A stretch of 64,000 nucleotides of DNA from Pyrinomonadales bacterium (GTDB taxonomy: Bacteria; Acidobacteriota; Blastocatellia; Pyrinomonadales; Pyrinomonadaceae). The stretch spans positions 9,391 to 73,390 of the forward strand of contig JBBQGM010000007.1 of assembly GCA_038322995.1 (NCBI GenBank), written 5' to 3'. The translations under genes and the position numbers were made by a program. This document shows, piece after piece, positions 1 to 64,000 of this stretch. The number at the start of each line of letters is the position of its first letter. Position 1 is the first letter of the stretch. A model generated the notes under the pieces. It was given only the letters and a program-made list of their open reading frames with translations, was not told where the DNA came from and searched no databases.

Positions 1-619
1 GCAACTCCTGGCTCTCGATAATCTCTGCGCCCGCCGCGGCCAGCTCGGCGAGCGCACGCTCCGTGTCGCCGGCATTAACTTCAACACCGCGACAGGCATC
101 TTTGACGACCGTCGTTTTGAAGCCGAGCGCAAGCGCATCGAGCGCGGTGAACTTGACGCAGTAGTCGGTGGCGAGGCCGGTGATGACCACGTCAGTCACG
201 CCCTGCGCTGTGAGATAGTCGCCGAGACCTGTGGCGCGCAGGTGTTCGTTGTCGAAGAAGCCGCTATAAGAATCAACTTCCATATCCGTGCCTTTGAGGA
301 ACGTGCGCGCGATGCGGCCCGTGTCGAGCGCGGATACGAACTCAGCGCCCGCGCTCTCTTGTACGCAGTGCGGCGGCCAGAGCGTCTCAAAGCTCGCATG
401 ACCGGCGGGATGCCAGTCTTTAGTCGCGACGATCAACTCGAAATGTTTTTGTAGCTCATTGACGACCGGCACGACCCGGTCGCCTTCGCGCACGGCGAGC
501 GAGCCGCCCGGACAGAAGTCGTTCTGAATATCGACGAGGATGAGCGCGCGTTTGGTCTGCGTCGCCAACTCGCCCGCGGCTGCCGTCGTCTGCGCTTGCA
601 GTTCGTTCGTGGCTGTCAC
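1..619 (-). CDS. pncA: nicotinamidase / isochorismatase-family hydrolase; C-terminus cut by the window edge
   Basis: Absent from the ORF track because it starts with GTG (617-619), preceded by AAGGAG. My minus-strand translation reads ...KRALILVDIQNDFCPGGSLAV...ATKDWHPAGHASF...ITGLATDYCVKFTALDA..., the nicotinamidase Asp/Lys/Cys pattern. Confidence 0.7.
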   Translation of the reverse strand, partial: MTATNELQAQTTAAAGELATQTKRALILVDIQNDFCPGGSLAVREGDRVVPVVNELQKHFELIVATKDWHPAGHASFETLWPPHCVQESAGAEFVSALDTGRIARTFLKGTDMEVDSYSGFFDNEHLRATGLGDYLTAQGVTDVVITGLATDYCVKFTALDALALGFKTTVVKDACRGVEVNAGDTERALAELAAAGAEIIESQEL

Positions 620-631
620 CGGCCTGCTCCT

Positions 632-1129
632 TTAGGCGTTGTCGCCGTTCGCCAGCACGCGCACGGGCTGGCCCGGCGCGAGCCGCCCCGTCCGGATCAC
701 GCGCGCGTAAAGGCGCGACTCGCCGGGATGCAACTTTTGTGCGATGCGTTTGAACTCGCCGCCGATGAACGAGGCGACGAGTGAGTTGCAAGGATTGGCG
801 GGTTTGCTGATCTCGATGATCACTTCATCGCCAAGCGCGAGCCGCGCGCCGGGTGCGAGTTGCGCCCAATCAAGCCCGACGATTGTCACATTCTCGCCGA
901 CCGAGCCGGGATAGATCGGATGTCCTTCGGCCTGCAATGCCGCGATGCGCTCAAGCGCGTAGAGACAGAGGGCGCGCTCCGGCCCGCCGTGAAATTTCAG
1001 ATGCGCCTGCCGGTCGCCGACCAGCCCCGTGGGCGTCAGCATAGCTGTGGCCACGGGCCGCTTCGGCACACCGCCGTCCGAGCAGTTGAGTTGATGTATG
1101 TGACCTTGCACGGATATTTGTTCCGACAT
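632..1129 (-). CDS. MOSC domain-containing protein (YiiM-like)
   Basis: 165-aa ORF. The pattern ...HLKFHGGPERALCLY...GENVTIVGLD...PCNSL... resembles the MOSC beta-barrel family with its conserved Cys. Lies directly downstream of the pncA-like gene. Confidence 0.65.
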   Translation of the reverse strand: MSEQISVQGHIHQLNCSDGGVPKRPVATAMLTPTGLVGDRQAHLKFHGGPERALCLYALERIAALQAEGHPIYPGSVGENVTIVGLDWAQLAPGARLALGDEVIIEISKPANPCNSLVASFIGGEFKRIAQKLHPGESRLYARVIRTGRLAPGQPVRVLANGDNA

Positions 1130-1175
1130 AGAAGATTAACGACAAGGGTACGACGGGCACGGTTTAATTCGTTAG

Positions 1176-1832
1176 CTAAAACCCAACCACCACGCGCACA
1201 GCAGCCCGCACGCGCCGCAATAACTCCGGCAACTCGGCCCGCGTGTACACAGGAATGCACTGGAGCGCATCAGCGTCTGAGCCTGAGGCCCGCCAGACAG
1301 CAAATCGTGCTTGCGCTGCCGCCGCGTCATCACCCGCTTCCGTGAAGAGATAGAGCGCGTCGCAACGTGCGAGCGCGCGGCGGGCGGTCGGTTTGATTTG
1401 CTCCGCACGTTGCGGCACACACATGATACTAAAATCAACCGGCACGTAAGACACAAAACTGTTGCCTTCGACCAGCACCCCCGGCGCACGCACACACGCG
1501 AGTGCGGCCTTGATGCCGTGCTCGACCTGTCTGTCGGTGGCGATGAGCCAGTGGACGTTCGCCGCGCCCGCGTCCCAGTAGCGGCCTGTGTCCTTGCCCG
1601 GCGCATAAGTCTCCGCGCGCCCTGAGCGTAGCGTCGGCTCGTCGCCGAGCAGATGGCTCACGCAGCAGGCGTGCGGGTCTTTGCCACACGAGCGATAGTG
1701 CCCGCGTGTCTGCTTGATCGCCTCCCAGCCGGGCAACCGGCGCAGCAACTCGCACACGAGCGTCGTCTTGCCCGAATTCGACGTGAAGCCGCCAATCGCC
1801 ACGGTGGTTAAAGTCATAACTACATCAGGCAT
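1176..1832 (-). CDS. P-loop NTPase, MobB-like / unknown function
   Basis: 218-aa ORF with a Walker A-like motif GGFTSNSGKTTL near the N-terminus. No further family assignment is possible by eye. Confidence 0.5.
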   Translation of the reverse strand: MPDVVMTLTTVAIGGFTSNSGKTTLVCELLRRLPGWEAIKQTRGHYRSCGKDPHACCVSHLLGDEPTLRSGRAETYAPGKDTGRYWDAGAANVHWLIATDRQVEHGIKAALACVRAPGVLVEGNSFVSYVPVDFSIMCVPQRAEQIKPTARRALARCDALYLFTEAGDDAAAAQARFAVWRASGSDADALQCIPVYTRAELPELLRRVRAAVRVVVGF

Positions 1833-1868
1833 GAATATGCGGCACGGGTCTTAGCGCCGCGCGCGCGC

Positions 1869-2168
1869 TTACTGTACAGGTTTTGCTTCCAGCCGTTCGA
1901 TCCGATCTTCCGCATCGCGCAGGTCGGCGCGCGTCTCGTGCGCGACGCCCTCAAGGCGATCAAGCCGCCGCGACAACTCGCGCCGCGTCTCTATGATCTC
2001 TTTCAACGCTTGCTCCCAGATCGGTTTCGTGTCGTAAGCCCGCGCTTCAAGCGCTTGCAGGCGCATGTTGAAATCGCGCAAGCTGGCGTCAATCGCATCG
2101 AAGCGGGCGAATACGCGCTCCTCGAAAGCGTGCCCGTCAGGTAAATTCTGTGTTGTCTCTTCGCTCAT
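1869..2168 (-). CDS. hypothetical coiled-coil protein
   Basis: 99-aa ORF, charged with a heptad-like composition (RLQALEARAYD...RLDRLEG...RIERLEAK). Coding-like GC3 bias. Confidence 0.45.
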   Translation of the reverse strand: MSEETTQNLPDGHAFEERVFARFDAIDASLRDFNMRLQALEARAYDTKPIWEQALKEIIETRRELSRRLDRLEGVAHETRADLRDAEDRIERLEAKPVQ

Positions 2169-2313
2169 CTTTTTACCCCGCTGCGATTATGAAACTGTTG
2201 CAGCCGCCATTCAAGCGCAAACGCTCAGCGCGGCAATTGCCAATTCTGGCCGCGACTTGGCAAGGGAGTGGCGTGCGCTATAGATTAGCACCGCGAAATC
2301 GCTCCAATCTGCG

Positions 2314-2679
2314 TTGAACAATGGCGGTATGGCGACTGACGAAAAACAGAGTGGGCTCTTGCGCGCAGTTTGCGCGGTGCTGACCGAACACGACGCGGGC
2401 GCGCTGCAAGGCGCACCTGTCGCGGTGGTCGCGGCCGACTGGCTGGCGCACGGTTTCGACGACGCGGAAGAGATAGACGAATGGCTGCGCGCACGCTGCT
2501 TTTGCGCCCGCCACGCGCGCGCACTCGACCGCGCCGGCTTCACGCCCGCGCAGGCCGCACTCAGCACCACCGCCGGCCGCGTTGCTTATGCCGACACCAT
2601 CGCCTATAAACTCGCGCAAGGCGATCTCACAATGACCGAGGCCCGCCGCATCATGACCAGCGCTTTCTGGGATTCATAA
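2314..2679 (+). CDS. hypothetical protein
   Basis: 121-aa ORF in an otherwise empty interval. No recognisable motif. Confidence 0.4.
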   Translation: MNNGGMATDEKQSGLLRAVCAVLTEHDAGALQGAPVAVVAADWLAHGFDDAEEIDEWLRARCFCARHARALDRAGFTPAQAALSTTAGRVAYADTIAYKLAQGDLTMTEARRIMTSAFWDS

Positions 2680-2748
2680 GCCGTTGGCTATAGGCTTTTA
2701 GCTAACGGCCAACCGCTAACAGTTTTCACTAAAGGAGTCGCCCCTGAG

Positions 2749-3972
2749 ATGACGCACGACGACCAACAGCCACTCACAGTGCTCTGTCTGGCGAGCTATG
2801 AGAAGGGGCAGGAGTTTATGCGCGAGTGCAAGCGGCAGGGCGCGCGTGTACTGCTGCTCACGTCGCTGAGCCTCAAGGACAAGGCCAATTGGCCGCGCGA
2901 GGCGCTAGCCGAAATCTTCTACGTGCCTGACGTGGACAAGCAGTGGAATATAGACGACACAATCAAGAGCGTCAGCTACGTCGCGCGCACCGAGCGAATT
3001 GATCGCATCGTCCCGCTCGACGATTTCGATCTGGAAAAGGCCGCGGCCTTGCGCGAGCACCTGCGTGTGCCGGGCCTCGGCGAGACCACCACACGCTATT
3101 TCCGCGACAAGCTCGCCATGCGGATGCAGGCGCAAGAGGCCGGCTTGCGCGTGCCTGCATTCGTCCACACGCTCAATCACAACGACTTGGGCGCATATAT
3201 GGGGCGCACCCCCGCGCCGTGGCTCTTGAAGCCGCGCTTCGAGGCATCCGCGACCGGCATCAAGAAAATCAACGCGCCCGAAGAACTCTGGCCCGCGCTC
3301 GATGCGCTCGGCGACCGCCGGTCTTTCCACTTGCTCGAACGCTTCGTGCCCGGCGACATCTACCACGTGGACTCGATTGTTTACGACCACGAAATTCGCT
3401 TCTCGATCTGCAATCGCTACGGTCTGCCGCCGCTCGACGTGGCGCACGGCGGCGGCATTTTCAGCACGCGCACCATGCCGCGCGGCACAGCCCAGGAGCA
3501 AGCATTGCAAGCGGCCAACCGCGCCGTGCTACATGCGTTGAAACTCCCGCGCGGCGTCGCGCACACGGAATTCATCGGCAGTCATCAGGATGGGGAACTT
3601 TATTTTCTGGAGACGGCGGCGCGCGTCGGCGGCGCGAACATCGTGGAGTTGATCGAAGCGGCGACCGGCATCAACCTCTGGGCCGAATGGGCCAAAATTG
3701 AAATTGCCGGCGGCAAGCAACCCTACCATCTGCCGCTCGCCAGCGCCGATCACGCCGGCCTGCTCGTCTCGCTCGCGCGCCAGGAATGGCCCGACACCTC
3801 CGCTTACAACGACCGTGAGATCGTCTGGCGCATGAACAAGCCCGCGCATGTCGGTCTGATCATTCGCTCACACGACCCTGCGCGCATCGATCAACTCATC
3901 GTTGACTACACCGCCCGCTTCCTCCGCGACTTCAGCGCCACGCTGCCACCAACGGCGCGGCCGACGAGTTGA
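2749..3972 (+). CDS. ATP-grasp domain protein (paralogue 1)
   Basis: 407 aa. ATP-grasp signatures are PWLLKPRFEASATGIKKI, HLLERFVPGDIYHVDS and YFLETAARVGGANI. RBS AAAGGAG lies upstream of the ATG. Confidence 0.75.
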   Translation: MTHDDQQPLTVLCLASYEKGQEFMRECKRQGARVLLLTSLSLKDKANWPREALAEIFYVPDVDKQWNIDDTIKSVSYVARTERIDRIVPLDDFDLEKAAALREHLRVPGLGETTTRYFRDKLAMRMQAQEAGLRVPAFVHTLNHNDLGAYMGRTPAPWLLKPRFEASATGIKKINAPEELWPALDALGDRRSFHLLERFVPGDIYHVDSIVYDHEIRFSICNRYGLPPLDVAHGGGIFSTRTMPRGTAQEQALQAANRAVLHALKLPRGVAHTEFIGSHQDGELYFLETAARVGGANIVELIEAATGINLWAEWAKIEIAGGKQPYHLPLASADHAGLLVSLARQEWPDTSAYNDREIVWRMNKPAHVGLIIRSHDPARIDQLIVDYTARFLRDFSATLPPTARPTS

Positions 3973-3989
3973 GGCAAATACGTCTATCG

Positions 3990-5030
3990 TCAGTAGATGT
4001 TGAAATTATAAACGACGGTGACGTACTGCGAGACGAAGCGGCCGTCCTTTTGCGCCGGAACGAACTTGATGTGGCGCGCGGCCCGAACGGCTTGCTCCGT
4101 TAAACCATCGCCCAAGCGCTTGATGGGCACGATATTCTGCACATGCCCGTTCGAGCCTAGCACCATGCGTAACAGCACCTCGCCGGTCAGATTGTTCATG
4201 CGCGCGATTTCGGTGAAGCTCGGCTCGGGCTTCGAAACTATCACGGCCCGCCGCACAACTTCTTTTATCGTAAAGGCTGGTTTCGCAGTCGGCTCTGTGC
4301 CGCTTGCGGCGGCCACGGCAGTAGGCGTCGGGGCCAGGGCCGGCGCAGCCGGTGCGGGCGTGGGGCCGGCATCGTCATCTTCAATTTTCCGCCCCGCCGG
4401 GCTATTCATCAGCTTGAATGAAGTCAGAAATTGCCGCGCCGCCGGCTGGCTCTCGGCCGCGCCATAAACTTCCAACAGATAAGTGTGCTTCTTGGCTTGA
4501 TAAATGTAGATCGGCATAATGGGCGCATCGGTTTCAGCCTTGGCCAGTTTGATCTCGTACTTCTTCCCTTTGAAGCCGGCGAGTTTCAGTTCACCCACCG
4601 CAAACATTTGATAAGCCGCGCCCAGATCGTTCGTTTTGTAATAACTGGCAAAATAGTCCACTGTCTCATTCACGCGCGGTCTATCGTAAACATGGATCAG
4701 ATAGACGATGCCGTCGCCATAAGCGCCGATGATGCGCCCTTCTTCATAATTACGATTAGTATCCCTAAGCAGCCTTGTGGTCGGATGAACGGTTGGCATT
4801 TCGGGCAAGGCGACGGAGAATTCTTCTCCGTGGTAAGTGTACGTCTCCCACGGTGCTGCATCTTGCGGGCTGGCGGCCGGAGTGGATTGTGGCCGTGGGC
4901 CGTTAGCTGCGCGCCCGCCCGTCCCATTCGTTCCACACATCATTAACAGGGCCAAGCTAAGAATAATCACACGCATACGAGGTGGCTTCCTTTCAACAAG
5001 TGGACGGCTGTCTGAAGGTCGCGCCAGCAA
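3990..5030 (-). CDS. secreted protein with C-terminal TonB-C (energy transducer) domain
   Basis: 346 aa with an N-terminal signal-like segment (RVIILSLALLMMCG), a Pro/Ala linker, and a C-terminus ...PEPSFTEIARMNNLTGEVLLRMVL...VSQYVTVVYNFNIY typical of TonB_C. Confidence 0.65.
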   Translation of the reverse strand: MLARPSDSRPLVERKPPRMRVIILSLALLMMCGTNGTGGRAANGPRPQSTPAASPQDAAPWETYTYHGEEFSVALPEMPTVHPTTRLLRDTNRNYEEGRIIGAYGDGIVYLIHVYDRPRVNETVDYFASYYKTNDLGAAYQMFAVGELKLAGFKGKKYEIKLAKAETDAPIMPIYIYQAKKHTYLLEVYGAAESQPAARQFLTSFKLMNSPAGRKIEDDDAGPTPAPAAPALAPTPTAVAAASGTEPTAKPAFTIKEVVRRAVIVSKPEPSFTEIARMNNLTGEVLLRMVLGSNGHVQNIVPIKRLGDGLTEQAVRAARHIKFVPAQKDGRFVSQYVTVVYNFNIY

Positions 5031-5041
5031 CAGCTAGAAAT

Positions 5042-6268
5042 TCATTCTGCTCGTTCCGGCGGCGGCGCGGTGGCGCTGAAGTCTGCGCTGAAGCGGCGCG
5101 CGTAGTCGGCCAACAACTCATGCACGCGCTGTTGCTCTGGCGCGCGGACGACGAGGCCGATGTGGTGGCGCTTATGCACCCGATAGACGATCTCCGCGTC
5201 GGTGAAGGCGGACGTGTCGGGCCACTCGTGGCGCGCGAGCGAGAGCGCGATGCCGGCGTAGTGTTGTTGTGGTGCGGGTAGTTCATAACCGCCGTTCACA
5301 TCGGCTAGTTCGAGTTTCGCCCACTCGCGCCAGAGGTTGAGACCGCTGGCGGCTGCGTGCGTCTCGGCGGTATACGCGCCGCCGACGCGCGCCGCAATTT
5401 CGAGAAAATAAAACTCGCCGTCCGCCGCGCTCTTGATGAACTCGGCGTGCGCTGCGCCGCGTTGCAAACCGAGCGTGCTGATCACTTGCTGATTGAGGCG
5501 CAACAACTCCGCGCGCTCAGGCGCGTCGTAAGCAATCGTGTACGAGAGAAAGACGCCGCCCCCGTGCATCACGTCGAGCGGCGGCCGGCCGTATTGATTG
5601 ACGCACGCGAACAACACCTCGCCGTTCATGACCAGTGAATCGACGTGATAGACAGCGCCGGGCACAAACTGTTCGAGCAGATGAAACGGCGCACGCTCGT
5701 GCAGCCGCTCACGCGCGTCTATTTCTTCCAGCGCACGCCAGAGTTGTTCCGCCGTATGCACTTTCCTGATGCCGAAGGCGGACACGTCCGTGCGCGGCTT
5801 CAAAACCCACGGCGCGGGCGTGCGCGCCATATAGTCGTGCATGTCCGTGTAGCTGATCGCGCCGACGAAATCGGGCACGCGCAAGCCCGCAGCGCGGGTC
5901 GTATCGCGCATGGTCAGTTTGTCGCGAAAGCGGCGCGCGGTCGAAGCGTCCATGCCGGGCAGACGCAGATGCTCGCGGATGAGACCAGCCGTGATCACGT
6001 CGAACTCTTCGAGCGCGACGAGCCGCGCGATGCGTAGCCGGCGCGCGAGTTGGGTAACCGTATGCAGGAAATCATCGGGGCCGGCGTCCTGCGGCAGCAG
6101 GATCAACTCGGCGAGACTGTCGTGCGGCCAGTCTTCATACTGCCACTTCGCTTTCGTGATGAGCAGGACGCGCGCTCCCTGCTGCCGACATTCGCGCAGG
6201 AAATCAACGCCCTTGAAAAAACTGGCGAGGCAGACAATGGTCGGTGCGTTTGCTGGTAAGTCGTCCAA
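5042..6268 (-). CDS. ATP-grasp domain protein (paralogue 2)
   Basis: 408 aa, collinear with 2749-3972. Shared blocks: RTPAPW-LKPR, HLLEQFVPGAVYHVDS, YFLEIAARVGGA, SLARHEWPDTSA. Confidence 0.75.
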   Translation of the reverse strand: MDDLPANAPTIVCLASFFKGVDFLRECRQQGARVLLITKAKWQYEDWPHDSLAELILLPQDAGPDDFLHTVTQLARRLRIARLVALEEFDVITAGLIREHLRLPGMDASTARRFRDKLTMRDTTRAAGLRVPDFVGAISYTDMHDYMARTPAPWVLKPRTDVSAFGIRKVHTAEQLWRALEEIDARERLHERAPFHLLEQFVPGAVYHVDSLVMNGEVLFACVNQYGRPPLDVMHGGGVFLSYTIAYDAPERAELLRLNQQVISTLGLQRGAAHAEFIKSAADGEFYFLEIAARVGGAYTAETHAAASGLNLWREWAKLELADVNGGYELPAPQQHYAGIALSLARHEWPDTSAFTDAEIVYRVHKRHHIGLVVRAPEQQRVHELLADYARRFSADFSATAPPPERAE

Positions 6269-6449
6269 CGTGCGCGCTCCTCTCTCGGCTCGCGTTCATG
6301 CGCCGGCGGCGTGGGCGCAACGGCGTATGCTTGAATTGCGGCGACAGTATATAACGGGCGCGCGTGGCCGGTCATCGCCGCGCAAAATGCTCAAGCCCGC
6401 GCGAGGGCAAACACCTCGCGCGGGCCTGTTGCGGCAACAGTGCTCGTAG

Positions 6450-7928
6450 CTAATAGATATTGAAGTTGTAAACGACGGAGACGTACTGTGAGACCTTGTG
6501 CCCGTCCTTCTCGGCCGGCGTGAACTGAATCTTACGCGCGGCTTCAATCGCCTTCTCCGTTAACCCGTCCGGCAAACGCTTGATCGGCACGATGTTCTGC
6601 ACCTGCCCCGACGCCGACAAGACCATGCGCAACGCGACCTCGCCCGTGACGTTATTTTTGCGCGCCGCTTCCGTAAACTGCGGCTCCGGCTTCGCCGTAA
6701 TGACCGCGCGGCGCGTCACATCATGCACGTTGAATATCTTGTTCACATAATCAATCGTGCCGCCGCAACAGCCATCGCCACCGCCGCCGAGTTTCTTGGG
6801 CCCGCCGCCGGTGTTGCCGCCTTCGCCGGGGCCATAGCCGTTGTCTCGGCCTGAACCGACGCCGCCGCCGTTACCTTCGCCAATGCCGTTGCCATCACCT
6901 GAACCTGACGACAACTCGGTCGCCTGCGCCTTCGGATCGCCGTATGGCAGCGGACGCGCGTCGGGCGGAAAGAGTACCGGATCGCCTTCCAGCGTGACGG
7001 GCGTCGGCAGATGCGCGTTTTGCATCACCGGCGCTTTCGGATCGGGCGCTAAAAGTTGCCGCTGCTCTATGGCCGGCGGCAGTTTACCGTGACTAGCAGG
7101 CAGTTCTTCATGTTGCCCGCCGCCACCGCCGCCGCCCGGCCGCTCTTTGTTCTGCAACGAACCGCCGCCCGTGCCGTGTGCCGCCATCCCGGCCGGCCCC
7201 GCTTCCGGCTTCTGCTCCGGCGGGATGTTGACCATGCCGATCAGTTCATACCTATCGTCCACAGCCGCGAGTGCGGCCGGATGCGCCTTGTGATAACCCG
7301 TGAGTGCAACGACCGCGCCGATGAGTGTTAAGACGGCGACGAGCGCGGTCACGAGTCCATAAGCCACATGCTCGCGTGCGAGGCTGCGGCGCAGCAACAA
7401 GCCGTAACCGGCGGCCGTGCGCTGCACAAACGCGCGCGGATCGCGTTTGAACTCCGGCCATGTCAGCCGCGACTCGGCCGTGACCGCGCGCATCTCCGTC
7501 GTCAGCCGCGCGAGCAGGCTCGCCTCTGTTAGCAACGTCAGTTGATACTCGGCCCGCGCCGCCGCTTGCATGGGCACGGACGCAAATGTCGTCGCCGTTG
7601 GTTGAGCACCAGCCCGCCGCACGCTCTCGTTCGTCGCGCCGACAGGCGCATACGCACCGGCCGACTGTTCCCATTCCGCTTCGGTGAATCCGGTGAAGGC
7701 GTCGGGCGGTTGCCCGGCCACAAGCGGCAGACCGTCCACCGGGCAGAAACGGAACTGCGGCGCAAACTCTGCATAGCACATCGGGCATCGCTTCATCTCT
7801 TCTTCCTCCTCCGCCCGCCGGCTCACCTGCCGGCGGAATGAATCAAGCACGCGCGCGCGCAACGCATCGGGCGCTGTATTAGCGCGCCAACTCAGGAGCA
7901 ACATGTTCAATGTCTGCTCTTCGCTCAT
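6450..7928 (-). CDS. anti-sigma-like membrane protein with zinc ribbon and C-terminal TonB-C domain
   Basis: 492 aa. Start overlaps the stop of the upstream ECF sigma gene (ATGA at 7928). N-terminal CPMCYAEF...FCPVDG zinc-ribbon, one TM helix (LVTALVAVLTLIGAVVAL), a Gly-rich linker, and a TonB_C end ...VSQYVSVVYNFNIY. Confidence 0.65.
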   Translation of the reverse strand: MSEEQTLNMLLLSWRANTAPDALRARVLDSFRRQVSRRAEEEEEMKRCPMCYAEFAPQFRFCPVDGLPLVAGQPPDAFTGFTEAEWEQSAGAYAPVGATNESVRRAGAQPTATTFASVPMQAAARAEYQLTLLTEASLLARLTTEMRAVTAESRLTWPEFKRDPRAFVQRTAAGYGLLLRRSLAREHVAYGLVTALVAVLTLIGAVVALTGYHKAHPAALAAVDDRYELIGMVNIPPEQKPEAGPAGMAAHGTGGGSLQNKERPGGGGGGGQHEELPASHGKLPPAIEQRQLLAPDPKAPVMQNAHLPTPVTLEGDPVLFPPDARPLPYGDPKAQATELSSGSGDGNGIGEGNGGGVGSGRDNGYGPGEGGNTGGGPKKLGGGGDGCCGGTIDYVNKIFNVHDVTRRAVITAKPEPQFTEAARKNNVTGEVALRMVLSASGQVQNIVPIKRLPDGLTEKAIEAARKIQFTPAEKDGHKVSQYVSVVYNFNIY

Positions 7929-8539
7929 TATTGGTTCAACTCCCGCGCGCCTGTGCTGCTTGCTAGATATGGCGCAAGTTGTCGCCGCAAATTCTCACGC
8001 GCCCGCGCGAGTCGCGCTTTGACCGTGCCCACGTCCGCGCCGACCACCTCGGCGATCTCCGCGAGGCTCAACTCTTCATACTCGAACAATACGAGCGCCT
8101 CGCGTTGCAGCGGCGACAAGTTCAACACCGCGCGCTCTACGACTGCGGCCAACTCGGCCGCAAGCAGTTGGCGCAAAGGTTGTTGCGCTTCGAGCGTGCG
8201 CGGCTCAGCGGTCAACTCATCAAGCGTGACCTCGATGCGCGGGCGGCGAAACTGTTTGCGCGCAAGATTGCGCGCGGCCGCGTAGAGATACGTGCGCAAA
8301 CTGGCGCGCGTCGGATCGAACCTGTCGGGCCGTTTGAGCAAGCTCAAGAAACAGTCGTGCGTCACGTCTTCGGCGCGCGTGGCCGAGCCAAGCAAGCGAT
8401 AGGCGAAGCGATAGATCGCGTCGCGGTAACGCTCGTAGAGCAAGAGGAACGCGGCCTCTTCGCCCCGGCTGGCGCGCTCGATGAGCGCCTCATCTGTCGT
8501 CTGTTCGGGCAACCTGCTTCGGCTCGTTTCCGGCCCCAC
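7928..8539 (-). CDS. ECF (sigma-70 family, group 4) RNA polymerase sigma factor
   Basis: Region 2 (LIERASRGEEAAFLLLYERYRDAIYRFAYRLLG...AEDVTHDCF) and region 4 (LSPLQREALVLFEYEELSLAEIAEVVGADVGTVKARLARAR). The track ORF runs to 8719, but its N-terminal 60-70 aa look non-native. The likely start is GTG 8539 or TTG 8512, so the start is uncertain. Confidence 0.8.
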   Translation of the reverse strand: MGPETSRSRLPEQTTDEALIERASRGEEAAFLLLYERYRDAIYRFAYRLLGSATRAEDVTHDCFLSLLKRPDRFDPTRASLRTYLYAAARNLARKQFRRPRIEVTLDELTAEPRTLEAQQPLRQLLAAELAAVVERAVLNLSPLQREALVLFEYEELSLAEIAEVVGADVGTVKARLARARENLRRQLAPYLASSTGARELNQ

Positions 8540-8756
8540 GGCTTGCTCTATGGAGGTATTACCGCGCAGATGAAAAAAGAGACGCCCGCAAGCGTATTTT
8601 TTTTTCAACTCGCTCTCACTGCTGTTGTCGCTTGGAAGCCAGCACACGCGGACGTGGTTGCACGCACGCGATCTGCGCCGCGAAAATAAATATCCGGCGC
8701 GTGGAAACGTGACAGACACCCGCGCGCATCACAGCGCCAACTTTGGAGGTAGCCCC

Positions 8757-11700
8757 ATGCGCCGTAGCTGGCTCGTCCTGCTACTCTGTCTCGTAGTGTG
8801 TCTGGCCTGCGCCGTCCGCTTCGTCGCCGCTGACGACAACACAGTCCGCATCAACGAAGCCGCCACGCAAATTCTCTTCGGCGGCGCGCAGACGAACGTC
8901 ACGCTCGCGCTGGCGAACGACACAGGCCAGGCCATAGACGTGCAACTGCGGCTTGAACTGCTCGATCCGCACGATGCCGTGCGCGTCCGGGCCACGCGCG
9001 CGGCCCAACTCAAATCCGGCGCGAATCATGTGACGGTCGCATTCATGCCGGCGCTGCTGGCCACGCTCAACGACAGTGAGCGCAAGCTGATCATGTGGTA
9101 TCGCCTGCGCTATAGCATCACGGCCGACGCCGGCCCGGCCGCACCGCCGGTGCTGGCGGCCGGCGTCATCTCGCTTAATCAACTCGACACGCCCGACCTG
9201 TTCGAGCTACACGTCGCCGCGCCGCAGTTCACGCGCGAGGGGCAGACCATCCGCGCCCGCGCCCGCGCCACGCATCCGCTCACGGGCCGCGCCGCGCCCG
9301 GCGTCAAGGTCGCGGGCGCATTTACGTTCGACAGCCCCGATGGCGACGACGTGGTATTGAAAGCTGCGGGCACAACTGACGCGGACGGTTATGCCGCGCT
9401 CGACTTTGCGTTGCCGGCCACGATTGCCGACGATGAAGGCGAACTCAACATCACGGCGCGGCGCGGCGACTTTGAGCAAGCGGCCGAACAAGACATACAG
9501 TTCGATCATCACGCGCAAATCTTGATCAGCACCGACAAGCCGCTCTATCAACCGGGGCAGACCCTGCACATGCGCACGCTTATCTTCACCCCGACGAAGC
9601 ATGCGCTCGCCGCTGCTGAAGCCCTGCTGACCATCAGCGACCCGGAGAACACGACCGTCTTTCGCGCGCCGCTCAAAACATCGCGCTTCGGCGTCGCCAG
9701 CATCGACTGGCCCGTGCCGGAGAACACGCGCCTCGGCGACTATCGCCTCAACGTGAAGCTCGAAGAGGGCCGCTACGAAGATACCGAGAATGAAGCAACC
9801 ATCCGCATCAGTCGCTACGACCTGCCGAACTTCGCCGTCAGCGTCAAACCCGACCGACCTTATTACTTGCCGGGCCAAGTCACGGCAGCGGTCGCAGTGC
9901 GCGCCGATTATTTATTTGGCGAGCCGGTCACGCGCGGGCATGTGCGCGTCGTGCGCGAGACCGAGCGCAAGTGGAACTATCGCGAGCAGAAGTGGGACAT
10001 TGATGAAGACGATAAATATGAAGGCGAGACGGATGCCGCCGGTCGCTTCGTCGCGCACGTCAACCTGCAAGCGGCGCACGAAGATTTCGCGGCCGCAAAT
10101 TATTCGCGCTTCCGCGACCTCTCATACGCCGCTTACTTCACCGACCCGACCACCAACCGCACAGAGCAACGCCGCTTCGATCTGCGCCTGACGCACGACG
10201 CTATTCATGTCTATTTGATCGAAGGGCGGGCGCGGCCGGCCAAGGGGCTGCCCGTCGAGTTTTACGTCTCAACCTCTTACGCCGACGGCTTGCCCGCCGA
10301 GTGCGCCGTCACAATCAGCGGGCCGCTGCTGGAAGCCGAGCCACAAAGCATGCCCATACTTGCGCCGCATGCGCCCACGCTGATGGTTGTCCGCACGAAC
10401 AAGTACGGCGTAGCGAAAGTCGCGGGCCTCAGGCCGCCATGGCCTGAGGCCGAGGGGGCGGATAACATCACGCTGCAAGTTAGCGCCCGCGACGACAAAG
10501 GCCAGACGGGACGGCAGCGCGCCGAATTTTATTCCACCGTCGCGCCGGTTATCCGCGTCGCCACGCACAAGACGCTCTACCGGCCGGGCGAGCCAATCCA
10601 GGTCGAGATCACGGCCAACCGGCCGGAGTTGAAGTTAGTTATTGACGTGGCCCGTGACTTCAATTTGCTACGCTCCGAGTTCGTCCAACTGCACAACGGG
10701 CGCGCGACCTTGACGCTGCCCGCCACGCCTGAATTTCACGACGAGATCACTGTCGCGGCATACACGTTCGCTCGTATGGGCGCTGACGGCGATGATTACG
10801 CGGCCGGTTCGCGCACGGTGCTTTTCCCGCGCAACCACGATCTGCAACTCGATCTGCGGTTGAGCAAAGATACATATCAACCGGGCGCGACGGCGCACGC
10901 CGACCTGCGCGTGCGCGATGGCGCGGGGCACGCGGCCGAGAGCGCGCTGGGCATCGTCGTCTTCGACAAAGCAGTCGCGGAGCGCGCCCGCACCGATGGC
11001 GAGTTCGGCACAAACGGTTTCTATAATCTCTATCGCTACTGGCACGGTACGGACGCGCTCGCCGGCTTCACACGCGGCGATCTTAACCGCCTTGATCTCG
11101 CGCAACCATGGCCCGCCGGGCTTGATCTTGTCGCCGAGATAATGCTGCGCAACGAAGGGCTCACGCCGCAACTCGTCGGCGGTCTCGATCTCGCCGCGGA
11201 CGAAAGTTCGGTCTTCAATCAACTTATCGGCGCGCAACTCGCCGCGCTGCGGCAGATACTCCAGGGGCAATACGCCACCCAAATGCTCTATCCGGCCGAC
11301 GAGATGGCCATCCGCCGATTATTGTTTACGGCGGGTGTCAACTTCGATGCCTTGCGTGATCCGTGGGGCACGTCCTTCCGCCTCCGCTGCTCGGTGGCGC
11401 GCGAGAACGACGTGCTAGCAGTTGTCAGCGCAGGCGCGGACAAACGTTTCGACACGCCTGATGATTTTGTCGCCACGACGTTCACGCGCCCCTACTTCCG
11501 CTTCACCGGCGAAGAGCTGGATCGCGCCGTCGCCCGCTACCACGCGCGCACCGGCGCTTATGTCCGCGACGCCGCGACGCTCAAACGCGAATTGGCGCGT
11601 GAAGGCATAGACCTCGATATGCTGCGCGATCCGTGGGGACAGGCTTATCAGTTGCACTTTGACGTGGCCGGCACGAAATACCTCGTCGTCGTGGCGAGCA

Positions 11701-14700
11701 GCGGCCCCGATGGCAAGTTTGAGCCGGCCGACGATCCGCGCGCCGACGATTTCCGTCTCTGGACGGCGCAGATCGATTACAGCCCAGACCTGCGCGCCCA
11801 ACTCGACGACGCGCTCACACGCCACTTCGCGGCCACCGCACGCTTCCCGCAAGCTCGGGCGGAGTTCGACGCGGCCATGGCCCGCGCCGGTCTCACAGCG
11901 AACGCGCTGCACGATCCGTGGGGTCAGCCTTACTACGTCACGTTCCGGCAAAGCGCACGTTACGCTGACCGCGCCGTCGTCCTGACTTACGCGCAATATG
12001 GCCAGCAACCGAAAGAGCGCACGGAGATCACGCCCGTTACGCAGACCGTCAACTACATAGACCTACGCAGCGCCGGCCCTGACGGTAAGGAAGGCACGGC
12101 GGACGATTTCGAGGTGACGACCATCTTCCGCATCAGCACCGAGCAAATGGCGCAGAACAAAATGCCCAAGCTCGCCGCCACCGCCGTGCAACTCACTAAC
12201 GGCAGCGGCGCGCTCAGCGGCACGATCACCGATCCGAACGGCGCGGTCATTCCCGGCGCACACGTAGAAGCGACGAACAAGTACAGCGGCCAAGTCTTCA
12301 ACGCAACGGGCAGCGACGACGGCACATATCTTGTGCGGGAGCTGCCGGCCGGTCTCTACTCAGTCGCCGTTTTAGCGCCGGGTTTTAAGAATATGATCAT
12401 TACGGAAGTGCCGGTGGGGCTATCGAACCTCACCCAACTCAACGTCATGCTCGCAGTCGGCTCGGTAAGCGAAATGGTCGAAGTGAGCGGAGGCAGCGCG
12501 GAGCTAATGCAGACGATGACATCGCAGTCGTCAGTGACGCGCCAGATCGTGGACTTGCCCATCAGTGGTCGGAAGTTACAGGACTTCGCGCTCTTGAGTC
12601 CGGGCATAACTGTTGTGACCAAGTCCGGCGCGACGGCAACGCCGCGCCTGCGCGAATATTTCCCGGAGACGCTCGTCTGGCAACCGGCGCTTGAAACTGA
12701 TCGCCAGGGCCGCGCCCAACTCGATTTCAAACTGGCCGACAACATCACGACGTGGCAGTTATCAGTCTTCGGCTCAACCGCCGATGGCGAGATCGGCGCG
12801 GTCGAGCGCGAGGTGCGCGCCTTCCAGCCGTTCTTCGTCGAGCATGATCCGCCACGCATCCTAACCGTGGGCGACGAGATCATGCTGCCCGTCGTGCTGC
12901 GCAACTATCTCGCGCACGCGCAGCAGGTCGCCGTGCAGATGCAGCCCGCCGCTTGGTTCACGCTGCTCACGCCGGCCGAGCAACGCGCGCAAGTCCCTGC
13001 GGGCGATGCCACGCGCACGTTGTTCGGCTTCCGCACCATCGCGGCCGTGCATGACGGCAAGCAGCGCGTGACCGCCATCGGCGCGGACGCGAGCGACGCG
13101 ATTGAGCGGCCGGTCAACGTCCACCCGGACGGCCAAGAGGTCGCGCAAACGAGCGCGCAACTGCTGGGCGCAGAGGGCATGCTCGCGGCGGACTTGCCCG
13201 CAAACGCTATCCCGCGCTCAGCCCACGCCGAATTAAAACTCTATCCGAATCTGATGACGCACGTGATCGAGAGCGTCGAAGCGCTCCTCGTGCGCCCGCA
13301 CGGTTGCGCCGAGCAGACGATCTCTGCAACGTATCCGAGTCTGCTCGTCCTGCGTTATTACAAACACGCGCAAGGCAACGACGCACGCCGGCCGCCCATC
13401 GCTGCCAAAGCGGAAAAATATCTGCGCGCGGGTTACGACCGGCTGCTCTCTTACCGCGCGCCCGATGGCGGCTTCTCTTACTGGGGGCGGGGCGACGCCG
13501 ACATCGCGCTCACCGCCTACGCCGTCCGCTTTCTGGAAGACGCGCGCGCGTTGCTGCCCATTGACGAAGCTGCGTTGCAAGCGGCGCGCACGTGGCTCGT
13601 CAAGCAACAACAACAGGACGGCAGTTGGCCTGCTTATGACTGGGATAAGAAAGGCTCCGGCCCGCGCACGCTCTTGCTCACGGCTTACGTCGCCCGCGTG
13701 CTGGCGCGACACGAAGCCGCAGGCCCGAACAACGACAAAGATAAAGCACCGGCCCAAGCAACTGCGGCGGCGCAAACCACCTCGCCCGTGCCAACGGCCA
13801 CGCCACCGACGGCCACCGGCACAGACCCCGCGCGCATCTCGCAACCGCCCGCGTTGCAACGCGCGCTCGACTTTCTCGCGCCGCATATCGACGAGATTGA
13901 CGAGCCTTACTTCATCGCGGCTTACACCATCGCCGCCGTCGATGCCAACGCACCGCCTGCCACTATCAATAAAGCCACTACGCGTCTGCGTGCGCTCGCC
14001 AAAGAGGAAGCGGGCGGCGCTTACTGGGCGCTCGAAACCAACACGCCCTTCTACGGTTGGGGCCTCGCCGGGCGCATAGAGACGACTGCGCTCGTCGTGC
14101 AGGCGCTCGATAAAGCGCACGCCGATCCTGCGCTAACGGCGCGCGGCGTAAGTTTCTTGCTGCGCAACAAGGATCGTTACGGCGTCTGGCTCTCGACGCA
14201 GGCGACCGTCAACGTGCTCGATGCGCTCGTCGCGCTCTCCCCCGCACGCGGCGCGGGTTCGGCCAACGCAAATGCTGCCGGGCCTGCGTCGCGTGTCGCC
14301 AACGAACCGGCCGAAGTCTTCGTTAATAACCAACGCGCGGGCACGCTGCTCTTGCCCACGGATGCGCGCCTTGATGCGCCGCTCACGCTCGACCTCACAC
14401 GCTTCCTCGCGCCGGGGCCGAACCGGATCGAGATCAAACGCGCAAGCACGAGCAAAGCATTCGCGCAGGTGGTGACGACTTACTACGTGCCGTGGGCGCA
14501 GGCGACGACTGAAGCAACGCATCACGCTGCGCCATCAGCCGCGAACACGCTGCGGCTAGCGGTCAACTTCGACAAGGTTAAAGCGCCGACGGGCGCAGCG
14601 GTCGCGTGTCACGTCGCAGCCGAGCGCATCGGCTTTCACGGTTACGGGATGTTGCTCGCGGAGATCGGGCTGCCGCCGGGCGCGGACGTGGATCGCGCCT

Positions 14701-14945
14701 CGCTTGAGCGCGCGATGCAAGAGTCGGGCTGGGCCTTGAGTAGCTACGACGTGCTGCCGGATCGCCTCGTCGTCTATCTCTGGCCGCACGCGGGCGGCAC
14801 GCAGTTCACGTTCACCTTCCGCCCGCGCTACGGCCTCAGCGCACAGACCGCGCCATCCGTGCTGTATGACTACTACAATCCGGAGGCGCGCACCGTCCTT
14901 GCGCCGACGAAATTCAACGTCGACGCGCGCGCGCGGGCTGAGTAA
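8757..14945 (+). CDS. bacterial alpha-2-macroglobulin family protein with embedded CarboxypepD_reg-like domain
   Basis: Start moved to ATG 8757 (GGAGG 7 nt upstream; signal peptide MRRSWLVLLLCLVVCLACA). Thioester motif GCAEQT. Terpenoid-cyclase-like repeats (YRAPDGGFSYWG, QQQDGSWP). Central GTITDPNGAVIPGAHVEATN...YSVAVLAPGF is carboxypeptidase-regulatory-like. Confidence 0.85.
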   Translation: MRRSWLVLLLCLVVCLACAVRFVAADDNTVRINEAATQILFGGAQTNVTLALANDTGQAIDVQLRLELLDPHDAVRVRATRAAQLKSGANHVTVAFMPALLATLNDSERKLIMWYRLRYSITADAGPAAPPVLAAGVISLNQLDTPDLFELHVAAPQFTREGQTIRARARATHPLTGRAAPGVKVAGAFTFDSPDGDDVVLKAAGTTDADGYAALDFALPATIADDEGELNITARRGDFEQAAEQDIQFDHHAQILISTDKPLYQPGQTLHMRTLIFTPTKHALAAAEALLTISDPENTTVFRAPLKTSRFGVASIDWPVPENTRLGDYRLNVKLEEGRYEDTENEATIRISRYDLPNFAVSVKPDRPYYLPGQVTAAVAVRADYLFGEPVTRGHVRVVRETERKWNYREQKWDIDEDDKYEGETDAAGRFVAHVNLQAAHEDFAAANYSRFRDLSYAAYFTDPTTNRTEQRRFDLRLTHDAIHVYLIEGRARPAKGLPVEFYVSTSYADGLPAECAVTISGPLLEAEPQSMPILAPHAPTLMVVRTNKYGVAKVAGLRPPWPEAEGADNITLQVSARDDKGQTGRQRAEFYSTVAPVIRVATHKTLYRPGEPIQVEITANRPELKLVIDVARDFNLLRSEFVQLHNGRATLTLPATPEFHDEITVAAYTFARMGADGDDYAAGSRTVLFPRNHDLQLDLRLSKDTYQPGATAHADLRVRDGAGHAAESALGIVVFDKAVAERARTDGEFGTNGFYNLYRYWHGTDALAGFTRGDLNRLDLAQPWPAGLDLVAEIMLRNEGLTPQLVGGLDLAADESSVFNQLIGAQLAALRQILQGQYATQMLYPADEMAIRRLLFTAGVNFDALRDPWGTSFRLRCSVARENDVLAVVSAGADKRFDTPDDFVATTFTRPYFRFTGEELDRAVARYHARTGAYVRDAATLKRELAREGIDLDMLRDPWGQAYQLHFDVAGTKYLVVVASSGPDGKFEPADDPRADDFRLWTAQIDYSPDLRAQLDDALTRHFAATARFPQARAEFDAAMARAGLTANALHDPWGQPYYVTFRQSARYADRAVVLTYAQYGQQPKERTEITPVTQTVNYIDLRSAGPDGKEGTADDFEVTTIFRISTEQMAQNKMPKLAATAVQLTNGSGALSGTITDPNGAVIPGAHVEATNKYSGQVFNATGSDDGTYLVRELPAGLYSVAVLAPGFKNMIITEVPVGLSNLTQLNVMLAVGSVSEMVEVSGGSAELMQTMTSQSSVTRQIVDLPISGRKLQDFALLSPGITVVTKSGATATPRLREYFPETLVWQPALETDRQGRAQLDFKLADNITTWQLSVFGSTADGEIGAVEREVRAFQPFFVEHDPPRILTVGDEIMLPVVLRNYLAHAQQVAVQMQPAAWFTLLTPAEQRAQVPAGDATRTLFGFRTIAAVHDGKQRVTAIGADASDAIERPVNVHPDGQEVAQTSAQLLGAEGMLAADLPANAIPRSAHAELKLYPNLMTHVIESVEALLVRPHGCAEQTISATYPSLLVLRYYKHAQGNDARRPPIAAKAEKYLRAGYDRLLSYRAPDGGFSYWGRGDADIALTAYAVRFLEDARALLPIDEAALQAARTWLVKQQQQDGSWPAYDWDKKGSGPRTLLLTAYVARVLARHEAAGPNNDKDKAPAQATAAAQTTSPVPTATPPTATGTDPARISQPPALQRALDFLAPHIDEIDEPYFIAAYTIAAVDANAPPATINKATTRLRALAKEEAGGAYWALETNTPFYGWGLAGRIETTALVVQALDKAHADPALTARGVSFLLRNKDRYGVWLSTQATVNVLDALVALSPARGAGSANANAAGPASRVANEPAEVFVNNQRAGTLLLPTDARLDAPLTLDLTRFLAPGPNRIEIKRASTSKAFAQVVTTYYVPWAQATTEATHHAAPSAANTLRLAVNFDKVKAPTGAAVACHVAAERIGFHGYGMLLAEIGLPPGADVDRASLERAMQESGWALSSYDVLPDRLVVYLWPHAGGTQFTFTFRPRYGLSAQTAPSVLYDYYNPEARTVLAPTKFNVDARARAE

Positions 14946-15067
14946 ACGCGAGTAATAAGCTGGTGCGCTTTAAGTTGCCACGCAGCATCCGTTTCAAGCT
15001 CATCAACCCGATTGGCTCAGACTGATTAACGCTGCTAAGCTAACGCCAACTCGAAAGGAGGTGCTGC

Positions 15068-16096
15068 ATGCGTTTGACCGAGATGGTCGCCTGCGCGGGT
15101 TGAGCGGCGAAACTCGCGCCGAGCGATCTCGCCCACGTGCTGGGCGGCTTGAACATTCCAAAGTCTCCCAATTTGCTCGTCGGTATCGAGACGGCGGACG
15201 ACGCCGGGGTGTATCTGCTGCGCGACGACCTCGCGCTCGTGCAGACCGTGGACTTCTTCACGCCCATCGTGGACGACCCTTACGACTACGGTCGCATCGC
15301 TGCGCTCAACTCGATCAATGACGTGTGGGCCATGGGCGGCACGCCCATCACCGCACTCGCTATCACCTGCTTCCCGAAGAAAGGTCTCGACTTCTCGATC
15401 CTCGGCGACATCATGCGCGGCGGCTTGGACGTGTTGACCGAGCACGGCGTTGCGCTCCTCGGCGGGCACAGCGTGGACGATCAGCAGATTATGTTCGGCT
15501 ACGCCGTGACCGGCACGATCCACCCGCAACGGATCATCACCAATCGCGCCGCGCAAGTTGGCGACGTAATCATTTTGACGAAACCGATTGGCACCGGCGT
15601 CATCTCGACTGGCATCAAATTCGGCAAGGCCAGTGCGGATGTGATGCGCGCATCGCTCGCCACGATGTTGCTGGCCGGGCGCGCGGCGGCGGCGGCGATG
15701 CAGGAGTTCGGCGCGCATGCCGCGACCGACGTGACCGGCTTCGCGCTGCTCGGTCACGCATGGGAATTGGCGCGGGCCAGCAACGTCACGCTTGAGCTTG
15801 AGGCGGCGCGCGTGCCGCTCATCAGGGGCGCGTTGGAGTTGGCCGCGCAAGGCTTGTTGACGAGCGGCGACAAGACGAACCGGCGCTACGTCGGCGACGA
15901 TGTGCGCCTAAGCGAAACGGTCAGCCAACCGCTCGCCGCGCTGCTCTTCGATCCGCAGACGGCCGGCGGACTGTTGATCGCCATCGCGCCGGAGCGCGCC
16001 GCTGCATTGCTCGCGCGGTTGCACGAACGCTACCCGGAGGCAGCCGTCATCGGTCGCGCCAGCGCGCGCGGAACACAGTCTATTGTCGTGCAATAA
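15068..16096 (+). CDS. selD: selenide, water dikinase (selenophosphate synthetase), selenocysteine-containing (TGA at 15101-15103 read as Sec)
   Basis: The track ORF from GTG 15137 is unmistakably SelD ([49 protein letters not shown]). In the same frame, ATG 15068 (RBS AAAGGAGG) gives [27 protein letters not shown], the conserved SelD N-terminal loop with Sec/Cys at exactly that position. Confidence 0.85.
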
Positions 16097-16151
16097 CTGA
16101 CAGAGTTGACAACCGCAGCAAACGTAGACACGAACTAAAGGGAAAACTATC

Positions 16152-16895
16152 GTGCCCCGATTCAATTCAACATTACTCTTCAGATGCTTGTTCAGCGCGT
16201 TCGTCGCGCTCGGCTTGCTCGGCGGCGCGTTCGCGCTACAACACACAAAGCGCCAGGCGGCGACACCCGCGCCACATACGGCCGCGCCGCAAAGCACGCC
16301 GGCCGACACAGACAAACTTGACCGGCCCGTCAGCGAGCCTTACACGGGCGATCTATCGATTTTTGAAGACGCGCAACGCGCGGAGAAGTTGCAGATCGAG
16401 CGCGTGATGGACTTGTTGCAACTCAAGGAGGGCGCGAGCGTCGCGGACATTGGCGCAGGTTCGGGTTGGTTCACCGTGCGCGCGGCCCGGCGCGTGGGCG
16501 ATAAGGGCGCGGTCTATGCCGTGGAGATCAATCAAGACTATCTGAAGCACATCACCGACCGCGCCGCACAGGAGAAGTTGGCGAACATACACACTGTGCT
16601 TGGCCACGAGGACGATCCGTTGCTGCCCGCCGCGAGCGTTGACGCTGTGTTGCTCTTAAAAACTTATCACGAGATCGCGCAGCCCGTCCGCCTGTTGCGC
16701 AATCTGCGCTCGGCGCTACGCGCGGGCGCGCTCATCGGCATCATTGATCGTAACGGCAAAGGCGATGATCACGGACTCAACGCCGCAGTGGTGATTAAAG
16801 AGGCCGAGCGGGCAGGTTATGCCCGTGTCGCGCAGTATGACTTCGTCAAGCCGGACGGAATGGACTACTTTCTCATCTTCCGCGTGCGCACTTGA
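16152..16895 (+). CDS. class I SAM-dependent methyltransferase with N-terminal signal/TM segment
   Basis: 247 aa with motif I VADIGAGSGWFT and post-I AVEIN. Confidence 0.65.
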   Translation: MPRFNSTLLFRCLFSAFVALGLLGGAFALQHTKRQAATPAPHTAAPQSTPADTDKLDRPVSEPYTGDLSIFEDAQRAEKLQIERVMDLLQLKEGASVADIGAGSGWFTVRAARRVGDKGAVYAVEINQDYLKHITDRAAQEKLANIHTVLGHEDDPLLPAASVDAVLLLKTYHEIAQPVRLLRNLRSALRAGALIGIIDRNGKGDDHGLNAAVVIKEAERAGYARVAQYDFVKPDGMDYFLIFRVRT

Positions 16896-16995
16896 TCAGG
16901 TGGAGCGACACGGTTTGTCCCTGGCCGCTTCAGCGCCTGCTGGCCCGGACAGGGACAAGTCATGGCACTACAGTCCTAAAGATATTGCCGCGCGT

Positions 16996-17211
16996 TTATA
17001 GCCCCGCGTCTTCCTTCTTTTTCGCCCACATAGATGCTATCTGGTGCGCTTCTGCCAGTGTCAGGTTGTCATAGACATCGGCGTCGTCCTGCACTTCACC
17101 GTCCTCCAACTCGCACACCTGCCAGTCGGACGCATTCGGATCAGTGCCGGCGCGCCCCGGCGACACACGCACCTCCCACGTCAGATTCACCTCGCGCTCT
17201 TGCTCAGCCAT
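16996..17211 (-). CDS. small acidic hypothetical protein
   Basis: 71-aa ORF in an interval with no competing gene. No recognisable motif. Confidence 0.3.
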   Translation of the reverse strand: MAEQEREVNLTWEVRVSPGRAGTDPNASDWQVCELEDGEVQDDADVYDNLTLAEAHQIASMWAKKKEDAGL

Positions 17212-17573
17212 TAAAATAAATTCCTTTCATCCGCCTAAAATGAAATCACCCATAGCCAGCCCGCTGTGCGCAGCCGCGCAACATAACTAACATTGCCGCT
17301 TGCCCGCGTGCAACCCGCACGGTGCGCGCTTGCAGCAGCATCCGCTTGCAGGCAGTTCCACCGGCCAGCGGCGCGGGCGCTTGCAGCGAAAATTGCGGGG
17401 GTATAGTTACGACCGGGACGCTGTGCGTGCGTCGGTTCGGCCTATTTTCCGCCCGCGCGCGGGCATACGTTTCCGCCCTGCGGGACATCAAAACGCGTGT
17501 CCGATGTGGCCGAGTACGTGCATTTGACAGTCATTGAAAGGGTGCGTTAACGTGGACGGCGATTCAAGCATGC

Positions 17574-17649
<76 letters not shown>

Positions 17650-17741
17650 ACCATTATGCCGCGCCGCCGCTCGCCGGCTTAAGAGATCGTAAGAGAGAGG
17701 CCGCCGCGCTCAGGCAGTTCGTTGCAGCGCTGTCGGCCTCT

Positions 17742-19529
17742 ATGTTTTTTTTTCGACTGGTAGGAAAGCACATCATGATTAACCGCGCGGTTTGTTTAAT
17801 TGTCACCATCCTGGCCCTCTCGGGTTTCATCGTGTCCCCACCGCAGGCTGCGGCGCAGACGGCGCGCAGCAACGATGTCGTCATCATCATGCCGTTTGAG
17901 AATCAGTCGAACCGGGCCGAGTTCAACTGGATCGGCGCTAGTTTCGCGGATGCGCTGACCGAGTTATTGAATGTGCCCGGTCTGGCCGTGGTCTCGACGG
18001 ACGAGCGCGAGTTGACTTACCAACGGCTGCGCTTGCCGCTCGTCTCCGTGCCCTCGCGCGCGACCGCGATCAAGATTGCGCAGGAGGCGAAAGCCACGCT
18101 CGTCTTGTTCGGTACGTATGATGTAACGCCGAAACAGGATGAGAAATCGCTGCCGGAGATACACGGCACGGTGCGCGTTGTGCGCGTCAACGAAGGCCGG
18201 CTCGCCGGCGACGTGATGCCCGACGGGCGCTGGGCCTGGCGACCTTATGACTTTGGCGGCCCGCTCGCCAATTTGCAAAAGATGGAAGGCACGCTGGCCT
18301 ATCAGGTGCTTTATCAACGAGACAAAGCCTTGCCCTATTCGCTCAACAAAATTTTAGAGCAAGCGACCAAAGTGCCGCCCCGCGCGCTGGAAAGTCTGGC
18401 CAAGGGCATCATGACCGAAGACCGCGAGAAGCGTTCCAACTATTTGCAGAACGCACTGAAGGAGTATGAGCGGGTGAACGCGGGCGGGGTCTATCCGGCG
18501 GCGGCGTTCGAGTTGGGCAATCTATATTTTCATCAGGAAGATTGGAAGAAGGCGGCGGAGTTTTACACGAAGCTGCAAAAGAAAGACCCGCACTACGCCG
18601 AGGCGAGTTTCTATGCCGCGCTCGCCTACTGGCGCATGCACGATCTGCCTAACGCGCTCGGACTGCTCGCGCCGCTCACGGCCGACGTGCCGCTCACGGG
18701 TATCTATAACAACGCGGGCGCGCTCTCGGCGCAAGCGGCCCGCGCCGAGAAAGCCCCGGCCGAGCGCGAGCGTTTGTTGAAGGATGCGCTCACGTTTCTT
18801 GCGCGGGCCCGCGACACCGCGCCCGACGATCCGGCCGTGCGTTACAACTACGCCTACACGCTTTTCCTCGCCGGCAAGTATGCGGAGGCGGTGGAACAAC
18901 TGCGCGCCATGCTCACACTAAAACCGCGCGATGGCGAAGCGTTGTTCGTGTTCGCCAAAGCACTTGAGCGCGCCGGCCAGACCGAGCCGGCCACGAACGC
19001 AGACAATGAAGCGCGCCGTTATCTCGCCAATTATGCGAAGGCGCAGACCCAGTGGCAGAAGACGCAGACGCTCGCGGAGGTGCCGCTTCGGCTGAACGAA
19101 AAGTTTGATCGCCCCGACTACATCGCGGTGGTGACGCCACCGGCCGGCAGCGACGCGCCGGCCGATACGACCGCGCAGGATTTGCTCGCCAAAGCCAAGG
19201 AGCTATATCAGGCGGGCAACGACGACGATTCATTGTCCGAACTCAATCGCACGCTTATGGTCGAGCCGATGAACGCCGACGCGCATCTGATGATCGGGCG
19301 CATCTATCAGCGGCGCGGCGACCTACAGCGTTCGGTCAGTTCACTCAAGACTGCGCTCTTCTGGTCAGACCAGAAACTCATCGACGCGCATATTCTCTTG
19401 GGCCGCATCTTCCTTGAGAAGGGCGACCGCGCGCAGGCGCTGACCCACGCGCGCGCCGCCATCCAACTCGACCCCAACAACCAGGAAGCCATCGCCCTGC
19501 AACGGCAGATCGAGATGGGCACGAAGTAA
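17742..19529 (+). CDS. TPR-repeat protein with signal peptide
   Basis: 595 aa with multiple TPR-like repeats (AAFELGNLYFHQEDWKKAAEFYTKLQKKDP; HLMIGRIYQRRGDLQRSVSSLKTAL...). The true start is possibly ATG 17775 (MINRAVCLIVTILALSG). Confidence 0.7.
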   Translation: MFFFRLVGKHIMINRAVCLIVTILALSGFIVSPPQAAAQTARSNDVVIIMPFENQSNRAEFNWIGASFADALTELLNVPGLAVVSTDERELTYQRLRLPLVSVPSRATAIKIAQEAKATLVLFGTYDVTPKQDEKSLPEIHGTVRVVRVNEGRLAGDVMPDGRWAWRPYDFGGPLANLQKMEGTLAYQVLYQRDKALPYSLNKILEQATKVPPRALESLAKGIMTEDREKRSNYLQNALKEYERVNAGGVYPAAAFELGNLYFHQEDWKKAAEFYTKLQKKDPHYAEASFYAALAYWRMHDLPNALGLLAPLTADVPLTGIYNNAGALSAQAARAEKAPAERERLLKDALTFLARARDTAPDDPAVRYNYAYTLFLAGKYAEAVEQLRAMLTLKPRDGEALFVFAKALERAGQTEPATNADNEARRYLANYAKAQTQWQKTQTLAEVPLRLNEKFDRPDYIAVVTPPAGSDAPADTTAQDLLAKAKELYQAGNDDDSLSELNRTLMVEPMNADAHLMIGRIYQRRGDLQRSVSSLKTALFWSDQKLIDAHILLGRIFLEKGDRAQALTHARAAIQLDPNNQEAIALQRQIEMGTK

Positions 19530-19598
19530 GTAGGACTACGGGGTTGAAGTAATGACTCATTGCTTCAATCCTGTTCCTCCTTCGCCCTGGCATATGTT

Positions 19599-19886
19599 AT
19601 GCGCTCGCCCATAGTGCTTATTACGCTCGCATTGCTCGGCGCGTTATTGCTGGCCGGACTGGCATTGGTGCTGGCGCTATCGCGGCACAAGAAGGGCGCG
19701 GGGCGCAAGCTTGATCTGACGGGTCGAACGGGGTCGGTCGTAGCCGCGTTGCGTCCTGAAGGCGCGGTGCTGGTGGACGGTGAGTTGTGGCGGGCGCGTG
19801 TGCGCGCAGGCGGCGAGATCGCGCACGGGCGCGTGCGCATCGTCGGGGCGCATGGGGTTGTGTTGGAAGTCGAAGCGGAGCGTTGA
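19599..19886 (+). CDS. NfeD-like membrane protein (C-terminal OB-fold)
   Basis: Start taken at ATG 19599 (MRSPIVLITLALLGALLLAGLALVLAL). The C-terminus GRTGSVVAALRPEGAVLVDGELWRAR...RIVGAHGVVLEVE matches the NfeD pattern. Confidence 0.55.
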   Translation: MRSPIVLITLALLGALLLAGLALVLALSRHKKGAGRKLDLTGRTGSVVAALRPEGAVLVDGELWRARVRAGGEIAHGRVRIVGAHGVVLEVEAER

Positions 19887-19914
19887 GCGCGGTACCAGGC
19901 GGTCTTCATTATTC

Positions 19915-20019
19915 TTAGGACTTACGCAGTAGAATAAGGCTTTATTGAAAACAAAGGGCTTATCGGAGCGGCGACTTTCCGTAAGTCGTTGATTCTTCGT
20001 TCAACTGCGTAAGTCCTAA
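19915..20019. repeat. perfect 16-bp inverted repeat (TTAGGACTTACGCAGT / ACTGCGTAAGTCCTAA) enclosing a 73-nt AT-rich spacer
   Basis: Arms at 19915-19930 and 20004-20019. The spacer holds a further CGACTT..CGTAAGTCG hairpin (about 19972-19988) that reuses the same GACTTACG core. Confidence 0.6.
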
Positions 20020-20276
20020 TTCTGTTATGCCCACCTTGGCGCAGGACGAAACGGCGGGTGCGCGCCACCACTCGGCGCTCGCAGAGTTTCAGCGCGACGA
20101 GCGGCGGTCATCCTGTTAACCATGCTGCTCATCGCGGCGGCGTTCTTCGCATTCGGCATCATGGTCGGACGCTGGACTGTCGCGGCCGATCACGCACTCT
20201 CGCCCGGCGCGCAAACTGTTGCCTAAGCCGGCCCGGCCAAGTGAATCAGGCTTCATATCCAGAAAACATTTTTCTG

Positions 20277-20292
20277 TGGCACGCAGAGTGCT
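20277..20292 (+). promoter_or_regulatory. sigma-54 (-24/-12) promoter-like element
   Basis: TGGCACGCAGAGTGCT versus consensus TGGCACG-N4-TTGCW. The GG and GC dinucleotides have the correct 12-nt register. One mismatch (G for T at the first T of TTGC). Confidence 0.35.
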
Positions 20293-20416
20293 TTAAGTGT
20301 CATCGGCAAGCACGGAGGAAGTTAAACCGTGACCCCGCCGCCATCACTTCTCTGAGCGTGGCCTGCCGCTACGCCAGCCGCCCGCCGAGCGACCCTACTT
20401 TAATCACATCTTACAG

Positions 20417-20451
20417 GAACCCGGTTAGGTAACCGGGTTCTCCCGCTTTTT
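20417..20451 (+). terminator. hairpin plus T-tract, candidate intrinsic terminator
   Basis: GAACCCGGTT-AGGT-AACCGGGTTC (10-bp perfect stem) followed by TCCCGCTTTTT. The T-run is separated from the stem by 6 nt, so it is atypical. Confidence 0.4.
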
Positions 20452-20719
20452 GTGGCACTTATATTCCCTATCCTTACTGCATCGACACACTTATCTATTT
20501 GTCATTCTCTTTTCGCCCTGAGTGAAATCGCGTGGCCTGACTAACTATTAACGGCCCGAGTGACAATTATTGTCGTGCAGCAGGTGACAATTTTCCGCGC
20601 TTTCACTCTAAATCGTCTATGGCGCTACGCAATTTGTTGCTTGCTCACCGCGCCGCAAAATAAATTTTCCTGCTGCAAATGGCCGCATGGCGGCGCGTAT
20701 AACCATAGCGCGCTGACGC

Positions 20720-22450
20720 ATGCACGCGCCCTCTGTTAAACTTTGGCCCGTGCCGGATGCAGTGCTACTCGATACGCCGAACAAGCCCAAGCGTTGGCGG
20801 CTGCGTGCGCTCACGCGCTCTGCCGTGCCAACGCGCGCGGGGCTCGCGTCCGCCGTGTTGGCTGCGCTGCTGCTCGTCCTCGCCTTTCCAGACTTCAACC
20901 TGTGGCCGCTCGCATGGCTCGGCCTCGTCCCGTTGCTCGTGACCATTGCGCGCCGCCCACATGCGCGGCAGAGTTTTCTGCTCGGCTGGACAACCGGCAC
21001 GCTTTTCTTCTACGGCTCGTGTTGGTGGCTTACCCACTCGCTAATCCACTATGGCGGCATCCCCACCGCGCTTGCCTTTCCCTTACTCTTGCCCGGCGCG
21101 CTGATCCTCGGTCTGTTCCCCGCGCTATTCGCCACCGCACTTGCGCGCCTGTGCGCGCGTTGGGGCGCACGCGCACTCTTCAGCGCGCCCGCACTGTGGG
21201 TCGCACTCGAATGGGCGCGACTCGGCGCAACCGGTCAACTTTGGAACGCTATTGGTTACGCGCAAGCCTATCACCCTGCCCTCATTCAGACCGCGCGTTG
21301 GGGCGGCGTCTATGCCGTCGGCTTTCTACTTGTGACGGCGAACGCCGCGCTCGCCTACGTGCTTGTATGCCGGAGCGCGCGGGCCGTGTTGACCGCGCTG
21401 CTTGTCTGTTTCTTCGGCGCGCTCATCATTGCCTGCGCATACTTCACCACGCCGCCGAGTCCCCACGGAGACACAGTTGAGCCGAGCGCGTTGGTTGTAG
21501 CCGTCCAACCGAATGTCGCGGTGAACTTCGACCGCACGCCGGAGGAAACCGCTACGCTCATCGCACGGCATCTTTCATTAAGCGCCGCTGCTTTAGCTGA
21601 ACGCGACGAGCGGTGGCAGCGCGCGTTCGCTACCAGACAAGCCGCAGGGCAAGACCCGACCGGCATCCGCGCGGCGCAGGCTTTGCCGCGCCTCGTCGTC
21701 TGGCCCGAGTCGCCGATGAATTTTAGTTACGCGCGTGATGAAGACTTCCGCGCGCTCGTCAGCGACTTCGCGCAAACGCATCGGACGGCCGTACTGTTCA
21801 ATTCACTGGAGCCAGCACCGGCCGGCGGCGCGTACAATTCGGCGGTGCTGGTGAATGAAGAAGGTCGGCTCGTGGCGCAGTATGATAAGATTCGCCTGTT
21901 GCCATTTGGTGAGTATGTGCCGTTGCCGCGCTGGTTTCCGGGCGCGTGGCTCTTGAGCGGCGTGGTGGGCGATTTCACGCCGGGCACGAAGTACCCGTTA
22001 ATCCCTATGGGCACAGCGCGGGCCGGCGTGTTCATCTGTTTCGAGTCGGCGTTTCCCGCCATCGCACGCACGTTTGCGCACGATGGCGCGGACGTGCTGA
22101 TCAACATCTCGAACGATGGCTACCTGGGGCGCACGCCGGTTTTGCGCCAGCATTTGGCAAACGCCGTCTTCCGCGCTGTTGAAAATCACCGCCCCGTCCT
22201 GCGCGTGACGAACACAGGCATCAGCGCCGCCATCGCGCCCGATGGCGAAGTGTTCGACGCGACGAACAGTTTCGAGCCGGCCGTACGCACTTGGACGGCG
22301 ACACGCGCCCCTGACGGTCAGACTTTTTACACGCGACACGGTGATCTATTTGTTGCGTGGTGTGCCGCCTTTAGCATTTTGATATTTGTTCGTTGTCAGT
22401 GGTCGATTGTCCGTCGCTCAATGTCCCGGAGCCACACGGCAGGTGATTGA
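20720..22450 (+). CDS. lnt: apolipoprotein N-acyltransferase
   Basis: 576 aa with multiple N-terminal TM helices, then a CN-hydrolase domain (RLVVWPESPMNF, AGVFICFESAFP, NISNDGY). The exact start is uncertain. Confidence 0.85.
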   Translation: MHAPSVKLWPVPDAVLLDTPNKPKRWRLRALTRSAVPTRAGLASAVLAALLLVLAFPDFNLWPLAWLGLVPLLVTIARRPHARQSFLLGWTTGTLFFYGSCWWLTHSLIHYGGIPTALAFPLLLPGALILGLFPALFATALARLCARWGARALFSAPALWVALEWARLGATGQLWNAIGYAQAYHPALIQTARWGGVYAVGFLLVTANAALAYVLVCRSARAVLTALLVCFFGALIIACAYFTTPPSPHGDTVEPSALVVAVQPNVAVNFDRTPEETATLIARHLSLSAAALAERDERWQRAFATRQAAGQDPTGIRAAQALPRLVVWPESPMNFSYARDEDFRALVSDFAQTHRTAVLFNSLEPAPAGGAYNSAVLVNEEGRLVAQYDKIRLLPFGEYVPLPRWFPGAWLLSGVVGDFTPGTKYPLIPMGTARAGVFICFESAFPAIARTFAHDGADVLINISNDGYLGRTPVLRQHLANAVFRAVENHRPVLRVTNTGISAAIAPDGEVFDATNSFEPAVRTWTATRAPDGQTFYTRHGDLFVAWCAAFSILIFVRCQWSIVRRSMSRSHTAGD

Positions 22451-22498
22451 ATTGAACATAACAACGGACAATCGACTGCGGACACGTTTGGAGGCTAC

Positions 22499-23609
22499 AT
22501 GATCGAGACTTTATCAGCCCAAGAGTTGCGCGCAAGCTATGACGACTTGCGCACGCGCGTCGAGCAACTCGGGAGGTTTCTTTGATGTTGCGGCGCAGCA
22601 AGCAGAGTTAGCGCGGATTGAAGCGCAGGCGTCCGCGCCCGACTTCTGGCAAGATCAAGAGGCGGCGCAACAACTATTGCAGCAACGCAGCCGCGTGGAG
22701 AAAGTGGTCAATCGCCAGCAGCAGTTCGAGGCCGGAGTGGCGGACGCGGGCGTGCTCTTTGAATTCGCGGAAGAGGACGAAGATAGTCTGCCCGAGTTAC
22801 GCGCGCTGCTCGCACGGCTCGACGCAGAGATCGCCGAAGCTGAAACGGAGGTGTTGCTCTCCGGCGACAACGATGCGCTGCCCGCCATCTGCACGATTCA
22901 TCCCGGCGCGGGCGGCACGGAATCGCAGGACTGGGCCGAGATGCTGTTGCGTCTCTATCTGAAATGGGCCGAACGGCGCGGCTTCAAAACCGAGGTGCTT
23001 GATTATCAACCGGGCGAAGAGGCGGGCTTGAAGAGCGTCACGTTTCGCGTCGAGGGCGAATACGCTTACGGTCTCTTGACGGCCGAAGCGGGCGTGCATC
23101 GGCTCGTGCGCATCTCGCCGTTCGATCAAGCGGCCCGCAGGCATACGTCGTTCGCTTCGCTCTTCGTCTATCCAGAGATCGACGAGAACATCGAAGTCGA
23201 GATCAACGATAAGGATTTGCGTGTGGACACTTATCGCGCGACCGGCGCGGGCGGGCAGCACATCAACACGACCGACTCGGCCGTGCGCATCACACATCTG
23301 CCCACGAACATCGTCGTCCAATGTCAGAATCAACGCTCGCAACATCAGAACCGCGCCGTCGCCATGCAAGTCTTGCGCGCCCGGCTCTACGAACTCGAAT
23401 TGGCAAAGCGTCGGGCCGAAACGAACGCGCTCGCAGCCAACAAGGCCGACAATTCGTTCGGCTCGCAGATCAGAAACTACGTGCTCGCGCCCTACCGGCT
23501 CGTCAAGGACGCGCGCACCAAACTTGAGCGCGGCGACGTGGACGCGGTGCTGGCCGGCGATATTGACGACTTTATCAAGGCTTACCTGCTCGCGCGGCGC
23601 GCGGCTTAA
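22499..23609 (+). CDS. prfB: peptide chain release factor 2, programmed +1 frameshift at CTT TGA T (22580-22586)
   Basis: Frame 0: ATG 22499 (GGAGG upstream) gives MIETLSAQELRASYDDLRTRVEQLGRFL, then TGA 22583. Frame +1 continues DVAAQQAELARIEAQASAPDFWQD... through SPFD and the GGQ motif (ATGAGGQHINTTDSAVRITHLPT). An internal SD-like GGGAGG lies 3 nt upstream of CTT. Confidence 0.92.
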
Positions 23610-23654
23610 CGGGTGGACAAGCTGATTCACCGCCCTGACTGAAAGACAGCTTTT

Positions 23655-26327
23655 ATGGCCACTACGCAGGTAGATACGCGGACGAAGTTGCTCGTGCCGC
23701 GCAACACGCGGCTCAACGAGATCGTTGCCATCACACTCTTCGCGCTCGGCGCACTGCTGGCGCTGTGCCTCGTCTTTTTCAACCCGAACGACAATTCGTT
23801 GAACTCGGTTGGCGCAAACGCGACGCGCAATCTCGTCGGGCCGGTGGGCGCTTATGTCGCGGACGCGCTGTTGCAAACGTTCGGCCTCGCCGCGTACCTG
23901 CTGCCATTACTTCTGTTCGCGCTGGCATGGCGACGATTTCGCACCCGCCGTTTGCATGCGCCGCTGCAACGCATCGTCGGTCTGGTCACCATTCTGCTCG
24001 CCGCCGCTGCGCTGCTTGCGCTGTTCAGGCCCCCGCTACTCTTCGACGGGCGTGTGCGCGCGGGCGGCATGACGGGCACACTGATCGCGGTTACGCTCGT
24101 GGGCGCACTGAACACGGTCGGCGCGGCCATCTTGCTGAGCGCCCTCGCGGCGACCGGCTTGCTGTTGGCAACGAACTTCTCGTTCGCCCGCGCATATGAA
24201 CGCATGGCCGGCTCGTTTGATGAACGGTTCGCTTTCTTCCGCACTGTGCCTGAGCGTTTCCATGCATGGCGCGCACAACGTAGCGCGCTCGCGGAACCGC
24301 GGGCGGAGCAACGCCGCACGGCCGAGGCCGAACGCGAAGCGAGCCGCGCGGCCGTTAAGCCCGAAGGCGAACGCTCACTCGCCGGTCAAGTCGAAGACTT
24401 CATGCGCGCGACCGCGCCGGCGCAGGCCGCGCCAGCCTCGTCGGCCATCCGCCGCGCGGCGACTGTTGCTGCCGAAGCCGCGCCGCAACCAGTCGTGCGT
24501 CCCGACGAAGCGGCCGTCGCTCCGGCCGCGCCGCCGTTGCCATCACCAACAACCGTTGAATTAACAGAGTCGCAACAGCAAGAGCGCGCGCTTGAGCGCA
24601 TCGTGACCCAGGGCACCGCGCCAGCAGCGGACGACGCAGCCACAAATAGCACGGCGGCCCGCCCCCCGCGCCGCACAATTGCGGACACAAAGACGGACGG
24701 TGACCTGGCCGATCAGACAGCGGCAGCAGAGATCGAACAGATGGTGGCCACGGCGGCAGTCGTGCGCACGGAGATCGTGGACGGTAACACGCACGCCGGG
24801 CGCACCGACAAGGCCACGCGGGCCGCTTTGCGCGCCGAGCAACACGCGGCGGCGATGAGCAGCTATCAATTACCACCCGTCGAGTTTTTGAACGCCGCGC
24901 CGCCGCGCCACGAACAGGCCGACGAAGAGTTGCGCAGTCTGGCCACGCGCGTCGCCGAGAAGTGCAAGGAGTTCAACGTGACCGGCAAGATCGAATACAT
25001 CTGCCCCGGCCCCGTCGTGACGACCTACGAATTCAAGCCCGATCCAGGCGTGAAGTATGCGCGCGTCACAGGTCTCGTGGATGATCTCTGTCTCGCGCTC
25101 AAAGCCGAATCGATCCGCATCGACCGCGTGCCCGGCAAGGCGCACGTCGGCATCGAAGTGCCGAACCAACAACGCGACAACATCATGCTGCGCGAAGTCG
25201 TCGAGTCGCGCCACTTTCAGGAGTCACCCTCGAAGCTCACGCTCGCATTGGGGAAGACGATTGACGGCTTAAACTACGTTGCCGATCTGGCGCGCATGCC
25301 GCATCTCTTGATCGCGGGCGCGACCGGCACGGGCAAGTCGGTCTGTCTCAACTCACTCGTCGTCTCGATCATCTACAAAGCGCGGCCCGACGAAGTGAAG
25401 TTCATCATGATCGACCCGAAGCGTTTGGAGTTAGGTCTCTACGCCGACATCCCGCATCTGGCCACGCCAATCATCACGGAACCGAAGCGCGCCTCTTACG
25501 CTTTGAAGTGGGCCGTGGGGGAGATGGAGCGGCGCTATAAACAACTCGCGCAGTGGGGCGTGCGCAACATCGACGGCTACAATCAGGAAGGCGCGCGGCG
25601 CAATCTGGTCGAAGACTTTGACGACGCGGGCCAGCCGTGGCCGACGCTGCCTTACCTCGTCATCATCATTGACGAGTTGGCCGATCTGATGATGGTCTCG
25701 GGCCACGAAGTCGAAGAAGCGATCACGCGCCTCGCGCAGATGGCCCGCGCCGTCGGCATCCATCTCGTGCTGGCGACGCAACGCCCGTCCGTCGATGTCA
25801 TCACGGGTCTGATCAAAGCGAATTTCCCTTCGCGCATCGCCTTCCGCGTTTCATCCAAAGTTGACTCGCGCACGATCATTGACGCGAACGGCGCGGAGCA
25901 ACTATTGGGGCGCGGCGACATGTTATTTTTGCCGCCCGGCACGTCGCGGCTCGTGCGCGTGCATGGCGCGTATCTGGATGAGGCGGAGATCGGGCGCATC
26001 GTCAAGCACGTCAAAGAGCAAGGGCAGCCGCTCTACGACGAGACCATCACGTTGTCGGAAGAGGAAGCGACGGGCACGGAGGGCGGCGGCGAACACGACG
26101 AGTTGTTTGATCAAGCGTTGCGCATCTGCGTCGAAATGAAGCGCGCCTCAACTTCCGTGATGCAACGCCGGCTGCGCATCGGCTATGGCCGGGCTGCGGC
26201 GATCCTCGACGCGATGGAGCGCGAAGGCTTCATCGGCCCCGCTGACGGCGCACGGCCACGGCAAATCTTGGGGCGCGCTTACGAATCCGTCGCGCACTGG
26301 GAAGAACAGGAACGGAACGCAGGCTGA
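23655..26327 (+). CDS. ftsK: DNA translocase FtsK/SpoIIIE
   Basis: 890 aa. N-terminal TM helices, a Pro/Ala-rich linker, motor domain Walker A GATGTGKS and Walker B IIIDELADLM, and a C-terminal gamma winged helix (SVMQRRLRIGYGRAAAILDAME). Confidence 0.92.
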   Translation: MATTQVDTRTKLLVPRNTRLNEIVAITLFALGALLALCLVFFNPNDNSLNSVGANATRNLVGPVGAYVADALLQTFGLAAYLLPLLLFALAWRRFRTRRLHAPLQRIVGLVTILLAAAALLALFRPPLLFDGRVRAGGMTGTLIAVTLVGALNTVGAAILLSALAATGLLLATNFSFARAYERMAGSFDERFAFFRTVPERFHAWRAQRSALAEPRAEQRRTAEAEREASRAAVKPEGERSLAGQVEDFMRATAPAQAAPASSAIRRAATVAAEAAPQPVVRPDEAAVAPAAPPLPSPTTVELTESQQQERALERIVTQGTAPAADDAATNSTAARPPRRTIADTKTDGDLADQTAAAEIEQMVATAAVVRTEIVDGNTHAGRTDKATRAALRAEQHAAAMSSYQLPPVEFLNAAPPRHEQADEELRSLATRVAEKCKEFNVTGKIEYICPGPVVTTYEFKPDPGVKYARVTGLVDDLCLALKAESIRIDRVPGKAHVGIEVPNQQRDNIMLREVVESRHFQESPSKLTLALGKTIDGLNYVADLARMPHLLIAGATGTGKSVCLNSLVVSIIYKARPDEVKFIMIDPKRLELGLYADIPHLATPIITEPKRASYALKWAVGEMERRYKQLAQWGVRNIDGYNQEGARRNLVEDFDDAGQPWPTLPYLVIIIDELADLMMVSGHEVEEAITRLAQMARAVGIHLVLATQRPSVDVITGLIKANFPSRIAFRVSSKVDSRTIIDANGAEQLLGRGDMLFLPPGTSRLVRVHGAYLDEAEIGRIVKHVKEQGQPLYDETITLSEEEATGTEGGGEHDELFDQALRICVEMKRASTSVMQRRLRIGYGRAAAILDAMEREGFIGPADGARPRQILGRAYESVAHWEEQERNAG

Positions 26328-26440
26328 AGAGTTTTGCCTGTTGTTTGTGGCCAGCAGCCTGTTGCATTGATAGGGCTAACAACCTTGCTAAGCAGGCACA
26401 ACGGATGCCGGCCAACTGATCGTCGCCGGGTTTGAAATAC

Positions 26441-26475
26441 TTTTCCACAGGTTCTGTGGAAAAGCCTGTGGAAAA
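26441..26475. promoter_or_regulatory. three DnaA-box-like 9-mers (TTTTCCACA / TGTGGAAAA x2), the first two forming an 11-bp palindrome
   Basis: TTTTCCACA at 26441-26449; TGTGGAAAA at 26455-26463 and 26467-26475. CTTTTCCACAG-GTT-CTGTGGAAAAG is a perfect inverted repeat. Each 9-mer differs at one position from the E. coli DnaA box TTATCCACA. Confidence 0.3.
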
Positions 26476-26544
26476 CTGGCCTTTTGGCGTTACAAGTTTC
26501 TGACAAATTTAGACTTCTAGCATTTTGCACACGCACGCGGCAAA

Positions 26545-26934
26545 ATGTGGCCGACCTTTTTTCAGCAATGTTTTAGCGGCAATGCAAAGCCTGCGCAACG
26601 GCGCGCGGGCGGTTGGCTGCGTGTCGCATTCTGCCATACCCTCATCGGCGTAAGCGTCTCATGCGTCAAGTTGCCCCGCCACGCACAAGCGCCAACAGCT
26701 GCGTTAACATCGATTGGGCAAGCCAAGCCGACGGTCGCGCCGCGCATCGACATCAACACAGCGTCGCGCCACGAGTTTGAACAACTACCAGGCATCGGCC
26801 CGGGGATCGCGGCGCGCATCATCGAACACCGCGCCCGCTATGGCCCTTTCCGGCGCATCGAGCATCTGCTCATCGTGCGCGGCATCAGCGAACGACGCTT
26901 TGCCCAACTCCGCCCGCTCATCAAAACGGAATAA
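26545..26934 (+). CDS. comEA: ComEA-like helix-hairpin-helix DNA-binding protein
   Basis: C-terminal INTASRHEFEQLPGIGPGIAARIIEHRARYGPFRRIEHLLIVRGISERRF is the ComEA HhH module. The N-terminal extent and start are uncertain. Confidence 0.7.
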   Translation: MWPTFFQQCFSGNAKPAQRRAGGWLRVAFCHTLIGVSVSCVKLPRHAQAPTAALTSIGQAKPTVAPRIDINTASRHEFEQLPGIGPGIAARIIEHRARYGPFRRIEHLLIVRGISERRFAQLRPLIKTE

Positions 26935-26939
26935 GTCTG

Positions 26940-27308
26940 CTATCTACCAAAGTCGTCGCTGAGACGGGTGATGTCGTCCTCGCCGAGATAGTCACCACGT
27001 TGAATTTCGATGAAGATGAGGTGATCGGGGCCGGGGTTGGCAACGCGATGGAGCGCGCCAATGCCGATGTCCACTGTTTCGCCGACGCGTACCGTGCGCT
27101 CTGCGCCGTCGAGCGTAAGGAGAGCTGTGCCCGCAACGACCATCCAATGCTCCGCGCGGCGCGCGTGCTTCTGATAGCTCAGCCGCTTGCCCGCCAGCAC
27201 CTCGATGCGCTTGACCTTATAACCTGTACCTTCATCTAGCACTGTGAACGAACCCCATGGGCGTTCATCAAAGCGCGGCGCGGTCTCAGTCGGTTGCTTC
27301 TCTGCCAA
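26940..27308 (-). CDS. cupin-domain protein (mannose-6-phosphate isomerase type II C-terminal-like)
   Basis: 122 aa. RPWGSFTVLDEG.GYKVKRIEV..GKRLSYQKH..RAEHWMVV.G matches the cupin_2 / PMI type II pattern. Confidence 0.65.
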   Translation of the reverse strand: MAEKQPTETAPRFDERPWGSFTVLDEGTGYKVKRIEVLAGKRLSYQKHARRAEHWMVVAGTALLTLDGAERTVRVGETVDIGIGALHRVANPGPDHLIFIEIQRGDYLGEDDITRLSDDFGR

Positions 27309-27409
27309 AACTTGTGCCCTCAGTTCCTTGCCCGCAAGCTGTGTCGCTTACCCTACCTTCAGCAATATAACGGGCCGGCGCGGTTCATTCAATCATGCGC
27401 GCGCCTGAA

Positions 27410-30295
27410 TCATTCAGGCACGTAAGTCTCGACGCGCAGATCGCGGCCATCTGTGCTGACCGTGATCGTGCCGCGCCGGCCGGTGACGAGCACTTGCGCG
27501 CCCGTAGCTTGCCAACGCGCGACGACCGCCGGATCGGGATGACCGAACGGTGAGGTGCGCCCGACGGAGATGATCGCGACGGCCGGCCGCGTCGCGCTAA
27601 CAAACGGTTCAGTCGAAGACGTGCGACTGCCATGATGCGCGACTTTGAGCACGTCACAGCGCAATTCATCCTGAGCGCGCAGCAGTTCCGTCTCGGCATG
27701 ATGCTCTATGTCGCCAGTCAGCAAGATAGTGCGCCCCTTATAGCGCAGGCGCAGTACAAGCGAGTCGTCGTTACCTGAAGTCGCCGACGCGCTCGCGTCC
27801 AGCGGCGGCCATAGCACTTCGCCTGTGACCGCGCCAAAGTTTAACCGCGCGCCCCGGTCGAGCAGATAGATGGGCACGCCCGCCTGCTGTAACGTCGCCG
27901 TTATTTGCGCGTACTCGGGCACGCGGGCCGGGGCGCGGGCGACGAACGCAGCACGGACGTTGAAGTTGCGCGCCACGTCGTTCAGGCCGTCGATGTGATC
28001 CGCGTGCGCGTGCGTCGCCAGCACGTAGTCCACGTGATCGAGTCCCCGCCACCACAGATACTCCGACACGACCGCGTCACCAATGCCCCGCGCATCGCGC
28101 GTGAACTCCGCCGGCTCAACCTCGCCAGCAACGGCCGCCGCCGTGTCGTCATAACTCGCGGCCTCTTGGGCGGCCATCGGTGCGGACTGCGCCGTGCTCA
28201 CGGCCGGGGCGGGCGCGGCGAGTTGCTGCCCCATAGCTGGTTTATGCTGCTGATTGAATGTGGGTCGGCCGCCGCCGTCAATGAGCAGGGTCGTGCCGTC
28301 GGGCAAGGTTACGAGCGCGGCGTCGCCTTGGCCGACATCGAGAAAGTCTATGCGCAAACGCCCGTCGGGTCGGCCCGCGCTGAGCGGATGCGCGATGACG
28401 AGGCAGACCACCGCGGTGAATGTGAGACCGGCGAGCATGATGCCGCGCGTGCGCGCAAGCGGTCGTTTATTTATCGCTGCGCCCCGTGCGCCTGGCGCTA
28501 TAGTCAACAGGGCAGCGTCTTCTATGGCTGGCGGCGCGAGTGGTCGCCAGCGCGCGAGCGCGCCGAGCAGGATGATAAGCAACACATAGTAAAGCACATA
28601 GAGGCAAGCTGCCGCGCCGTGATACGCGGGTAGGCGCAAACCGGCCAGATGCGCGCGAGCAAACGGATCGACGCTGTGCGTCATCAGCCAGTTGAGGCGC
28701 TCGCCCAACCAGATGAGCGGCAGCGCGAGTTTCACGCTTAGACATGACAGCGAGAGCGCGGCCAGCGCGACGATCCCTAAGGCCGCCATCAATGCGCCGA
28801 CGAAGATATTAAGCAGCAGCGCGGCCGTGCTGACGCGATGAAAGTAGAGAATGAGCAGCGGCAGCAGACAGAGTTGCACGCTCGCGGAGATGACGACGGC
28901 GGCGCAGGCATAGCGCAGCACGCCTTGCATGTGCCAGCGTTCGAGCCGCGCGGCGAGCGGGCTTTTGTCCAGCCGGTAACTGTAACTCGTGCGCGCCAAC
29001 TCACGTCGCCAGACACGCTCGCGCCAGTAAAGCGTTTCGCCGATGACGCGAAACCAGCGCGGGCCCACGGGCGGATGCGGTGTCGCGCGCGTCGGTCGCC
29101 ACGCGCCGATTGCTTGTAATCGGGCCAGCAGCGGCCAACCGAGCGCGATGATGCCCAACACGGACACGAAAGTTAACTGGAACGAAGGATCGAACAGATC
29201 GGCGGGTCGCCAGATAAGCAGCGCGAGCGCCACGCCGCCGAGCGCGTTAAGCGATACCGCGCGCCGACCCAAGAGCGGCGCGAGCGCGCCGAGCGTGAAC
29301 ATCAAGGCCGCGCGCACGACCGACGCCCCCGCCCCGACGGCTACTGTATAAGTCCAGAGCAACAAGACGGTCGCGGCGAATTGCCATGTGCGCTGCTTCG
29401 TCACAAGCCGCAGCAACAGGAACGTGAGCCAACCGATAAAACTGATGTGCAAGCCGCTGATGACGAGCACATGAAACGTGCCGCCCGCGCGAAAATGCTC
29501 GGCCGTGTCGCGGGCCAGCCCGTAACGATTACCCAACAGCGCGGCCGCCAGCACGCCCGCCGTCTCCGGTGCAAACAGTTGTACGATCCGGGCCCGCACC
29601 CATTCGCGCCAGGCGTCCAACCACACGAGCGGCAAAAGGACGCGCGCGTCGTCCAGTCGTTCAACGAGCAACGGACTCTTGAGCGCACCCGTGGCATCCA
29701 CTCCACGACGCGCCAGAAATTCCAGCAGCGAACTCGCGCCCGGATTACGAAACTCATCTTCCCGGCCAAGCGCCACTAGCACACGCACACGCGCGCCACG
29801 CCGCAACTCCAACGCCGCATACGCAGCCCGTGTCGCCGCATCGCGCGCGGGCGCGAACAATTCCACCGCGCCTGTCACCCGCGCTTCATCGGTTTTATAT
29901 CTGACTTGTTCGACGCGCAGCGCGAGAAATAGTCCATCCGGCGCAACCTCCAGCGCACGTTCAAGCACGCCCGTCACTTCTACCGGTGCGCCCGACTCGA
30001 TCTGGCCCGTGTCGTAGTAGTGCCGCAGCCGATCAGCGCCGCCGGTGCGTCCCTCAACGGCAGCGAGCGCCGCGCCCGCACAGATGAAAGCGAGCAGCAA
30101 CAGGCATGTCGCAAGCGTGGATGCTTGTTTATTGAAGGCCAGCAGCGTCAGCGTGGCACAGAGCGCGCCGCCCGCGAGCGACCAACGCAACGAGAGCGCG
30201 GTGGTGTGCGCCAGCAGGACACCAATGGCGAAGGCGAGGGCCACGCACGCCAACGGGTGCAGACTGAAAGACGGCCGGTGAAGAACCGCGCGCAT
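27410..30295 (-). CDS. comEC: DNA internalization-related competence protein ComEC/Rec2 (with metallo-beta-lactamase domain)
   Basis: 961 aa. N-terminal OB/DUF4131-like region, a polytopic competence domain, and a C-terminal Lactamase_B domain (FLDVGQGDA, ATHAHADHIDGL, KVAHHGS). Confidence 0.88.
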   Translation of the reverse strand: MRAVLHRPSFSLHPLACVALAFAIGVLLAHTTALSLRWSLAGGALCATLTLLAFNKQASTLATCLLLLAFICAGAALAAVEGRTGGADRLRHYYDTGQIESGAPVEVTGVLERALEVAPDGLFLALRVEQVRYKTDEARVTGAVELFAPARDAATRAAYAALELRRGARVRVLVALGREDEFRNPGASSLLEFLARRGVDATGALKSPLLVERLDDARVLLPLVWLDAWREWVRARIVQLFAPETAGVLAAALLGNRYGLARDTAEHFRAGGTFHVLVISGLHISFIGWLTFLLLRLVTKQRTWQFAATVLLLWTYTVAVGAGASVVRAALMFTLGALAPLLGRRAVSLNALGGVALALLIWRPADLFDPSFQLTFVSVLGIIALGWPLLARLQAIGAWRPTRATPHPPVGPRWFRVIGETLYWRERVWRRELARTSYSYRLDKSPLAARLERWHMQGVLRYACAAVVISASVQLCLLPLLILYFHRVSTAALLLNIFVGALMAALGIVALAALSLSCLSVKLALPLIWLGERLNWLMTHSVDPFARAHLAGLRLPAYHGAAACLYVLYYVLLIILLGALARWRPLAPPAIEDAALLTIAPGARGAAINKRPLARTRGIMLAGLTFTAVVCLVIAHPLSAGRPDGRLRIDFLDVGQGDAALVTLPDGTTLLIDGGGRPTFNQQHKPAMGQQLAAPAPAVSTAQSAPMAAQEAASYDDTAAAVAGEVEPAEFTRDARGIGDAVVSEYLWWRGLDHVDYVLATHAHADHIDGLNDVARNFNVRAAFVARAPARVPEYAQITATLQQAGVPIYLLDRGARLNFGAVTGEVLWPPLDASASATSGNDDSLVLRLRYKGRTILLTGDIEHHAETELLRAQDELRCDVLKVAHHGSRTSSTEPFVSATRPAVAIISVGRTSPFGHPDPAVVARWQATGAQVLVTGRRGTITVSTDGRDLRVETYVPE

Positions 30296-30342
30296 GAGGT
30301 CTCCGTGGAAGTGACGACGATGAACGACGTTAGCCCGCAGGC

Positions 30343-30347
30343 CCTGC
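30343..30347. repeat. target-site duplication copy 1 (CCTGC)
   Basis: Identical 5-mer directly abuts both transposon termini (30343-30347 and 52896-52900). Confidence 0.85.
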
Positions 30348-30470
30348 TACTAAAAACCAAAGTCCTTGAAAATATACACCTCTAAATCTCCCATTTCACA
30401 CCAAAGTCATCTAAAATAACAACCAAAGTCGGTGGAAATGTTTCGGTAATAGACTAAAGGCGTTGGAAAT
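30348..30470 (+). repeat. transposon end A: terminal IR plus four putative TnsB-binding repeats
   Basis: ACCAAAGTCCTTGAAAAT (30356), ACCAAAGTCATCTAAAAT (30400), ACCAAAGTCGGTGGAAAT (30422), ACTAAAGGCGTTGGAAAT (30453). All are in the same orientation, with spacings of 44/22/31 bp. Confidence 0.75.
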
Positions 30471-30491
30471 GATTTTTAGAGGTTAAAGTTC

Positions 30492-30600
30492 ATGCCCGTC
30501 AGGAAAATTCCAAGGAGTTATCGAAATGTGACAGGTCTCACGGCAACCGATAAGTCTGATGAAATGGCTGCTTATACAAGTGCCATAAACTCCTGACCGG
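30492..30600 (+). pseudogene. tnsA: tnsA 5' relic (first ~35 codons, with internal 16-nt deletion)
   Basis: ATGCCCGTCAGGAAAATTCCAAGGAGTTATCGAAATGTGACAGGTCTCACGGCAACCGATAAGTC... aligns with the start of intact tnsA (38213...) with scattered mismatches. The upstream TTTTAGAGGTT.A.GTT is also shared. Similarity ends after ...AAACTCCTGACC. Confidence 0.75.
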
Positions 30601-30922
30601 CACTTGGAATTGAGCCTACATTCTGGACTGATTAAACCTTATGCTCAAAACTCCCGTCGCATCTTAGCCCCCGATTCTGCGACCCCTCGCTTCGTGTAAG
30701 AAGGGAATTTTCTCCCATTTAGATTGCGGGAATGTGCCCGGTCAGGGTGCATCTCTTGCCGACATCACGCCCCCAAGGGAGAGTTTTTAACATCTACTGC
30801 CGCTTGAGCGAAGGAAAACGCCAGAGAACACGTGTTGATCATCAGGATTGACTATGGTATAGACCCTTGCCTCAAATCGGGAACAATTGTTTTCACCCCA
30901 AGCCTGAAAGGCGATTTCTAAT

Positions 30923-32059
30923 ATGACTGCCCCCACCTCAGAAGTATTCGGTCGCACCGTTTCAACTCACCCTTACGAGAGCGCTCTAGCCGACTGGCAG
31001 CGTTCGGGAGATATGGCGAAGATGGCGATGGCGTGTAACATTCGCCACGACCACCGCATTAGCCTAAAACGTGAAGAGCAATTCGACCATTTCTGCCACC
31101 AACCCCGAACCGCAGGCGATTTGGAAAAGGCCATCCATTACTACTTCGAGAAAAAGATTCGCACCAGACACTATCCTCACTTTGTTTATCATGAAATCAA
31201 CGCTGGCAACCTCATCTGCGGACACGCCAAGCTCTCACAGAAGTTAGCCGAAAACTCGTGGCATAGCCTCTCACCTCTGCTCAACAAAGAGCTACGGCTG
31301 TTGCGTATCATTGATCTCAACAACCTGCGGATTTCATACCGCTCGCTGCTCAACGCCCGCCGCCGCAAGCGGAAGTGGGCAGATAGCTTCGAATTTTATT
31401 ACAGCATCCCTCGTGACTTGATAAAGGATAAGAACAAGGAACAGCAGTGGGTTGACGAGTGGCTCGACGAGATGCTTAATCCGGGCGACGCAGACCGGCG
31501 GGATCGCTTCGTTGCAGCCGTTCTCGATTTGTTGAACTGTGTACGACGCGCGACAGCTTTCCAGCCAACTTGGGCCACCACGCTAGAAGCCTTCGAACCG
31601 CAAGCACGATCACCCGTCGGCGAGCCGAACCCTGACCGATGGGTACAAATCATGGGGATGGGGAAGAATCCCCATGGCCATTGGTTCATTGCTCTAACCT
31701 ACACGGTGGGCGAAGCAGGCACCGTCGCCCGACCAACCCAACTTGATGGCGGGTGGTACGAGTATCATTTCCCCTCGCCCAGAGAGACGCCGCTCGAATC
31801 GGGCGGTCACGCGATGGACTTGCGCCTCTCCCCAACCGCTGCGGAATTACTACCTGAGTACATCCACAAGCAGATTGAGCACCCCGTCCAGCACTGGCAC
31901 GACGCCGGAAATCTGCTCGGTCGTACCTCTGATTGGCGCCCCCCCGACCTGATCAGCATTCGTCGCGCTCACCAAGCGCTGCTAACTTCTACTTACAAGA
32001 CAGAGGTTTACACTGGCTGTCCGAACCGCGATGTGTGTAGAATCTGCGGGGACGATTGA
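30923..32059 (+). CDS. hypothetical protein (His/Cys-rich, no family recognised)
   Basis: 378-aa ORF with clearly higher G+C than the rest of the island. Ends ...CPNRDVCRICGDD. Its stop lies 3 nt before the next start. Confidence 0.6.
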   Translation: MTAPTSEVFGRTVSTHPYESALADWQRSGDMAKMAMACNIRHDHRISLKREEQFDHFCHQPRTAGDLEKAIHYYFEKKIRTRHYPHFVYHEINAGNLICGHAKLSQKLAENSWHSLSPLLNKELRLLRIIDLNNLRISYRSLLNARRRKRKWADSFEFYYSIPRDLIKDKNKEQQWVDEWLDEMLNPGDADRRDRFVAAVLDLLNCVRRATAFQPTWATTLEAFEPQARSPVGEPNPDRWVQIMGMGKNPHGHWFIALTYTVGEAGTVARPTQLDGGWYEYHFPSPRETPLESGGHAMDLRLSPTAAELLPEYIHKQIEHPVQHWHDAGNLLGRTSDWRPPDLISIRRAHQALLTSTYKTEVYTGCPNRDVCRICGDD

Positions 32060-32062
32060 ACA

Positions 32063-33394
32063 TTGGCAGTGATGAACGAAGACATCGAAGCCCCAGCCGT
32101 GCGCGAGATGCGCCGGATGCTCCGACTCTGGCTGGCGCGCAAAGGATGGGAGATGGAGCGGCTCGTGGGTTGGCTTCGAAGGGAGGGTCTGCCCGCATCG
32201 GACGTTGAGCAGGAGCCTTACGCGTGGCTCCTCGACGGGCTTCCACTGGCCGATGAAAGGTATCGCGCGGAGAACGAACTCGCCGCACGTGTGGCCCGCC
32301 TGCTGGAGATGCAGCCCGACGCGCAACCTCCCGGTGAACAACGCGACGAGTTGCTATACAACCTGCTCATGCTCTGCGCCGGACTGAACTGCCCGACTCA
32401 GTTGGCCGATCCGCTCTACGCTATGTTTCGGCGTGGTAAACTGGCAGGCAGTTGGCAAGGTACAGTTCTCCGCCAAGTGCTTGAATCTGCGCTCATCACC
32501 AACCAGCGTGATGACCGTTTGCAAACGGTCTGGCACGAGATGCTCACACGGAGTAGGCATGAGTTCCTGACCGGCGATGAGTACGCTGGGTTCGAGGGCA
32601 TCCGTCTCATGCCGGCCTCAGAAGCCGCCCGCGGCAGACCAGCACTCGACGCTATCGGCGCGGCACTCGCGGCGATGGCTGTGCATCTAGAACGGAAGCG
32701 CACACGCCGCGTGGAATTTCACAGCCTCCTCAACCGTGTTCTGCACACATATCCTGGAAGGCCCACATGGAACAGCGATTTGGTATATCAGGCGGACAAT
32801 CATTATTGGCCGGGCTGGGCCGTCGAATGTCTCCCGAAGCTTTTCATTCCGCAGGCGACTTTAGACCCGGATGAGCCAGATGTGCGTGCGCTCATCTGGC
32901 ACTATATCCCCGCTTGCCTTCCGACATCGTGCAAATATGAGGTCAGAGAAAAATTATGCAACGGCCATGTACTGGAAGTTTCATTGTCCCGGCAAGCTTA
33001 TGCTTTTGTCCAATCTATTGCTCCATTGCTTGAGCGCAATCGGCTTTCGATGACTTACGCAAGTGAAAGAGCAATGAGAGGCTTGGTCGTGGATGCGCTG
33101 GCGCAGCTTGAGGTTCAAGCATCATACCGAAATGACCATGAGGCTGCATTAGCCTTGCTGGAGACACGCAAGCAGATGCTTGAAAGCGTAGGAATCATTC
33201 CTGACATTGACACTATCAGTAAGTCGTTACAAATATTCGCTAAAGACCGTCAAAAGGAGAAAAATCGTGAGGCCGAGTTTCTCAAGCTTGTTGCCCCTGT
33301 CGTTGAAATGTATCCGGAATTAAATCTCAAGAGCCGAGCTAGTGAAATGAACTTACCCAATTGGGCTGTCAAGTGCTTAAAAAAGGTTGCTTAA
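32063..33394 (+). CDS. hypothetical protein (predicted all-helical, no family recognised)
   Basis: 443-aa ORF, apparently translationally coupled to 30923-32059. Confidence 0.6.
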   Translation: MAVMNEDIEAPAVREMRRMLRLWLARKGWEMERLVGWLRREGLPASDVEQEPYAWLLDGLPLADERYRAENELAARVARLLEMQPDAQPPGEQRDELLYNLLMLCAGLNCPTQLADPLYAMFRRGKLAGSWQGTVLRQVLESALITNQRDDRLQTVWHEMLTRSRHEFLTGDEYAGFEGIRLMPASEAARGRPALDAIGAALAAMAVHLERKRTRRVEFHSLLNRVLHTYPGRPTWNSDLVYQADNHYWPGWAVECLPKLFIPQATLDPDEPDVRALIWHYIPACLPTSCKYEVREKLCNGHVLEVSLSRQAYAFVQSIAPLLERNRLSMTYASERAMRGLVVDALAQLEVQASYRNDHEAALALLETRKQMLESVGIIPDIDTISKSLQIFAKDRQKEKNREAEFLKLVAPVVEMYPELNLKSRASEMNLPNWAVKCLKKVA

Positions 33395-33429
33395 CTTTTG
33401 TCCAATTCGCTCTGCACGTTGGGATCTCA

Positions 33430-33879
33430 TCAACTCACCTTTCTTCTGACCAAAGAACGTATCGTTTGTACCAGAGGGCCGTATTCAGAGTCCTTAGGCT
33501 GATAATATACTGTAGGGCGCTCAGCCATCCCTTCAAGATCGGCAGCTTCTAAAATGGTGTAGAGCACTACGGGAATGTCTCTAGTCCTTGGGTCTCCAGC
33601 CAGCTGCTTCTCATTCCGCAGCCCAGCGCGGTGAAAGCCGTCCATCTTAATTTCAGGAGGTGGCTCAATCGTATCCGGTGTAGGATCGGCCCATCGCAGC
33701 ATCACGTCCATAATGATAACATCTGGTGGGTTATGGGCTATCTCTTCGAACCGCTCGCGGAACTCCCTCTCTGTGCTTATGCGATTGATTAGGGCTGAAG
33801 CCAAATCGGATTCGTCCCGAAAAGTTTCTATTAGCAGTTCAGCCTGCAAATGATCGTCTTCAACAATCAGAATATACAT
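33430..33879 (-). CDS. stand-alone response-regulator receiver (CheY-like) protein
   Basis: 149 aa. ILIVEDD acidic pocket, DVIIMDVML phospho-acceptor Asp, no output domain. Confidence 0.8.
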   Translation of the reverse strand: MYILIVEDDHLQAELLIETFRDESDLASALINRISTEREFRERFEEIAHNPPDVIIMDVMLRWADPTPDTIEPPPEIKMDGFHRAGLRNEKQLAGDPRTRDIPVVLYTILEAADLEGMAERPTVYYQPKDSEYGPLVQTIRSLVRRKVS

Positions 33880-33889
33880 ATCAATGCCT

Positions 33890-36445
33890 TTATTTCTGGG
33901 TGGGGAAAATGAGCCTTATTTGCGTAACCCCTTCCGAGGTTGTCGGGGTAATCGACAATTCGCCATTATGCGCTTTCATGATGTTGTCCACTACCCACAG
34001 GCCAATGCCCGAACCTTCGCCAGTCGTCCAGGTAGCCTGCTCACTACGCCATAGACGTTGTTTACATAAATTGATTTCATGTTGCTTGACCGGCATTCCT
34101 CTATTCACGACAGATACGTAGAATGATCTGCCCTTAGTCAGCCCGCCAGAAACATCGACGACTGTGTTGTGGAAGCTGTACTTTCCTGCATTGTCCAACA
34201 GACAGCTTACCGCCTGTTCCAGCAAATCGGGATCGACATAAACGAGATAACTGTCAAGCACCTCAAAACCTTTGCGGCTGACGCGGAATTTGATCTGACG
34301 GTAAGGCTCAATTAGCAACTCATTATCGCTGGCGGCTTCGATCAGCATTCTGAGCACGGCATCTGACGTCAAACGCCTCAGGCGTTGCGGCTCAATCCGG
34401 ACGGCGGATTCACGCGCCAGTTCTGCAAACAACCCAGTACTCATGGACACGCGCTTCGCCTTGGATATGAGACCTCTCAGGGCTAGATACTTCGGGCTTA
34501 GTCGCACGTTATTGATTTTGTCCTCGTACAAAATGGCTTGGAGCCGTGCGTGGGCTTGAATCAAAGGGCTTTTGAGCTGGTGCGCTAAGTCTTCGTTCGT
34601 TTGCGACCTCTCCTTTTCCCTACGCTGGAGTTCGATTTCAGTCTGATGGAGTTCTCCGATAGCCGTGGTCAAGTAGTAATAGAGACCTAGCTGTTGTCCT
34701 AAAAGCTCGGCCACTTTGACCGCGTGTGATGGGAACTTCTGACTGCCTGTGCCACGCAAGTCTAAAACACCGACGACCTTGCCCTGCACGACAATCGGGG
34801 CAACGATCATTCGCTCGGTCTCCGGGAAAGTACTAAATTTATAGCCTTCGCGCTCGGCGTTGAAGATGCCCATCGCTTGGCCTGAGTGGAAGACTTGGAC
34901 TCCGAGGAGGTTGGCGGGGGGTTGGTCGTTAACGGGGAACCGCTGTTCCAGCCGAGCTTTCACCTCGGCTAAGTTGCCTTTCTTCCAAGGCGCTCCGTAT
35001 ACCGCGTCGAAATATAGCTCTTGCGTGTCGGCATCATACAGGCGCACATCCATGATGTCTGCGCCAGCCACCACATCGCGCGCTACCCTAAATGTCCTAT
35101 GGAAAATATGTTGCATACTCGGAGTCGTCGCTTGCAATTCCTGCTGCACAAAGCTGTTGAGTTGGCTGATGCAGTTGACTAGCGACTGCCAAGCCTGTTT
35201 CTCTATTTCTATCTCGCGCCGGAATAACCAGTTGCTCCAGAAGCGACTGATCTGGGAGGCGACCAGCTTCAGCAGATTCAGGTCCCAATCCGCGAAATAG
35301 TACGGGACACGCCTAGCGGCGCTGCACCGTATGACGCCGAGAACTTTCTCATCCCGGAAAATCGGTGCGGCCATAAAGCTCAAGGGCGGCAACCGAAATT
35401 TGTTGTTTAGCTTGAGAGCTTTGCGCGCTGAGACTTTAATATTCAACGAGTCATTCCAACGCAGTTTTGGGTATTCGCGTTGGATAATCACCTTATCATG
35501 CTCGAAGTTTGCCAGGTTGAGAATCCTCACGGGCTGCTTCTTGGCCAATACCCAGCCGGTTGCGCCCTCCTCGACCCGCGCTAGGTAAGTGCCTTTCATC
35601 TGAGCCCACTGATTCCATGTAGTTCCGGCCAATCGGTATGCGCCCGCCATCTCTAAGGGATCCTCCATGAAGATCGAGGTCTCAATACACTGAAAAGTCT
35701 CAGCAACTACGGAGCAGATCTGGTCCCACACTCTCTTCATCTCGTCTACCAAGAGCAGCTTGCCCGACGCTCGCAAATCAGCTTCATGTAGAACCTCGCT
35801 GACTTGCCGAATCAGCTTCTGGCTCACCCTGTCCCTGATGGCCTGATACAAGGCCGGTATCATGCGGGCCATCTGCCGGATTCTAGCGATCTCTTCCTCG
35901 GTGAAAGGATCAGGAGCGTTTCTGTAGAGGCTGACCACCCCTTTAGTATTTTTACTATCGGTGAAGTTGATAGGGACGGCGCATATCGTTTTAAAGTTCA
36001 ACGTATCGCTGGCGCGTCGGCTGGCCGGGTTACTATTAGCGCGCACATCCTGCTGAATGTTCGTTACATTTTCAGGCTTTTGGCTGATGATTACAGCACC
36101 CTCTACTGACTCCACCAAGGGCATGTCGTGCTCGGCAAACACGTTGCCGTCTTGGAACCACTCAGCGAGAACGAACAAGCGACCTTTGAGCGGTTCGCTT
36201 TCAAGGTTACTGCCGGGGGCAACTTCCCAAATGATACATCCGTAGGCGTGAACCGCTTCGGAAATTCGTTTAAGTATCTCCGACAGGCCCGATAATTCCC
36301 CTTGCCCAAATGCGGTTAAAACCACTTCTGCCAAATAATCATCGGGTTGAATAGGTTCTTGTGCTGACTTAGCCATGCCCGGATTATCGGACAATTGGCC
36401 TATCATGTAAACAAAGTGTTTTGAGGCCAAGTAGGCATCTGACAA
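33890..36445 (-). CDS. cytoplasmic multi-GAF sensor histidine kinase
   Basis: 851 aa with no evident TM helices. Three GAF-like blocks (e.g. VLGVIRCSAARR, VVGVLDLRG). H-box EDLAHQLKSPL. HATPase_c N-box LLDNAGKYS and G-box GEGSGIGLWVVDNIM. Sits 10 nt upstream of the receiver gene. Confidence 0.8.
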   Translation of the reverse strand: MSDAYLASKHFVYMIGQLSDNPGMAKSAQEPIQPDDYLAEVVLTAFGQGELSGLSEILKRISEAVHAYGCIIWEVAPGSNLESEPLKGRLFVLAEWFQDGNVFAEHDMPLVESVEGAVIISQKPENVTNIQQDVRANSNPASRRASDTLNFKTICAVPINFTDSKNTKGVVSLYRNAPDPFTEEEIARIRQMARMIPALYQAIRDRVSQKLIRQVSEVLHEADLRASGKLLLVDEMKRVWDQICSVVAETFQCIETSIFMEDPLEMAGAYRLAGTTWNQWAQMKGTYLARVEEGATGWVLAKKQPVRILNLANFEHDKVIIQREYPKLRWNDSLNIKVSARKALKLNNKFRLPPLSFMAAPIFRDEKVLGVIRCSAARRVPYYFADWDLNLLKLVASQISRFWSNWLFRREIEIEKQAWQSLVNCISQLNSFVQQELQATTPSMQHIFHRTFRVARDVVAGADIMDVRLYDADTQELYFDAVYGAPWKKGNLAEVKARLEQRFPVNDQPPANLLGVQVFHSGQAMGIFNAEREGYKFSTFPETERMIVAPIVVQGKVVGVLDLRGTGSQKFPSHAVKVAELLGQQLGLYYYLTTAIGELHQTEIELQRREKERSQTNEDLAHQLKSPLIQAHARLQAILYEDKINNVRLSPKYLALRGLISKAKRVSMSTGLFAELARESAVRIEPQRLRRLTSDAVLRMLIEAASDNELLIEPYRQIKFRVSRKGFEVLDSYLVYVDPDLLEQAVSCLLDNAGKYSFHNTVVDVSGGLTKGRSFYVSVVNRGMPVKQHEINLCKQRLWRSEQATWTTGEGSGIGLWVVDNIMKAHNGELSITPTTSEGVTQIRLIFPTQK

Positions 36446-36783
36446 TCAGGGCTGAAGTAGAGGGAATGACTTTGAGGTGGATTCTTTGTGCCATGCCCGG
36501 GACAGGGCGTGACGACATGTCTCGCTCTCGACTTTGATGTTTAATCACGAGGAAGATACTAAGTTATTCGCAACGCACCAAGCAGGCCAATGACACCTCT
36601 TGTTTCATCAAAGTTTCTGGCCCGAGATGTATACCAAAGGAGGGCCAGAATTTAGGGTAAATGCCTTCCTGAACGGACTCCCATAGTTTCTATTCGGCGA
36701 CCCCGCAGCAAGCTGACGGGGAATTACAGATTAAATATCTTCCTGTATTCAAACTCTAAACATTCTCCTATACTGGCAGATCA

Positions 36784-38136
36784 GTGATTGCCTCGCCCGA
36801 AAAATCCTGGCCCGTACATCTGAAACCAAAGGCTGGCGAACTCTTCACTTCATGGTTAGCTCGGCTGTCCATAGCACACGGCCTTAAACCTAACAGTTTT
36901 ACTTCCATAATCTGGCCAAGCAATACTAACCTATGGCTAATACGAGACTTTGACAGGGCGAATAATAAAGAAGGGCTTGAGCTGTTAGCGGAGAAAACGT
37001 GTACGACACTTGAGAAAGTGATAGTTGCGACGCTCTCTGATTACCAAGGTCGTCTCTATGAAATATCTCCGCCAAGCGGTGTAACTTATTGGCTACTGCC
37101 ACGCGGCCAAGCTACCTCTCGGAATCACAATCTCAAATATTTCGGTTTACAATATTGCCCACGGTGCCTTTCGGAGGAGGAACCTTACTTCAGGCGGGAA
37201 TGGAGATTGGCATTTGTTACTTTCTGTGCAAAGCATAAATTATTCCTACTTGATCGCTGCACTAGATGCGGATATGCCATAAATTTTTATATGAACGTAA
37301 CAAGGGAATGGGATAGAGTTTCAGACTCCTTAACCGTTTGCTACAATTGTACCTTTGATCTTCGTCATGCTCCCATCAGTACATCTTCAAATTCGATTGC
37401 TACAGATACACTGAATTTCCAAAAACATCTTTTGACTGCCTTAGACCAAGGATGGGTAGAGGTTCCTCAGAATGCATCCGTACATTCGCTTATGTACTTC
37501 GAAGGACTACGTCACTTAGCATACGCACTTTCTGGCCGTCACAGACACATCAAGAATCTTCTAGAATTAGCCTGTAGGCATTATGGTATTAAAGAGGGTT
37601 TCCCTGGCCCTCGGCGAAGAACTACCTTTGAGAGCCTCGATGTTATTACGCGACGCATCATTGTCTTTCTAATGTCAGCACTTCTTAAAGATTGGTCCAG
37701 TGAATTTATTCAGTTTAGCAGAGCTTATAAAATTGAAAGTGACGTTTGGAGCCATCAGCAACAAGATAATATTCCTTATTGGTATTGGAGTATCATTCAT
37801 CTTAATTTAAAAAGAACTAGATACTTGCCCACTGAACAGGAAGTCACCGCTATCTTCGATTTCATAGAGAGAACTGGTCGTCCATCTACCACGAGCGAAC
37901 TACTCAAGTATTTAAATAGTGGTGTCGCGCAAACTAGGAGAAAGAGGCGAGGACTGACTCAAGCAGCTAAGTACGCCAAACATCCAGAAGCAATAAAACA
38001 AGAGGCAATACGCCTATTACTAGAAGGTAAACGGTCTGGAGAAGTGAAACAGATTTTGCCAGTTAGTAGTCACTCGTTATGGAAGTGGATGAAAGATTAT
38101 AACAAATCCGCTGACGGGGGAAGTAAGCCTACTTGA
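36784..38136 (+). CDS. tniQ: TniQ/TnsD-family target-selection protein (copy 1) with C-terminal HTH-like tail
   Basis: 450 aa, GTG start. TniQ N-terminal box WPVHLKPKAGELFTSWLARLSIAHGL. Zinc-finger pairs YCPRCL...CAKHKLFLLDRCTRCG. A C-terminal segment (EAIRLLLEGKRSGEVKQILPVSSHSLWKWMK) resembles a transposase-type HTH. Confidence 0.8.
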   Translation: MIASPEKSWPVHLKPKAGELFTSWLARLSIAHGLKPNSFTSIIWPSNTNLWLIRDFDRANNKEGLELLAEKTCTTLEKVIVATLSDYQGRLYEISPPSGVTYWLLPRGQATSRNHNLKYFGLQYCPRCLSEEEPYFRREWRLAFVTFCAKHKLFLLDRCTRCGYAINFYMNVTREWDRVSDSLTVCYNCTFDLRHAPISTSSNSIATDTLNFQKHLLTALDQGWVEVPQNASVHSLMYFEGLRHLAYALSGRHRHIKNLLELACRHYGIKEGFPGPRRRTTFESLDVITRRIIVFLMSALLKDWSSEFIQFSRAYKIESDVWSHQQQDNIPYWYWSIIHLNLKRTRYLPTEQEVTAIFDFIERTGRPSTTSELLKYLNSGVAQTRRKRRGLTQAAKYAKHPEAIKQEAIRLLLEGKRSGEVKQILPVSSHSLWKWMKDYNKSADGGSKPT

Positions 38137-38212
38137 AGTAACAAGAAGGGTGCCTTTGCATCTATTTCTGTTTAATTTTGTAATGACTAATGTGTTTTAG
38201 AGGTTTGAGTTT

Positions 38213-38992
38213 ATGCCTGTCAGGAAAATTCCAAGGAGTTATCGGAACGTAACAGGTCTCACGGCAACCAATAAGTCCAGCGAAATGACTGCATATGAAT
38301 CAGGTCTTGAACACAAGTTCCACAAACTCCTGACCTTCAACTCCAACGTCTTAAAATACGAAGAGCAGCCAGTTAAAATATACTTCATCGGCGAAGATGG
38401 AAAGACGCATCACTATACTCCTGACGTACTCATCAATTACAAAAAAGACTTGGCTCCAGCTAAACATTGGAAACCACTTCTTGCAGAAGTCAAGTGGAGA
38501 ACAGATCTATGTAAGGACTGGCAAGAACTGAAACCTAAATTTCGGGCCGCTAGGAAGCATGTAGCTGAAAGAGATTGGGATTTCACAATAGTAACCGACA
38601 AAGAAATTATAAATCCTTACTTATATAACGCTATCTTCCTCATCACATTTCGCAGGTTTCCAGTCAACGAAGATTATAGGCATTTGCTACTTGAAGCTTT
38701 AGATGAGTTGCGTGAGACAGATCCGGAGACTCTATTGCGTTCCGTGGCCGCAGATCGCGATGAAATATCTAGATTGTTACCAACCTTATGGCAACTCGTT
38801 GATAATCACGCGGTGGGCGTCAACCTAGATTCAAAGTTGACGATGCGTAGCCGAATTTGGTCGCTTCGATTCCAAGACGAGGTCGAAAGAGATGAAGGCA
38901 TTTATCAACTTATCGCCGGGCGTGGTCGTCGAATGCGATGGCAAGCGCTACGCTATCACAAGCATTTTAACTCTGGAATCCGTCCTCGCTAA
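38213..38992 (+). CDS. tnsA: TnsA endonuclease-like transposition protein
   Basis: 259 aa. Restriction-endonuclease-like E/D/K pattern (YESGLEHKF ... YTPDVLINY ... LAEVKW) as in Tn7 TnsA. Confidence 0.82.
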   Translation: MPVRKIPRSYRNVTGLTATNKSSEMTAYESGLEHKFHKLLTFNSNVLKYEEQPVKIYFIGEDGKTHHYTPDVLINYKKDLAPAKHWKPLLAEVKWRTDLCKDWQELKPKFRAARKHVAERDWDFTIVTDKEIINPYLYNAIFLITFRRFPVNEDYRHLLLEALDELRETDPETLLRSVAADRDEISRLLPTLWQLVDNHAVGVNLDSKLTMRSRIWSLRFQDEVERDEGIYQLIAGRGRRMRWQALRYHKHFNSGIRPR

Positions 38993-40774
38993 AGATGAAG
39001 AAACGGGAAACCATCGAGAGTTATATATAAAGGACATTACTCCTGTCTCGGACTTAACACTGAGCGAAGATAACAAGCAGTTAGATCTCTCTCTAATTCC
39101 CAAAGATGACTGGAATGATGCATCAGGCTGGGCCAACAGGCTTCGCCCATTAGTCTCAGCTTCGCGACGCACTACAGAAATGGTGGATGAAGTCGCGAAA
39201 GAAGCCGGTGTTGGAAGGACTACTGTTTACCGCAAACTAAAAATACTTGAAAAGTCCGGTAAAGCCTCATCCCTCATACCGCAAAAGTCCAGCGGCGGCA
39301 AAGGTAAAAGCCGTCTTTCGACTGAAGCTGAATCAATTATCCGTACCACTATCGTTGACCTTCGTTTCACCAAGGGAAAGAAGAAAGCTTCTTTCGACGA
39401 CATTTACGAAGAAATAAAAAACAAATTAAATAGATCCGAGATCGACATCCCTCACATCAATACTGTTCAGAGAAGGATCAACTCTATTCGGAAGGAATAT
39501 GAGCAGCAATCAAGCGATCAAGAAAGTGGAAAAAGAAACGTCGCATACCCCGGACGCTTTCCGGGCGCCGACTTCCCACTCGCTGTGGTGCAAATAGATC
39601 ACACTGAACTCGACATAATGCTGGTAGACGACGTTGATAGAGAACCCATTGGAAGACCTTGGATTACTTTAGCTATTGATGTCTTCAGCCGTACTGTTCC
39701 AGGCTTCTACCTTTCTCTTGATCCCCCTGGTGACATATCGGTGGGGCTTTGCATTGCTCATGCGATTCTGCTCAAAGATAAGTGGCTTGCTAAGCATAAC
39801 ATTAATATTGCTTGGCCAACTTGGGGAGTTATGAGCAAGATTCATGCTGATAATGCGGGTGAATTTCATAGCAACATGATAAAACGCGCGTGCAATGAAT
39901 ACAGCATTGATCTTGAATGGCGGCCAGTCAAAAAGCCTCGCTACGGCGCACTCATCGAGAGCTTACTTGGGACGTTCGCAGAAAAGATACACCAACTCCC
40001 AGGAACAACTTTTTCGAATCCAAAGGAGCGTGGCAAATACGACTCGGAAAAAATGCGGCACTAACTATCTCAGCGCTGGAAGAATGGTTTGCCAGGTACG
40101 TTGCCGGGGTTTATCACCAAGAAATACACAGCGCTCTACTCACCTCCCCAATAAAGCAATATGAAAAGGGTATATTTGGCACCAAGGACATACCAGGACG
40201 TGGGCTTCCCTATCAGATACATGATGAGGATCGCCTACGATTAGATTTAATGCCAGCTGAGAAACGCACCATTCAGGAGTATGGAGTAGTTATAGACTTC
40301 ATACATTATTACAGTGGCGTATTAAACAAACATATTAATGAACAAGATGAAAACTCAACCAAGAAACGCAAATTCATATTCAAGCGAGATCCACGGAATA
40401 TCAGCCGAATCTATTTTTTCGACCCCGATCTCAACGAATATTTCAAGATTCCTTACCGAGATACATCACAGCCACCTATGAGTATATGGGAGTATCGTAA
40501 GGTTCGTAGAAGGCTCGAAGCGCTAGGTAAAGAAGACATAGATGAACAGTTGATCTTTCAGACCTTCAAAGAAATGCGCGCTATTGAGGAACGCGAAGCC
40601 CGTATGACTAAAAGTAAACGGCGTGATGCTCAAAGGCGACGGCAACATCGACAAATCGAAGAGCCCAAAATGGCGGATGAGCGCCATAGGGATTTGCCAG
40701 AAAGAAATGAGTCCGATGAACTCGAAGATGTACCTGTTGTTGAACCATTTGATGAGATGGAATATCTAACGTAA
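38892..40774 (+). CDS. tnsB: TnsB-like DDE (Mu/rve-type) transposase, reading frame broken at an A6 run (40048-40053)
   Basis: ORF 38892-40064 carries an HTH region and DDE residues (VVQIDHTELD, IHADNAGEF) and ends ...KERGKYDSEKMRH-stop. ORF 39917-40774, in the -1 frame, continues ...NAALTISALEEWFARYVAGVYHQEIHSAL. A -1 shift within GGAAAAAAT joins them into one protein of about 627 aa. Confidence 0.8.
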
Positions 40775-40843
40775 GCATACATAAGAGTGAAGATGCTATG
40801 AGCCCCTTAATTTCGATCTAACCTGCAAAGCTAAGGACATCGG

Positions 40844-41785
40844 ATGAGCCAGAAGGATACTCAGGGCATCGCAAGTCCAACACATCTTAATGTAAATGAG
40901 AGAACGTGGCTGGAATTAAGTGATGATGAGCGCATTTTTAAGTTACATGGCGAACGCTGGATTAGATACGATAAGGCTAAAGAGATCATTGACAAGCTAA
41001 ACAAGCTAATCACGTATCCTAAGAAACGAAGAATGCCGAACTTATTAATCGTTGGGGATACCAACAATGGTAAGACGATGATCGTCAATCGGTTTAAGGA
41101 ACAACACCCACCTGACGACAATATAGATGGCGATGCGAAGATCATCCCTGTAATAATTGTACAAGCTCCGCCCACAGCGGATGAGGGTCGTTTCTACAAT
41201 CACATTCTCACCCAACTGAATGCACCATTTAAAGAGAACGACAGGCCCGGAAAGAAGTACATACAGGTAGTAACTATATGTCAACGCGTTGGTCTTCGAG
41301 TTCTCATCATTGACGAGATACACGACATTATTGCGGGCAGCAGATCTAGTCAGCGTGTTTTCCGCAACGCGATCAAACAGCTCGGTAACGATCTCCAAAT
41401 TCCTATCGTCGGTGTTGGCATAGACGCAGCCTATAACGCCATACAGTCGGATGACCAGTTAGCGAATCGTTTCGAACCTGCCATATTACCGAGATGGAAG
41501 ATAAGCGATAACCTGCCTCCTGCAAAAGATCCATATTTGAAACTTTTAACCAGTTTCGAGCGCATGCTTCCTCTTCGCAATCCATCATATCTGGTCCACA
41601 AAACAATGGCTTTGAAATTGATGAGCATGTGTGAAGGACTGATTGGCGAGTTATCAACTGTGCTCACCAGAGCGGCTGAACAAGCTATCAGAAATAAAAG
41701 GGAAAAAATCGACGTGGTGACTTTGAACGAAATAGGCTGGATAGCTCCCTCGGACCGGAGCAGAAGGACGCAAGTAATAGGCTGA
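40844..41785 (+). CDS. tnsC: TnsC/TniB-like AAA+ ATPase
   Basis: 313 aa. Walker A GDTNNGKT, Walker B VLIIDEIHD, TniB-like length. Confidence 0.82.
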   Translation: MSQKDTQGIASPTHLNVNERTWLELSDDERIFKLHGERWIRYDKAKEIIDKLNKLITYPKKRRMPNLLIVGDTNNGKTMIVNRFKEQHPPDDNIDGDAKIIPVIIVQAPPTADEGRFYNHILTQLNAPFKENDRPGKKYIQVVTICQRVGLRVLIIDEIHDIIAGSRSSQRVFRNAIKQLGNDLQIPIVGVGIDAAYNAIQSDDQLANRFEPAILPRWKISDNLPPAKDPYLKLLTSFERMLPLRNPSYLVHKTMALKLMSMCEGLIGELSTVLTRAAEQAIRNKREKIDVVTLNEIGWIAPSDRSRRTQVIG

Positions 41786-41821
41786 ATGAAAAACCGCAGA
41801 GCAACTTCAGATATGTAGTCG

Positions 41822-41866
41822 GTACATTTCAATCCTAAGCACGACGAGCTTTTGTCCCCATGGCTG
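41822..41866 (+). pseudogene. possible relic of a third tniQ 5' end immediately downstream of tnsC
   Basis: Frame translation VHFNPKHDELLSPWL parallels the TniQ N-terminal box of both intact copies (VHLKPKAGELFTSWL; VHLKPKDDELISSWL). An in-frame TAG precedes it, and similarity is lost after about 15 codons. Confidence 0.4.
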
Positions 41867-41953
41867 CCCGCTTGGTTATCGCAAAATATGGAGGTAATAA
41901 TTTTTAAATATAGGCTTCCGCCGAAAAGTTTTGTGCTGTATCCCCAGTATGCT

Positions 41954-42262
41954 CTAGTTTTGGGCAGAAGACTTTCTTTTAACGCCTTCTTTCTTTGCCC
42001 TGGAGGGTAGATTCTCCGGCAAATTCAAATTGTCATCGACGAGAACATCAATCCATACCCCAGCCATACGAGCATACTCCAAGAGTGTCAGCAGTGATGG
42101 CTCGCGCGTGCCCCGCTCGAAAGCAGACACATCTGACTGCGTTAATTCATCAGCCAGTCCAAGATGCCTTAACAATGAATTTTGAGAATCGTTGAAGGTC
42201 CGCCGAATAGTTAATAATTTTTCAGCCAAACGCTGCGGCTTTCGCCTTGCAAACGTGCCCAT
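41954..42262 (-). CDS. XRE-family helix-turn-helix transcriptional regulator
   Basis: HTH: SQNSLLRHLGLADELTQSDVSAFERGTREPSLLTLLEYARMAG. Start placed at the second ATG (42262) because AGGAGG lies 9 nt upstream. The track ORF extends to 42286. Confidence 0.75.
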   Translation of the reverse strand: MGTFARRKPQRLAEKLLTIRRTFNDSQNSLLRHLGLADELTQSDVSAFERGTREPSLLTLLEYARMAGVWIDVLVDDNLNLPENLPSRAKKEGVKRKSSAQN

Positions 42263-42317
42263 CAGGATATACCTCCTGATGGGCACAACATTTGTGTTCC
42301 GAGTTTCCTCTTGCTTT

Positions 42318-42335
42318 TAAGTGCAATTGCACTTA
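42318..42335. promoter_or_regulatory. 18-bp perfect palindrome, candidate operator of the XRE regulator
   Basis: TAAGTGCAATTGCACTTA lies about 55 bp upstream of the XRE start, in the divergent intergenic region. Confidence 0.4.
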
Positions 42336-42522
42336 GTATTTCATGGTACTTGTTTTTCGCCGGCGGGAGGTTATCTCTGTTGTCCCATACGGCGCCCATC
42401 ATCTTCGATGTTGAGCTGCCTTACTCATTTGCTAAGAGCCACCGAAAATTCCCGGCGAAGGATACCAAAAAACTCTAAAGATCGTCACTCACTAAGATAT
42501 CGCGCAAATCAATGAATAGATT

Positions 42523-42876
42523 ATGCGATTGGATGAACACATTGTGCGAGAAGAAATAATACCGCACCCGCGGGGGCGGAAGCTGAAACTATTCTATTAT
42601 GAACAGGTCAATTCACGCTCCTACTTACGGATCACCAAACTTGGTCTCGTTATCGTTTTGGTCTTCACCGTCTTACCGGTTATTGCACTCCTCTCTTTAT
42701 TTCTCTTAAATCAATCAACTCCGATGCCGAATGTGGATGTAACGATCAAGCCGATGCCGACGGCTAACGATTCCATTTACTACTATCCGCCAACCGACAC
42801 CACCGCCCGCTCCGAAAGTACTGAGGCAGCCCAAAGCAGCATAATCCGTCCCGCCAGCACCTCCATCGCCTATTAG
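42523..42876 (+). CDS. hypothetical single-pass membrane protein
   Basis: 117 aa with one TM helix (LGLVIVLVFTVLPVIALLSLFLL). Divergent from the XRE gene. Confidence 0.4.
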   Translation: MRLDEHIVREEIIPHPRGRKLKLFYYEQVNSRSYLRITKLGLVIVLVFTVLPVIALLSLFLLNQSTPMPNVDVTIKPMPTANDSIYYYPPTDTTARSESTEAAQSSIIRPASTSIAY

Positions 42877-42884
42877 GAACAGTA

Positions 42885-43124
42885 ATGAGCCGTAAGCACA
42901 AACGAGATGGCGCACATCGCGGATCTACGCCACAGGCCAAAAGATGGCCGGTTAAGATGAAACTCTCTCAGGCTGCGAAATTTCTTGGGATCAGTTCTTC
43001 GAATCTCAGCAACCTCGTGAGTAGTGGGAAAATATCGGTTGAAGATGATCCGCTTGATAGACGTGTGAAGCTCGTAAAGCGCGCTGATCTTGAAGAGATA
43101 TTGCACCGGCGCACTGGTGTTTAA
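42885..43124 (+). CDS. small HTH DNA-binding protein (excisionase/MerR-like HTH_17)
   Basis: 79 aa. KLSQAAKFLGISSSNLSNLVSSGKI fits a helix-turn-helix. Confidence 0.5.
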   Translation: MSRKHKRDGAHRGSTPQAKRWPVKMKLSQAAKFLGISSSNLSNLVSSGKISVEDDPLDRRVKLVKRADLEEILHRRTGV

Positions 43125-43357
43125 GTTAAAGATGTCTTCCCCTGAGAAATAACATTTCACATTTTCCGGAAAAAGCTCAAGAACACAGCGAATTATGGCC
43201 GGTTCACTTAAAACCCAAAGACGATGAACTCATATCTTCGTGGCTAGTTCGTTTAGCCCGCGCCCACGGGCTGAAATTACACACCTTTTGCTCTCTTACT
43301 TGGCCTGAAAAACAAATTTGGAATAGGGACATTGACAAGTCCGCTGACTCTCAACTA

Positions 43358-44341
43358 GTGGAGACATTATCCGCCAAAACAGGAACGCCTCTTGAACGGG
43401 TGAGAGCGACAACACTTGCGGCTTATGAAAACGTACTTTATGAGAAGCATAACCATTTCGGCCCCTCCTCATGGATTATGCCAATTGGCGTTTATCACCG
43501 GACTCACAAACAGTTCGGATTACAGTATTGTCCGCGCTGTTTTACTGAGGACGAAGATCCGTATTACCGCTGCAAATGGCGCTTGGCCTTAATAGTAGTA
43601 TGTGAGAAACATCATGTAGTGCTTCACGACCGCTGCCCCAAGTGTGGAGAACCCGTCAACTTCCATCGCGACGAGTTGGGTAATCATCGCAAGTTTGTTG
43701 CCGTCTCACTAACGCTCTGTTATTCCTGTCATTTTGATCTGCGAGCAGTTGTAAGCAAGCCAGGCTTCTCTGCAACGTTCGAAGAAGCTCAATTTACCTC
43801 CACACTACTACGGACGATAGATGCCGGTTTTATTCAGGTAAGCGAGGGCATAGTAACGCACTCCCATTTGTTTTTTGCAGGGCTTCGCCAATTGATGAAG
43901 ATCCTAGCAATGCGGGATAAGCGAATAGTTAGCATGTGTCAGGCTATTAGCGAAACATATGGAGTTGAGGTATACACGCCTTCGGTTTCGAGAACAATCG
44001 ACGTTCAAGAAATCGGGGTCGAAGGTCGTAGGCAATTGCTGGGGCTTGCTTGTTGTTTGCTTCAGGAGTGGCCTCACCGCTTTATTGAATTCTCTCGAAA
44101 ATTCAAAGTCTGGAGTTCATTGTGGTTAAGACATGTAGATTCTCCCACGAACCGAAGGACAACTGTGGCACCATTTTGGTTCTGGAGTACCGTTCACGAC
44201 CATTTATATCGCGCTCGATACTGTCCTTCTTATGAAGAAACAAAAGCTGCAATAGGATATCTCAAACGCAAAGGAAGGCCAGTGAACAAATCAGTGCTTG
44301 CCCGCTTGCTAGGAGTTACAGTGATACGCAGAGAATTGTAG
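43358..44341 (+). CDS. tniQ: TniQ/TnsD-family protein (copy 2); conserved N-terminal box lies upstream of the first canonical start
   Basis: Zinc-finger pairs YCPRCF...CEKHHVVLHDRCPKCG, collinear with copy 1. The same frame is open back to 43131 and encodes ...HFPEKAQEHSELWPVHLKPKDDELISSWLVRLARAHGLKLHTF, the TniQ box. There is no ATG/GTG/TTG in that stretch, only CTG 43142 and ATT 43154. Confidence 0.75.
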   Translation: METLSAKTGTPLERVRATTLAAYENVLYEKHNHFGPSSWIMPIGVYHRTHKQFGLQYCPRCFTEDEDPYYRCKWRLALIVVCEKHHVVLHDRCPKCGEPVNFHRDELGNHRKFVAVSLTLCYSCHFDLRAVVSKPGFSATFEEAQFTSTLLRTIDAGFIQVSEGIVTHSHLFFAGLRQLMKILAMRDKRIVSMCQAISETYGVEVYTPSVSRTIDVQEIGVEGRRQLLGLACCLLQEWPHRFIEFSRKFKVWSSLWLRHVDSPTNRRTTVAPFWFWSTVHDHLYRARYCPSYEETKAAIGYLKRKGRPVNKSVLARLLGVTVIRREL

Positions 44342-44368
44342 TTTGAAGCTTTGCTCTAATGCCGGTCT

Positions 44369-45136
44369 TCAAATTTGTTGAAGTAGCCATGCATTTGTTT
44401 CCTTAATGGCCTTGTTAATTTTCTTCTGCTGATCTGGAGTTGTATCAGCGCGTTGCGCTTCTTCTCTCATGATAGCTTTAAGATCTTTAACTGCCCACTC
44501 AATAGCAGTGCTCCTATCATCACATATTTTACTGTGGAACTTTGACGGGCCGTAGATGCCTCCGCGTGTGGTTGGAAGCTTGAACTCGATGCCGTGGCGC
44601 CATTTCTCGTCCTGTACATCCCGGACTATTTCAATCGTGGCCTGAATCTCAAGATCATCTGAGTACGGAACAGCAATCTTTTCCACACCTCTGATATATG
44701 AGCCTGCATTGCTGAGCTGAGGATGCTGTTGAGATAAAGACCGAAGTTGATCACAAGTGAATGTGACTGTCTTTCTCCTTCCTCTTTGGCCCTTCGGATT
44801 GAATAAACGAACATTCACATCATCTTTTACTATTTTGACTATTTCGCCAAAGCCTGCGGGAGATGCCACGTATCGACACAATTGCATGGGCACAGGAAAT
44901 CCTCCCTCTGTGTGAATCTTATACCCGGTTTCTCTTTCAAAATGTTCGGCTCCGAACCAATATAAGGTTCGAAGCTCTTTGCCCTTGACTCGCTGACCGA
45001 TCTCTTCCGCCCGTACCCCGACCTCGCTCAGATGCGAGATTTTAAAAGAGGTGCCTTCGAACTCGAACGTGTCGTTAATCTCTAGAGTGCGCTCGATAGA
45101 ACAATTACGTCTTCGTATAGGATTCTTCTGTGCCAT
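44369..45136 (-). CDS. hypothetical protein
   Basis: 255-aa ORF with no recognisable motif. The preceding small ORF stops 3 nt upstream. Confidence 0.5.
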   Translation of the reverse strand: MAQKNPIRRRNCSIERTLEINDTFEFEGTSFKISHLSEVGVRAEEIGQRVKGKELRTLYWFGAEHFERETGYKIHTEGGFPVPMQLCRYVASPAGFGEIVKIVKDDVNVRLFNPKGQRGRRKTVTFTCDQLRSLSQQHPQLSNAGSYIRGVEKIAVPYSDDLEIQATIEIVRDVQDEKWRHGIEFKLPTTRGGIYGPSKFHSKICDDRSTAIEWAVKDLKAIMREEAQRADTTPDQQKKINKAIKETNAWLLQQI

Positions 45137-45139
45137 ACA

Positions 45140-45361
45140 TCATTTACCTGTCAAAACGTTTCCAGCTTTAAATTCGGAGAGCACGGAGCGGTCAGATTTA
45201 ATCACCGGGCCATATTTTGAATACTGCCGAAATCGGCTGCCGAGCTCGCGCAATAAATATATTGCAGTCAACAGGATAATCAAGTATCCTGAGAGCCCGG
45301 GCGCGTACTTTTTGAGCCTCAGCTTTATTTTCGATTTAACTATCAGCCCGTAACCCGTCAT
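45140..45361 (-). CDS. small hypothetical protein with one hydrophobic segment
   Basis: 73-aa ORF (GLSGYLIILLTAIYLL), tightly coupled to 44369-45136. Confidence 0.3.
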   Translation of the reverse strand: MTGYGLIVKSKIKLRLKKYAPGLSGYLIILLTAIYLLRELGSRFRQYSKYGPVIKSDRSVLSEFKAGNVLTGK

Positions 45362-45616
45362 TAGTTTGGCATTTTGTGTTTGGCACTTTCTATTCCGCTT
45401 GTTAAAGGCAGATGCAACGATTTCGTGTTTGTCATTTACTGTTTAAAACAGCGGGAGAAAGGACGGGAAGCATATAGAAGAAAGAATCGGCGGTATTGAT
45501 ATCATCGGGCGTCTCATCCTGTAAAATTGGATTTGGATGATGGGCTGCGCTCTTTGAAGCAATACTTCCTATACATTTAGGACTGCCTATATTGATGAAA
45601 GAGACGGGAGATCTCT

Positions 45617-46663
45617 GTGCCCATCCAGGTCTATGATTTCTTTTCGGGGTGTGGCGGTACAAGTGCTGGTTTAAGGGCTTCCGGAATGCAGATAGCCCTC
45701 GGCCTTGATATTGACCCTGACGCACAAGGTACATTTCAAGCTAATTTCCCGGAAGCAGCGTTCATCCATGGAAACATTAGAGAAGTCCAAGCCGAGGCCA
45801 TCGCCCCTTATATAAACCGTGAAGCACATGATCGGCTGCTCTTCTCCTGCTGCGCTCCATGCCAATCATTCTCAATACTAAACAGAAATCGGAATGGCAA
45901 AGATGCCCGGGCTTTGTTGCTCTATGAATTTGCACGTTTTGTTGAGCCCTACCTACCTGAGTTTATTTTTTTAGAAAATGTTCCGGGCGCACAAAATGTC
46001 TCAGGAGAACCGGGACCGTTTACTGACTTCGAGCAGCTACTGAGACTCTTAAATTATAATGTAGCTTATGGAATTATAGAATCGCAGCGTTATGGGGTTC
46101 CTCAACGACGTAAAAGGTTCGTTTTGATAGCTAGCCTGTTAGGCCCCATAGACCTACCTGAAGTTACACATGGGCCGGGAACAACAAATCCAACTTATCC
46201 TACTGTCTGGGAAAGTATCGGTCATTTACCACCTATCGCCGCAGGTGAAACTCATCCGATAATACCGAATCATAGAGCTGCCGGCTTGTCCGAGATTAAT
46301 CTCAGAAGAATAATTGCTACGCCAGAAGGGGGCGGGCGATTAAATTGGCCAGAAGAACTCGTTTTGGATTGTCATGGCGGAGAATACGACGGCCACACAG
46401 ATGTATATGGTCGAATGCGAAAGCATGAGCCAGCCAGTGGTCTGACAACGAGATGTACCAGTCTATCGAACGGGCGTTTCGGACACCCGGAACAGCATAG
46501 GGCTATCAGCGCTCGTGAGGGAGCTTGCTTGCAGACTTTCTCGCAAGATTTTATATTTTCCGGCGGTATTAACTCGATGGCACGTCAGATAGGTAATGCA
46601 GTTCCTGTATTGGTAGCACAGATATTTGGTCAACACTTCATTGCTCACTCTGACCTCTACTAA
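45617..46663 (+). CDS. dcm: DNA (cytosine-5)-methyltransferase
   Basis: All C5-MTase motifs are present in order: I FFSGCGG, IV APCQSFS, VI ENVPG, VIII QRRKRFVLIA, X GNAVPV. GTG start. Confidence 0.92.
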   Translation: MPIQVYDFFSGCGGTSAGLRASGMQIALGLDIDPDAQGTFQANFPEAAFIHGNIREVQAEAIAPYINREAHDRLLFSCCAPCQSFSILNRNRNGKDARALLLYEFARFVEPYLPEFIFLENVPGAQNVSGEPGPFTDFEQLLRLLNYNVAYGIIESQRYGVPQRRKRFVLIASLLGPIDLPEVTHGPGTTNPTYPTVWESIGHLPPIAAGETHPIIPNHRAAGLSEINLRRIIATPEGGGRLNWPEELVLDCHGGEYDGHTDVYGRMRKHEPASGLTTRCTSLSNGRFGHPEQHRAISAREGACLQTFSQDFIFSGGINSMARQIGNAVPVLVAQIFGQHFIAHSDLY

Positions 46664-46680
46664 AAGCAAGGATTATCTCA

Positions 46681-49656
46681 ATGGCCAAATTTAGGGCTCG
46701 TGCTCGAACCGTTGACATGCTCGGTCGTCAACAGATCGCCGGGATACCTACGGCCATTAGCGAATTATTCAAGAACGCACATGATGCTTATGCGGAAAAT
46801 GTAGAAGTAGACTTCTTCCGCTCTGAACACCTTTTTGTCTTGCGAGATAACGGCATAGGTATGACAGAGGAAGAGTTTGTAAGCCGCTGGCTCGCTATTG
46901 GGACCGAGAGCAAATTGGGTGCAGGGATAGGATTATCGCCACCACCGAAACCTTCGGACATTGCTGAACGTCCTATCATGGGAGAAAAGGGTATTGGGCG
47001 GCTTGCAATAGCAGCCATTGGCCCGCAGGTTTTAATTCTCACACGAGCCACCCGCGATGACAAACAGCATGACATTGTCATGTCTTTCATTCACTGGGGG
47101 ATATTTGAGAGTCCCGGGATAAATCTGGATGAAATAGATATACCCGTTGAAGTTTATAAGGAGGGCGAGTTGCCGAGTCGCGATGACGTTCTAGCGATGG
47201 TCGATTTATTCCGCGAGAATATTGACAAGCTAGGCGCATCAATCCAACCTTTATTGGCAGAAAGAATTAATACGGAACTGAAGAGATTCAATGTTGACCC
47301 CCGCACATTGGATGGCTATTTGAGCAAAATAGGTAAGTCGACCCTCACAGGAAAGGGAAAGGGTACCCACTTCCTGATTTTCCCCACGGATGAATCTCTA
47401 ATACCGGATATAGAAGGCGATAGCGACCCTACTGCCCCAGCCCCACCTATAATCAAAACATTGATCGGATTCTCCAATACAATGACGAGCGAGCAACCGC
47501 CTGTTATTGATACGAGTTTTCGTGATCATAATACCCCTGAAGCCTATGTCGATCTAATCACACCTGGAAGTTTTTTCACACCAGAAGAGTTTAAAACGGC
47601 TGACCATCATTTTTCCGGTGAGTTTGATGAGTACGGCCAGTTCTCTGGAAAAGTAACCATTTATAGAGAAGAGCCTGTGCAACATACAATTGCTTGGCCA
47701 GGAGCGAAAGGAGAGAAAACCGAGTGCGGTCGGTTCAAACTCAACTTGGCATATGTGCAGGGCGAACGAGTTGAAAGCCTTTTACCTCAGCAGGATTACG
47801 TCAAGATTATTAGGAAGCTTAATAAGATCGGCGGATTGTATATCTACAAAAATGGAATTCGTGTTCTTCCCTATGGTAGCAGTGATTATGATTTTCTTGA
47901 TTTGGAACAAAGAAGAAGTAAGAAAGCATCCTACTATTATTTCTCATATAGACGAATGTTTGGTTATGTGGAAATAAGCGGAAGTACCAACCCCCAATTA
48001 ATTGAGAAGGCAGGACGCGAGGGCTTTATAGAGAACAAAGCATATAGACAATTCAAGTCGATTTTAAAACACTTCTTCTTACAGATGGCCATCGATTTCT
48101 TCCGTGAAAGCGGAGAACATTCGGATGCATATTATGAAGGCCGAAACGAGCTAACGAGGGCAGAAGCAATTCGCCGAGCACGCGAAAGAAAAGTCAAAGA
48201 AGAGAGAAGAAGTTTTGCCAATACTCTGAATGAATTTTTCTTGCAAGTCGAAGAAGAAGTGCCACAGAAGCAGGCGTCGCAACTGCTTAACACGGTCAGT
48301 AATCAGTTACAAACGATTTCAAATACTAGTGACCAGATACAGGCATCCTCTGCACTTTTGGAGCTTGATGCCAGCTCTCGCAAAAGGGTTGAAGTTTTGC
48401 GAGAGCGTTACAAAATAACAAAGCCGCGCGGATTAGGTCTTACCCCAAAACTTCGCCGAGATTGGGAACTTTGGGCAAAAGAGTCTGGACGGCTCGAAGT
48501 CGACATTTTTCAGCCCACTCAACAAAGAGTAGACTTACTTATAACTGAAGCGGCACATCAACAACGCACGTCCGTCAACCCACAGAAGCGTATCGAGCGC
48601 GCGCTCAAAGAAAGAATTGCCGAAGCTCGTTCAACGGTCAACCATGAAATCAGGGAAACAAAACAAATTATTGAGGATGTTCGAACCCATACACTACAGC
48701 TTATAAATAATAGTGCGGCTCATTTGGAAAGTGTAATAAATGAAGCCCAGAGTGATCTTAATCAGTTGCAAGGCTCTGCTAAGGAAGAGGCATCAATCTT
48801 AGGAGAATATTACAGGTTAGAATCCGAGTTAAGCGAAGCTGCCGAGAGAGAACGACAAGCACTTGAGAATATACGCAAGCAGTTACAAGAAAACATCGGC
48901 GCATCGGTTAGCACCGACGAAGTAATTGAAGCCTTGGAAGAAGAAAATCTAGCCCTTCATGAGAGTGCGAACGCTGATATAGAACTGATACAACTTGGGA
49001 TGGCGGTAGCGGTCATAAACCATGAATTCGAAAGCACGGTTCGTTCGATTCGCAGTAATTTACTGCGACTCAAAGGATGGGCTGATACTAATAAGGAGTT
49101 AAGAGATCTTTACAGACATGTGAGGGCCGACTTCGATCATTTAGATGCCTATTTGGAATTGTTTACTCCTCTTGAGAAGCGTCTATTCCGCAAGAAAGCT
49201 ACAATACGCGGTTCTGATATTGCCAAGTACTTGCGCGATCTATTTGATGAGCGGTTACGCAGAGAGAAGGTCGAAATCCAATCCACCAATAGCTTCTCTC
49301 GGATGTCGTTCTCCGGATATCCTTCAGCCTTCTATCCAGCTTTCGTCAACCTGGTAGATAACGCGATTTTTTGGCTAAAAGATCGGCGCCTCCCGAGAAT
49401 TATAAAGCTAGATCTGATAGGCGGTAGTACGTTTGTAATTTCGGATAATGGCCCGGGCATCCCTGTAAGAGACCGAGAGATGATTTTCGAGCGCGGTTTT
49501 TCGCGCAAGCCGGGGGGCAGAGGGATGGGACTGAAAATTTCACGCGATGTGCTATCCCGAGAAGACTGGGAACTGACCCTAGCCGAATCAAAGCCCGGTG
49601 AAGGAGCCACCTTCCTGATGAAACCCAAGCCCCTGGAGAGAAAGGGGAAAACTTAA
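46681..49656 (+). CDS. dual-ATPase protein: N-terminal GHKL (HATPase_c_3 / MORC-like) module, long coiled coil, C-terminal histidine-kinase transmitter (DHp + HATPase_c)
   Basis: 991 aa. N-terminal Bergerat fold boxes ELFKNAHDA, LRDNGIGM, GEKGIGRLA. Residues ~480-760 are heptad-rich. H-box-like AVAVINHEFESTVRSI, then N-box LVDNAIFW, G1 SDNGPGI, G2 GGRGMGLKISR. Starts 18 nt after dcm. Confidence 0.8.
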   Translation: MAKFRARARTVDMLGRQQIAGIPTAISELFKNAHDAYAENVEVDFFRSEHLFVLRDNGIGMTEEEFVSRWLAIGTESKLGAGIGLSPPPKPSDIAERPIMGEKGIGRLAIAAIGPQVLILTRATRDDKQHDIVMSFIHWGIFESPGINLDEIDIPVEVYKEGELPSRDDVLAMVDLFRENIDKLGASIQPLLAERINTELKRFNVDPRTLDGYLSKIGKSTLTGKGKGTHFLIFPTDESLIPDIEGDSDPTAPAPPIIKTLIGFSNTMTSEQPPVIDTSFRDHNTPEAYVDLITPGSFFTPEEFKTADHHFSGEFDEYGQFSGKVTIYREEPVQHTIAWPGAKGEKTECGRFKLNLAYVQGERVESLLPQQDYVKIIRKLNKIGGLYIYKNGIRVLPYGSSDYDFLDLEQRRSKKASYYYFSYRRMFGYVEISGSTNPQLIEKAGREGFIENKAYRQFKSILKHFFLQMAIDFFRESGEHSDAYYEGRNELTRAEAIRRARERKVKEERRSFANTLNEFFLQVEEEVPQKQASQLLNTVSNQLQTISNTSDQIQASSALLELDASSRKRVEVLRERYKITKPRGLGLTPKLRRDWELWAKESGRLEVDIFQPTQQRVDLLITEAAHQQRTSVNPQKRIERALKERIAEARSTVNHEIRETKQIIEDVRTHTLQLINNSAAHLESVINEAQSDLNQLQGSAKEEASILGEYYRLESELSEAAERERQALENIRKQLQENIGASVSTDEVIEALEEENLALHESANADIELIQLGMAVAVINHEFESTVRSIRSNLLRLKGWADTNKELRDLYRHVRADFDHLDAYLELFTPLEKRLFRKKATIRGSDIAKYLRDLFDERLRREKVEIQSTNSFSRMSFSGYPSAFYPAFVNLVDNAIFWLKDRRLPRIIKLDLIGGSTFVISDNGPGIPVRDREMIFERGFSRKPGGRGMGLKISRDVLSREDWELTLAESKPGEGATFLMKPKPLERKGKT

Positions 49657-49659
49657 CTT

Positions 49660-51453
49660 ATGACCTCACCCTCAGGAACCGACTTCAGACAGCATTCGGA
49701 GAATGTTGCTCGCAGATTCCTTCAAACAGTTGTAGTCGTTGATGATCGCGCTTACTTTGATTGGCCGGAATCAGTCTCCGTGCCTACGACTCCTGTAAAA
49801 TCTCCCGCACGCCCACAGTTTGTCGGAGAAACGACGACAATTATCGAGCCTGAAGAAGAGTCCGACATTACGGATGAAGCAGCTACGGATGAGACTTTAG
49901 ACGAAATAAAGGAACCGATAGTCGAGCAAGCGAGGACTGACGAGGAGACTTCTGAAGATCGAGCCCACGTGTTGGATGCTAAGTACCTGATCGAAAGTTT
50001 CGCCGAACGAGGTATGGCATGTGCGGTTCTTCGACCTAAGAAGTTTGAGGTTGATCAATTAGACAAAAAGGTCTACCCGGTCGCGGAGCGTTCTGACATT
50101 GTGATGTTGGATTGGGTACTACATCAGGATACCGAAGGCAAGAAAGTTACTGAACTCATTGCCGAAATGACGAAAAGGGCATTGGAGCAGCATCGCTTGC
50201 GACTAATAGTCGTATATACGGGCGAACTAAAAATCTTCGACATTGTTGATACCATTTTGGCGGTCTTGAAGAAGGCTGGTGTAAATGATGTTTTGAAGGA
50301 AGATGATTTCACATTGGTGATTGGGTCGGTAAGGATCGTTGTATATGTCAAGAACAACGTTGGCGGGGTGGGTCTAAGCGATGAACTAAGAGGAAGGTTA
50401 GTGCCGGCTGATCAATTACCTGATAGATTGATCAGCGAATTTACGAAAATGACGGCAGGACTTGTATCCAATGTTGCGCTTGATTCGCTTGCTGCGCTAC
50501 GTTCGAACACGCACCGTATACTATCAAAATTCAATGCCGATATAGATGCGCCATTCCTGGCACATCGAGCAATGTTGCCTCATCCGGAAGATGCCAGCGA
50601 TCTACTTGTTCATCTCGTTAGCGGTGAATTAACTGCTGTGCTTGAGGGAAATAAAGTCGGGGTAGCCGCGGATGAGAGTGAGGGGACAGATGTAATCAAG
50701 GCTTGGATAGAGATGAACGAAGCAAGCGGATATGAGTTCGCAAAGCGATTTGCGGTTAAGGAGTCTATTGATGTTTTAGTTCAATTGAATACGTTGCTTC
50801 GCAAGGGTGTCGCTAACGATACATTACTAGGGAAATTCAAGACTTTCAAAAACAACCCTCATCAACGTGAACTGACAGCGCAATTGTGTTCCTCTTCGAA
50901 ATCCGCTTCCGATCTGGACCATGAGTTTGCAGCATTAACAATACTGAAGTCCGACTACCGTTCGGAGTCGAACCTACCTGCCCTTGTTCCCGGAACCTTG
51001 CTAAAGGAGATATCGTCATCGGAAGAGATAGAATCTTCTTTCAAATACTGGGTATGCATACAACCTGTATGCGACTGCGTCAGAATCAAGTCCACAAGAT
51101 CATTTCCCCTTCTCCAATTAGATTTGGTTAATGACAATGGTAAGTTTGATCTTATATTGCCGGATAAAGGAAAGAAATTCGTGAAGGCTCGCGTTATATA
51201 TCGTCCGTATAAATCTCGTTTGGAAGATTTTGATCCGTCCACTGATGGCTCAGAAATGGTACGCGCAGAAGCTCAAAGCGGCGAAATTTATTTTACGGCT
51301 AAGGATGGAACTCGCTATCAATGGCTTGCAGACTTGAAGTTTGAGCCGGCGCAGAGAATAGTCAATAAATATGCATCTGAACTTGCGCGCGTCGGCCTTA
51401 ATGAATCCGAATGGCTGCGTCGGTCGGCCAAAGGCAAAGGGGAGGAAGAATAG
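49660..51453 (+). CDS. atypical receiver (REC-like) domain protein with an acidic insert and an unassigned ~350-aa C-terminal region
   Basis: 597 aa. VVVVDDR (acidic pair), IVMLDWVL (candidate phospho-acceptor Asp) and LIVVYTG (conserved Thr position) are arranged as in CheY-like receivers. The ~70-aa Glu/Asp/Thr-rich insert is unusual. No motif is recognised in the C-terminal part. Starts 4 nt after the kinase stop. Confidence 0.65.
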   Translation: MTSPSGTDFRQHSENVARRFLQTVVVVDDRAYFDWPESVSVPTTPVKSPARPQFVGETTTIIEPEEESDITDEAATDETLDEIKEPIVEQARTDEETSEDRAHVLDAKYLIESFAERGMACAVLRPKKFEVDQLDKKVYPVAERSDIVMLDWVLHQDTEGKKVTELIAEMTKRALEQHRLRLIVVYTGELKIFDIVDTILAVLKKAGVNDVLKEDDFTLVIGSVRIVVYVKNNVGGVGLSDELRGRLVPADQLPDRLISEFTKMTAGLVSNVALDSLAALRSNTHRILSKFNADIDAPFLAHRAMLPHPEDASDLLVHLVSGELTAVLEGNKVGVAADESEGTDVIKAWIEMNEASGYEFAKRFAVKESIDVLVQLNTLLRKGVANDTLLGKFKTFKNNPHQRELTAQLCSSSKSASDLDHEFAALTILKSDYRSESNLPALVPGTLLKEISSSEEIESSFKYWVCIQPVCDCVRIKSTRSFPLLQLDLVNDNGKFDLILPDKGKKFVKARVIYRPYKSRLEDFDPSTDGSEMVRAEAQSGEIYFTAKDGTRYQWLADLKFEPAQRIVNKYASELARVGLNESEWLRRSAKGKGEEE

Positions 51454-51456
51454 CCC

Positions 51457-51885
51457 GTGCCAGATATTATGACGCCTGCTCAACGTAGTAGAGCAATGTC
51501 AATGGTGCGGAGTAAGGATACCGGAATAGAAAAGTTTGTGCGTTCGGAGTTGCATCGCAAAGGATTTCGATTCAGGAAGAATGTTGCATCACTTCCAGGC
51601 CGCCCGGATATTGTGCTGCCTAAGTATCGCACTATTGTATTCGTACATGGCTGCTTCTGGCATGGTCATGAAAACTGCAAAGCCTCAAAGCTACCGGAGA
51701 CTAGGCGCGATTTTTGGGAACGAAAGATTTTCGGCAATATAGAGCGTGATGCAAAGCATGTTAAAGCATTGAAGGACGATGGATGGAAAGTTCTGACTAT
51801 TTGGGAGTGTACCCTAAAGTACAAAAATATTAGTGATAAAGTAACCGCCGTCGAAGCGCTTACGGAGAACATAAAAGTCAACTGA
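51457..51885 (+). CDS. vsr: very short patch repair (T:G mismatch) endonuclease
   Basis: 142 aa. TPAQRSRAMSMVRSKDTGIEKFVR, GRPDIVLPKYRTIVFVHGCFWHGHENC, FWERKI..N..RD are hallmark Vsr blocks. The start may be ATG 51469. Confidence 0.92.
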   Translation: MPDIMTPAQRSRAMSMVRSKDTGIEKFVRSELHRKGFRFRKNVASLPGRPDIVLPKYRTIVFVHGCFWHGHENCKASKLPETRRDFWERKIFGNIERDAKHVKALKDDGWKVLTIWECTLKYKNISDKVTAVEALTENIKVN

Positions 51886-51930
51886 TTATTTAGTACTGGA
51901 ATTTTAAAATAAGCCGGAACACATCCGCAT

Positions 51931-52629
51931 ATGGACCCACGCAAGCTATTTGTTGATGAAAGGTTAACGGGAATTTGTGTTTATTGTGGTGCCGCACCGA
52001 ATACGCGCGACCATGTCCCATCCCGGGTACTTTTGGATGAGCCTTTTCCGGCAAACTTGCCGGTGGTTGATGCATGTCGAAGTTGCAATGATAACTTTTC
52101 GCAAGACGAAGAGTATGTGGCCTGCCTTATTGAATGTGTTATTTGTGGGACAACAGAGCCGAATAGCGTTAAGAGGGATAAAATCAAGAGGATATTGAAT
52201 GACCGCTCTTTGATAGCAGCGAGAATACGAGAGAGTTGCAACGAAGATGCCACCGGCAATCTGTCGTGGCAGGCTGATATAGTACGAGTTCGGAATGTTA
52301 TTCTGAAGCTAGCTCGCGGACATCTAGCCTTCGATTTGAATGTTTGTCACTTCGAAGCTCCAAATGTTCTTGAATTCGTGCCTCTTGTGACTATGTCGCA
52401 GGAGGAGATCAATTCATTTGAACAGTCACAGGAAGAACAAAGCGCGCTTTTTCCTGAAATCGGCAGTCGTGCTTTCATCTCGATGTGGAAGTCTACAGGT
52501 GCCGAATGGCATGATTGGCGCGAAGTGCAGACCGGAAGGTATCGTTATCGTGTCGAGCAATCTTTAGATGGTGACAAAGTGCAATTCGTAATAAGTGAAT
52601 ATCTTGCTTGTAAACTGATCTGGATCTAG
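51931..52629 (+). CDS. HNH-type (beta-beta-alpha-Me) nuclease-domain protein
   Basis: 232 aa. CVYCG-N7-DHVPSRV-N17-CRSCNDNF has the CxxC...DH...CxxCN arrangement of zinc-stabilised HNH nucleases. The C-terminal two thirds are unassigned. Confidence 0.6.
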   Translation: MDPRKLFVDERLTGICVYCGAAPNTRDHVPSRVLLDEPFPANLPVVDACRSCNDNFSQDEEYVACLIECVICGTTEPNSVKRDKIKRILNDRSLIAARIRESCNEDATGNLSWQADIVRVRNVILKLARGHLAFDLNVCHFEAPNVLEFVPLVTMSQEEINSFEQSQEEQSALFPEIGSRAFISMWKSTGAEWHDWREVQTGRYRYRVEQSLDGDKVQFVISEYLACKLIWI

Positions 52630-52828
52630 ATCCCACCTGTGTAACCAGAGACACCAACTGTTTTCCTTAATCTCAGTGTTAGCTTTTTTCTACGCCTACT
52701 GAGAATTCCATAAATCATACTTGCTTGAACTGCGATTAGAGCAAGCTATTTTGCCTGAAGAGGCGATCTCTTTGTTCATACTACCTATTAATCCAATTTG
52801 CCTGTAATGACGTTTGTTAGAGGGGAAG

Positions 52829-52895
52829 ATTTCCAAGGTCTATTGTGTTATTTCAAACGACTTTGGTGTATTTCAGAGGACTTTGGTTTTTAGTA
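52829..52895 (-). repeat. transposon end B: terminal IR plus three abutting putative TnsB-binding repeats
   Basis: Read on the minus strand: ACCAAAGTCCTCTGAAAT (52887-52870), ACCAAAGTCGTTTGAAAT (52867-52850), ACAATAGACCTTGGAAAT (52846-52829). The 20-21 bp spacing is tighter than at end A. Confidence 0.75.
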
Positions 52896-54106
52896 CCTGC
52901 CGCGCGCGTGAGTTGCGCGACCGATTCGACGTGGTGCGTCTGGGGAAACATATCAAATGCGGCGAGAGAGTCAAGGTGGTAACCGCCCTCGGCTAGGACG
53001 CGCAGGTCGCGCGCGAGCGTGGCCGGATCGCAGGAGACGTAGGCGATGCGTTGCGGGCGCAAGGCGAGGATGCCGCGAAGCACTTCAGGCTCTGCGCCAG
53101 CGCGCGGCGGATCGAGGAGGACGAGCGCGCCGGGCGCGTGTTGGGCGGCGTGGCGTGTGAGCCACGGGCCGACGAGCGAGGTGTGGACGCGGGCGTTGGC
53201 GAGTTGCGCGTCCACGAGGTTGCGGCGCGCGTAGGCGCAGGCGCGCGGGTTCGCTTCGATGGCGGTGACGCGCGTGAAGCGGCGCGCGAGCGGCAAGGTG
53301 AAGAGGCCGACGCCGCAGTAGAGATCAATGGCGGATGTGCCGTGTGTGTCACCGAGCGCGTGGCTGACGAGCGGCGCGAGCAGCGCATGATTGATCTGGA
53401 AAAAACAGTCGGCGTCGAAGTGGTAACGCTCGCCCGCGATGACACGCAGGCGCTCATGCTTATCTTCATCATCAACTGGTGGCGCAAGCGAGACGCCGTC
53501 GTCACCGGCGACGGCCTGATATTCTTGCGCGGCGTGCGGCAGCGTGGCTGCGGCCATGCGCGTGCGCAGCCGCGTGAGCGTGGTTTGCACTTCGGGCAGC
53601 ACGACCGGGCACGCGGCCACGTCGCAGACGCGATGCGAAGCCAGTTCGTAATAGCCGAAGCGTTGCCCTGCCGCGTCATGTTGCCAGCGGGCGCGCGAAC
53701 GATAGTGCCAAGCGTCGGGCGCGGGCGTGATGGGGATGTCGGCGGGTGGCGCGAGCCGCGCGATGCGGCGCAGACAGTCGCGGATGCTCTCGACCTTCGC
53801 GGCGAGTTGCGCTTCGTAGGTCAACTGTTGAAAGTCGCAACCGCCGCAGCGGCCGAAGTAAGGACACGGCGGCTCGATGCGCGCGGGGCCGGGCGTGAGA
53901 ATTTCCACCGGCGCGGCAAATGCAACCCCGCCCCGCATGCGCTCGACGCGGACGCGCAGTTGATCGCCGGGCGTGGCCAGCGTGACGAACAGCGTGCGCC
54001 CATGCGCGTGCGCCAGCCCCGCACCGCCCGGCACGAGGCGTTCGATCTCGACCTCCAACAGATCGCCGACGCGCAGAGGTGGGTGCGTATGCGCTTGCTT
54101 GCTCAT
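52853..54106 (-). CDS. rlmD: TRAM/4Fe-4S RNA (uracil-C5)-methyltransferase, RumA/RlmD family; last 13 codons and stop supplied by the transposon end
   Basis: 417 aa. N-terminal TRAM-like beta barrel, cluster cysteines CPYFGRCGGCDFQQL, SAM fold DLYCGVGLF, LLDPPRAGAE, YVSCDPATLARD. Residues TKNQSPLKYTKVV-stop (52853-52894) are encoded inside the element. Confidence 0.8.
   Translation of the reverse strand: MSKQAHTHPPLRVGDLLEVEIERLVPGGAGLAHAHGRTLFVTLATPGDQLRVRVERMRGGVAFAAPVEILTPGPARIEPPCPYFGRCGGCDFQQLTYEAQLAAKVESIRDCLRRIARLAPPADIPITPAPDAWHYRSRARWQHDAAGQRFGYYELASHRVCDVAACPVVLPEVQTTLTRLRTRMAAATLPHAAQEYQAVAGDDGVSLAPPVDDEDKHERLRVIAGERYHFDADCFFQINHALLAPLVSHALGDTHGTSAIDLYCGVGLFTLPLARRFTRVTAIEANPRACAYARRNLVDAQLANARVHTSLVGPWLTRHAAQHAPGALVLLDPPRAGAEPEVLRGILALRPQRIAYVSCDPATLARDLRVLAEGGYHLDSLAAFDMFPQTHHVESVAQLTRAAGTKNQSPLKYTKVV
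52896..52900. repeat. target-site duplication copy 2 (CCTGC)
   Basis: See 30343-30347. Confidence 0.85.
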
Positions 54107-54110
54107 AGGT

Positions 54111-54872
54111 TCAGAGATAGAAGAGGCTGAGGCGCGGCACGCCGCAGTCTTCGCGTAATTGTTTGGCTAACAGATTATCGCGCGTCTGCTCGTAAGTGGC
54201 GCGATCCATGCGTGCGCGATAGGAGCGCAATTGTTCTTCGGCGGCGGCCCGGCGGACGGCAACTTGCTCCGCGGGCAAGTGCGCACGCACGGCCCGGTCA
54301 AGTAAGTTCTCTAAATCGGTTAGCGCACCTTCCAACTGTTCCGCGTTGGGGCGCGGACTGCGGGCGAAGTCCGCTTCGAGTTCCGCAAGTCGCGCGGCGG
54401 CACGGGCCAGAGTTTCACACAACTCGTCGGCGCTCGTCTGCTGGCGCGTCGCGTGCGCGGCGGCGAGTTGCGCGCGACACTCTGCCAGATGTGCGCTGAT
54501 CGCGGCGCGCGGAAATGGCAGCCCGGCATTCTCGTCCGGCGGGCCCGTCGTTGCGGACGGTGCGCCCTGCTCAGCGCGCACACCATTTCCGTCTGTGGCG
54601 CTGTGGCCGCCCTGTTGTCGCTCCCGCCACTCGGCAAACTGTGCCTCAACCTCTTCCTGACAATAAAGCAATGACTTAACACTGCGCCGGCGCGGCTTCG
54701 CCTCGAACGAATCGAACGACTGCTCGACGCCGCGTAACGCCACGTGCAACGGCACGCCCTGCTGTTTCCAACTCTCGATCAGCGCCCAATCCAACGGACT
54801 CAACAACAGATGCCGGCCGCGCCGGCGGATGAACGTGTCTTCGATCTCAGTGAAATAATTAAAGTAGTTCAA
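54111..54872 (-). CDS. hypothetical protein
   Basis: 253-aa ORF that stops 4 nt upstream of the methyltransferase start. No family recognised. Confidence 0.5.
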   Translation of the reverse strand: MNYFNYFTEIEDTFIRRRGRHLLLSPLDWALIESWKQQGVPLHVALRGVEQSFDSFEAKPRRRSVKSLLYCQEEVEAQFAEWRERQQGGHSATDGNGVRAEQGAPSATTGPPDENAGLPFPRAAISAHLAECRAQLAAAHATRQQTSADELCETLARAAARLAELEADFARSPRPNAEQLEGALTDLENLLDRAVRAHLPAEQVAVRRAAAEEQLRSYRARMDRATYEQTRDNLLAKQLREDCGVPRLSLFYL

Positions 54873-54936
54873 GACGGTGAATAGTGTGCCGTAGGTAGTC
54901 AGAACGTTTGTGTCCTAACTGCTTAGTGTTGCCCAC

Positions 54937-56340
54937 TTACCTTTTCATGTTCAAGGCCTCTTCGATTGCGTCTGCGGCCGCGCTCGCGCCGTTTTCGCGT
55001 TGCACGATCTGGCCGACCTCGCCGGCTCGCGCCGCGTAGCCTGGCTCACTCAATAGTTTTTCGAGTTCTCTGGTCGCGCGCGCGGCATTGTACTTAGGGC
55101 GCGGCAGCACGCGCGCCGTACCGATGCGGGCCACGCGCGCGGCGTTGTCGAACTGATCGTGCGCGTGCGGCACGACGAGCGCGGGGCGACCGGCGCGCAA
55201 TGCCTGCCCCGTCGTGCCGACGCCGCCCTGATGCACCGTGCAGCAACCGCGCGGCAACACCTCGCTGAAGGGCGCATACTCGAACGCGGCAATGCCAGCA
55301 GGGAGCGGTTCAGCCGGCCGGTTGCGCGCATGGCCGATGAGCAGGAGCGCACGCCGGCCGAGCGCGTGCGCGGCGGCAACAGAGTCGCGGTAGAAATCCT
55401 TGGCGACCCAGATGGCCGACGAGCCGAGCGTGAAGATGATGGGCGGCGGGCCGGCGGCGAGAAACTGTAGCAGTGCGCGCGGCGTCGCTTGTTCGCCGAA
55501 ATAATCGCGCCGGTCATAGAACGGAAAGCCCGTGAGGCGCGTGTGTGCGGGCCAGTCCTGTTGCGGCTCGCCGAGCACGCGCGAGTAAAGCGCAAGCACC
55601 ATCGTTGGCGCGTGCTGACCGGCGAAGATGGGCGACAGGCCACGCGGCAAGCCTAACTCGGCCCGTAGCTGATAGACCGGTTCGACCAGCGCATCAAACT
55701 TGGCGACGGCTAACCGCAGCAGTGTCCGGGCCACGAACGGGCTGAGCTTCAGCACTTTATGGAGCGCGGGAAACTGCGGCGGCACGGGCGGATCATAGAC
55801 GGAGAAGAACGAGACCGGCGCAAGCACGCTTGAGACCCAGGGCAGTTTGCGTCGCTGCGCGATGATGGGGCCGACGAGCGGCAACGGATGTGTGAGTAAT
55901 AAGTCAGCGTCCGCTACTGCGGCATCGAGGTCTGCGTAAATATCGCGAATGTGCGGCATGAGCATCTGTTTGAAGATGTTCTCCGTGCCCTCGCGTTGCC
56001 CCATCAATTGCTCGACAATCCTGGCGATCTCGTCCGTTTGGTCAGGCGCAGGCATCTCCGGGCGCACCGCGCGCAACTCCAACCCTACGGCATCAGTTTT
56101 CTCCCGGTACGCCGCGCTCGTCGCGATCACGGGCAGATGTCCGCGCTGTTTCAATTCCAGGGCAATGGCGATGTATGGATGTATATCGCCGAATGAGCCG
56201 AAGGTTGAGAGGACGATGCGTTTCATAAGGAGTGGCCGGTGGCCAGAGGTCATTTGTACTTGTGCCGCGCGTTGAAGCCTGAAGAGATTGTTAACAACCG
56301 GCGATGGACAACTGACCACGGACGACAGACTGTCGTTCAT
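54937..56340 (-). CDS. GT1-family glycosyltransferase (MGT/UDP-glycosyltransferase-like)
   Basis: C-terminal nucleotide-sugar signature HQGGVGTTGQALRAGRPALVVPHAHDQFDNA. N-terminal STFGSFGDIHPYIA. The true start is probably ATG 56226 (MKRIVLSTFG...). Confidence 0.75.
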   Translation of the reverse strand: MNDSLSSVVSCPSPVVNNLFRLQRAAQVQMTSGHRPLLMKRIVLSTFGSFGDIHPYIAIALELKQRGHLPVIATSAAYREKTDAVGLELRAVRPEMPAPDQTDEIARIVEQLMGQREGTENIFKQMLMPHIRDIYADLDAAVADADLLLTHPLPLVGPIIAQRRKLPWVSSVLAPVSFFSVYDPPVPPQFPALHKVLKLSPFVARTLLRLAVAKFDALVEPVYQLRAELGLPRGLSPIFAGQHAPTMVLALYSRVLGEPQQDWPAHTRLTGFPFYDRRDYFGEQATPRALLQFLAAGPPPIIFTLGSSAIWVAKDFYRDSVAAAHALGRRALLLIGHARNRPAEPLPAGIAAFEYAPFSEVLPRGCCTVHQGGVGTTGQALRAGRPALVVPHAHDQFDNAARVARIGTARVLPRPKYNAARATRELEKLLSEPGYAARAGEVGQIVQRENGASAAADAIEEALNMKR

Positions 56341-57113
56341 TCATCTTTCATCATTGCCCGCAGCGCATGCACATCGCCCGCGCGCACGATCTTTATTTCG
56401 CCTGCATCGGTTTCTACACGCAAAGCGCCGTCAGGTTCAAGCCCGCGCGTCGTGCCGGCGAAAACTTCCGCGCCTGTCTCGACCCGTACGCGCCGGGCTT
56501 GCGCATAAGATGAGGCGGCGCACCACGCGCTAATCGTCTCTGCCGGGCCGCAAGCTTCATGCAGTAGCACGTAGCGACGCACAAGTTGGAGCACGAGCGC
56601 GTTAAGCAACGCTACGCGGTCGGGCGCAACGCCCGTCGCGCCCGCGACCGACGTGGCAGCGGGCCGCAGGGCCGGCGGAAAAGCCGCATCACTCAGGTTG
56701 ATGCCGATGCCGACGATGCAGGCCCGGCCCCGCGTGGTGTCGCACACTTCGGCGAGGATGCCGCAGAGTTTGCGGCCGCCCGCGAGTAGATCGTTCGGCC
56801 ATTTGATGTCGGGCGTGAGCGCGCACGCCTCTGTCAGCGCCGCCCGCACGGCCAGTGCTGCGGCCAGCGTGATGAGCGGCCAAAGTTGGGCAGCGAGCCG
56901 CGGGCGCAGCACGATGCTGAAGTACAATCCGGCATCAAGCGGCGAGACCCACACACGCGCCTGTCGGCCACGGCCGGCAGTTTGCTCGCGCGCGACGATG
57001 CATAGACCTTCGAGCGCGCCCTGTGCGGCCTGTCGGGCCGCTTCGGTGTTGGTCGAAGCTAACGAATCGAAGCGCAGGACGTTGATGTGCAGTGGTGTTG
57101 GCACGCCGGACAT
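56337..57113 (-). CDS. birA: biotin--[acetyl-CoA-carboxylase] ligase (no N-terminal HTH)
   Basis: 258 aa. GRGRQARVWVSP, KWPNDLL and GIGINL are BirA catalytic-domain motifs. Confidence 0.82.
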   Translation of the reverse strand: MSGVPTPLHINVLRFDSLASTNTEAARQAAQGALEGLCIVAREQTAGRGRQARVWVSPLDAGLYFSIVLRPRLAAQLWPLITLAAALAVRAALTEACALTPDIKWPNDLLAGGRKLCGILAEVCDTTRGRACIVGIGINLSDAAFPPALRPAATSVAGATGVAPDRVALLNALVLQLVRRYVLLHEACGPAETISAWCAASSYAQARRVRVETGAEVFAGTTRGLEPDGALRVETDAGEIKIVRAGDVHALRAMMKDE

Positions 57114-57319
57114 GACGTGTTCGCTCTAAGGGACGCGCTAAGCCATACCAGAAAGCGGCGGCTGATACAACTTCGGCGCTGCTCCAAGCCAAAGGTCGAA
57201 GCAGCGCCGAAGTTGTGGACTAGCCTAACTCAACCGAGCAGGCGTCATGCGAGACCCGCGGGTCTCGAACTAATTCGCCGCGCGATGCGGGAACACTGCA
57301 AGCCGTTGCGCGGCAGTCG

Positions 57320-57466
57320 TTAGACCGTGCGCCGGCCGGTCAGCAAGTTGATGACGAAGACGACGAGTGCAATGACAAGCAGCAGGTGAATAAGACCGCC
57401 GCCGATGTGTAGGCCGAAGCCGAGCAGCCAGAGCACCAACAAGATCACCAGAATTGTCCACAACAT
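57320..57466 (-). CDS. small two-TM membrane protein (lmo0937-like family)
   Basis: Start placed at ATG 57466 (AGGAGG 8 nt upstream): MLWTILVILLVLWLLGFGLHIGGGLIHLLLVIALVVFVINLLTGRRTV. The track ORF extends to a TTG at 57544. Confidence 0.55.
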   Translation of the reverse strand: MLWTILVILLVLWLLGFGLHIGGGLIHLLLVIALVVFVINLLTGRRTV

Positions 57467-57756
57467 AACCGTTTCCTCCTGTACTAACTCAATTAACGTT
57501 TGCCCGAAACCCTGTGCCATGTTATTGAGCAACGTTCGTGCCAACTCGCGCGCCGCCGGCCCGCGCCACGTTAATCATCCATTTTGCCGCCTATGTTCAT
57601 CTGATTAAGGCACGCCAGGAGTTTCAAGCGCTTTCTAATCGCTTGCGGCGCGCACGTAAACAAAACGTGTCGGCGCGGCGCGCTGTGCTGTTTCAGTTCA
57701 AATGCGGGCCAGCAGCGCGGACTGATCGCGCCACCCTTTCCCTGTTTGTTTGGTTC

Positions 57757-59037
57757 TTAACCCAGCACGCCGCGAGATTTCGCCGGACTGACGATGTAAC
57801 CCGGAAAGACTTTATTGAGTTCGACCGCGCCGAGATGCTTTGTGGCGACCTCGCCGAACACGTCGCGGAAGTCGGTCGTTAGCGCGAGGTCGCGCCCTTC
57901 GTAGAGTTTGTCCGTGGCGAGTCCGGGCCACGGGCCATACACTTTGCCGCCGCGCACGTCGCCCCCAATGACGAACATCGCGTTAGCGTGGCCGTGATCC
58001 GTGCCGCGATTGCCGTTCTCGCGCGCCGTGCGGCCGAACTCGGACATGGTCAGCACCACCACATCGTCCATGCGTTGCCCCAAATCCTGATTGAGCGCGG
58101 CGATGCCCTGCCCGAACTCGGTCAGGCGCAACGCGAGTTGGCCGCGCGCACCGCCTTCGTTGACGTGTGTGTCCCAACCGCCGATGTCGGTGAACGCGAT
58201 CTCAAGGCCGACACCGGCTTTGATCAACTGCGCGATCTGCAACAGCGAGTTGCCGAACTGCGTGCGCGGATACTGCGCGCCGTTCTCCGGTTTGTACTGC
58301 GCCGGGTTGACGCGCTTTAGATAATTGATCGCGTCGAACGTCTCTTTGCCCGTGCCCTTCAACGCATCGCCTGCCGCTTGCTCGTAGATGTCCTCGAAGC
58401 TGCCCTGCACCATCGCCGATGCTTGCCCGGCGCGGATCGCGAAATCGTTCAGGTTCGAGATAGCGAGCGCGGGCGAGCGGCCTTGCATGACACGGGGCAA
58501 GTTCTGCGTCAGCGCGACGGCGCGGAACGGCGACACCTGCGCCGCCGGCTTTTGCGCTTGCAGATAACGATTGAGCCAACCGTCGGCCGTAGCCTTCAGG
58601 CCCGGCGTGCCCGACTCCATATAATCCTGCGCGTCGAAGTGTGAGCGCGTGTTGTCGGGCGAACCAGCCGCGTGGACAATCGCCAGCCGCTTCGCGTCCC
58701 AGATGGGCTTGAAGCCCGCGAGCGCGGGATGCAGCCCGAAGAAACCATCGAGGTCAACGACCGACTCGCCCGGCGTGCCGTGCTTCGGTTGCGCGATGGC
58801 GAGCGTCGGCCGCAAGTCATAATAATTTTTCTCGCCGTAGGGCACGACCATGTTGAGACCATCCACCGCGCCGCGCTGGAAGATCGCGATCAAAGTCTTG
58901 CGCCGGCCGCCCGGCACACGATTCGCGCCTTGCGCCAGCGCAGTGCGCTGGAGAAACGACGGCGCGGCCGAGGTCAAGCCGATACTAGCGAGCGCGATGC
59001 CGCTCGACTTCAGAAAGAATCTGCGATTCATAGCCAT
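57757..59037 (-). CDS. DUF1501 (sulfatase-like) protein with twin-arginine signal
   Basis: Start placed at ATG 59037 (MAMNRRFFLKSSGIALASIGL). ...DTHVNEG...MSEFGRT..ENGNRGTDHG is characteristic of DUF1501. Confidence 0.75.
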   Translation of the reverse strand: MAMNRRFFLKSSGIALASIGLTSAAPSFLQRTALAQGANRVPGGRRKTLIAIFQRGAVDGLNMVVPYGEKNYYDLRPTLAIAQPKHGTPGESVVDLDGFFGLHPALAGFKPIWDAKRLAIVHAAGSPDNTRSHFDAQDYMESGTPGLKATADGWLNRYLQAQKPAAQVSPFRAVALTQNLPRVMQGRSPALAISNLNDFAIRAGQASAMVQGSFEDIYEQAAGDALKGTGKETFDAINYLKRVNPAQYKPENGAQYPRTQFGNSLLQIAQLIKAGVGLEIAFTDIGGWDTHVNEGGARGQLALRLTEFGQGIAALNQDLGQRMDDVVVLTMSEFGRTARENGNRGTDHGHANAMFVIGGDVRGGKVYGPWPGLATDKLYEGRDLALTTDFRDVFGEVATKHLGAVELNKVFPGYIVSPAKSRGVLG

Positions 59038-59064
59038 GATTGCGTACCCCTTAACCTTAAAGAC

Positions 59065-59130
59065 AAGTTCAAGGTTCAAGGTTTAAAGTTCAAGGTTGCT
59101 GGTTGGCTATAACTTTGAACCTTGAACTTT
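59065..59130. repeat. AAGTTCAAGGTT direct/inverted repeat cluster forming a 13-bp stem between the DUF1800 and DUF1501 genes
   Basis: AAGTTCAAGGTT at 59065-59076 and 59086-59097. The complement AACCTTGAACTT is at 59118-59129. The extended stem is AAAGTTCAAGGTT / AACCTTGAACTTT. Confidence 0.5.
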
Positions 59131-59140
59131 GAACTTTGCC

Positions 59141-61237
59141 TCACTGTCTTTGAAATTCAGGCGAGCCGAGGATGAGCGCGGCGATGCGCACAACTTCCGC
59201 GTTACCCACAGGCGCGTTGTTATTCGCCGCCAACTGTCCGAATTGACCCAAGCGGCGCTGGCGCGGTCGTTGTCCGCCCACATCCATCAACGCGGCTTCA
59301 TCGGCTGCCTGTGTTGCGCCCGGCGCGGGCTGCGCCACGGTCGTAGGCGGCGGCGCACTCGCCTGCTCGCTCAGTTTCTTCAAGAGCGATGTCTTCGTCT
59401 GCGCCGACATGTCGCCTTGCAGGATGACGGCCACGAACTGATCAAGCACGCGCGCTTGATCGATCTTGCCCCCGCTTGTGGTCGTGTCGGTGAAGCTCGC
59501 GAGTTCGACGCGCGTACCGGGAATGCGATTACTGACGAGCGCGAGCGCGAAGTTGATGCGCTCAAGCAGCGCGCCTGTGTTGACCCAATGTTCGGCCGTG
59601 TCGGGATAGCCGGTCGGCGGTTGATACTGATAGAGCGGCTCGCCCATACGCGCGATCCATTGATGCAACTGCGGGCCGCCGTTCGTCTCGCCGCCGAGCG
59701 CGCGCACGGCGCTTACCGCCAACTCGAACGGCGTTTTGATCTTCGCGCGATAGTTCTCCGGCGCATTGAACTCTGGCGCGGTGAAGACAGCCTGCAACGT
59801 CGCGCTGATGTCGCCATCGGATTTTGTGAACGCCGCCGCGATGCGCCCGACCAATGCAGGCGGCGGCTCGTCCATGACGAACTTGCGCGCCAGTTTCGTG
59901 GCGATGAATTTCGCGGTCGCCGGATGATGCGCGAGTATGGCCAAGACAATCAGGCCATCCTTCACGCCGCCGGCCGCCGGAATTTTGTGGCCCAGTACAA
60001 GTTTCTCGCCGTTGTCGTGTTGCCGCGCGTTGAAGACGAACGTGCCCGCGCGATTCTCGTCGATGAGACCGGCGCGGCCCGCGTAGCCACGCGGATCAAG
60101 GATCGTCCAACCCGTGAAGCAACGCGCCACTTCCTGCACATCCTTTTGCGTGTAGCCGCCATCGACGCCAAGCGTATGCAACTCCATCAACTCGCGCGCG
60201 TAGTTCTCATTGATGCCGCGCTTCATGCGTTGCGGTTGTGCTTGCGGCGGCAACTGCCCGTTGCCCGGTCGCGCCTGCGCACGTGGGTTGTTGTTCATCA
60301 ACTGCTGGAGCAACTGTTGTCGACGCGGGTTGCCCTGCGGCGCGTTCGGGCTGACGCTCTGGAAGTTATCGAGGAAGAAAAGCATGGCCGGGCTTTCGGC
60401 CGTGGCCACGAGCAAGTCTTGAAACTTGCTCAACGTGTGCGGCCGGATCGTGTCGCGGTCGTAAGCAGTTAACAGCCAGCGATCCGCCCCCTTGCCGGCG
60501 AAGACGTTGAAATGGTTCGTCCAAAAATCGACCATCGCTTCCTGCAACTGCCGCTCGCTATAGACGGCGCGCAGGATGCGCGAGGCCTGTAGCTCGACCG
60601 TGATGCGCTGCGGCGGTTGCATCCCATGCGCCAACATGTAATCGCGGATCGCCGCGCGATATTCTTTTTTGTCAGCGTTCTGTGCCGCATCATTGTTAGG
60701 TTGCCCCGCCGTGTTCGGCGCAGGCTGCTCCGGCAGCGCGTTTGCCAGCGCGCCGTCGGCCATCTGCGGCGCGTCGCCCGCAGGCATTGCATTCGCGGGC
60801 GCACCGTTCTTACGTTGCTCGGCTATGGCCTGTAAGTCCGCGGGCAGTTTGCCCTGTCGCTGCAACTGCTTGAGCAGTTGCCCGGGCTGCGGGAATTTGG
60901 CGTACAACTCCGAGTTCGGCATCGTCAACGTCGGCAGCGCACGCAGTTTCGCTTGCGCTGCCGCATCGTCAATCCGCTCCGGATGCAACTGCATATCGAG
61001 CCAACGCTCAAGCCCCATCTGGCGAACACGCTCCACGTCGCCGGGCCGCGCGCCAAAGCCGAGCCGGTTGAACAGGTGGACAATACGCTGCTCCTCGCTC
61101 AGCTTACGCGCCGCCGGTTTCGTCTCCGCAGTCGCCGCGCTGAACGGCAGCATGCCGGCCATGAGCAACAGGGCGACCGCGAGCGCGAGCGCGCGTTGCG
61201 TGTATGAATGAATCTGTGTGGGCTTGTAATTTTTCAT
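59141..61237 (-). CDS. DUF1800 domain protein (partner of DUF1501)
   Basis: Start placed at ATG 61237 (MKNYKPTQIHSYTQRALALAVALLLMAG signal). Motifs HLFNRLGFG, FWTNHFNVF, YARELMELHTLGVDGGYTQ. Confidence 0.75.
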   Translation of the reverse strand: MKNYKPTQIHSYTQRALALAVALLLMAGMLPFSAATAETKPAARKLSEEQRIVHLFNRLGFGARPGDVERVRQMGLERWLDMQLHPERIDDAAAQAKLRALPTLTMPNSELYAKFPQPGQLLKQLQRQGKLPADLQAIAEQRKNGAPANAMPAGDAPQMADGALANALPEQPAPNTAGQPNNDAAQNADKKEYRAAIRDYMLAHGMQPPQRITVELQASRILRAVYSERQLQEAMVDFWTNHFNVFAGKGADRWLLTAYDRDTIRPHTLSKFQDLLVATAESPAMLFFLDNFQSVSPNAPQGNPRRQQLLQQLMNNNPRAQARPGNGQLPPQAQPQRMKRGINENYARELMELHTLGVDGGYTQKDVQEVARCFTGWTILDPRGYAGRAGLIDENRAGTFVFNARQHDNGEKLVLGHKIPAAGGVKDGLIVLAILAHHPATAKFIATKLARKFVMDEPPPALVGRIAAAFTKSDGDISATLQAVFTAPEFNAPENYRAKIKTPFELAVSAVRALGGETNGGPQLHQWIARMGEPLYQYQPPTGYPDTAEHWVNTGALLERINFALALVSNRIPGTRVELASFTDTTTSGGKIDQARVLDQFVAVILQGDMSAQTKTSLLKKLSEQASAPPPTTVAQPAPGATQAADEAALMDVGGQRPRQRRLGQFGQLAANNNAPVGNAEVVRIAALILGSPEFQRQ

Positions 61238-61431
61238 AGTGACACTTATCTCGTAAAACATAACTTGAAAATTGCCGGCCATCGCGTCAACCAGTTGTGA
61301 GCGTGAGACCATTCCGCGTGCCAACGTTTTAGACGCGCCGCCCACATGAAAGGTTGAAAAGATTTGCGGCGCGGAGACCGGCAGAGGTCGTCCGCGCCGC
61401 ATGCGTAATTGCCCGCATTTTCGCCCTAAAT

Positions 61432-62874
61432 TCAGCGCACCGGCTTAGGATAACTGACCGGGCTGCGATGTCCTGCGCGATCAACGGCGCGCACGCCGAA
61501 GAAGAAGTTGTCCTTCGACATGCCCGGCAGCGTGAACGTCGTCACGCGCCCGACCGAGCGCACGTTTGTCCACATGGGCGCGGTCGTGTCGCGCCAGACG
61601 ATCTCGTAGCCCGCGAGGTCTGGCTCTTTGTTCGCGTCCCATTGCAGGTTCGTATCAATGCCGAGGGCGCGCGTGTTGAGGCCGACGTTTTGCGGGCGCG
61701 CGGGCGCGCGGGCCAGCGTGGCCAGCGCGGCGGCGTTCACGCGCGCGACGTTGACCGTGTAGGCGAAGTCAACAAACTCCGGCAGGTCGCCGTATTGCAG
61801 GCCGTGCTCGACGCGGACGTTTTGATGTTGATGATTGAAGTTCTCGTTCACTTCGCAGAAGCGCACCGCCGCGAAGCCACGTTCAAGAAACGGAATGTGA
61901 TCGCCGCCGCGCCCGTAGCGGTCGCGCCGATAGACTTGCAGCACACGGAAGGTTGGCAGGTAGAGATCAGCCACCTCTTTGATGAAGCGCGAGAGTTGGC
62001 GCGCGGGCGAATCGTTCTCGCCGCCGACGCTGCGCCGCGTCGTCGCGTCCGGCGGCGTCTCGCTCGAGGGCACGCCTTCCGAGAAGACGCGCACGGTCTG
62101 CGGATCATAAGCGCCGTTCTGCCCGTGCGAGTTACCGATGATGTCGTTCGTGAACATCGCCTCGATGTTCATGTTCTGCTGCTTCGCCACTTCGGCGAAG
62201 TGCGTCGAACCCAACAGACTCTGCTCCTCGCCCGCCACCGCCATGAAGATGATCGTCGCATCGAACTCGCGCCGCGCCAGCACACGCGCCATTTCCAACA
62301 CGGCCGCCACACCCGACGCATCATCGTTCGCGCCCGGCGCATCGCACTGCGCATCCGTCGGGCTGGTACACATCGAATCGTAATGGCCGCTCACGACATA
62401 GACGCGCGCAACCGATTCGGCTTGCGTGCCCTTGAGCGTGGCCACGACGTTCGTCACCACGGTCGCCTGCGGCACGCGCCCTCGCGGTGGCGGTTGCGCC
62501 TCTTGCGTGTACGACTGTTTCTCGACCGTCATGCGCCCACCGGAAATTTGCGCGACTTTTTGAAACTCGCTGTAGAGCCAATCGCGCGCCGCGCCGATGC
62601 CGCGTGTCGGATTATCCTGCACGGAGAGCGTGTTGCGCGTGCCAAACGAGACGAGCGCGCGGATCGTGTGCTCGATGTTGTGTGCGTCAAACTCCGTGAG
62701 CAGGCGCGCGATCTCCGGGTCGCGGAGTGCGCGTTGCATCGCGCTTACGTCGCGCGCACCGTTGCGTCGTTGCGCGGCCCGACCTTGCGCCCGCCCAACG
62801 GACGACGGACACAGCAGAATGAACAGCAACGCGCAGGCGCAGAGGGCGCGCGGCTTCGAGACACTTCTATTCAT
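61432..62874 (-). CDS. M28-family metallopeptidase with C-terminal fibronectin-III-like domain
   Basis: Start placed at ATG 62874 (MNRSVSKPRALCACALLFILL). SGHYDS...GANDDASGVAAVLE...AGEEQSLLGS fits M28 zinc-ligand spacing. Confidence 0.7.
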   Translation of the reverse strand: MNRSVSKPRALCACALLFILLCPSSVGRAQGRAAQRRNGARDVSAMQRALRDPEIARLLTEFDAHNIEHTIRALVSFGTRNTLSVQDNPTRGIGAARDWLYSEFQKVAQISGGRMTVEKQSYTQEAQPPPRGRVPQATVVTNVVATLKGTQAESVARVYVVSGHYDSMCTSPTDAQCDAPGANDDASGVAAVLEMARVLARREFDATIIFMAVAGEEQSLLGSTHFAEVAKQQNMNIEAMFTNDIIGNSHGQNGAYDPQTVRVFSEGVPSSETPPDATTRRSVGGENDSPARQLSRFIKEVADLYLPTFRVLQVYRRDRYGRGGDHIPFLERGFAAVRFCEVNENFNHQHQNVRVEHGLQYGDLPEFVDFAYTVNVARVNAAALATLARAPARPQNVGLNTRALGIDTNLQWDANKEPDLAGYEIVWRDTTAPMWTNVRSVGRVTTFTLPGMSKDNFFFGVRAVDRAGHRSPVSYPKPVR

Positions 62875-62989
62875 GTGCTTTTCCTTGCTGGTTGGTATGT
62901 TGGTGACGGGCACTACTGTAGCTTGAAGTATCCGACGGAAGCAACATGCGCGCTAGCGCGCACGAGCAATGCGCGCCAGATTGGGCGAC

Positions 62990-64000
62990 TCAGGTGGACT
63001 CGGACGCTGTCCGCTCACGCGCGACGAGCAAGCGGCGCAAGATTTTGCCCGACGCGGATTTCGGAATTTGCGCAATGAACTCAAGCCGCCGAACCTTTTT
63101 GTACGGCGCGACGCGCGCGGCCACGTAGGCCAGCAACTCGGCGGGTTGCGTGGCGGCGCACCCGGCTTTCAGCACGACGAACGCCTTCGGCACTTCGCCC
63201 GCTGCTTCATCTAGACTCGGCACAACGGCCGCGTCCGCCACGGCCGGATGCGTCAGCAGCACCGCTTCAAGTTCGGCCGGCGCAATCTGGAAACCTTTGT
63301 ATTTGATCAACTCTTTAAGGCGATCAACGATGTAGAAGTAGCTCGCCTCGTCCGCGTAGCCGATGTCGCCCGTGTGCAACCAACCGTCCGCGTCAATCGT
63401 GCGCGCGGTGGCTTCCGGGTTGTTCAAATAACCGCGCATTACCTGCGGCCCACGCACACAGATTTCGCCGCGCTCACCAACGTCCAACTCCGCGCCCGTC
63501 TCGCCGTCCACGATCTTGCATTCCGCGTTCGGCACACACCAGCCGACCGAGTCGTAGCGCACGGCGGCCGGGTCGTGCGGCAGCATGTGCGTCGAGGGCG
63601 CGGTCTCGGTCAGGCCGTAGCCTTGTTTGATAAAACACTTGAGTCGCCCGGCGACCTCGCGCGCCAACTCCGCGCTTAACGGCGCGGCGGCTGAAAAGAT
63701 CGTCTTGAGCGATGATAGATCGTAATCGTCAAGCACCGGTTGGCGTGCTACGGCGAGCATGATGGGCGGGACGAAGTGCGCGAGCGTGACGCGATACGTG
63801 GCCATCGCGCGCAGCACGTCGGTTAACTCGAAGCGCGGTAACAAGACAATGGTCGCGCCCGCGCGCAGGCCCGTGTTCATGATGACCTGCATGCCATAGA
63901 TGTGGAACAGCGGCAGCACGCAGATGAGCGTGTCGTCGCCGCGCAGATGCTGTGTGCCCGCGATCTGGCAGAGGTTCGCCACGAGGTTGTGATGCGTGAG
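62990..64000 (-). CDS. AMP-dependent acyl-CoA synthetase/ligase, N-terminus beyond the window
   Basis: The frame stays open to 64000 (LTHHNLVANLCQIAG...). Motifs GYGLTET, WLHTGDIGY, VDRLKELIKYKGFQIAPAELE, SASGKILRR. Confidence 0.8.
   Translation of the reverse strand, partial: LTHHNLVANLCQIAGTQHLRGDDTLICVLPLFHIYGMQVIMNTGLRAGATIVLLPRFELTDVLRAMATYRVTLAHFVPPIMLAVARQPVLDDYDLSSLKTIFSAAAPLSAELAREVAGRLKCFIKQGYGLTETAPSTHMLPHDPAAVRYDSVGWCVPNAECKIVDGETGAELDVGERGEICVRGPQVMRGYLNNPEATARTIDADGWLHTGDIGYADEASYFYIVDRLKELIKYKGFQIAPAELEAVLLTHPAVADAAVVPSLDEAAGEVPKAFVVLKAGCAATQPAELLAYVAARVAPYKKVRRLEFIAQIPKSASGKILRRLLVARERTASEST

Follow-up and report, generated by a model that had tools for sequence, protein, structure and literature searches.

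The window, by which we mean the whole stretch of 64,000 nucleotides that was analysed, contains a Tn7-like transposon whose last cargo is a compact run of genes for a cytosine methylase, a soluble kinase, a receiver protein, a Vsr endonuclease and an HNH-like protein. All five open reading frames lie on the forward strand, separated by gaps of 17, 3, 3 and 45 nt, and a check of their coordinates agrees in every respect with the tight same-strand packing described in the initial annotation of this DNA. A further reading frame, p255, runs away from the methylase gene on the opposite strand. The features discussed below are these:

30348..52895, no strand assigned: Tn7-like transposon, with the module as its last cargo
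44369..45136, reverse strand: 255-aa open reading frame (p255), oriented divergently to dcm; companion confined to this sub-lineage
45617..46663, forward strand: C5 cytosine DNA methyltransferase (dcm), 348 aa; core component
46681..49656, forward strand: soluble GHKL/histidine-kinase fusion (HK), 991 aa, HEF_HK 'group 1' architecture; core component
46750..47058, forward strand: N-terminal MutL/Hsp90/MORC-type Bergerat ATPase, HK residues 24-126 (HATPase_c_3, PF13589, E=1e-13)
48991..49185, forward strand: HEF_HK DHp (dimerisation/phosphotransfer) domain, HK residues 771-835 (PF19191, E=2e-25)
49327..49629, forward strand: C-terminal CA (catalytic ATP-binding) domain, HK residues 883-983 (HATPase_c, PF02518, E=1.5e-18)
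49660..51453, forward strand: Response_reg_2 protein (RR), 597 aa, a receiver with a family-specific output domain; core component
49717..50358, forward strand: receiver (REC-like) domain, RR residues 20-233; an acidic, disordered stretch is inserted at about residues 37-105
50377..51450, forward strand: output domain, RR residues 240-597 (358 aa), which matches no known fold
51457..51885, forward strand: Vsr very-short-patch-repair endonuclease, 142 aa; common companion
51931..52629, forward strand: HNH-like zinc-finger protein, 232 aa; variable-slot neighbour, outside the core

The transposon is flanked by a 5-bp target-site duplication, CCTGC, at positions 30343-30347 and 52896-52900, and its terminal repeats (30348-30439 and 52846-52895) hold multiple copies of ACCAAAGTC-type inverted repeats. 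Its transposition genes encode TniQ, TnsA, a split TnsB, TniB and a second TniQ, the tnsB gene being frameshifted near position 40050, and the GC content of the element is about 45% against about 63% for the host. The ends, the duplication, the tns genes and the step in GC together confirm that the genes occupy the distal cargo position of a Tn7-like element. Two of the related loci considered below, L090 and L093, likewise carry the module on Tn7-like elements, and the first of these is a sister element with an identical attachment site, in which HK is 79% and RR 67% identical to the proteins in the window.

The translation of dcm matches the DNA_methylase family over almost its full profile (PF00145, E=3e-50, profile positions 2-320 of 324), scores 139 bits with TIGR00675, which exceeds the curated cutoff, and contains the FSGCGG, PCQ, ENV and GNAVP motifs. 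Vsr scores 143 bits with TIGR00632 against a cutoff of 97.85 and matches PF03852 with E=4e-32. In that both proteins are full-length and above their curated cutoffs, the two genes resemble a canonical dcm-vsr pair, but they differ from it in that the HK-RR pair sits between or beside them, in orders that vary from locus to locus.

In HK, the HATPase_c_3, HEF_HK and HATPase_c domains follow one another in this order, each above its cutoff (for HEF_HK 89.5 bits against a Pfam gathering score of 24.1), which constitutes the group 1 architecture, and on inspection of the translation no hydrophobic segment is evident. A conservation map built from 73 homologues shows the H-box and the two ATPase sites to be kept: E28, N32, D35, D56xGxG60 and G101EKGIGRL are invariant in the N-terminal ATPase, and the H-E-F of the H-box (..VINH781EFES..) is conserved. 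Profiles and conservation map agree on a GHKL/histidine-kinase fusion with an intact H-box, as had been proposed. The family profile of the N-terminal ATPase gives weak matches to the ATP sites of HtpG, MutL and PMS2, and HK residues from about 733 to 988 match the histidine kinases MprB, PhoQ, ZraS and CpxA in the PDB. Downstream of the GHKL domain, residues 300-460 form a conserved block; sequence profile searches for an S5-fold transducer in HK returned no S5 family and no PDB match. PF19191 has no T/N at H+4, a residue associated with phosphatase activity; HK has S785 at this position, which is compatible with a one-way trigger.

The receiver protein matches Response_reg_2 (PF19192) over residues 20-233 with E=2.5e-33 and 116 bits against a cutoff of 27, and its homologues span the full length of the protein. 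All 70 homologues compared keep D28, D29, D151, T187 and K231, and in the full-length AlphaFold2 model (pLDDT 84.6) the receiver adopts the (beta-alpha)5 pattern; the family match and the invariant D151 bear out the earlier description of a receiver with an intact phospho-acceptor Asp. The output domain, modelled with a pLDDT of 91.4 and a pTM of 0.84, combines a helical bundle with a beta-barrel-like domain and has two further helices at its C-terminus. Seven of its residues (D296, C466, C471, D472, R475, E584 and R587) are invariant among the homologues, and H302 is kept in at least 90% of them. Its family comprises 1455 clusters at 50% identity from many bacterial phyla and from archaea, and a REC domain precedes the output domain in all of the best 150 of these 1455 relatives; we saw one architecture throughout these 150 and accordingly discarded domain shuffling.

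Neither the full-length nor the domain-only model gave a structural match in the PDB or BFVD at E<=1e-3, and sequence searches with the output domain returned zero Pfam matches at E<=10 and zero PDB-sequence profile matches. The profile and structure check advocated in the initial annotation has thus yielded a confident model, while a fold assignment from PDB, BFVD or Pfam has not followed. A likeness to DH/PH domains was dismissed as noise at an rmsd above 20 Å, and the hint of a MazF/CcdB-like or PH-like beta-barrel, with E of about 0.06, is too weak for use. Neither a nuclease nor any other known effector fold was detected in the conserved core by the profile and structure searches, and we have counted this against reading the module as an R-M-like defence system.

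A census of 80 genome loci from many bacterial phyla and archaea places these genes in context. HK adjoins RR in 78 of the 80, and dcm lies directly 5' of HK in 71 of 75 loci; an adjacent dcm is missing from the other four, one of which (L002) has a frameshifted copy, and these four we have set against the R-M-like reading. As a whole, the association of dcm with HK and RR greatly exceeds chance. The vsr gene is found in 52 loci (65%) with variable position and strand: it lies 5' of dcm in 23, in the interval between dcm and HK in three and 3' of RR in 25, and it is absent, in the sense that none occurs within 10 kb, from 28. It is a dispensable though common companion of the module, and the separation of dcm and vsr by the kinase and receiver genes, to which the initial annotation had drawn attention, is merely one among several arrangements. 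No further neighbour, a nuclease gene included, is conserved around dcm-HK-RR among the 80 loci. Elsewhere the neighbours include Type I R-M systems, DISARM, Gabija- or Septu-like ATPases, HNH restriction enzymes and STAND NTPases, which places relatives of the module in defence islands as anticipated. As also anticipated, PADLOC v2 does not assign the pair: RR has no match in it and HK only a generic match of its N-terminal ATPase (REase_II). The closest relatives belong to the Blastocatellia/Pyrinomonadaceae, and searches with the pair gave two matches in a plasmid collection and none in a phage collection, a scarcity that speaks against the R-M-like reading.

The methylase has a history of its own. 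Its identity to the dcm of the nearest HK/RR relatives is 32-33%, against 52-55% in remoter ones; the methylase type has been exchanged independently of HK-RR, as a dcm(+vsr) cassette. Independent exchange combined with near-obligate linkage is the pattern expected if methylation shields the host against an activity of the partner proteins. A target-recognition domain in HK or RR would be expected to co-vary with methylase type, but no segment of either protein stands out in this way (Spearman 0.25-0.64, the CA domain highest), and this too we have counted against an R-M-like reading.

With its first four genes the run adds a further case of a two-component-like module linked to a cytosine methylase, which was published in 2021, and the suggestion that the combination is undescribed does not hold: both central proteins are founding Pfam families of that study. 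Bellieny-Rabelo, Pretorius & Moleleki (2021, Genome Biol Evol, PMC8011034) defined PF19191 (HEF_HK) and PF19192 (Response_reg_2) by comparative genomics, to which they gave a regulatory interpretation, and described an upstream C5-methylase, a Vsr gene adjoining the RR gene downstream, HNH-type neighbours and a paraMORC origin. The locus in the window resembles their module in its group 1 kinase, the adjacent RR gene (3-nt gap), dcm upstream, Vsr downstream, the soluble proteins and the HNH-type genes that at times lie nearby; it differs in that its carrier is a Tn7-like transposon, in that the host is GC-rich and probably an acidobacterium, and in that its sub-lineage has a private, divergent 255-aa partner. 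In the literature searched we found no experimental study of the module, including His-Asp phosphotransfer by any of its members. The paraMORC proteins of Iyer, Abhiman & Aravind (2008) share the N-terminal MutL/MORC-type GHKL ATPase with intact motifs, and likewise occur in highly mobile operons with cytosine methylases and Vsr-superfamily endonucleases. However, they pair with SF-II helicases or fused nucleases, neither of which is present here, and in that paper the terms 'receiver' and 'two-component' have no occurrence and the histidine-kinase core is unmentioned.

Several known defence systems also invite comparison. The BbrUII/HgiDII Type II restriction enzymes have the same GHKL ATPase subtype and C5-methylase companions, and their family profile NF050001 matches HK at its N-terminus only (E=3e-17, residues 9-128, profile positions 8-121 of 659). 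Both these enzymes and the GHKL-Shedu protein VcSduA/paraMORC3, in which a GHKL ATPase is able to gate a defence nuclease, contain a nuclease domain of their own, whereas the C-terminal half of HK is a kinase core. A classical Type II R-M system was set aside, since no recognisable restriction endonuclease is conserved beside the methylase in the 80 loci, as was the methylation-associated defence system MADS, whose paper contains no GHKL, Vsr, cytosine or receiver component. Detocs is reportedly made up of the kinase DtcA, the buffer receiver DtcB and DtcC, a receiver fused to a PNP effector. The two would have in common the logic of a cytoplasmic kinase that hands a phosphoryl group to a receiver fused to an effector or candidate effector domain, and both occur in defence islands; they differ in that Detocs is not known to include a methylase and reportedly has a TPR kinase, whereas the module has a GHKL module as its sensor and no stand-alone buffer receiver. 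With no such receiver, no PNP domain in RR 240-597 and no PADLOC match for RR, an identity with Detocs was rejected.

Positions 45617-51885 encode a four-gene cassette of dcm, GHKL-HEF_HK kinase, Response_reg_2 protein and vsr, which we consider probably acts as an R-M-like signalling module. Its most likely function would be that of a methylation-gated defence or addiction module, similar to R-M systems and signalling via His-Asp phosphotransfer; DNA sensing, phosphotransfer, effector activity and the phenotype itself are all things that we infer from the sequences. The logic of sensing, phosphorelay and effector put forward in the initial annotation is a reasonable proposal. In such a scheme the C5-methylase would mark the host DNA, and the N-terminal MutL/MORC-type ATPase and the conserved block at residues 300-460 would jointly engage DNA or a methylase-DNA complex, so that the sensor may report a non-self or unmethylated state. 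The signal would then reach the DHp/CA module through the long, poorly conserved and probably coiled-coil segment at about residues 480-760; the DHp/CA module is predicted to autophosphorylate His781. Transfer of the phosphoryl group to Asp151 of RR would in turn switch on the C-terminal output domain as the putative effector. Where Vsr is present, its role would presumably be limited to the repair of T:G damage after deamination of 5mC. The stronger proposal, that dcm-HK-RR is by itself a complete immune or addiction system made up of a methylation-reading ATPase, a His-Asp alarm and a receiver effector of new fold, is one that we put forward tentatively, as a possibility that is less likely than not; p255 may then be an extra, unrecognised component in this sub-lineage.

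The initial annotation went further and treated all five genes as one system with the HNH protein as its restriction or effector nuclease. This seems to us improbable, even though the gene follows vsr by 45 nt on the same strand with no promoter-like or terminator-like site between them (the scan for such sites was uninformative, promoter-like sites being fewer than in shuffled sequence), a member of the 232-aa family lies directly 3' of the RR gene in L079, and HNH_2, another family of the HNH superfamily, follows the module in L093 and about three other loci. The distribution of the gene speaks against it: while the census bears out that kinase and receiver occur together and are tied to dcm, the HNH-like gene accompanies RR in one of the 80 loci and is lacking in the closest relatives L090 and L091; none is seen in L092 either, where the contig stops about 270 bp past vsr. 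More than 1800 proteins make up the 232-aa family; their genes usually stand alone in mobile and defence islands, and in a like-for-like search the family is more than ten times the size of the RR family. The HNH assignment itself falls below threshold. HNH_5 matches weakly (E=0.008, 16.5 bits against the Pfam cutoff of 27.5) and is found at E<=0.1 in six of 27 family members, and a faint profile match links residues 12-55 to the HNH endonuclease of PDB 4h9d (E=0.88); C16, C19, H28, C49, C52 and N53 of a CxxC...DH...CxxCN pattern are invariant in the family. The gene at 51931-52629 is an independent occupant of a variable slot, and because of its rarity and its lack in close relatives we take dcm-HK-RR, with or without vsr, to be the core. 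About equally improbable is that dcm has in p255 its cognate Type II restriction endonuclease, with HK-RR inserted as a controller or second layer. The p255 family is tiny, with 13 members among 5.8 billion proteins, fast-evolving and without detectable homologues (zero matches in any family library searched); many of its acidic and basic residues do not vary, and it adjoins dcm divergently in all five contexts examined, both in and outside Tn7. These are features that such an enzyme could show, but p255 has no assigned nuclease motif or fold and is absent from all 80 census loci, and the largest dcm group has no conserved candidate for a restriction enzyme, so that this explanation cannot account for the whole family.

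A regulatory two-component system, on which the 2021 authors speculated, is the rival to which we give most weight, though we hold it to be unlikely; HK would respond to NTP level, DNA state or some other cytoplasmic cue, and RR would control the expression or activity of the linked methylase or of nearby R-M genes rather than act as an immune effector. It would suit an output domain without an enzymatic fold, the helical-bundle half of which could, judging by the model, bind DNA or protein, and the published study reports up-regulation of the genes in infection and competition stress and an over-representation of R-M genes nearby (PMC8011034). Yet no HTH or other DNA-binding family is found in the output domain even at E<=10, and its invariant Cys, Asp, Arg and Glu residues, with a near-invariant His, are what one would sooner expect of a catalytic or a metal site. 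Moreover, the sole invariant partner is the methylase, which leaves no conserved restriction enzyme to be regulated, and the module travels on transposons as a self-contained cassette. Least likely of all, by a little, is a module for the upkeep and repair of 5-methylcytosine in which the MutL-like ATPase recruits or stimulates Vsr, like MutL of E. coli, and so limits the C-to-T mutation that the mobile methylase causes. A functional interaction of MutL with Vsr is established (cited in Iyer et al. 2008), the profile of the N-terminal ATPase bears a weak resemblance to MutL/PMS2 and vsr is present in nearly two thirds of the loci, but more than a third have no vsr nearby, its position and strand vary, and repair would leave unexplained a full kinase core and a receiver with a large conserved output domain.

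Should the R-M-like reading be true, this would be the first R-M-type system with a phosphorelay between sensing and killing, and the output domain would be a new effector enzyme. If it did serve in defence, the module would tie phosphorelay signalling and epigenetic self-marking to the MORC-type ATPases of bacteria, with a possible bearing on how eukaryotic MORC proteins read methylated chromatin. The module is widespread, tied to methylation and carried on mobile elements, yet it is missing from PADLOC v2. The window provides a clean, transposon-delimited example of it and, together with a natural set of sister elements that either carry or lack the HNH gene, defines a minimal construct.

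The core of the module, dcm followed by the genes for a kinase (HK) and a receiver protein (RR), is best supported as a methylation-gated defence or addiction cassette resembling restriction-modification (R-M) systems; what is observed is its architecture and linkage, the conservation of key residues, the exchange of the methylase cassette, the island setting and the mobility, and from there we infer every biochemical step and the phenotype. The ORF listing of the window contains five plus-strand ORFs at exactly the coordinates of the initial annotation, with the same gaps of 17, 3, 3 and 45 nt. They are given here with their best profile matches, together with a divergent ORF, p255:

44369-45136, minus strand: p255, 255-aa ORF divergent from dcm
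45617-46663, plus strand: dcm, 348-aa C5 DNA methylase (PF00145, E=3e-50)
46681-49656, plus strand: kinase, 991 aa, with HATPase_c_3 (residues 24-126), HEF_HK (PF19191, 771-835, E=2e-25) and HATPase_c (883-983)
49660-51453, plus strand: receiver protein, 597 aa, with Response_reg_2 (PF19192, residues 20-233, E=2.5e-33)
51457-51885, plus strand: vsr, 142 aa (TIGR00632, 143 bits)
51931-52629, plus strand: HNH-like gene, 232 aa, with a sub-threshold HNH_5 match only (E=0.008)

Profile searches gave no assignment for residues 240-597 of the receiver protein. PADLOC v2 lacks models for the receiver and HNH-like proteins, and its match to the kinase comes solely through a generic N-terminal ATPase that some Type II restriction enzymes share; the NCBIfam match of the kinase is likewise limited to the ATPase head, as found in the BbrUII/HgiDII restriction-enzyme family.

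The system had initially been taken as a candidate undescribed one, a claim that fails because the kinase/receiver pair was described by Bellieny-Rabelo, Pretorius & Moleleki (Genome Biol Evol 2021; PMC8011034), with whom the PF19191 and PF19192 families originate. They reported 91.6% HK/RR gene linkage across 644 regions in 628 strains, soluble proteins, HATPase_c_3 + HEF_HK + HATPase_c as the dominant architecture (174/222 sequences), C5-methylase genes frequently upstream, a Vsr gene adjacent downstream of the RR-like gene as the "most prevalent organisation", and nuclease domains including HNH_2 in the vicinity (PMC8011034). They also proposed a descent from paraMORC ATPases; Iyer et al. 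(2008), the source for these, make no mention of a kinase core or receiver. Minus its fifth gene, the window module is a textbook member of this 2021 family. Literature keyword searches aimed at a characterisation in defence found no later experimental work on the PF19191/PF19192 pair and no system name for it, the Pfam names occurring in three works of the library searched; the family is known computationally and experimentally untouched, and the module is an added member rather than a new kind of system. MADS was considered as an identity and is unrelated.

Relatives of the receiver protein were scanned in one genome per GTDB species, yielding 218 loci, and the best 80 were analysed, with neighbour genes called by using the window proteins as queries against six-frame ORFs. 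These 80 come from Acidobacteriota (the closest receiver relatives, at 50-52% identity), Chloroflexota, Bacteroidota, Gammaproteobacteria, Binatia, Planctomycetota, Methanosarcinales and an Asgard archaeon. The kinase lies directly 5' of the receiver gene in 78 of the 80, and dcm directly 5' of the kinase on the same strand in 71 of the 75 loci with room for it, a 72nd having a frameshifted dcm. A vsr gene was found in 52 of the 80: upstream of dcm in 23, between dcm and kinase in three, and downstream of the receiver gene, on either strand, in 25. The HNH-like gene was present in one locus of 80 (L079). No further conserved partner emerged when the remaining ORFs within 3 kb were clustered across the 80 loci. 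Neighbours that do recur are known defence genes, among them Type I R-M in about nine loci, Gabija/Septu/PARIS-like ATPases in six, HNH Type II enzymes in three and DISARM drmMI/drmA on both sides of the module in three. In gammaproteobacterial loci L022, L027 and L030 (about 500-16200 per locus), vsr-dcm-HK-RR sits between drmMI and drmA and is, being so flanked, embedded within DISARM.

The five-gene model, with the HNH protein as effector, is a rival that draws on the close spacing of the genes; the vsr-HNH gap holds no promoter-like or terminator-like signal, in a scan that is itself uninformative. The HNH-like gene is, however, a neighbour of the module and no component of it, and it is also missing from the close relatives L090 and L091. 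Its family is far larger (1823 matches, where a comparable search with the receiver protein gave 133), and the six contexts sampled show it mostly as a solitary gene in integrase-flanked or defence islands, once beside Shedu SduA_C, once beside vsr-dcm-N6_Mtase and three times without an R-M link. The position after vsr is a variable slot, since relatives differ there: in L090 (89% identical to the window in dcm, 79% in kinase, 67% in receiver and 77% in Vsr) the Tn7-like element terminates directly past vsr, L091 has an NB-ARC/TPR STAND gene and L093 an HNH_2 gene 3' of vsr. L092 carries no HNH gene within the roughly 270 bp from vsr to its contig end, which is uninformative on the slot. As two unrelated HNH-superfamily families occupy the slot in a minority of cases, an optional accessory role for such genes is possible.

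Across 73 kinase homologues the N-terminal Bergerat site is invariant (E28, N32, D35, D56xGxG60, G101EKGIGRL), and conservation extends to the H-box N-H781-E-F and to the motifs of the CA domain. Residues ~300-460 (DH308-309, GGLYIYxNGIRVLPYG, EKAGREGF) form a further strongly conserved block, for which no Pfam or PDB match was obtained. Residues ~480-760 are poorly conserved (mean identity 31%), with E, K, Q, R and L abundant, and probably form a coiled-coil linker. Solved histidine kinases match the CA/DHp half; the T/N at H+4 associated with phosphatase activity is missing from PF19191, and the residue here is S785.

Because D28/D29, D151, T187 and K231 are invariant over 70 homologues, the receiver domain, split by an acidic disordered insert at residues ~37-105, looks catalytically competent. 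Conservation across these homologues also favours the 597-aa start: the public gene call (557 aa) leaves out the first 40 codons of the ORF (49660-49779) and would lose the conserved FLQTVVVVDD acidic pocket. The model of the output domain is of high confidence (pLDDT 91.4, pTM 0.84) and shows a helical bundle at residues 241-428, a beta-barrel-like domain at 446-559 and a pair of helices. No PDB or BFVD match reached E<=1e-3, and a resemblance to MazF/CcdB-like proteins (E about 0.06, TM 0.5-0.56 on target) is a hint only. Invariant D296, C466, C471, D472, R475, E584 and R587, with H302 at least 90% conserved, suggest a catalytic or metal site. Searched for exhaustively, this domain yields 1455 clusters at 50% identity, and the best 150 all have it behind a receiver domain.

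The dcm(+vsr) cassette swaps independently of HK-RR, as do R-M specificity modules, since the nearest kinase/receiver relatives (L001, L003 and L004; kinase 45-76%, receiver 51-59% identity by segment) have a dcm merely 32-33% identical to that of the window, with vsr between dcm and kinase, whereas more distant relatives have a dcm 52-55% identical. No kinase or receiver segment was found to co-vary markedly with methylase type, which argues for one of two options: the methylase itself would recognise the sequence, as it does in Type III systems, or the sensor would lack sequence specificity.

In the favoured cassette, the methylase would mark self DNA, the MutL/MORC-type ATPase head and the conserved middle block would sense DNA state, the kinase core would phosphorylate His781 and then Asp151, the receiver's unique output domain would act as effector, and Vsr would repair deamination damage. 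In its logic the initial interpretation was partly right; it was wrong about novelty and about the fifth gene. Further rivals are a purely regulatory two-component system, a MutL-like helper for Vsr repair, and conventional R-M in which p255 is the nuclease. p255 has many invariant charged residues and lies next to, and divergent from, this sub-lineage of dcm-HK-RR-vsr in five of five contexts, within and outside Tn7 elements; its family has 13 members among 5.8 billion proteins, it matched none of the family libraries searched, and it was not found in the other 80 loci. It could be a cognate restriction enzyme/nuclease, a controller protein or an accessory. The module is a good candidate for wet-lab work.

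The block holding the five genes (GC ~45%, versus ~63% in the surrounding host DNA) is a genuine Tn7-like element encoding TniQ, TnsA, TnsB, TniB/TnsC and a second TniQ, with the five genes as terminal cargo ahead of its end:

30343-30347 and 52896-52900: perfect 5-bp target-site duplication CCTGC flanking the element (30348-52895)
30348-30439 and 52846-52895: multi-copy inverted terminal repeats, ACCAAAGTC-type
36784-38136 and 43358-44341: the two TniQ genes
42885-43124, plus strand: 79-aa HTH_17/AlpA-like DNA-binding protein, between tnsC and the second tniQ
52853-54106, minus strand: tRNA-U5-methyltransferase/TRAM-like gene, with the element inserted at its 3' end

The last ~14 codons of the tRNA-U5-methyltransferase/TRAM-like gene come from the transposon end. 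Sister element L090 is inserted at the homologous position, where a tRNA-U5-methyltransferase-like gene has its 3' end, so the attachment site may be a dedicated one. Two overlapping ORFs make up tnsB (38892-40774); L090 has an intact TnsB of 648 aa, which aligns with one frame over residues 1-389 and with another over 389-644, placing a frameshift near 40050 that could reflect a pseudogene, a sequencing error or programmed frameshifting. Two transposon ORFs of 378 and 443 aa (30923-33394, plus strand) had no Pfam or PADLOC match. The element also carries a second, conventional two-component pair (33430-36445, minus strand), comprising an 851-aa GAF-GAF-HATPase_c kinase and a short 149-aa receiver, and the 79-aa HTH_17/AlpA-like protein may regulate the element in the manner of an excisionase.

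Follow-up and report, generated by a model that had tools for sequence, protein, structure and literature searches.

The MORC-kinase of 991 aa and the adjoining receiver protein of 597 aa are the core of a four-gene operon that encodes a C5-cytosine DNA methyltransferase (Dcm), the MORC-kinase, the receiver-effector and a very-short-patch-repair endonuclease (Vsr). This architecture is not new, as it has already been published and is in Pfam, and the locus is a typical member of the described family. It is tentatively proposed here, with a likelihood judged a little short of even, that the cassette is a phosphorylation-gated, restriction-like module for defence or addiction, with one protein for sensing, another for execution and phosphotransfer as the link between them. 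The operon lies in a window of 64,000 nucleotides from a Pyrinomonadales bacterium, which is the whole stretch of DNA analysed.

A four-gene cassette and its surroundings

The four genes are all on the + strand, and the Dcm/kinase, kinase/receiver and receiver/Vsr gaps measure 17, 3 and 3 nt, respectively:

45617-46663, + strand: C5-cytosine DNA methyltransferase of the Dcm type, cassette gene 1 (PF00145 3.4e-50, TIGR00675 3.6e-40)
46681-49656, + strand: MORC-kinase, 991 aa (ORF confirmed)
49660-51453, + strand: receiver protein, 597 aa (ORF confirmed)
51457-51885, + strand: Vsr very-short-patch-repair endonuclease (PF03852 3.8e-32, TIGR00632 4.2e-42)

The two central ORFs exist as claimed in the initial annotation. 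The dcm and vsr genes flank the coordinates that it covered, just outside them, and this decisive context was overlooked there. As in the methyltransferase part of a Type II restriction-modification (R-M) system, the operon includes a cognate C5 enzyme with intact catalytic motifs, and in a 69-sequence genome set the PC and ENV catalytic motifs are kept in 67-68 of the 69 cassette Dcms. Vsr is the usual companion of C5-methyltransferases.

Gene neighbourhoods were counted in 80 related loci. In all 80, the kinase gene immediately precedes the receiver gene; Dcm is encoded immediately before the kinase in 72 loci and no more than 3 kb away in 77. Vsr occurs within 3 kb of the cassette, on either side, in 50 loci and is missing within that distance in 30. 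No separate nuclease gene recurs beside the cassette across the 80 loci, and each family other than the cassette genes is present in at most 14 of them; Type I R-M genes adjoin the cassette in 11-14. A downstream HNH-like ORF was considered as cassette nuclease and rejected, since it recurs in 0/80 loci. All cassette parts co-diverge with Dcm (rho 0.5-0.8), and the cassette is a unit of selection. The variable region of Dcm equals its catalytic core in conservation, and in the pairwise-identity comparison no cassette component displays the fast change of specificity that is typical of many R-M families.

The cassette is here the cargo of a 22.5-kb Tn7-like element and is located in a low-GC island. 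The distribution of the family is patchy and extends over many bacterial phyla and archaea. It is rare on both plasmids and phages: the receiver protein was found in 2 of 72,556 plasmid records, and phages gave partial matches only, with a ParaMORC3-annotated gene matching weakly and over the GHKL head only.

Domains of the kinase and of the receiver protein

The two proteins contain the following domains and predicted phospho-acceptor sites:

46681-47070, + strand: kinase residues 1-130, Bergerat (GHKL) ATP-binding domain of the HATPase_c_3/paraMORC type (PF13589 1.1e-13)
47071-48120, + strand: kinase residues 131-480, transducer/middle domain completing the MORC-type ATPase module (AF2 and Foldseek)
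48121-48990, + strand: kinase residues 481-770, helical, partly heptad-like linker (AF2, heptad statistic)
48991-49185, + strand: kinase residues 771-835, DHp/H-box domain, HEF_HK (PF19191 2e-25)
49021-49023, + strand: codon of His781, predicted phospho-acceptor of the kinase (H-box)
49327-49629, + strand: kinase residues 883-983, catalytic ATP-binding (CA) domain (PF02518 1.5e-18)
49717-50358, + strand: receiver-protein residues 20-233, receiver domain, Response_reg_2 (PF19192 2.5e-33)
49750-49965, + strand: receiver-protein residues 31-102, disordered acidic, Pro/Ser/Thr-rich insert in the beta1-alpha1 loop (composition, pLDDT)
50110-50112, + strand: codon of Asp151, predicted phospho-acceptor of the receiver (conserved receiver site)
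50377-51453, + strand: receiver-protein residues 240-597, orphan output region (confident AF2 model, no relatives)

The seven kinase motifs quoted in the initial annotation are all in place (ELFKNAHDA at residue 28, DNGIGM at 56, GEKGIGRLA at 101, NHEFES at 780, DNAIFW at 893, DNGPGI at 922 and GRGMGL at 946). Its assignment of the N-terminus to the MutL/MORC kind of GHKL ATPases agrees with the HATPase_c_3 match (PF13589; residues 24-126, 51.9 bits against a cut-off of 25) and with an AF2 model of residues 1-520 (pLDDT 86.2, pTM 0.85). Foldseek matches this model to MORC2 with DNA (9cdh, 1.9e-11), SMCHD1 (6mw7), MORC3 (6o1e), MORC4 (7k7t) and Hsp90 N+M, over 490-550 columns with E-values from 2e-11 to 7e-09 and probability 1.0. 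The ATP-site residues E28, N32, D56, G58, G60 and G101-G106 (G101-E-K-G-I-G) are invariant among homologues, leaving Bergerat motifs I-IV intact, and the transducer domain contains many invariant residues, K443 and R446 among them; Foldseek on the AF2 model found no nuclease fold inside this domain. The GHKL head evolves more slowly than any other part of the cassette (median pairwise identity 69%). By its predicted structure, the N-terminal half of the kinase is a complete MORC-type GHKL plus transducer ATPase with intact catalytic residues. MORC-type modules of this kind dimerise on ATP and clamp DNA.

The heptad-rich linker described earlier stands only in part. Residues 476-770, rich in E, R, Q, L and A and with scarce Pro and Gly, do give a heptad signal (z=3.1 versus shuffles), but a conserved KPRGxGL near residue 580 interrupts the pattern. 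AF2 predicts a long helix at residues 481-519, and the linker, where conservation within the kinase is lowest (median identity 30%), weakly matches kinesin stalk coiled coils (E 0.006).

The C-terminal half of the kinase is, by its sequence, a genuine histidine-kinase core, in line with the second, classical core initially recognised there. It matches HEF_HK (PF19191; 89.5 bits against a cut-off of 24.1) and HATPase_c (PF02518; 67.6 bits against a cut-off of 26.4), and the family profile aligns with solved histidine kinases over DHp and CA (3a0r at 2.4e-15). The features of a HisKA-type core are present, i.e., H781-E782, N890/N894, the DNGPGI and the GRGMGL. In the 69-sequence set, in which denominators below 69 reflect gapped columns, H781 and E782 are found in 69/69 sequences, F783 in 68/69, N890 in 68/69, N894 in 69/69 and G924, G946, G948 and G950 in 68/68, while the G1 residue D922 is kept in 56 and replaced by N in 12. 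At H+4 (residue 785) the kinase does not carry the T/N phosphatase motif of bifunctional HisKA kinases: the residue is S here, and in the family, which is mostly without T/N, it is G (30), A (20), S (13) or N (2), in agreement with a remark on PF19191 (bioRxiv 10.64898/2026.02.27.708494). Neither protein is predicted to contain a TM helix, because the 19-residue hydropathy maximum reaches only 1.33 in the kinase and 1.44 in the receiver protein, and Pfam gives no match to a PAS or GAF domain; for the kinase, both absences had been noted at first.

The partner protein is likewise identified as a genuine receiver by its conserved residues and by its match to Response_reg_2 (PF19192; 116.2 bits against a cut-off of 27). 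D28, D29, D151 and K231 are present in 69/69 sequences and T187 is kept in 65, the other 4 having S, which bears out the Asp-Asp/Asp/Thr arrangement seen at the outset and corresponds to the CheY-like layout (acidic pair after beta1, Asp after beta3, Thr/Ser after beta4 and Lys after beta5). In the AF2 model strands and helices alternate, with extra strands near beta5; Foldseek matches to receiver folds are weak (3jte, 8phx and phage receivers; E 0.04-0.3, probability 0.66-0.95). The acidic stretch of about 70 residues reported before corresponds to residues 31-102, a 72-residue insert with 21 D/E versus 5 K/R (net charge -16) that is predicted to be disordered (pLDDT <50 at residues 53-98). 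A beta1-alpha1 insert of 35-73 residues occurs in 49/49 homologues, with a net charge of -5 or lower in 35/49 and no conserved sequence, and that of this copy is unusually long and acidic. Because conservation of His781, Asp151 and the two ATP sites is complete or almost complete among the homologues, neither of the failures foreseen by the initial annotation applies, i.e., a degenerate kinase-receiver pair or a C-terminal half outside the HisKA/HATPase_c-type families.

The unrecognised C-terminus of about 350 residues remains so: some 360 residues have no match in Pfam, NCBIfam, PADLOC, PDB sequences, Foldseek or profile-profile comparison. AF2 models this region with a pLDDT mostly >90, as a conserved helical segment (~250-330), a variable helical one (331-435) and a beta-rich domain (436-597) that bears a C-x-Q-P-x-C-D loop. 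In the independent 69-sequence set R281 is conserved in 68/69, D296 in 68/68, H302 in 64/68 (Q in 4), C466, C471 and D472 in 67/67, P469 in 67/68 and R587 in 66/67; among 49 homologues R281, D296, H302, C466, P469, C471 and R587 are invariant and D472 is kept in 47/49. The output-domain family comprises 1,794 clusters at 50% identity, and in the top 150 the domain comes after a receiver-sized N-terminus without exception; this is a large family of orphans that stays tied to the receiver. Neither a known nuclease fold nor a known nuclease motif was detected in the two proteins. In the receiver protein, no PD-(D/E)xK, HNH, GIY-YIG or PLD motif is invariant among the 49 homologues, and the sole (D/E)xK candidate (residues 558-560) varies. 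No HTH or other DNA-binding family was detected in any of the 49 either. The orphan C-terminal domain is a candidate endonuclease or other effector.

A possible restriction-like mechanism and its alternatives

In the proposed mechanism, the MORC-type clamp would engage DNA without the cognate 5-methylcytosine mark, perhaps with the tightly coupled Dcm as its reader, and would pass the signal via the helical linker to the DHp/CA core. The core would then autophosphorylate the conserved His781 and transfer the phosphate to the equally conserved Asp151 of the receiver protein, which may free the orphan C-terminal domain to act as effector. Since no separate nuclease gene is conserved, this domain probably acts on DNA, with R281, D296, H302, C466, C471 and D472 as candidate site residues. 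As established for these families, methylation by Dcm would shield host DNA and Vsr would mend the T:G mismatches that result from 5mC deamination. Because the kinase does not have the usual phosphatase motif, the lifetime of the phospho-Asp may serve as a timer to keep self-damage in check. The whole cassette moves as Tn7-like transposon cargo.

Several lines of evidence favour this restriction-like model. Among them are the family membership, the conserved kinase and receiver residues, the resemblance of the head to DNA-bound MORC modules and the constancy of the cassette across loci. The homology of the kinase head to that of BbrUII/HgiDII and the 38% identity of the partner Dcms suggest a link to proven restriction enzymes, and REBASE-based work had listed such an architecture as a putative restriction enzyme (PMC2441816). 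Validated precedents would extend to the cassette by analogy, i.e., the control of a nuclease by a GHKL head in VcSduA and the triggering of defence by phosphotransfer in Detocs. The Tn7-like carriage, the low-GC island, the Type I R-M neighbours and the broad phylum spread also support it, and the initial view that the architecture fits a conflict system is backed by this kind of context (Dcm/Vsr cassette, transposon cargo and patchy spread). Counting against the model, no match or motif assigns nuclease or effector chemistry to the receiver protein, it is entirely conjectural which signal is sensed and whether phosphorylation turns the effector on or off, and the cassette shows neither fast specificity turnover nor frequent occurrence on plasmids and phages.

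A regulatory two-component system is considered rather unlikely. The MORC-kinase would sense a signal from inside the cell (for example, nucleotide pools or the DNA methylation state), and the phosphorylated receiver would bind DNA through its novel C-terminal domain and control the linked methyltransferase or neighbouring R-M genes. Most response regulators are indeed transcription factors, no nuclease motif is detectable in the receiver protein, a DNA-binding domain could hold a structural metal site made up of the Cys pair and His/Asp, and a regulatory role was proposed, as speculation, by the authors who reported in-planta induction in Pectobacterium (PMC8011034). However, no DNA-binding family was detected in the 49 homologues, and the only invariably linked gene encodes a single Dcm, which leaves no restriction enzyme to regulate. 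Moreover, a 1,600-residue apparatus with two ATPases far exceeds other R-M controllers, the GHKL head is common to proven restriction enzymes and not to regulators, and this mobile family has a patchy distribution.

An addiction or abortive module of inverted logic draws on the same structural evidence as the restriction-like model and appears distinctly unlikely. The kinase would keep the receiver phosphorylated and the effector off in healthy cells. Once the kinase is stopped, be it by clamp engagement, by ATP collapse in infection or because the cassette or methylation is lost, the effector would be dephosphorylated and would then kill the cell or degrade DNA. With no T/N at H+4, the activity of the kinase and the intrinsic decay of the receiver would together set the level of phosphorylation, and R-M systems are commonly addiction modules (established; discussed in PMC8011034). 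Nevertheless, phosphorylation activates the effector in Detocs, the one validated two-component defence system, and the sequence gives no sign of the direction of the switch.

A repair accessory is quite improbable. The MutL/MORC-like ATPase would act with Vsr and Dcm against 5mC deamination in very-short-patch repair, in the way that MutL stimulates Vsr in E. coli, and the phosphorelay would tune this repair. The proximity of Vsr in 50 loci would fit, and PMC2292703 notes that MutL and Vsr interact functionally and that paraMORCs are MutL-like, but the 30 loci with no Vsr within 3 kb stand against a nearly universal Dcm. Vsr accompanies C5-methyltransferases of many unrelated R-M systems and Dcm alone therefore explains its presence; transposon carriage and patchy distribution are also ill-suited to a repair function. 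Finally, it is barely credible that kinase and receiver are structural relics without phosphotransfer: although the G1 Asp is Asn in 12/68 homologues and a large insert sits beside the receiver acidic pocket, the (near) invariance of His781, Glu782, Asp151, Asp28/29, Lys231 and the N/G1/G2 boxes at 26-30% overall identity would be unexpected without catalytic selection.

Comparison with known systems

No PADLOC model matches the kinase or the receiver protein. Detocs also combines a soluble kinase with a receiver-effector protein, the immune trigger in that system, and mutation of its His or Asp abolishes defence (Rousset et al., 2023; bioRxiv 10.1101/2023.01.24.525353). However, the TPR sensor, the buffer receiver DtcB and the PNP ATP-nucleosidase effector are found only in Detocs, which has no methyltransferase; the cassette has no stand-alone receiver gene and no PNP domain, and does not correspond to DtcA/DtcB/DtcC. 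VcSduA (Shedu type I-D, paraMORC3) is a validated anti-phage GHKL-nuclease whose ATPase glutamate is required for defence (PMC12137116), and paraMORCs occur in R-M operons with Dcm and Vsr (Iyer, 2008; PMC2292703). VcSduA and the kinase share an N-terminal GHKL ATPase and a clamp-like middle domain proposed to control an effector, but in VcSduA the DUF4263 nuclease is fused in the same polypeptide, whereas the cassette has no DUF4263 and control would run via His-Asp phosphotransfer. The eukaryotic MORC2/3/4 and SMCHD1, the best structural matches to kinase residues 1-500, share the GHKL plus transducer fold and the Bergerat motifs at 12-14% identity, and contain CW or coiled-coil chromatin-reader parts and no kinase core.

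Among restriction enzymes, BbrUII/HgiDII (NF050001) has a head homologous to that of the kinase (hhalign probability 97.9%, E 4.7e-13; NCBIfam 3e-17). Dcm precedes the GHKL protein in both systems, and along its full length the cassette Dcm shows 38% identity to the methyltransferase partner of a true BbrUII/HgiDII enzyme. As a whole protein the kinase falls outside NF050001, with 62.3 bits over residues 9-128 only against a cut-off of 550, compared with 801 bits for a true member (L082). The C-terminal region of BbrUII/HgiDII bears a PD-(D/E)xK-like signature; hhalign aligns only the head, this nuclease region is absent from the kinase and a kinase core and a separate receiver protein are found instead. 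A relationship of that region to the receiver C-terminal domain was rejected (hhalign probability 0.3%). The R.EcoUTORF4938P subfamily, based on REBASE and listed as putative Type II restriction enzyme (Orlowski and Bujnicki, 2008; PMC2441816), combines, as the kinase does, an N-terminal GHKL with a C-terminal histidine-kinase-like GHKL with conserved N, D, F and G motifs. By that description the two presumably belong to the same family; a receiver partner is unmentioned in that work, in contrast to the receiver gene of this locus.

The closest relative is the HEF_HK/Response_reg_2 two-component-like system (PF19191 and PF19192), whose genes came to light via in-planta induction in Pectobacterium (Bellieny-Rabelo, Pretorius and Moleleki, 2021; PMC8011034); no experimental study of this family was found in the literature. 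The locus shares with it the 'group 1' kinase architecture (HATPase_c_3, HEF_HK and HATPase_c), the adjoining Response_reg_2 protein without other known domain, the solubility of both proteins, the C5-methyltransferase upstream and the Vsr downstream, and nothing essential differs. To this description the present analysis adds that no separate nuclease is conserved, that the kinase head is by predicted structure part of a MORC-type two-domain module, that the output region forms an orphan family locked to the receiver, and that this copy is carried as Tn7-like cargo.

Kinase and receiver in a Dcm-Vsr operon

The kinase (46681-49656, +, 991 aa) and the receiver protein (49660-51453, +, 597 aa) are encoded exactly where the initial annotation had placed them, and each of the seven motifs that it had quoted for the kinase occurs there once (at residues 28, 56, 101, 780, 893, 922 and 946). 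The same annotation had read the locus as a pair. The pair is indeed present, but its flanks had gone unseen: the two genes form the middle of a tight co-directional four-gene operon, with gaps of 17, 3 and 3 nt, that begins with a C5-cytosine methyltransferase gene and ends with a vsr gene. A scan of the operon for promoters and terminators gave no signal above shuffled expectation. The flanking genes and the Pfam domains of the pair, all above the curated thresholds, are as follows.

45617-46663, +, C5-cytosine methyltransferase (Dcm), first gene of the operon
51457-51885, +, Vsr endonuclease, last gene of the operon
Kinase residues 24-126, HATPase_c_3
Kinase residues 771-835, HEF_HK
Kinase residues 883-983, HATPase_c
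Receiver-protein residues 20-233, Response_reg_2

Conservation was assessed in two independent homologue sets, the first drawn from the protein database (49 receiver proteins, 36 kinases), with a kinase alignment that spans only identities of at least 48%, and the second, broader one of 69 sequences, i.e., the proteins of the window and those of 68 complete cassettes from reference genomes, with some receiver proteins only about 27% identical. Among these 69 sequences, the H-box residues His781 and Glu782 are present in 69/69 kinases, and the receiver residues Asp28, Asp29, Asp151 and Lys231 in 69/69 receiver proteins, with Thr187 retained in 65 and replaced by Ser in 4. The N-terminal ATP site is invariant at E28, N32, D56, G58, G60, G101, K103, G104 and G106, and the CA boxes are nearly so (N890 68/69; N894 69/69; G924, G946, G948 and G950 68/68), the G1 Asp of the CA domain being Asp in 56 sequences and Asn in 12. 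All parts are present with intact catalytic residues, including both of the ATP sites that the initial annotation had proposed. Because these residues are conserved and the family profile matches solved histidine kinases over DHp and CA (3a0r, E 2.4e-15), the proteins are predicted to be neither a pseudo-kinase nor a pseudo-receiver, with the C-terminal half of the kinase falling inside the kinase families. The sole departure from classical HisKA kinases is the H+4 position, which is Ser, Gly or Ala instead of Thr/Asn and suggests a kinase without phosphatase activity.

As had also been noted for the kinase, there is no PAS/GAF match, and neither protein has a stretch with the hydrophobicity of a membrane helix. 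The segment described as a heptad-rich linker is helix-prone, with a modest heptad signal (z=3.1, residues 476-770), but it is not one unbroken coiled coil because a conserved KPRGxGL break interrupts it. The observation holds and its interpretation is supported, though the family was already described and is in Pfam.

Related cassettes in other genomes

Eighty related loci were collected from reference genomes. The search, which used a peptide pattern taken from the N-terminus of the receiver and ordered its matches by similarity, would miss rare variants with other partners; genes in these loci were taken as the longest ORFs, and apparent gene overlaps are upper bounds. The loci include Acidobacteriota, Chloroflexota, Pseudomonadota, Bacteroidota, Actinomycetota, Cyanobacteriota, Planctomycetota, Verrucomicrobiota, Methanosarcina and others; the cassette has its nearest relatives in Acidobacteriota MAGs. 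The three-gene unit is conserved: the receiver gene immediately follows the kinase gene in 80/80 loci, the N-terminal GHKL region is present in the kinase in 78, and Dcm is the immediately preceding same-strand neighbour of the kinase in 72 and lies within 3 kb in 77. Vsr is found within 3 kb in 50. Beyond these, no gene family occurs in more than 14 of the 80 loci, the recurrent extras being Type I R-M genes, and no separate nuclease gene is conserved. Every part of the cassette diverges in step with Dcm (Spearman rho 0.5-0.8), from the slowest-evolving, the GHKL head (median pairwise identity 69%), to the fastest-evolving, the receiver protein (20-38%). When divergence rates were compared and the parts correlated with the variable region of Dcm, no sign of specificity (TRD) swapping emerged, since that region is no more diverged than the catalytic core.

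Several individual copies deserve mention. Complete Dcm-kinase-receiver-Vsr cassettes occur in methanogenic and halophilic archaea (Methanosarcina locus L005; proteins P0169, P0231 and P0239), with kinases about 48-50% identical to that of the window, which implies recent transfer of the whole unit between domains. A 1,365-aa database entry (P0208) combines DNA_methylase, HATPase_c_3, HEF_HK and HATPase_c in one Dcm-kinase fusion. If genuine, it would lend Rosetta-stone support to a physical complex of Dcm and kinase; loss of a stop codon, or an artefact of assembly or gene calling, is an equally possible origin. A decayed copy on the Pseudomonas syringae plasmid pPsy0479a (41745-42750; L083) retains a kinase stub of 82 aa and a receiver protein truncated to 268 aa; it was ruled out as a variant with a different output domain, being an IS5-disrupted remnant beside an IS5 transposase.

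The cassette of the window lies on a low-GC island (about 45% vs about 63% in the host) that constitutes a Tn7-like element of about 22.5 kb (30348-52895). The element is bounded by inverted arrays of ~20-nt ACCAAAGTC-type repeats (30348-30439 and 52846-52895) and sits between comEC on one side and the 3' end of rlmD on the other. Its flanks, transposition genes and second kinase/receiver cargo pair (33430-36445, -) are listed here.

27410-30295, -, comEC, flank of the element
52853-54106, -, rlmD, whose 3' end forms the other flank
33430-33879, -, stand-alone receiver-like protein of 149 aa (Pfam Response_reg only 2e-4), second cargo pair
33890-36445, -, soluble GAF-GAF-HATPase_c kinase of 851 aa, second cargo pair
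36784-38136, TniQ
38213-38992, TnsA
38892-40064, TnsB-like transposase, HTH-type N-terminus
39917-40774, TnsB-like transposase, Mu-transpos_C
40844-41785, TniB/TnsC
43358-44341, second, N-terminally shorter TniQ

The TnsB-like transposase looks split over two overlapping ORFs (38892-40774), neither of which had a reported match to a DDE core; a frameshift, a programmed shift or decay of the transposase could account for the split. The ATP-binding end of the 851-aa cargo kinase matches the PADLOC candidate-system model PDC-M43B (3e-11), and two further cargo ORFs of 378 and 443 aa beside the left transposon end (30923-33394) have zero Pfam or PADLOC matches. Just past Vsr, a 232-aa ORF (51931-52629) has an HNH-like look (CxxC...DHxP...CxxCN; Pfam HNH_5 E 0.008). 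As a candidate nuclease of the system it was rejected on this weak match and on a counterpart in 0/80 loci; it is a local addition because all related cassettes lack it.

Clamp-like head and orphan output region

The AlphaFold2 model of kinase residues 1-520 (pLDDT 86, pTM 0.85) matches in Foldseek the whole ATPase modules of DNA-bound MORC2, SMCHD1, MORC3, MORC4 and Hsp90 over 490-550 columns (E 2e-11 to 7e-09, probability 1.0). The head is MORC-type. Because whole modules are matched, the heavily conserved residues 130-475 are identified as the transducer domain of a MORC-type clamp ATPase, and a nuclease hidden in this region was ruled out.

The receiver-protein model is confident outside the insert (pLDDT 85, pTM 0.79) and has four parts. 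The receiver domain is followed by a conserved helical segment (motif GLVSNVAL..LAA.R.NTHR.L..F...LDAPFL.HRA), a second helical segment that varies, and a beta-rich domain in which a C-x-Q-P-x-C-D loop is conserved. The acidic insert reported initially is real (residues 31-102; 21 Asp/Glu vs 5 Lys/Arg; predicted disordered) and is kept across the family at a length of 35-73 residues, net acidic in 35/49 homologues, with no conservation of its sequence. The last ~360 residues, in which nothing had been recognized, have zero matches in Pfam, NCBIfam, PADLOC and PDB sequences, and Foldseek of the full chain against PDB and BFVD returned nothing at E <=1e-3, the weak matches that appeared being to receivers. 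A profile of the C-terminal region alone, searched against 1.84 billion representatives, recovered 1,794 clusters at 50% identity, and in the best 150 of these, which are proteins of 540-600 residues, the output domain comes after an N-terminal part the size of a receiver. The output region is a large orphan family bound to this architecture.

No canonical nuclease motif is invariant among the 49 receiver-protein homologues. A PD-(D/E)xK site built on D472 and D/E558-x-K560 was rejected because positions 558 (E36/D6/Q5) and 560 (K34/R14) vary and lie 86 residues away from D472. The conserved residues were also compared by eye with HEPN (R-x4-6-H), PLD, HNH, deaminase (HxE...PCxxC) and papain-like sites, all of which were dropped as spacing or secondary-structure context did not fit. 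A rather doubtful proposal is that the ~360 residues form a new effector fold, perhaps founding a nuclease superfamily whose site is lined by Cys, Asp and His, and that a MORC-type DNA clamp would license its action on DNA through His-to-Asp phosphotransfer. If so, this would be the first R-M-type system in which self/non-self sensing is coupled to cleavage by a phosphorelay, which would stand in place of direct protein contact or translocation.

Proposed mechanism and known systems

In the working model, the MORC-like clamp would engage DNA that lacks the cognate 5mC mark, and the linker would pass this engagement on to the DHp/CA core. His781 would then be phosphorylated and its phosphate transferred to Asp151, and the phosphorylated receiver may turn on the orphan C-terminal domain as effector, although the sign of this switch is not readable from sequence. 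The host would be protected by Dcm, with deamination damage repaired by Vsr. As a whole, this phosphorylation-gated, restriction-like scheme is a serious candidate that falls just short of being probable; its weakest point is the chemistry of the effector.

Four other readings were weighed. The authors who described the family speculated that the pair regulates R-M systems (Bellieny-Rabelo et al., 2021; PMC8011034); a regulatory two-component system whose output would be a new kind of DNA-binding domain seems unlikely. The identical parts could also serve an inverted, addiction-type logic, which we regard as distinctly unlikely. A role of the pair as MutL-like accessory to Vsr repair appears improbable. 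Pseudo-enzymes can hardly be reconciled with the conserved catalytic residues.

The family is large (~1,800 output-domain clusters at 50% identity), spans many bacterial phyla and archaea, is mobile and is tightly linked to cytosine methylation. Phosphorelay-gated restriction, if true, would bring a new control logic to restriction-modification and reveal a new effector fold; bacterial MORC-type ATPases would gain a defined signalling output that phosphorylation assays can follow. The locus is a new member of the family, and a clean, complete, transposon-borne example fit for cloning; its interest lies in function and in the orphan output domain, the architecture itself being already published. 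The 2021 survey reported a linkage of 91.6% over 644 regions and found HATPase_c_3 + HEF_HK + HATPase_c to be the commonest build of the kinase (174/222); a C5-methylase lay upstream and Vsr commonly downstream, and the receiver protein had no other known domain (PMC8011034). We found no experimental work on the family in the literature, and PADLOC has no model for it.

Earlier, R.EcoUTORF4938P, a putative REBASE restriction enzyme, had been listed with a GHKL domain at each end, the C-terminal one being histidine-kinase-like (Orlowski and Bujnicki, 2008; PMC2441816). ParaMORC GHKL+S5 ATPases occur in R-M operons with Dcm and Vsr, in an account from which the kinase and receiver are absent (Iyer et al., 2008; PMC2292703). 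Two elements of the proposed logic have precedents: gating of a nuclease by a GHKL head has been validated in VcSduA (PMC12137116), and His-Asp phosphotransfer triggering defence in Detocs (bioRxiv 10.1101/2023.01.24.525353), a system that also shows effector swapping.

A further comparison is with the BbrUII/HgiDII restriction enzymes, the top NCBIfam match of the kinase head (3e-17, residues 9-128 only). A true member of that family from a Halobaculum plasmid (L082 3929-5962; 801 bits vs a cut-off of 550), likewise encoded directly after a Dcm, was used to seed a family profile. The consensus of the family's C-terminal region (alignment A5), HPWLLDPSWER...GRxDIKY...GKHIIVELKR, looks like a PD-(D/E)xK-like (D...ExK) nuclease signature in a region termed 'unassigned to any fold' in 2008. 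The receiver C-terminal region was rejected as a homologue of this nuclease region (hhalign probability 1% with the single sequence, 0.3% with the profile). The heads are homologous (hhalign probability 97.9%, E 4.7e-13, 32% identity), with the rest of the kinase unaligned, and the two Dcms share 38% identity and are collinear from end to end. Because of these homologous heads and collinear Dcms, the cassette seems related to R-M systems of the HgiDII type, but with a kinase core and a separate receiver-effector protein in place of the fused nuclease region.
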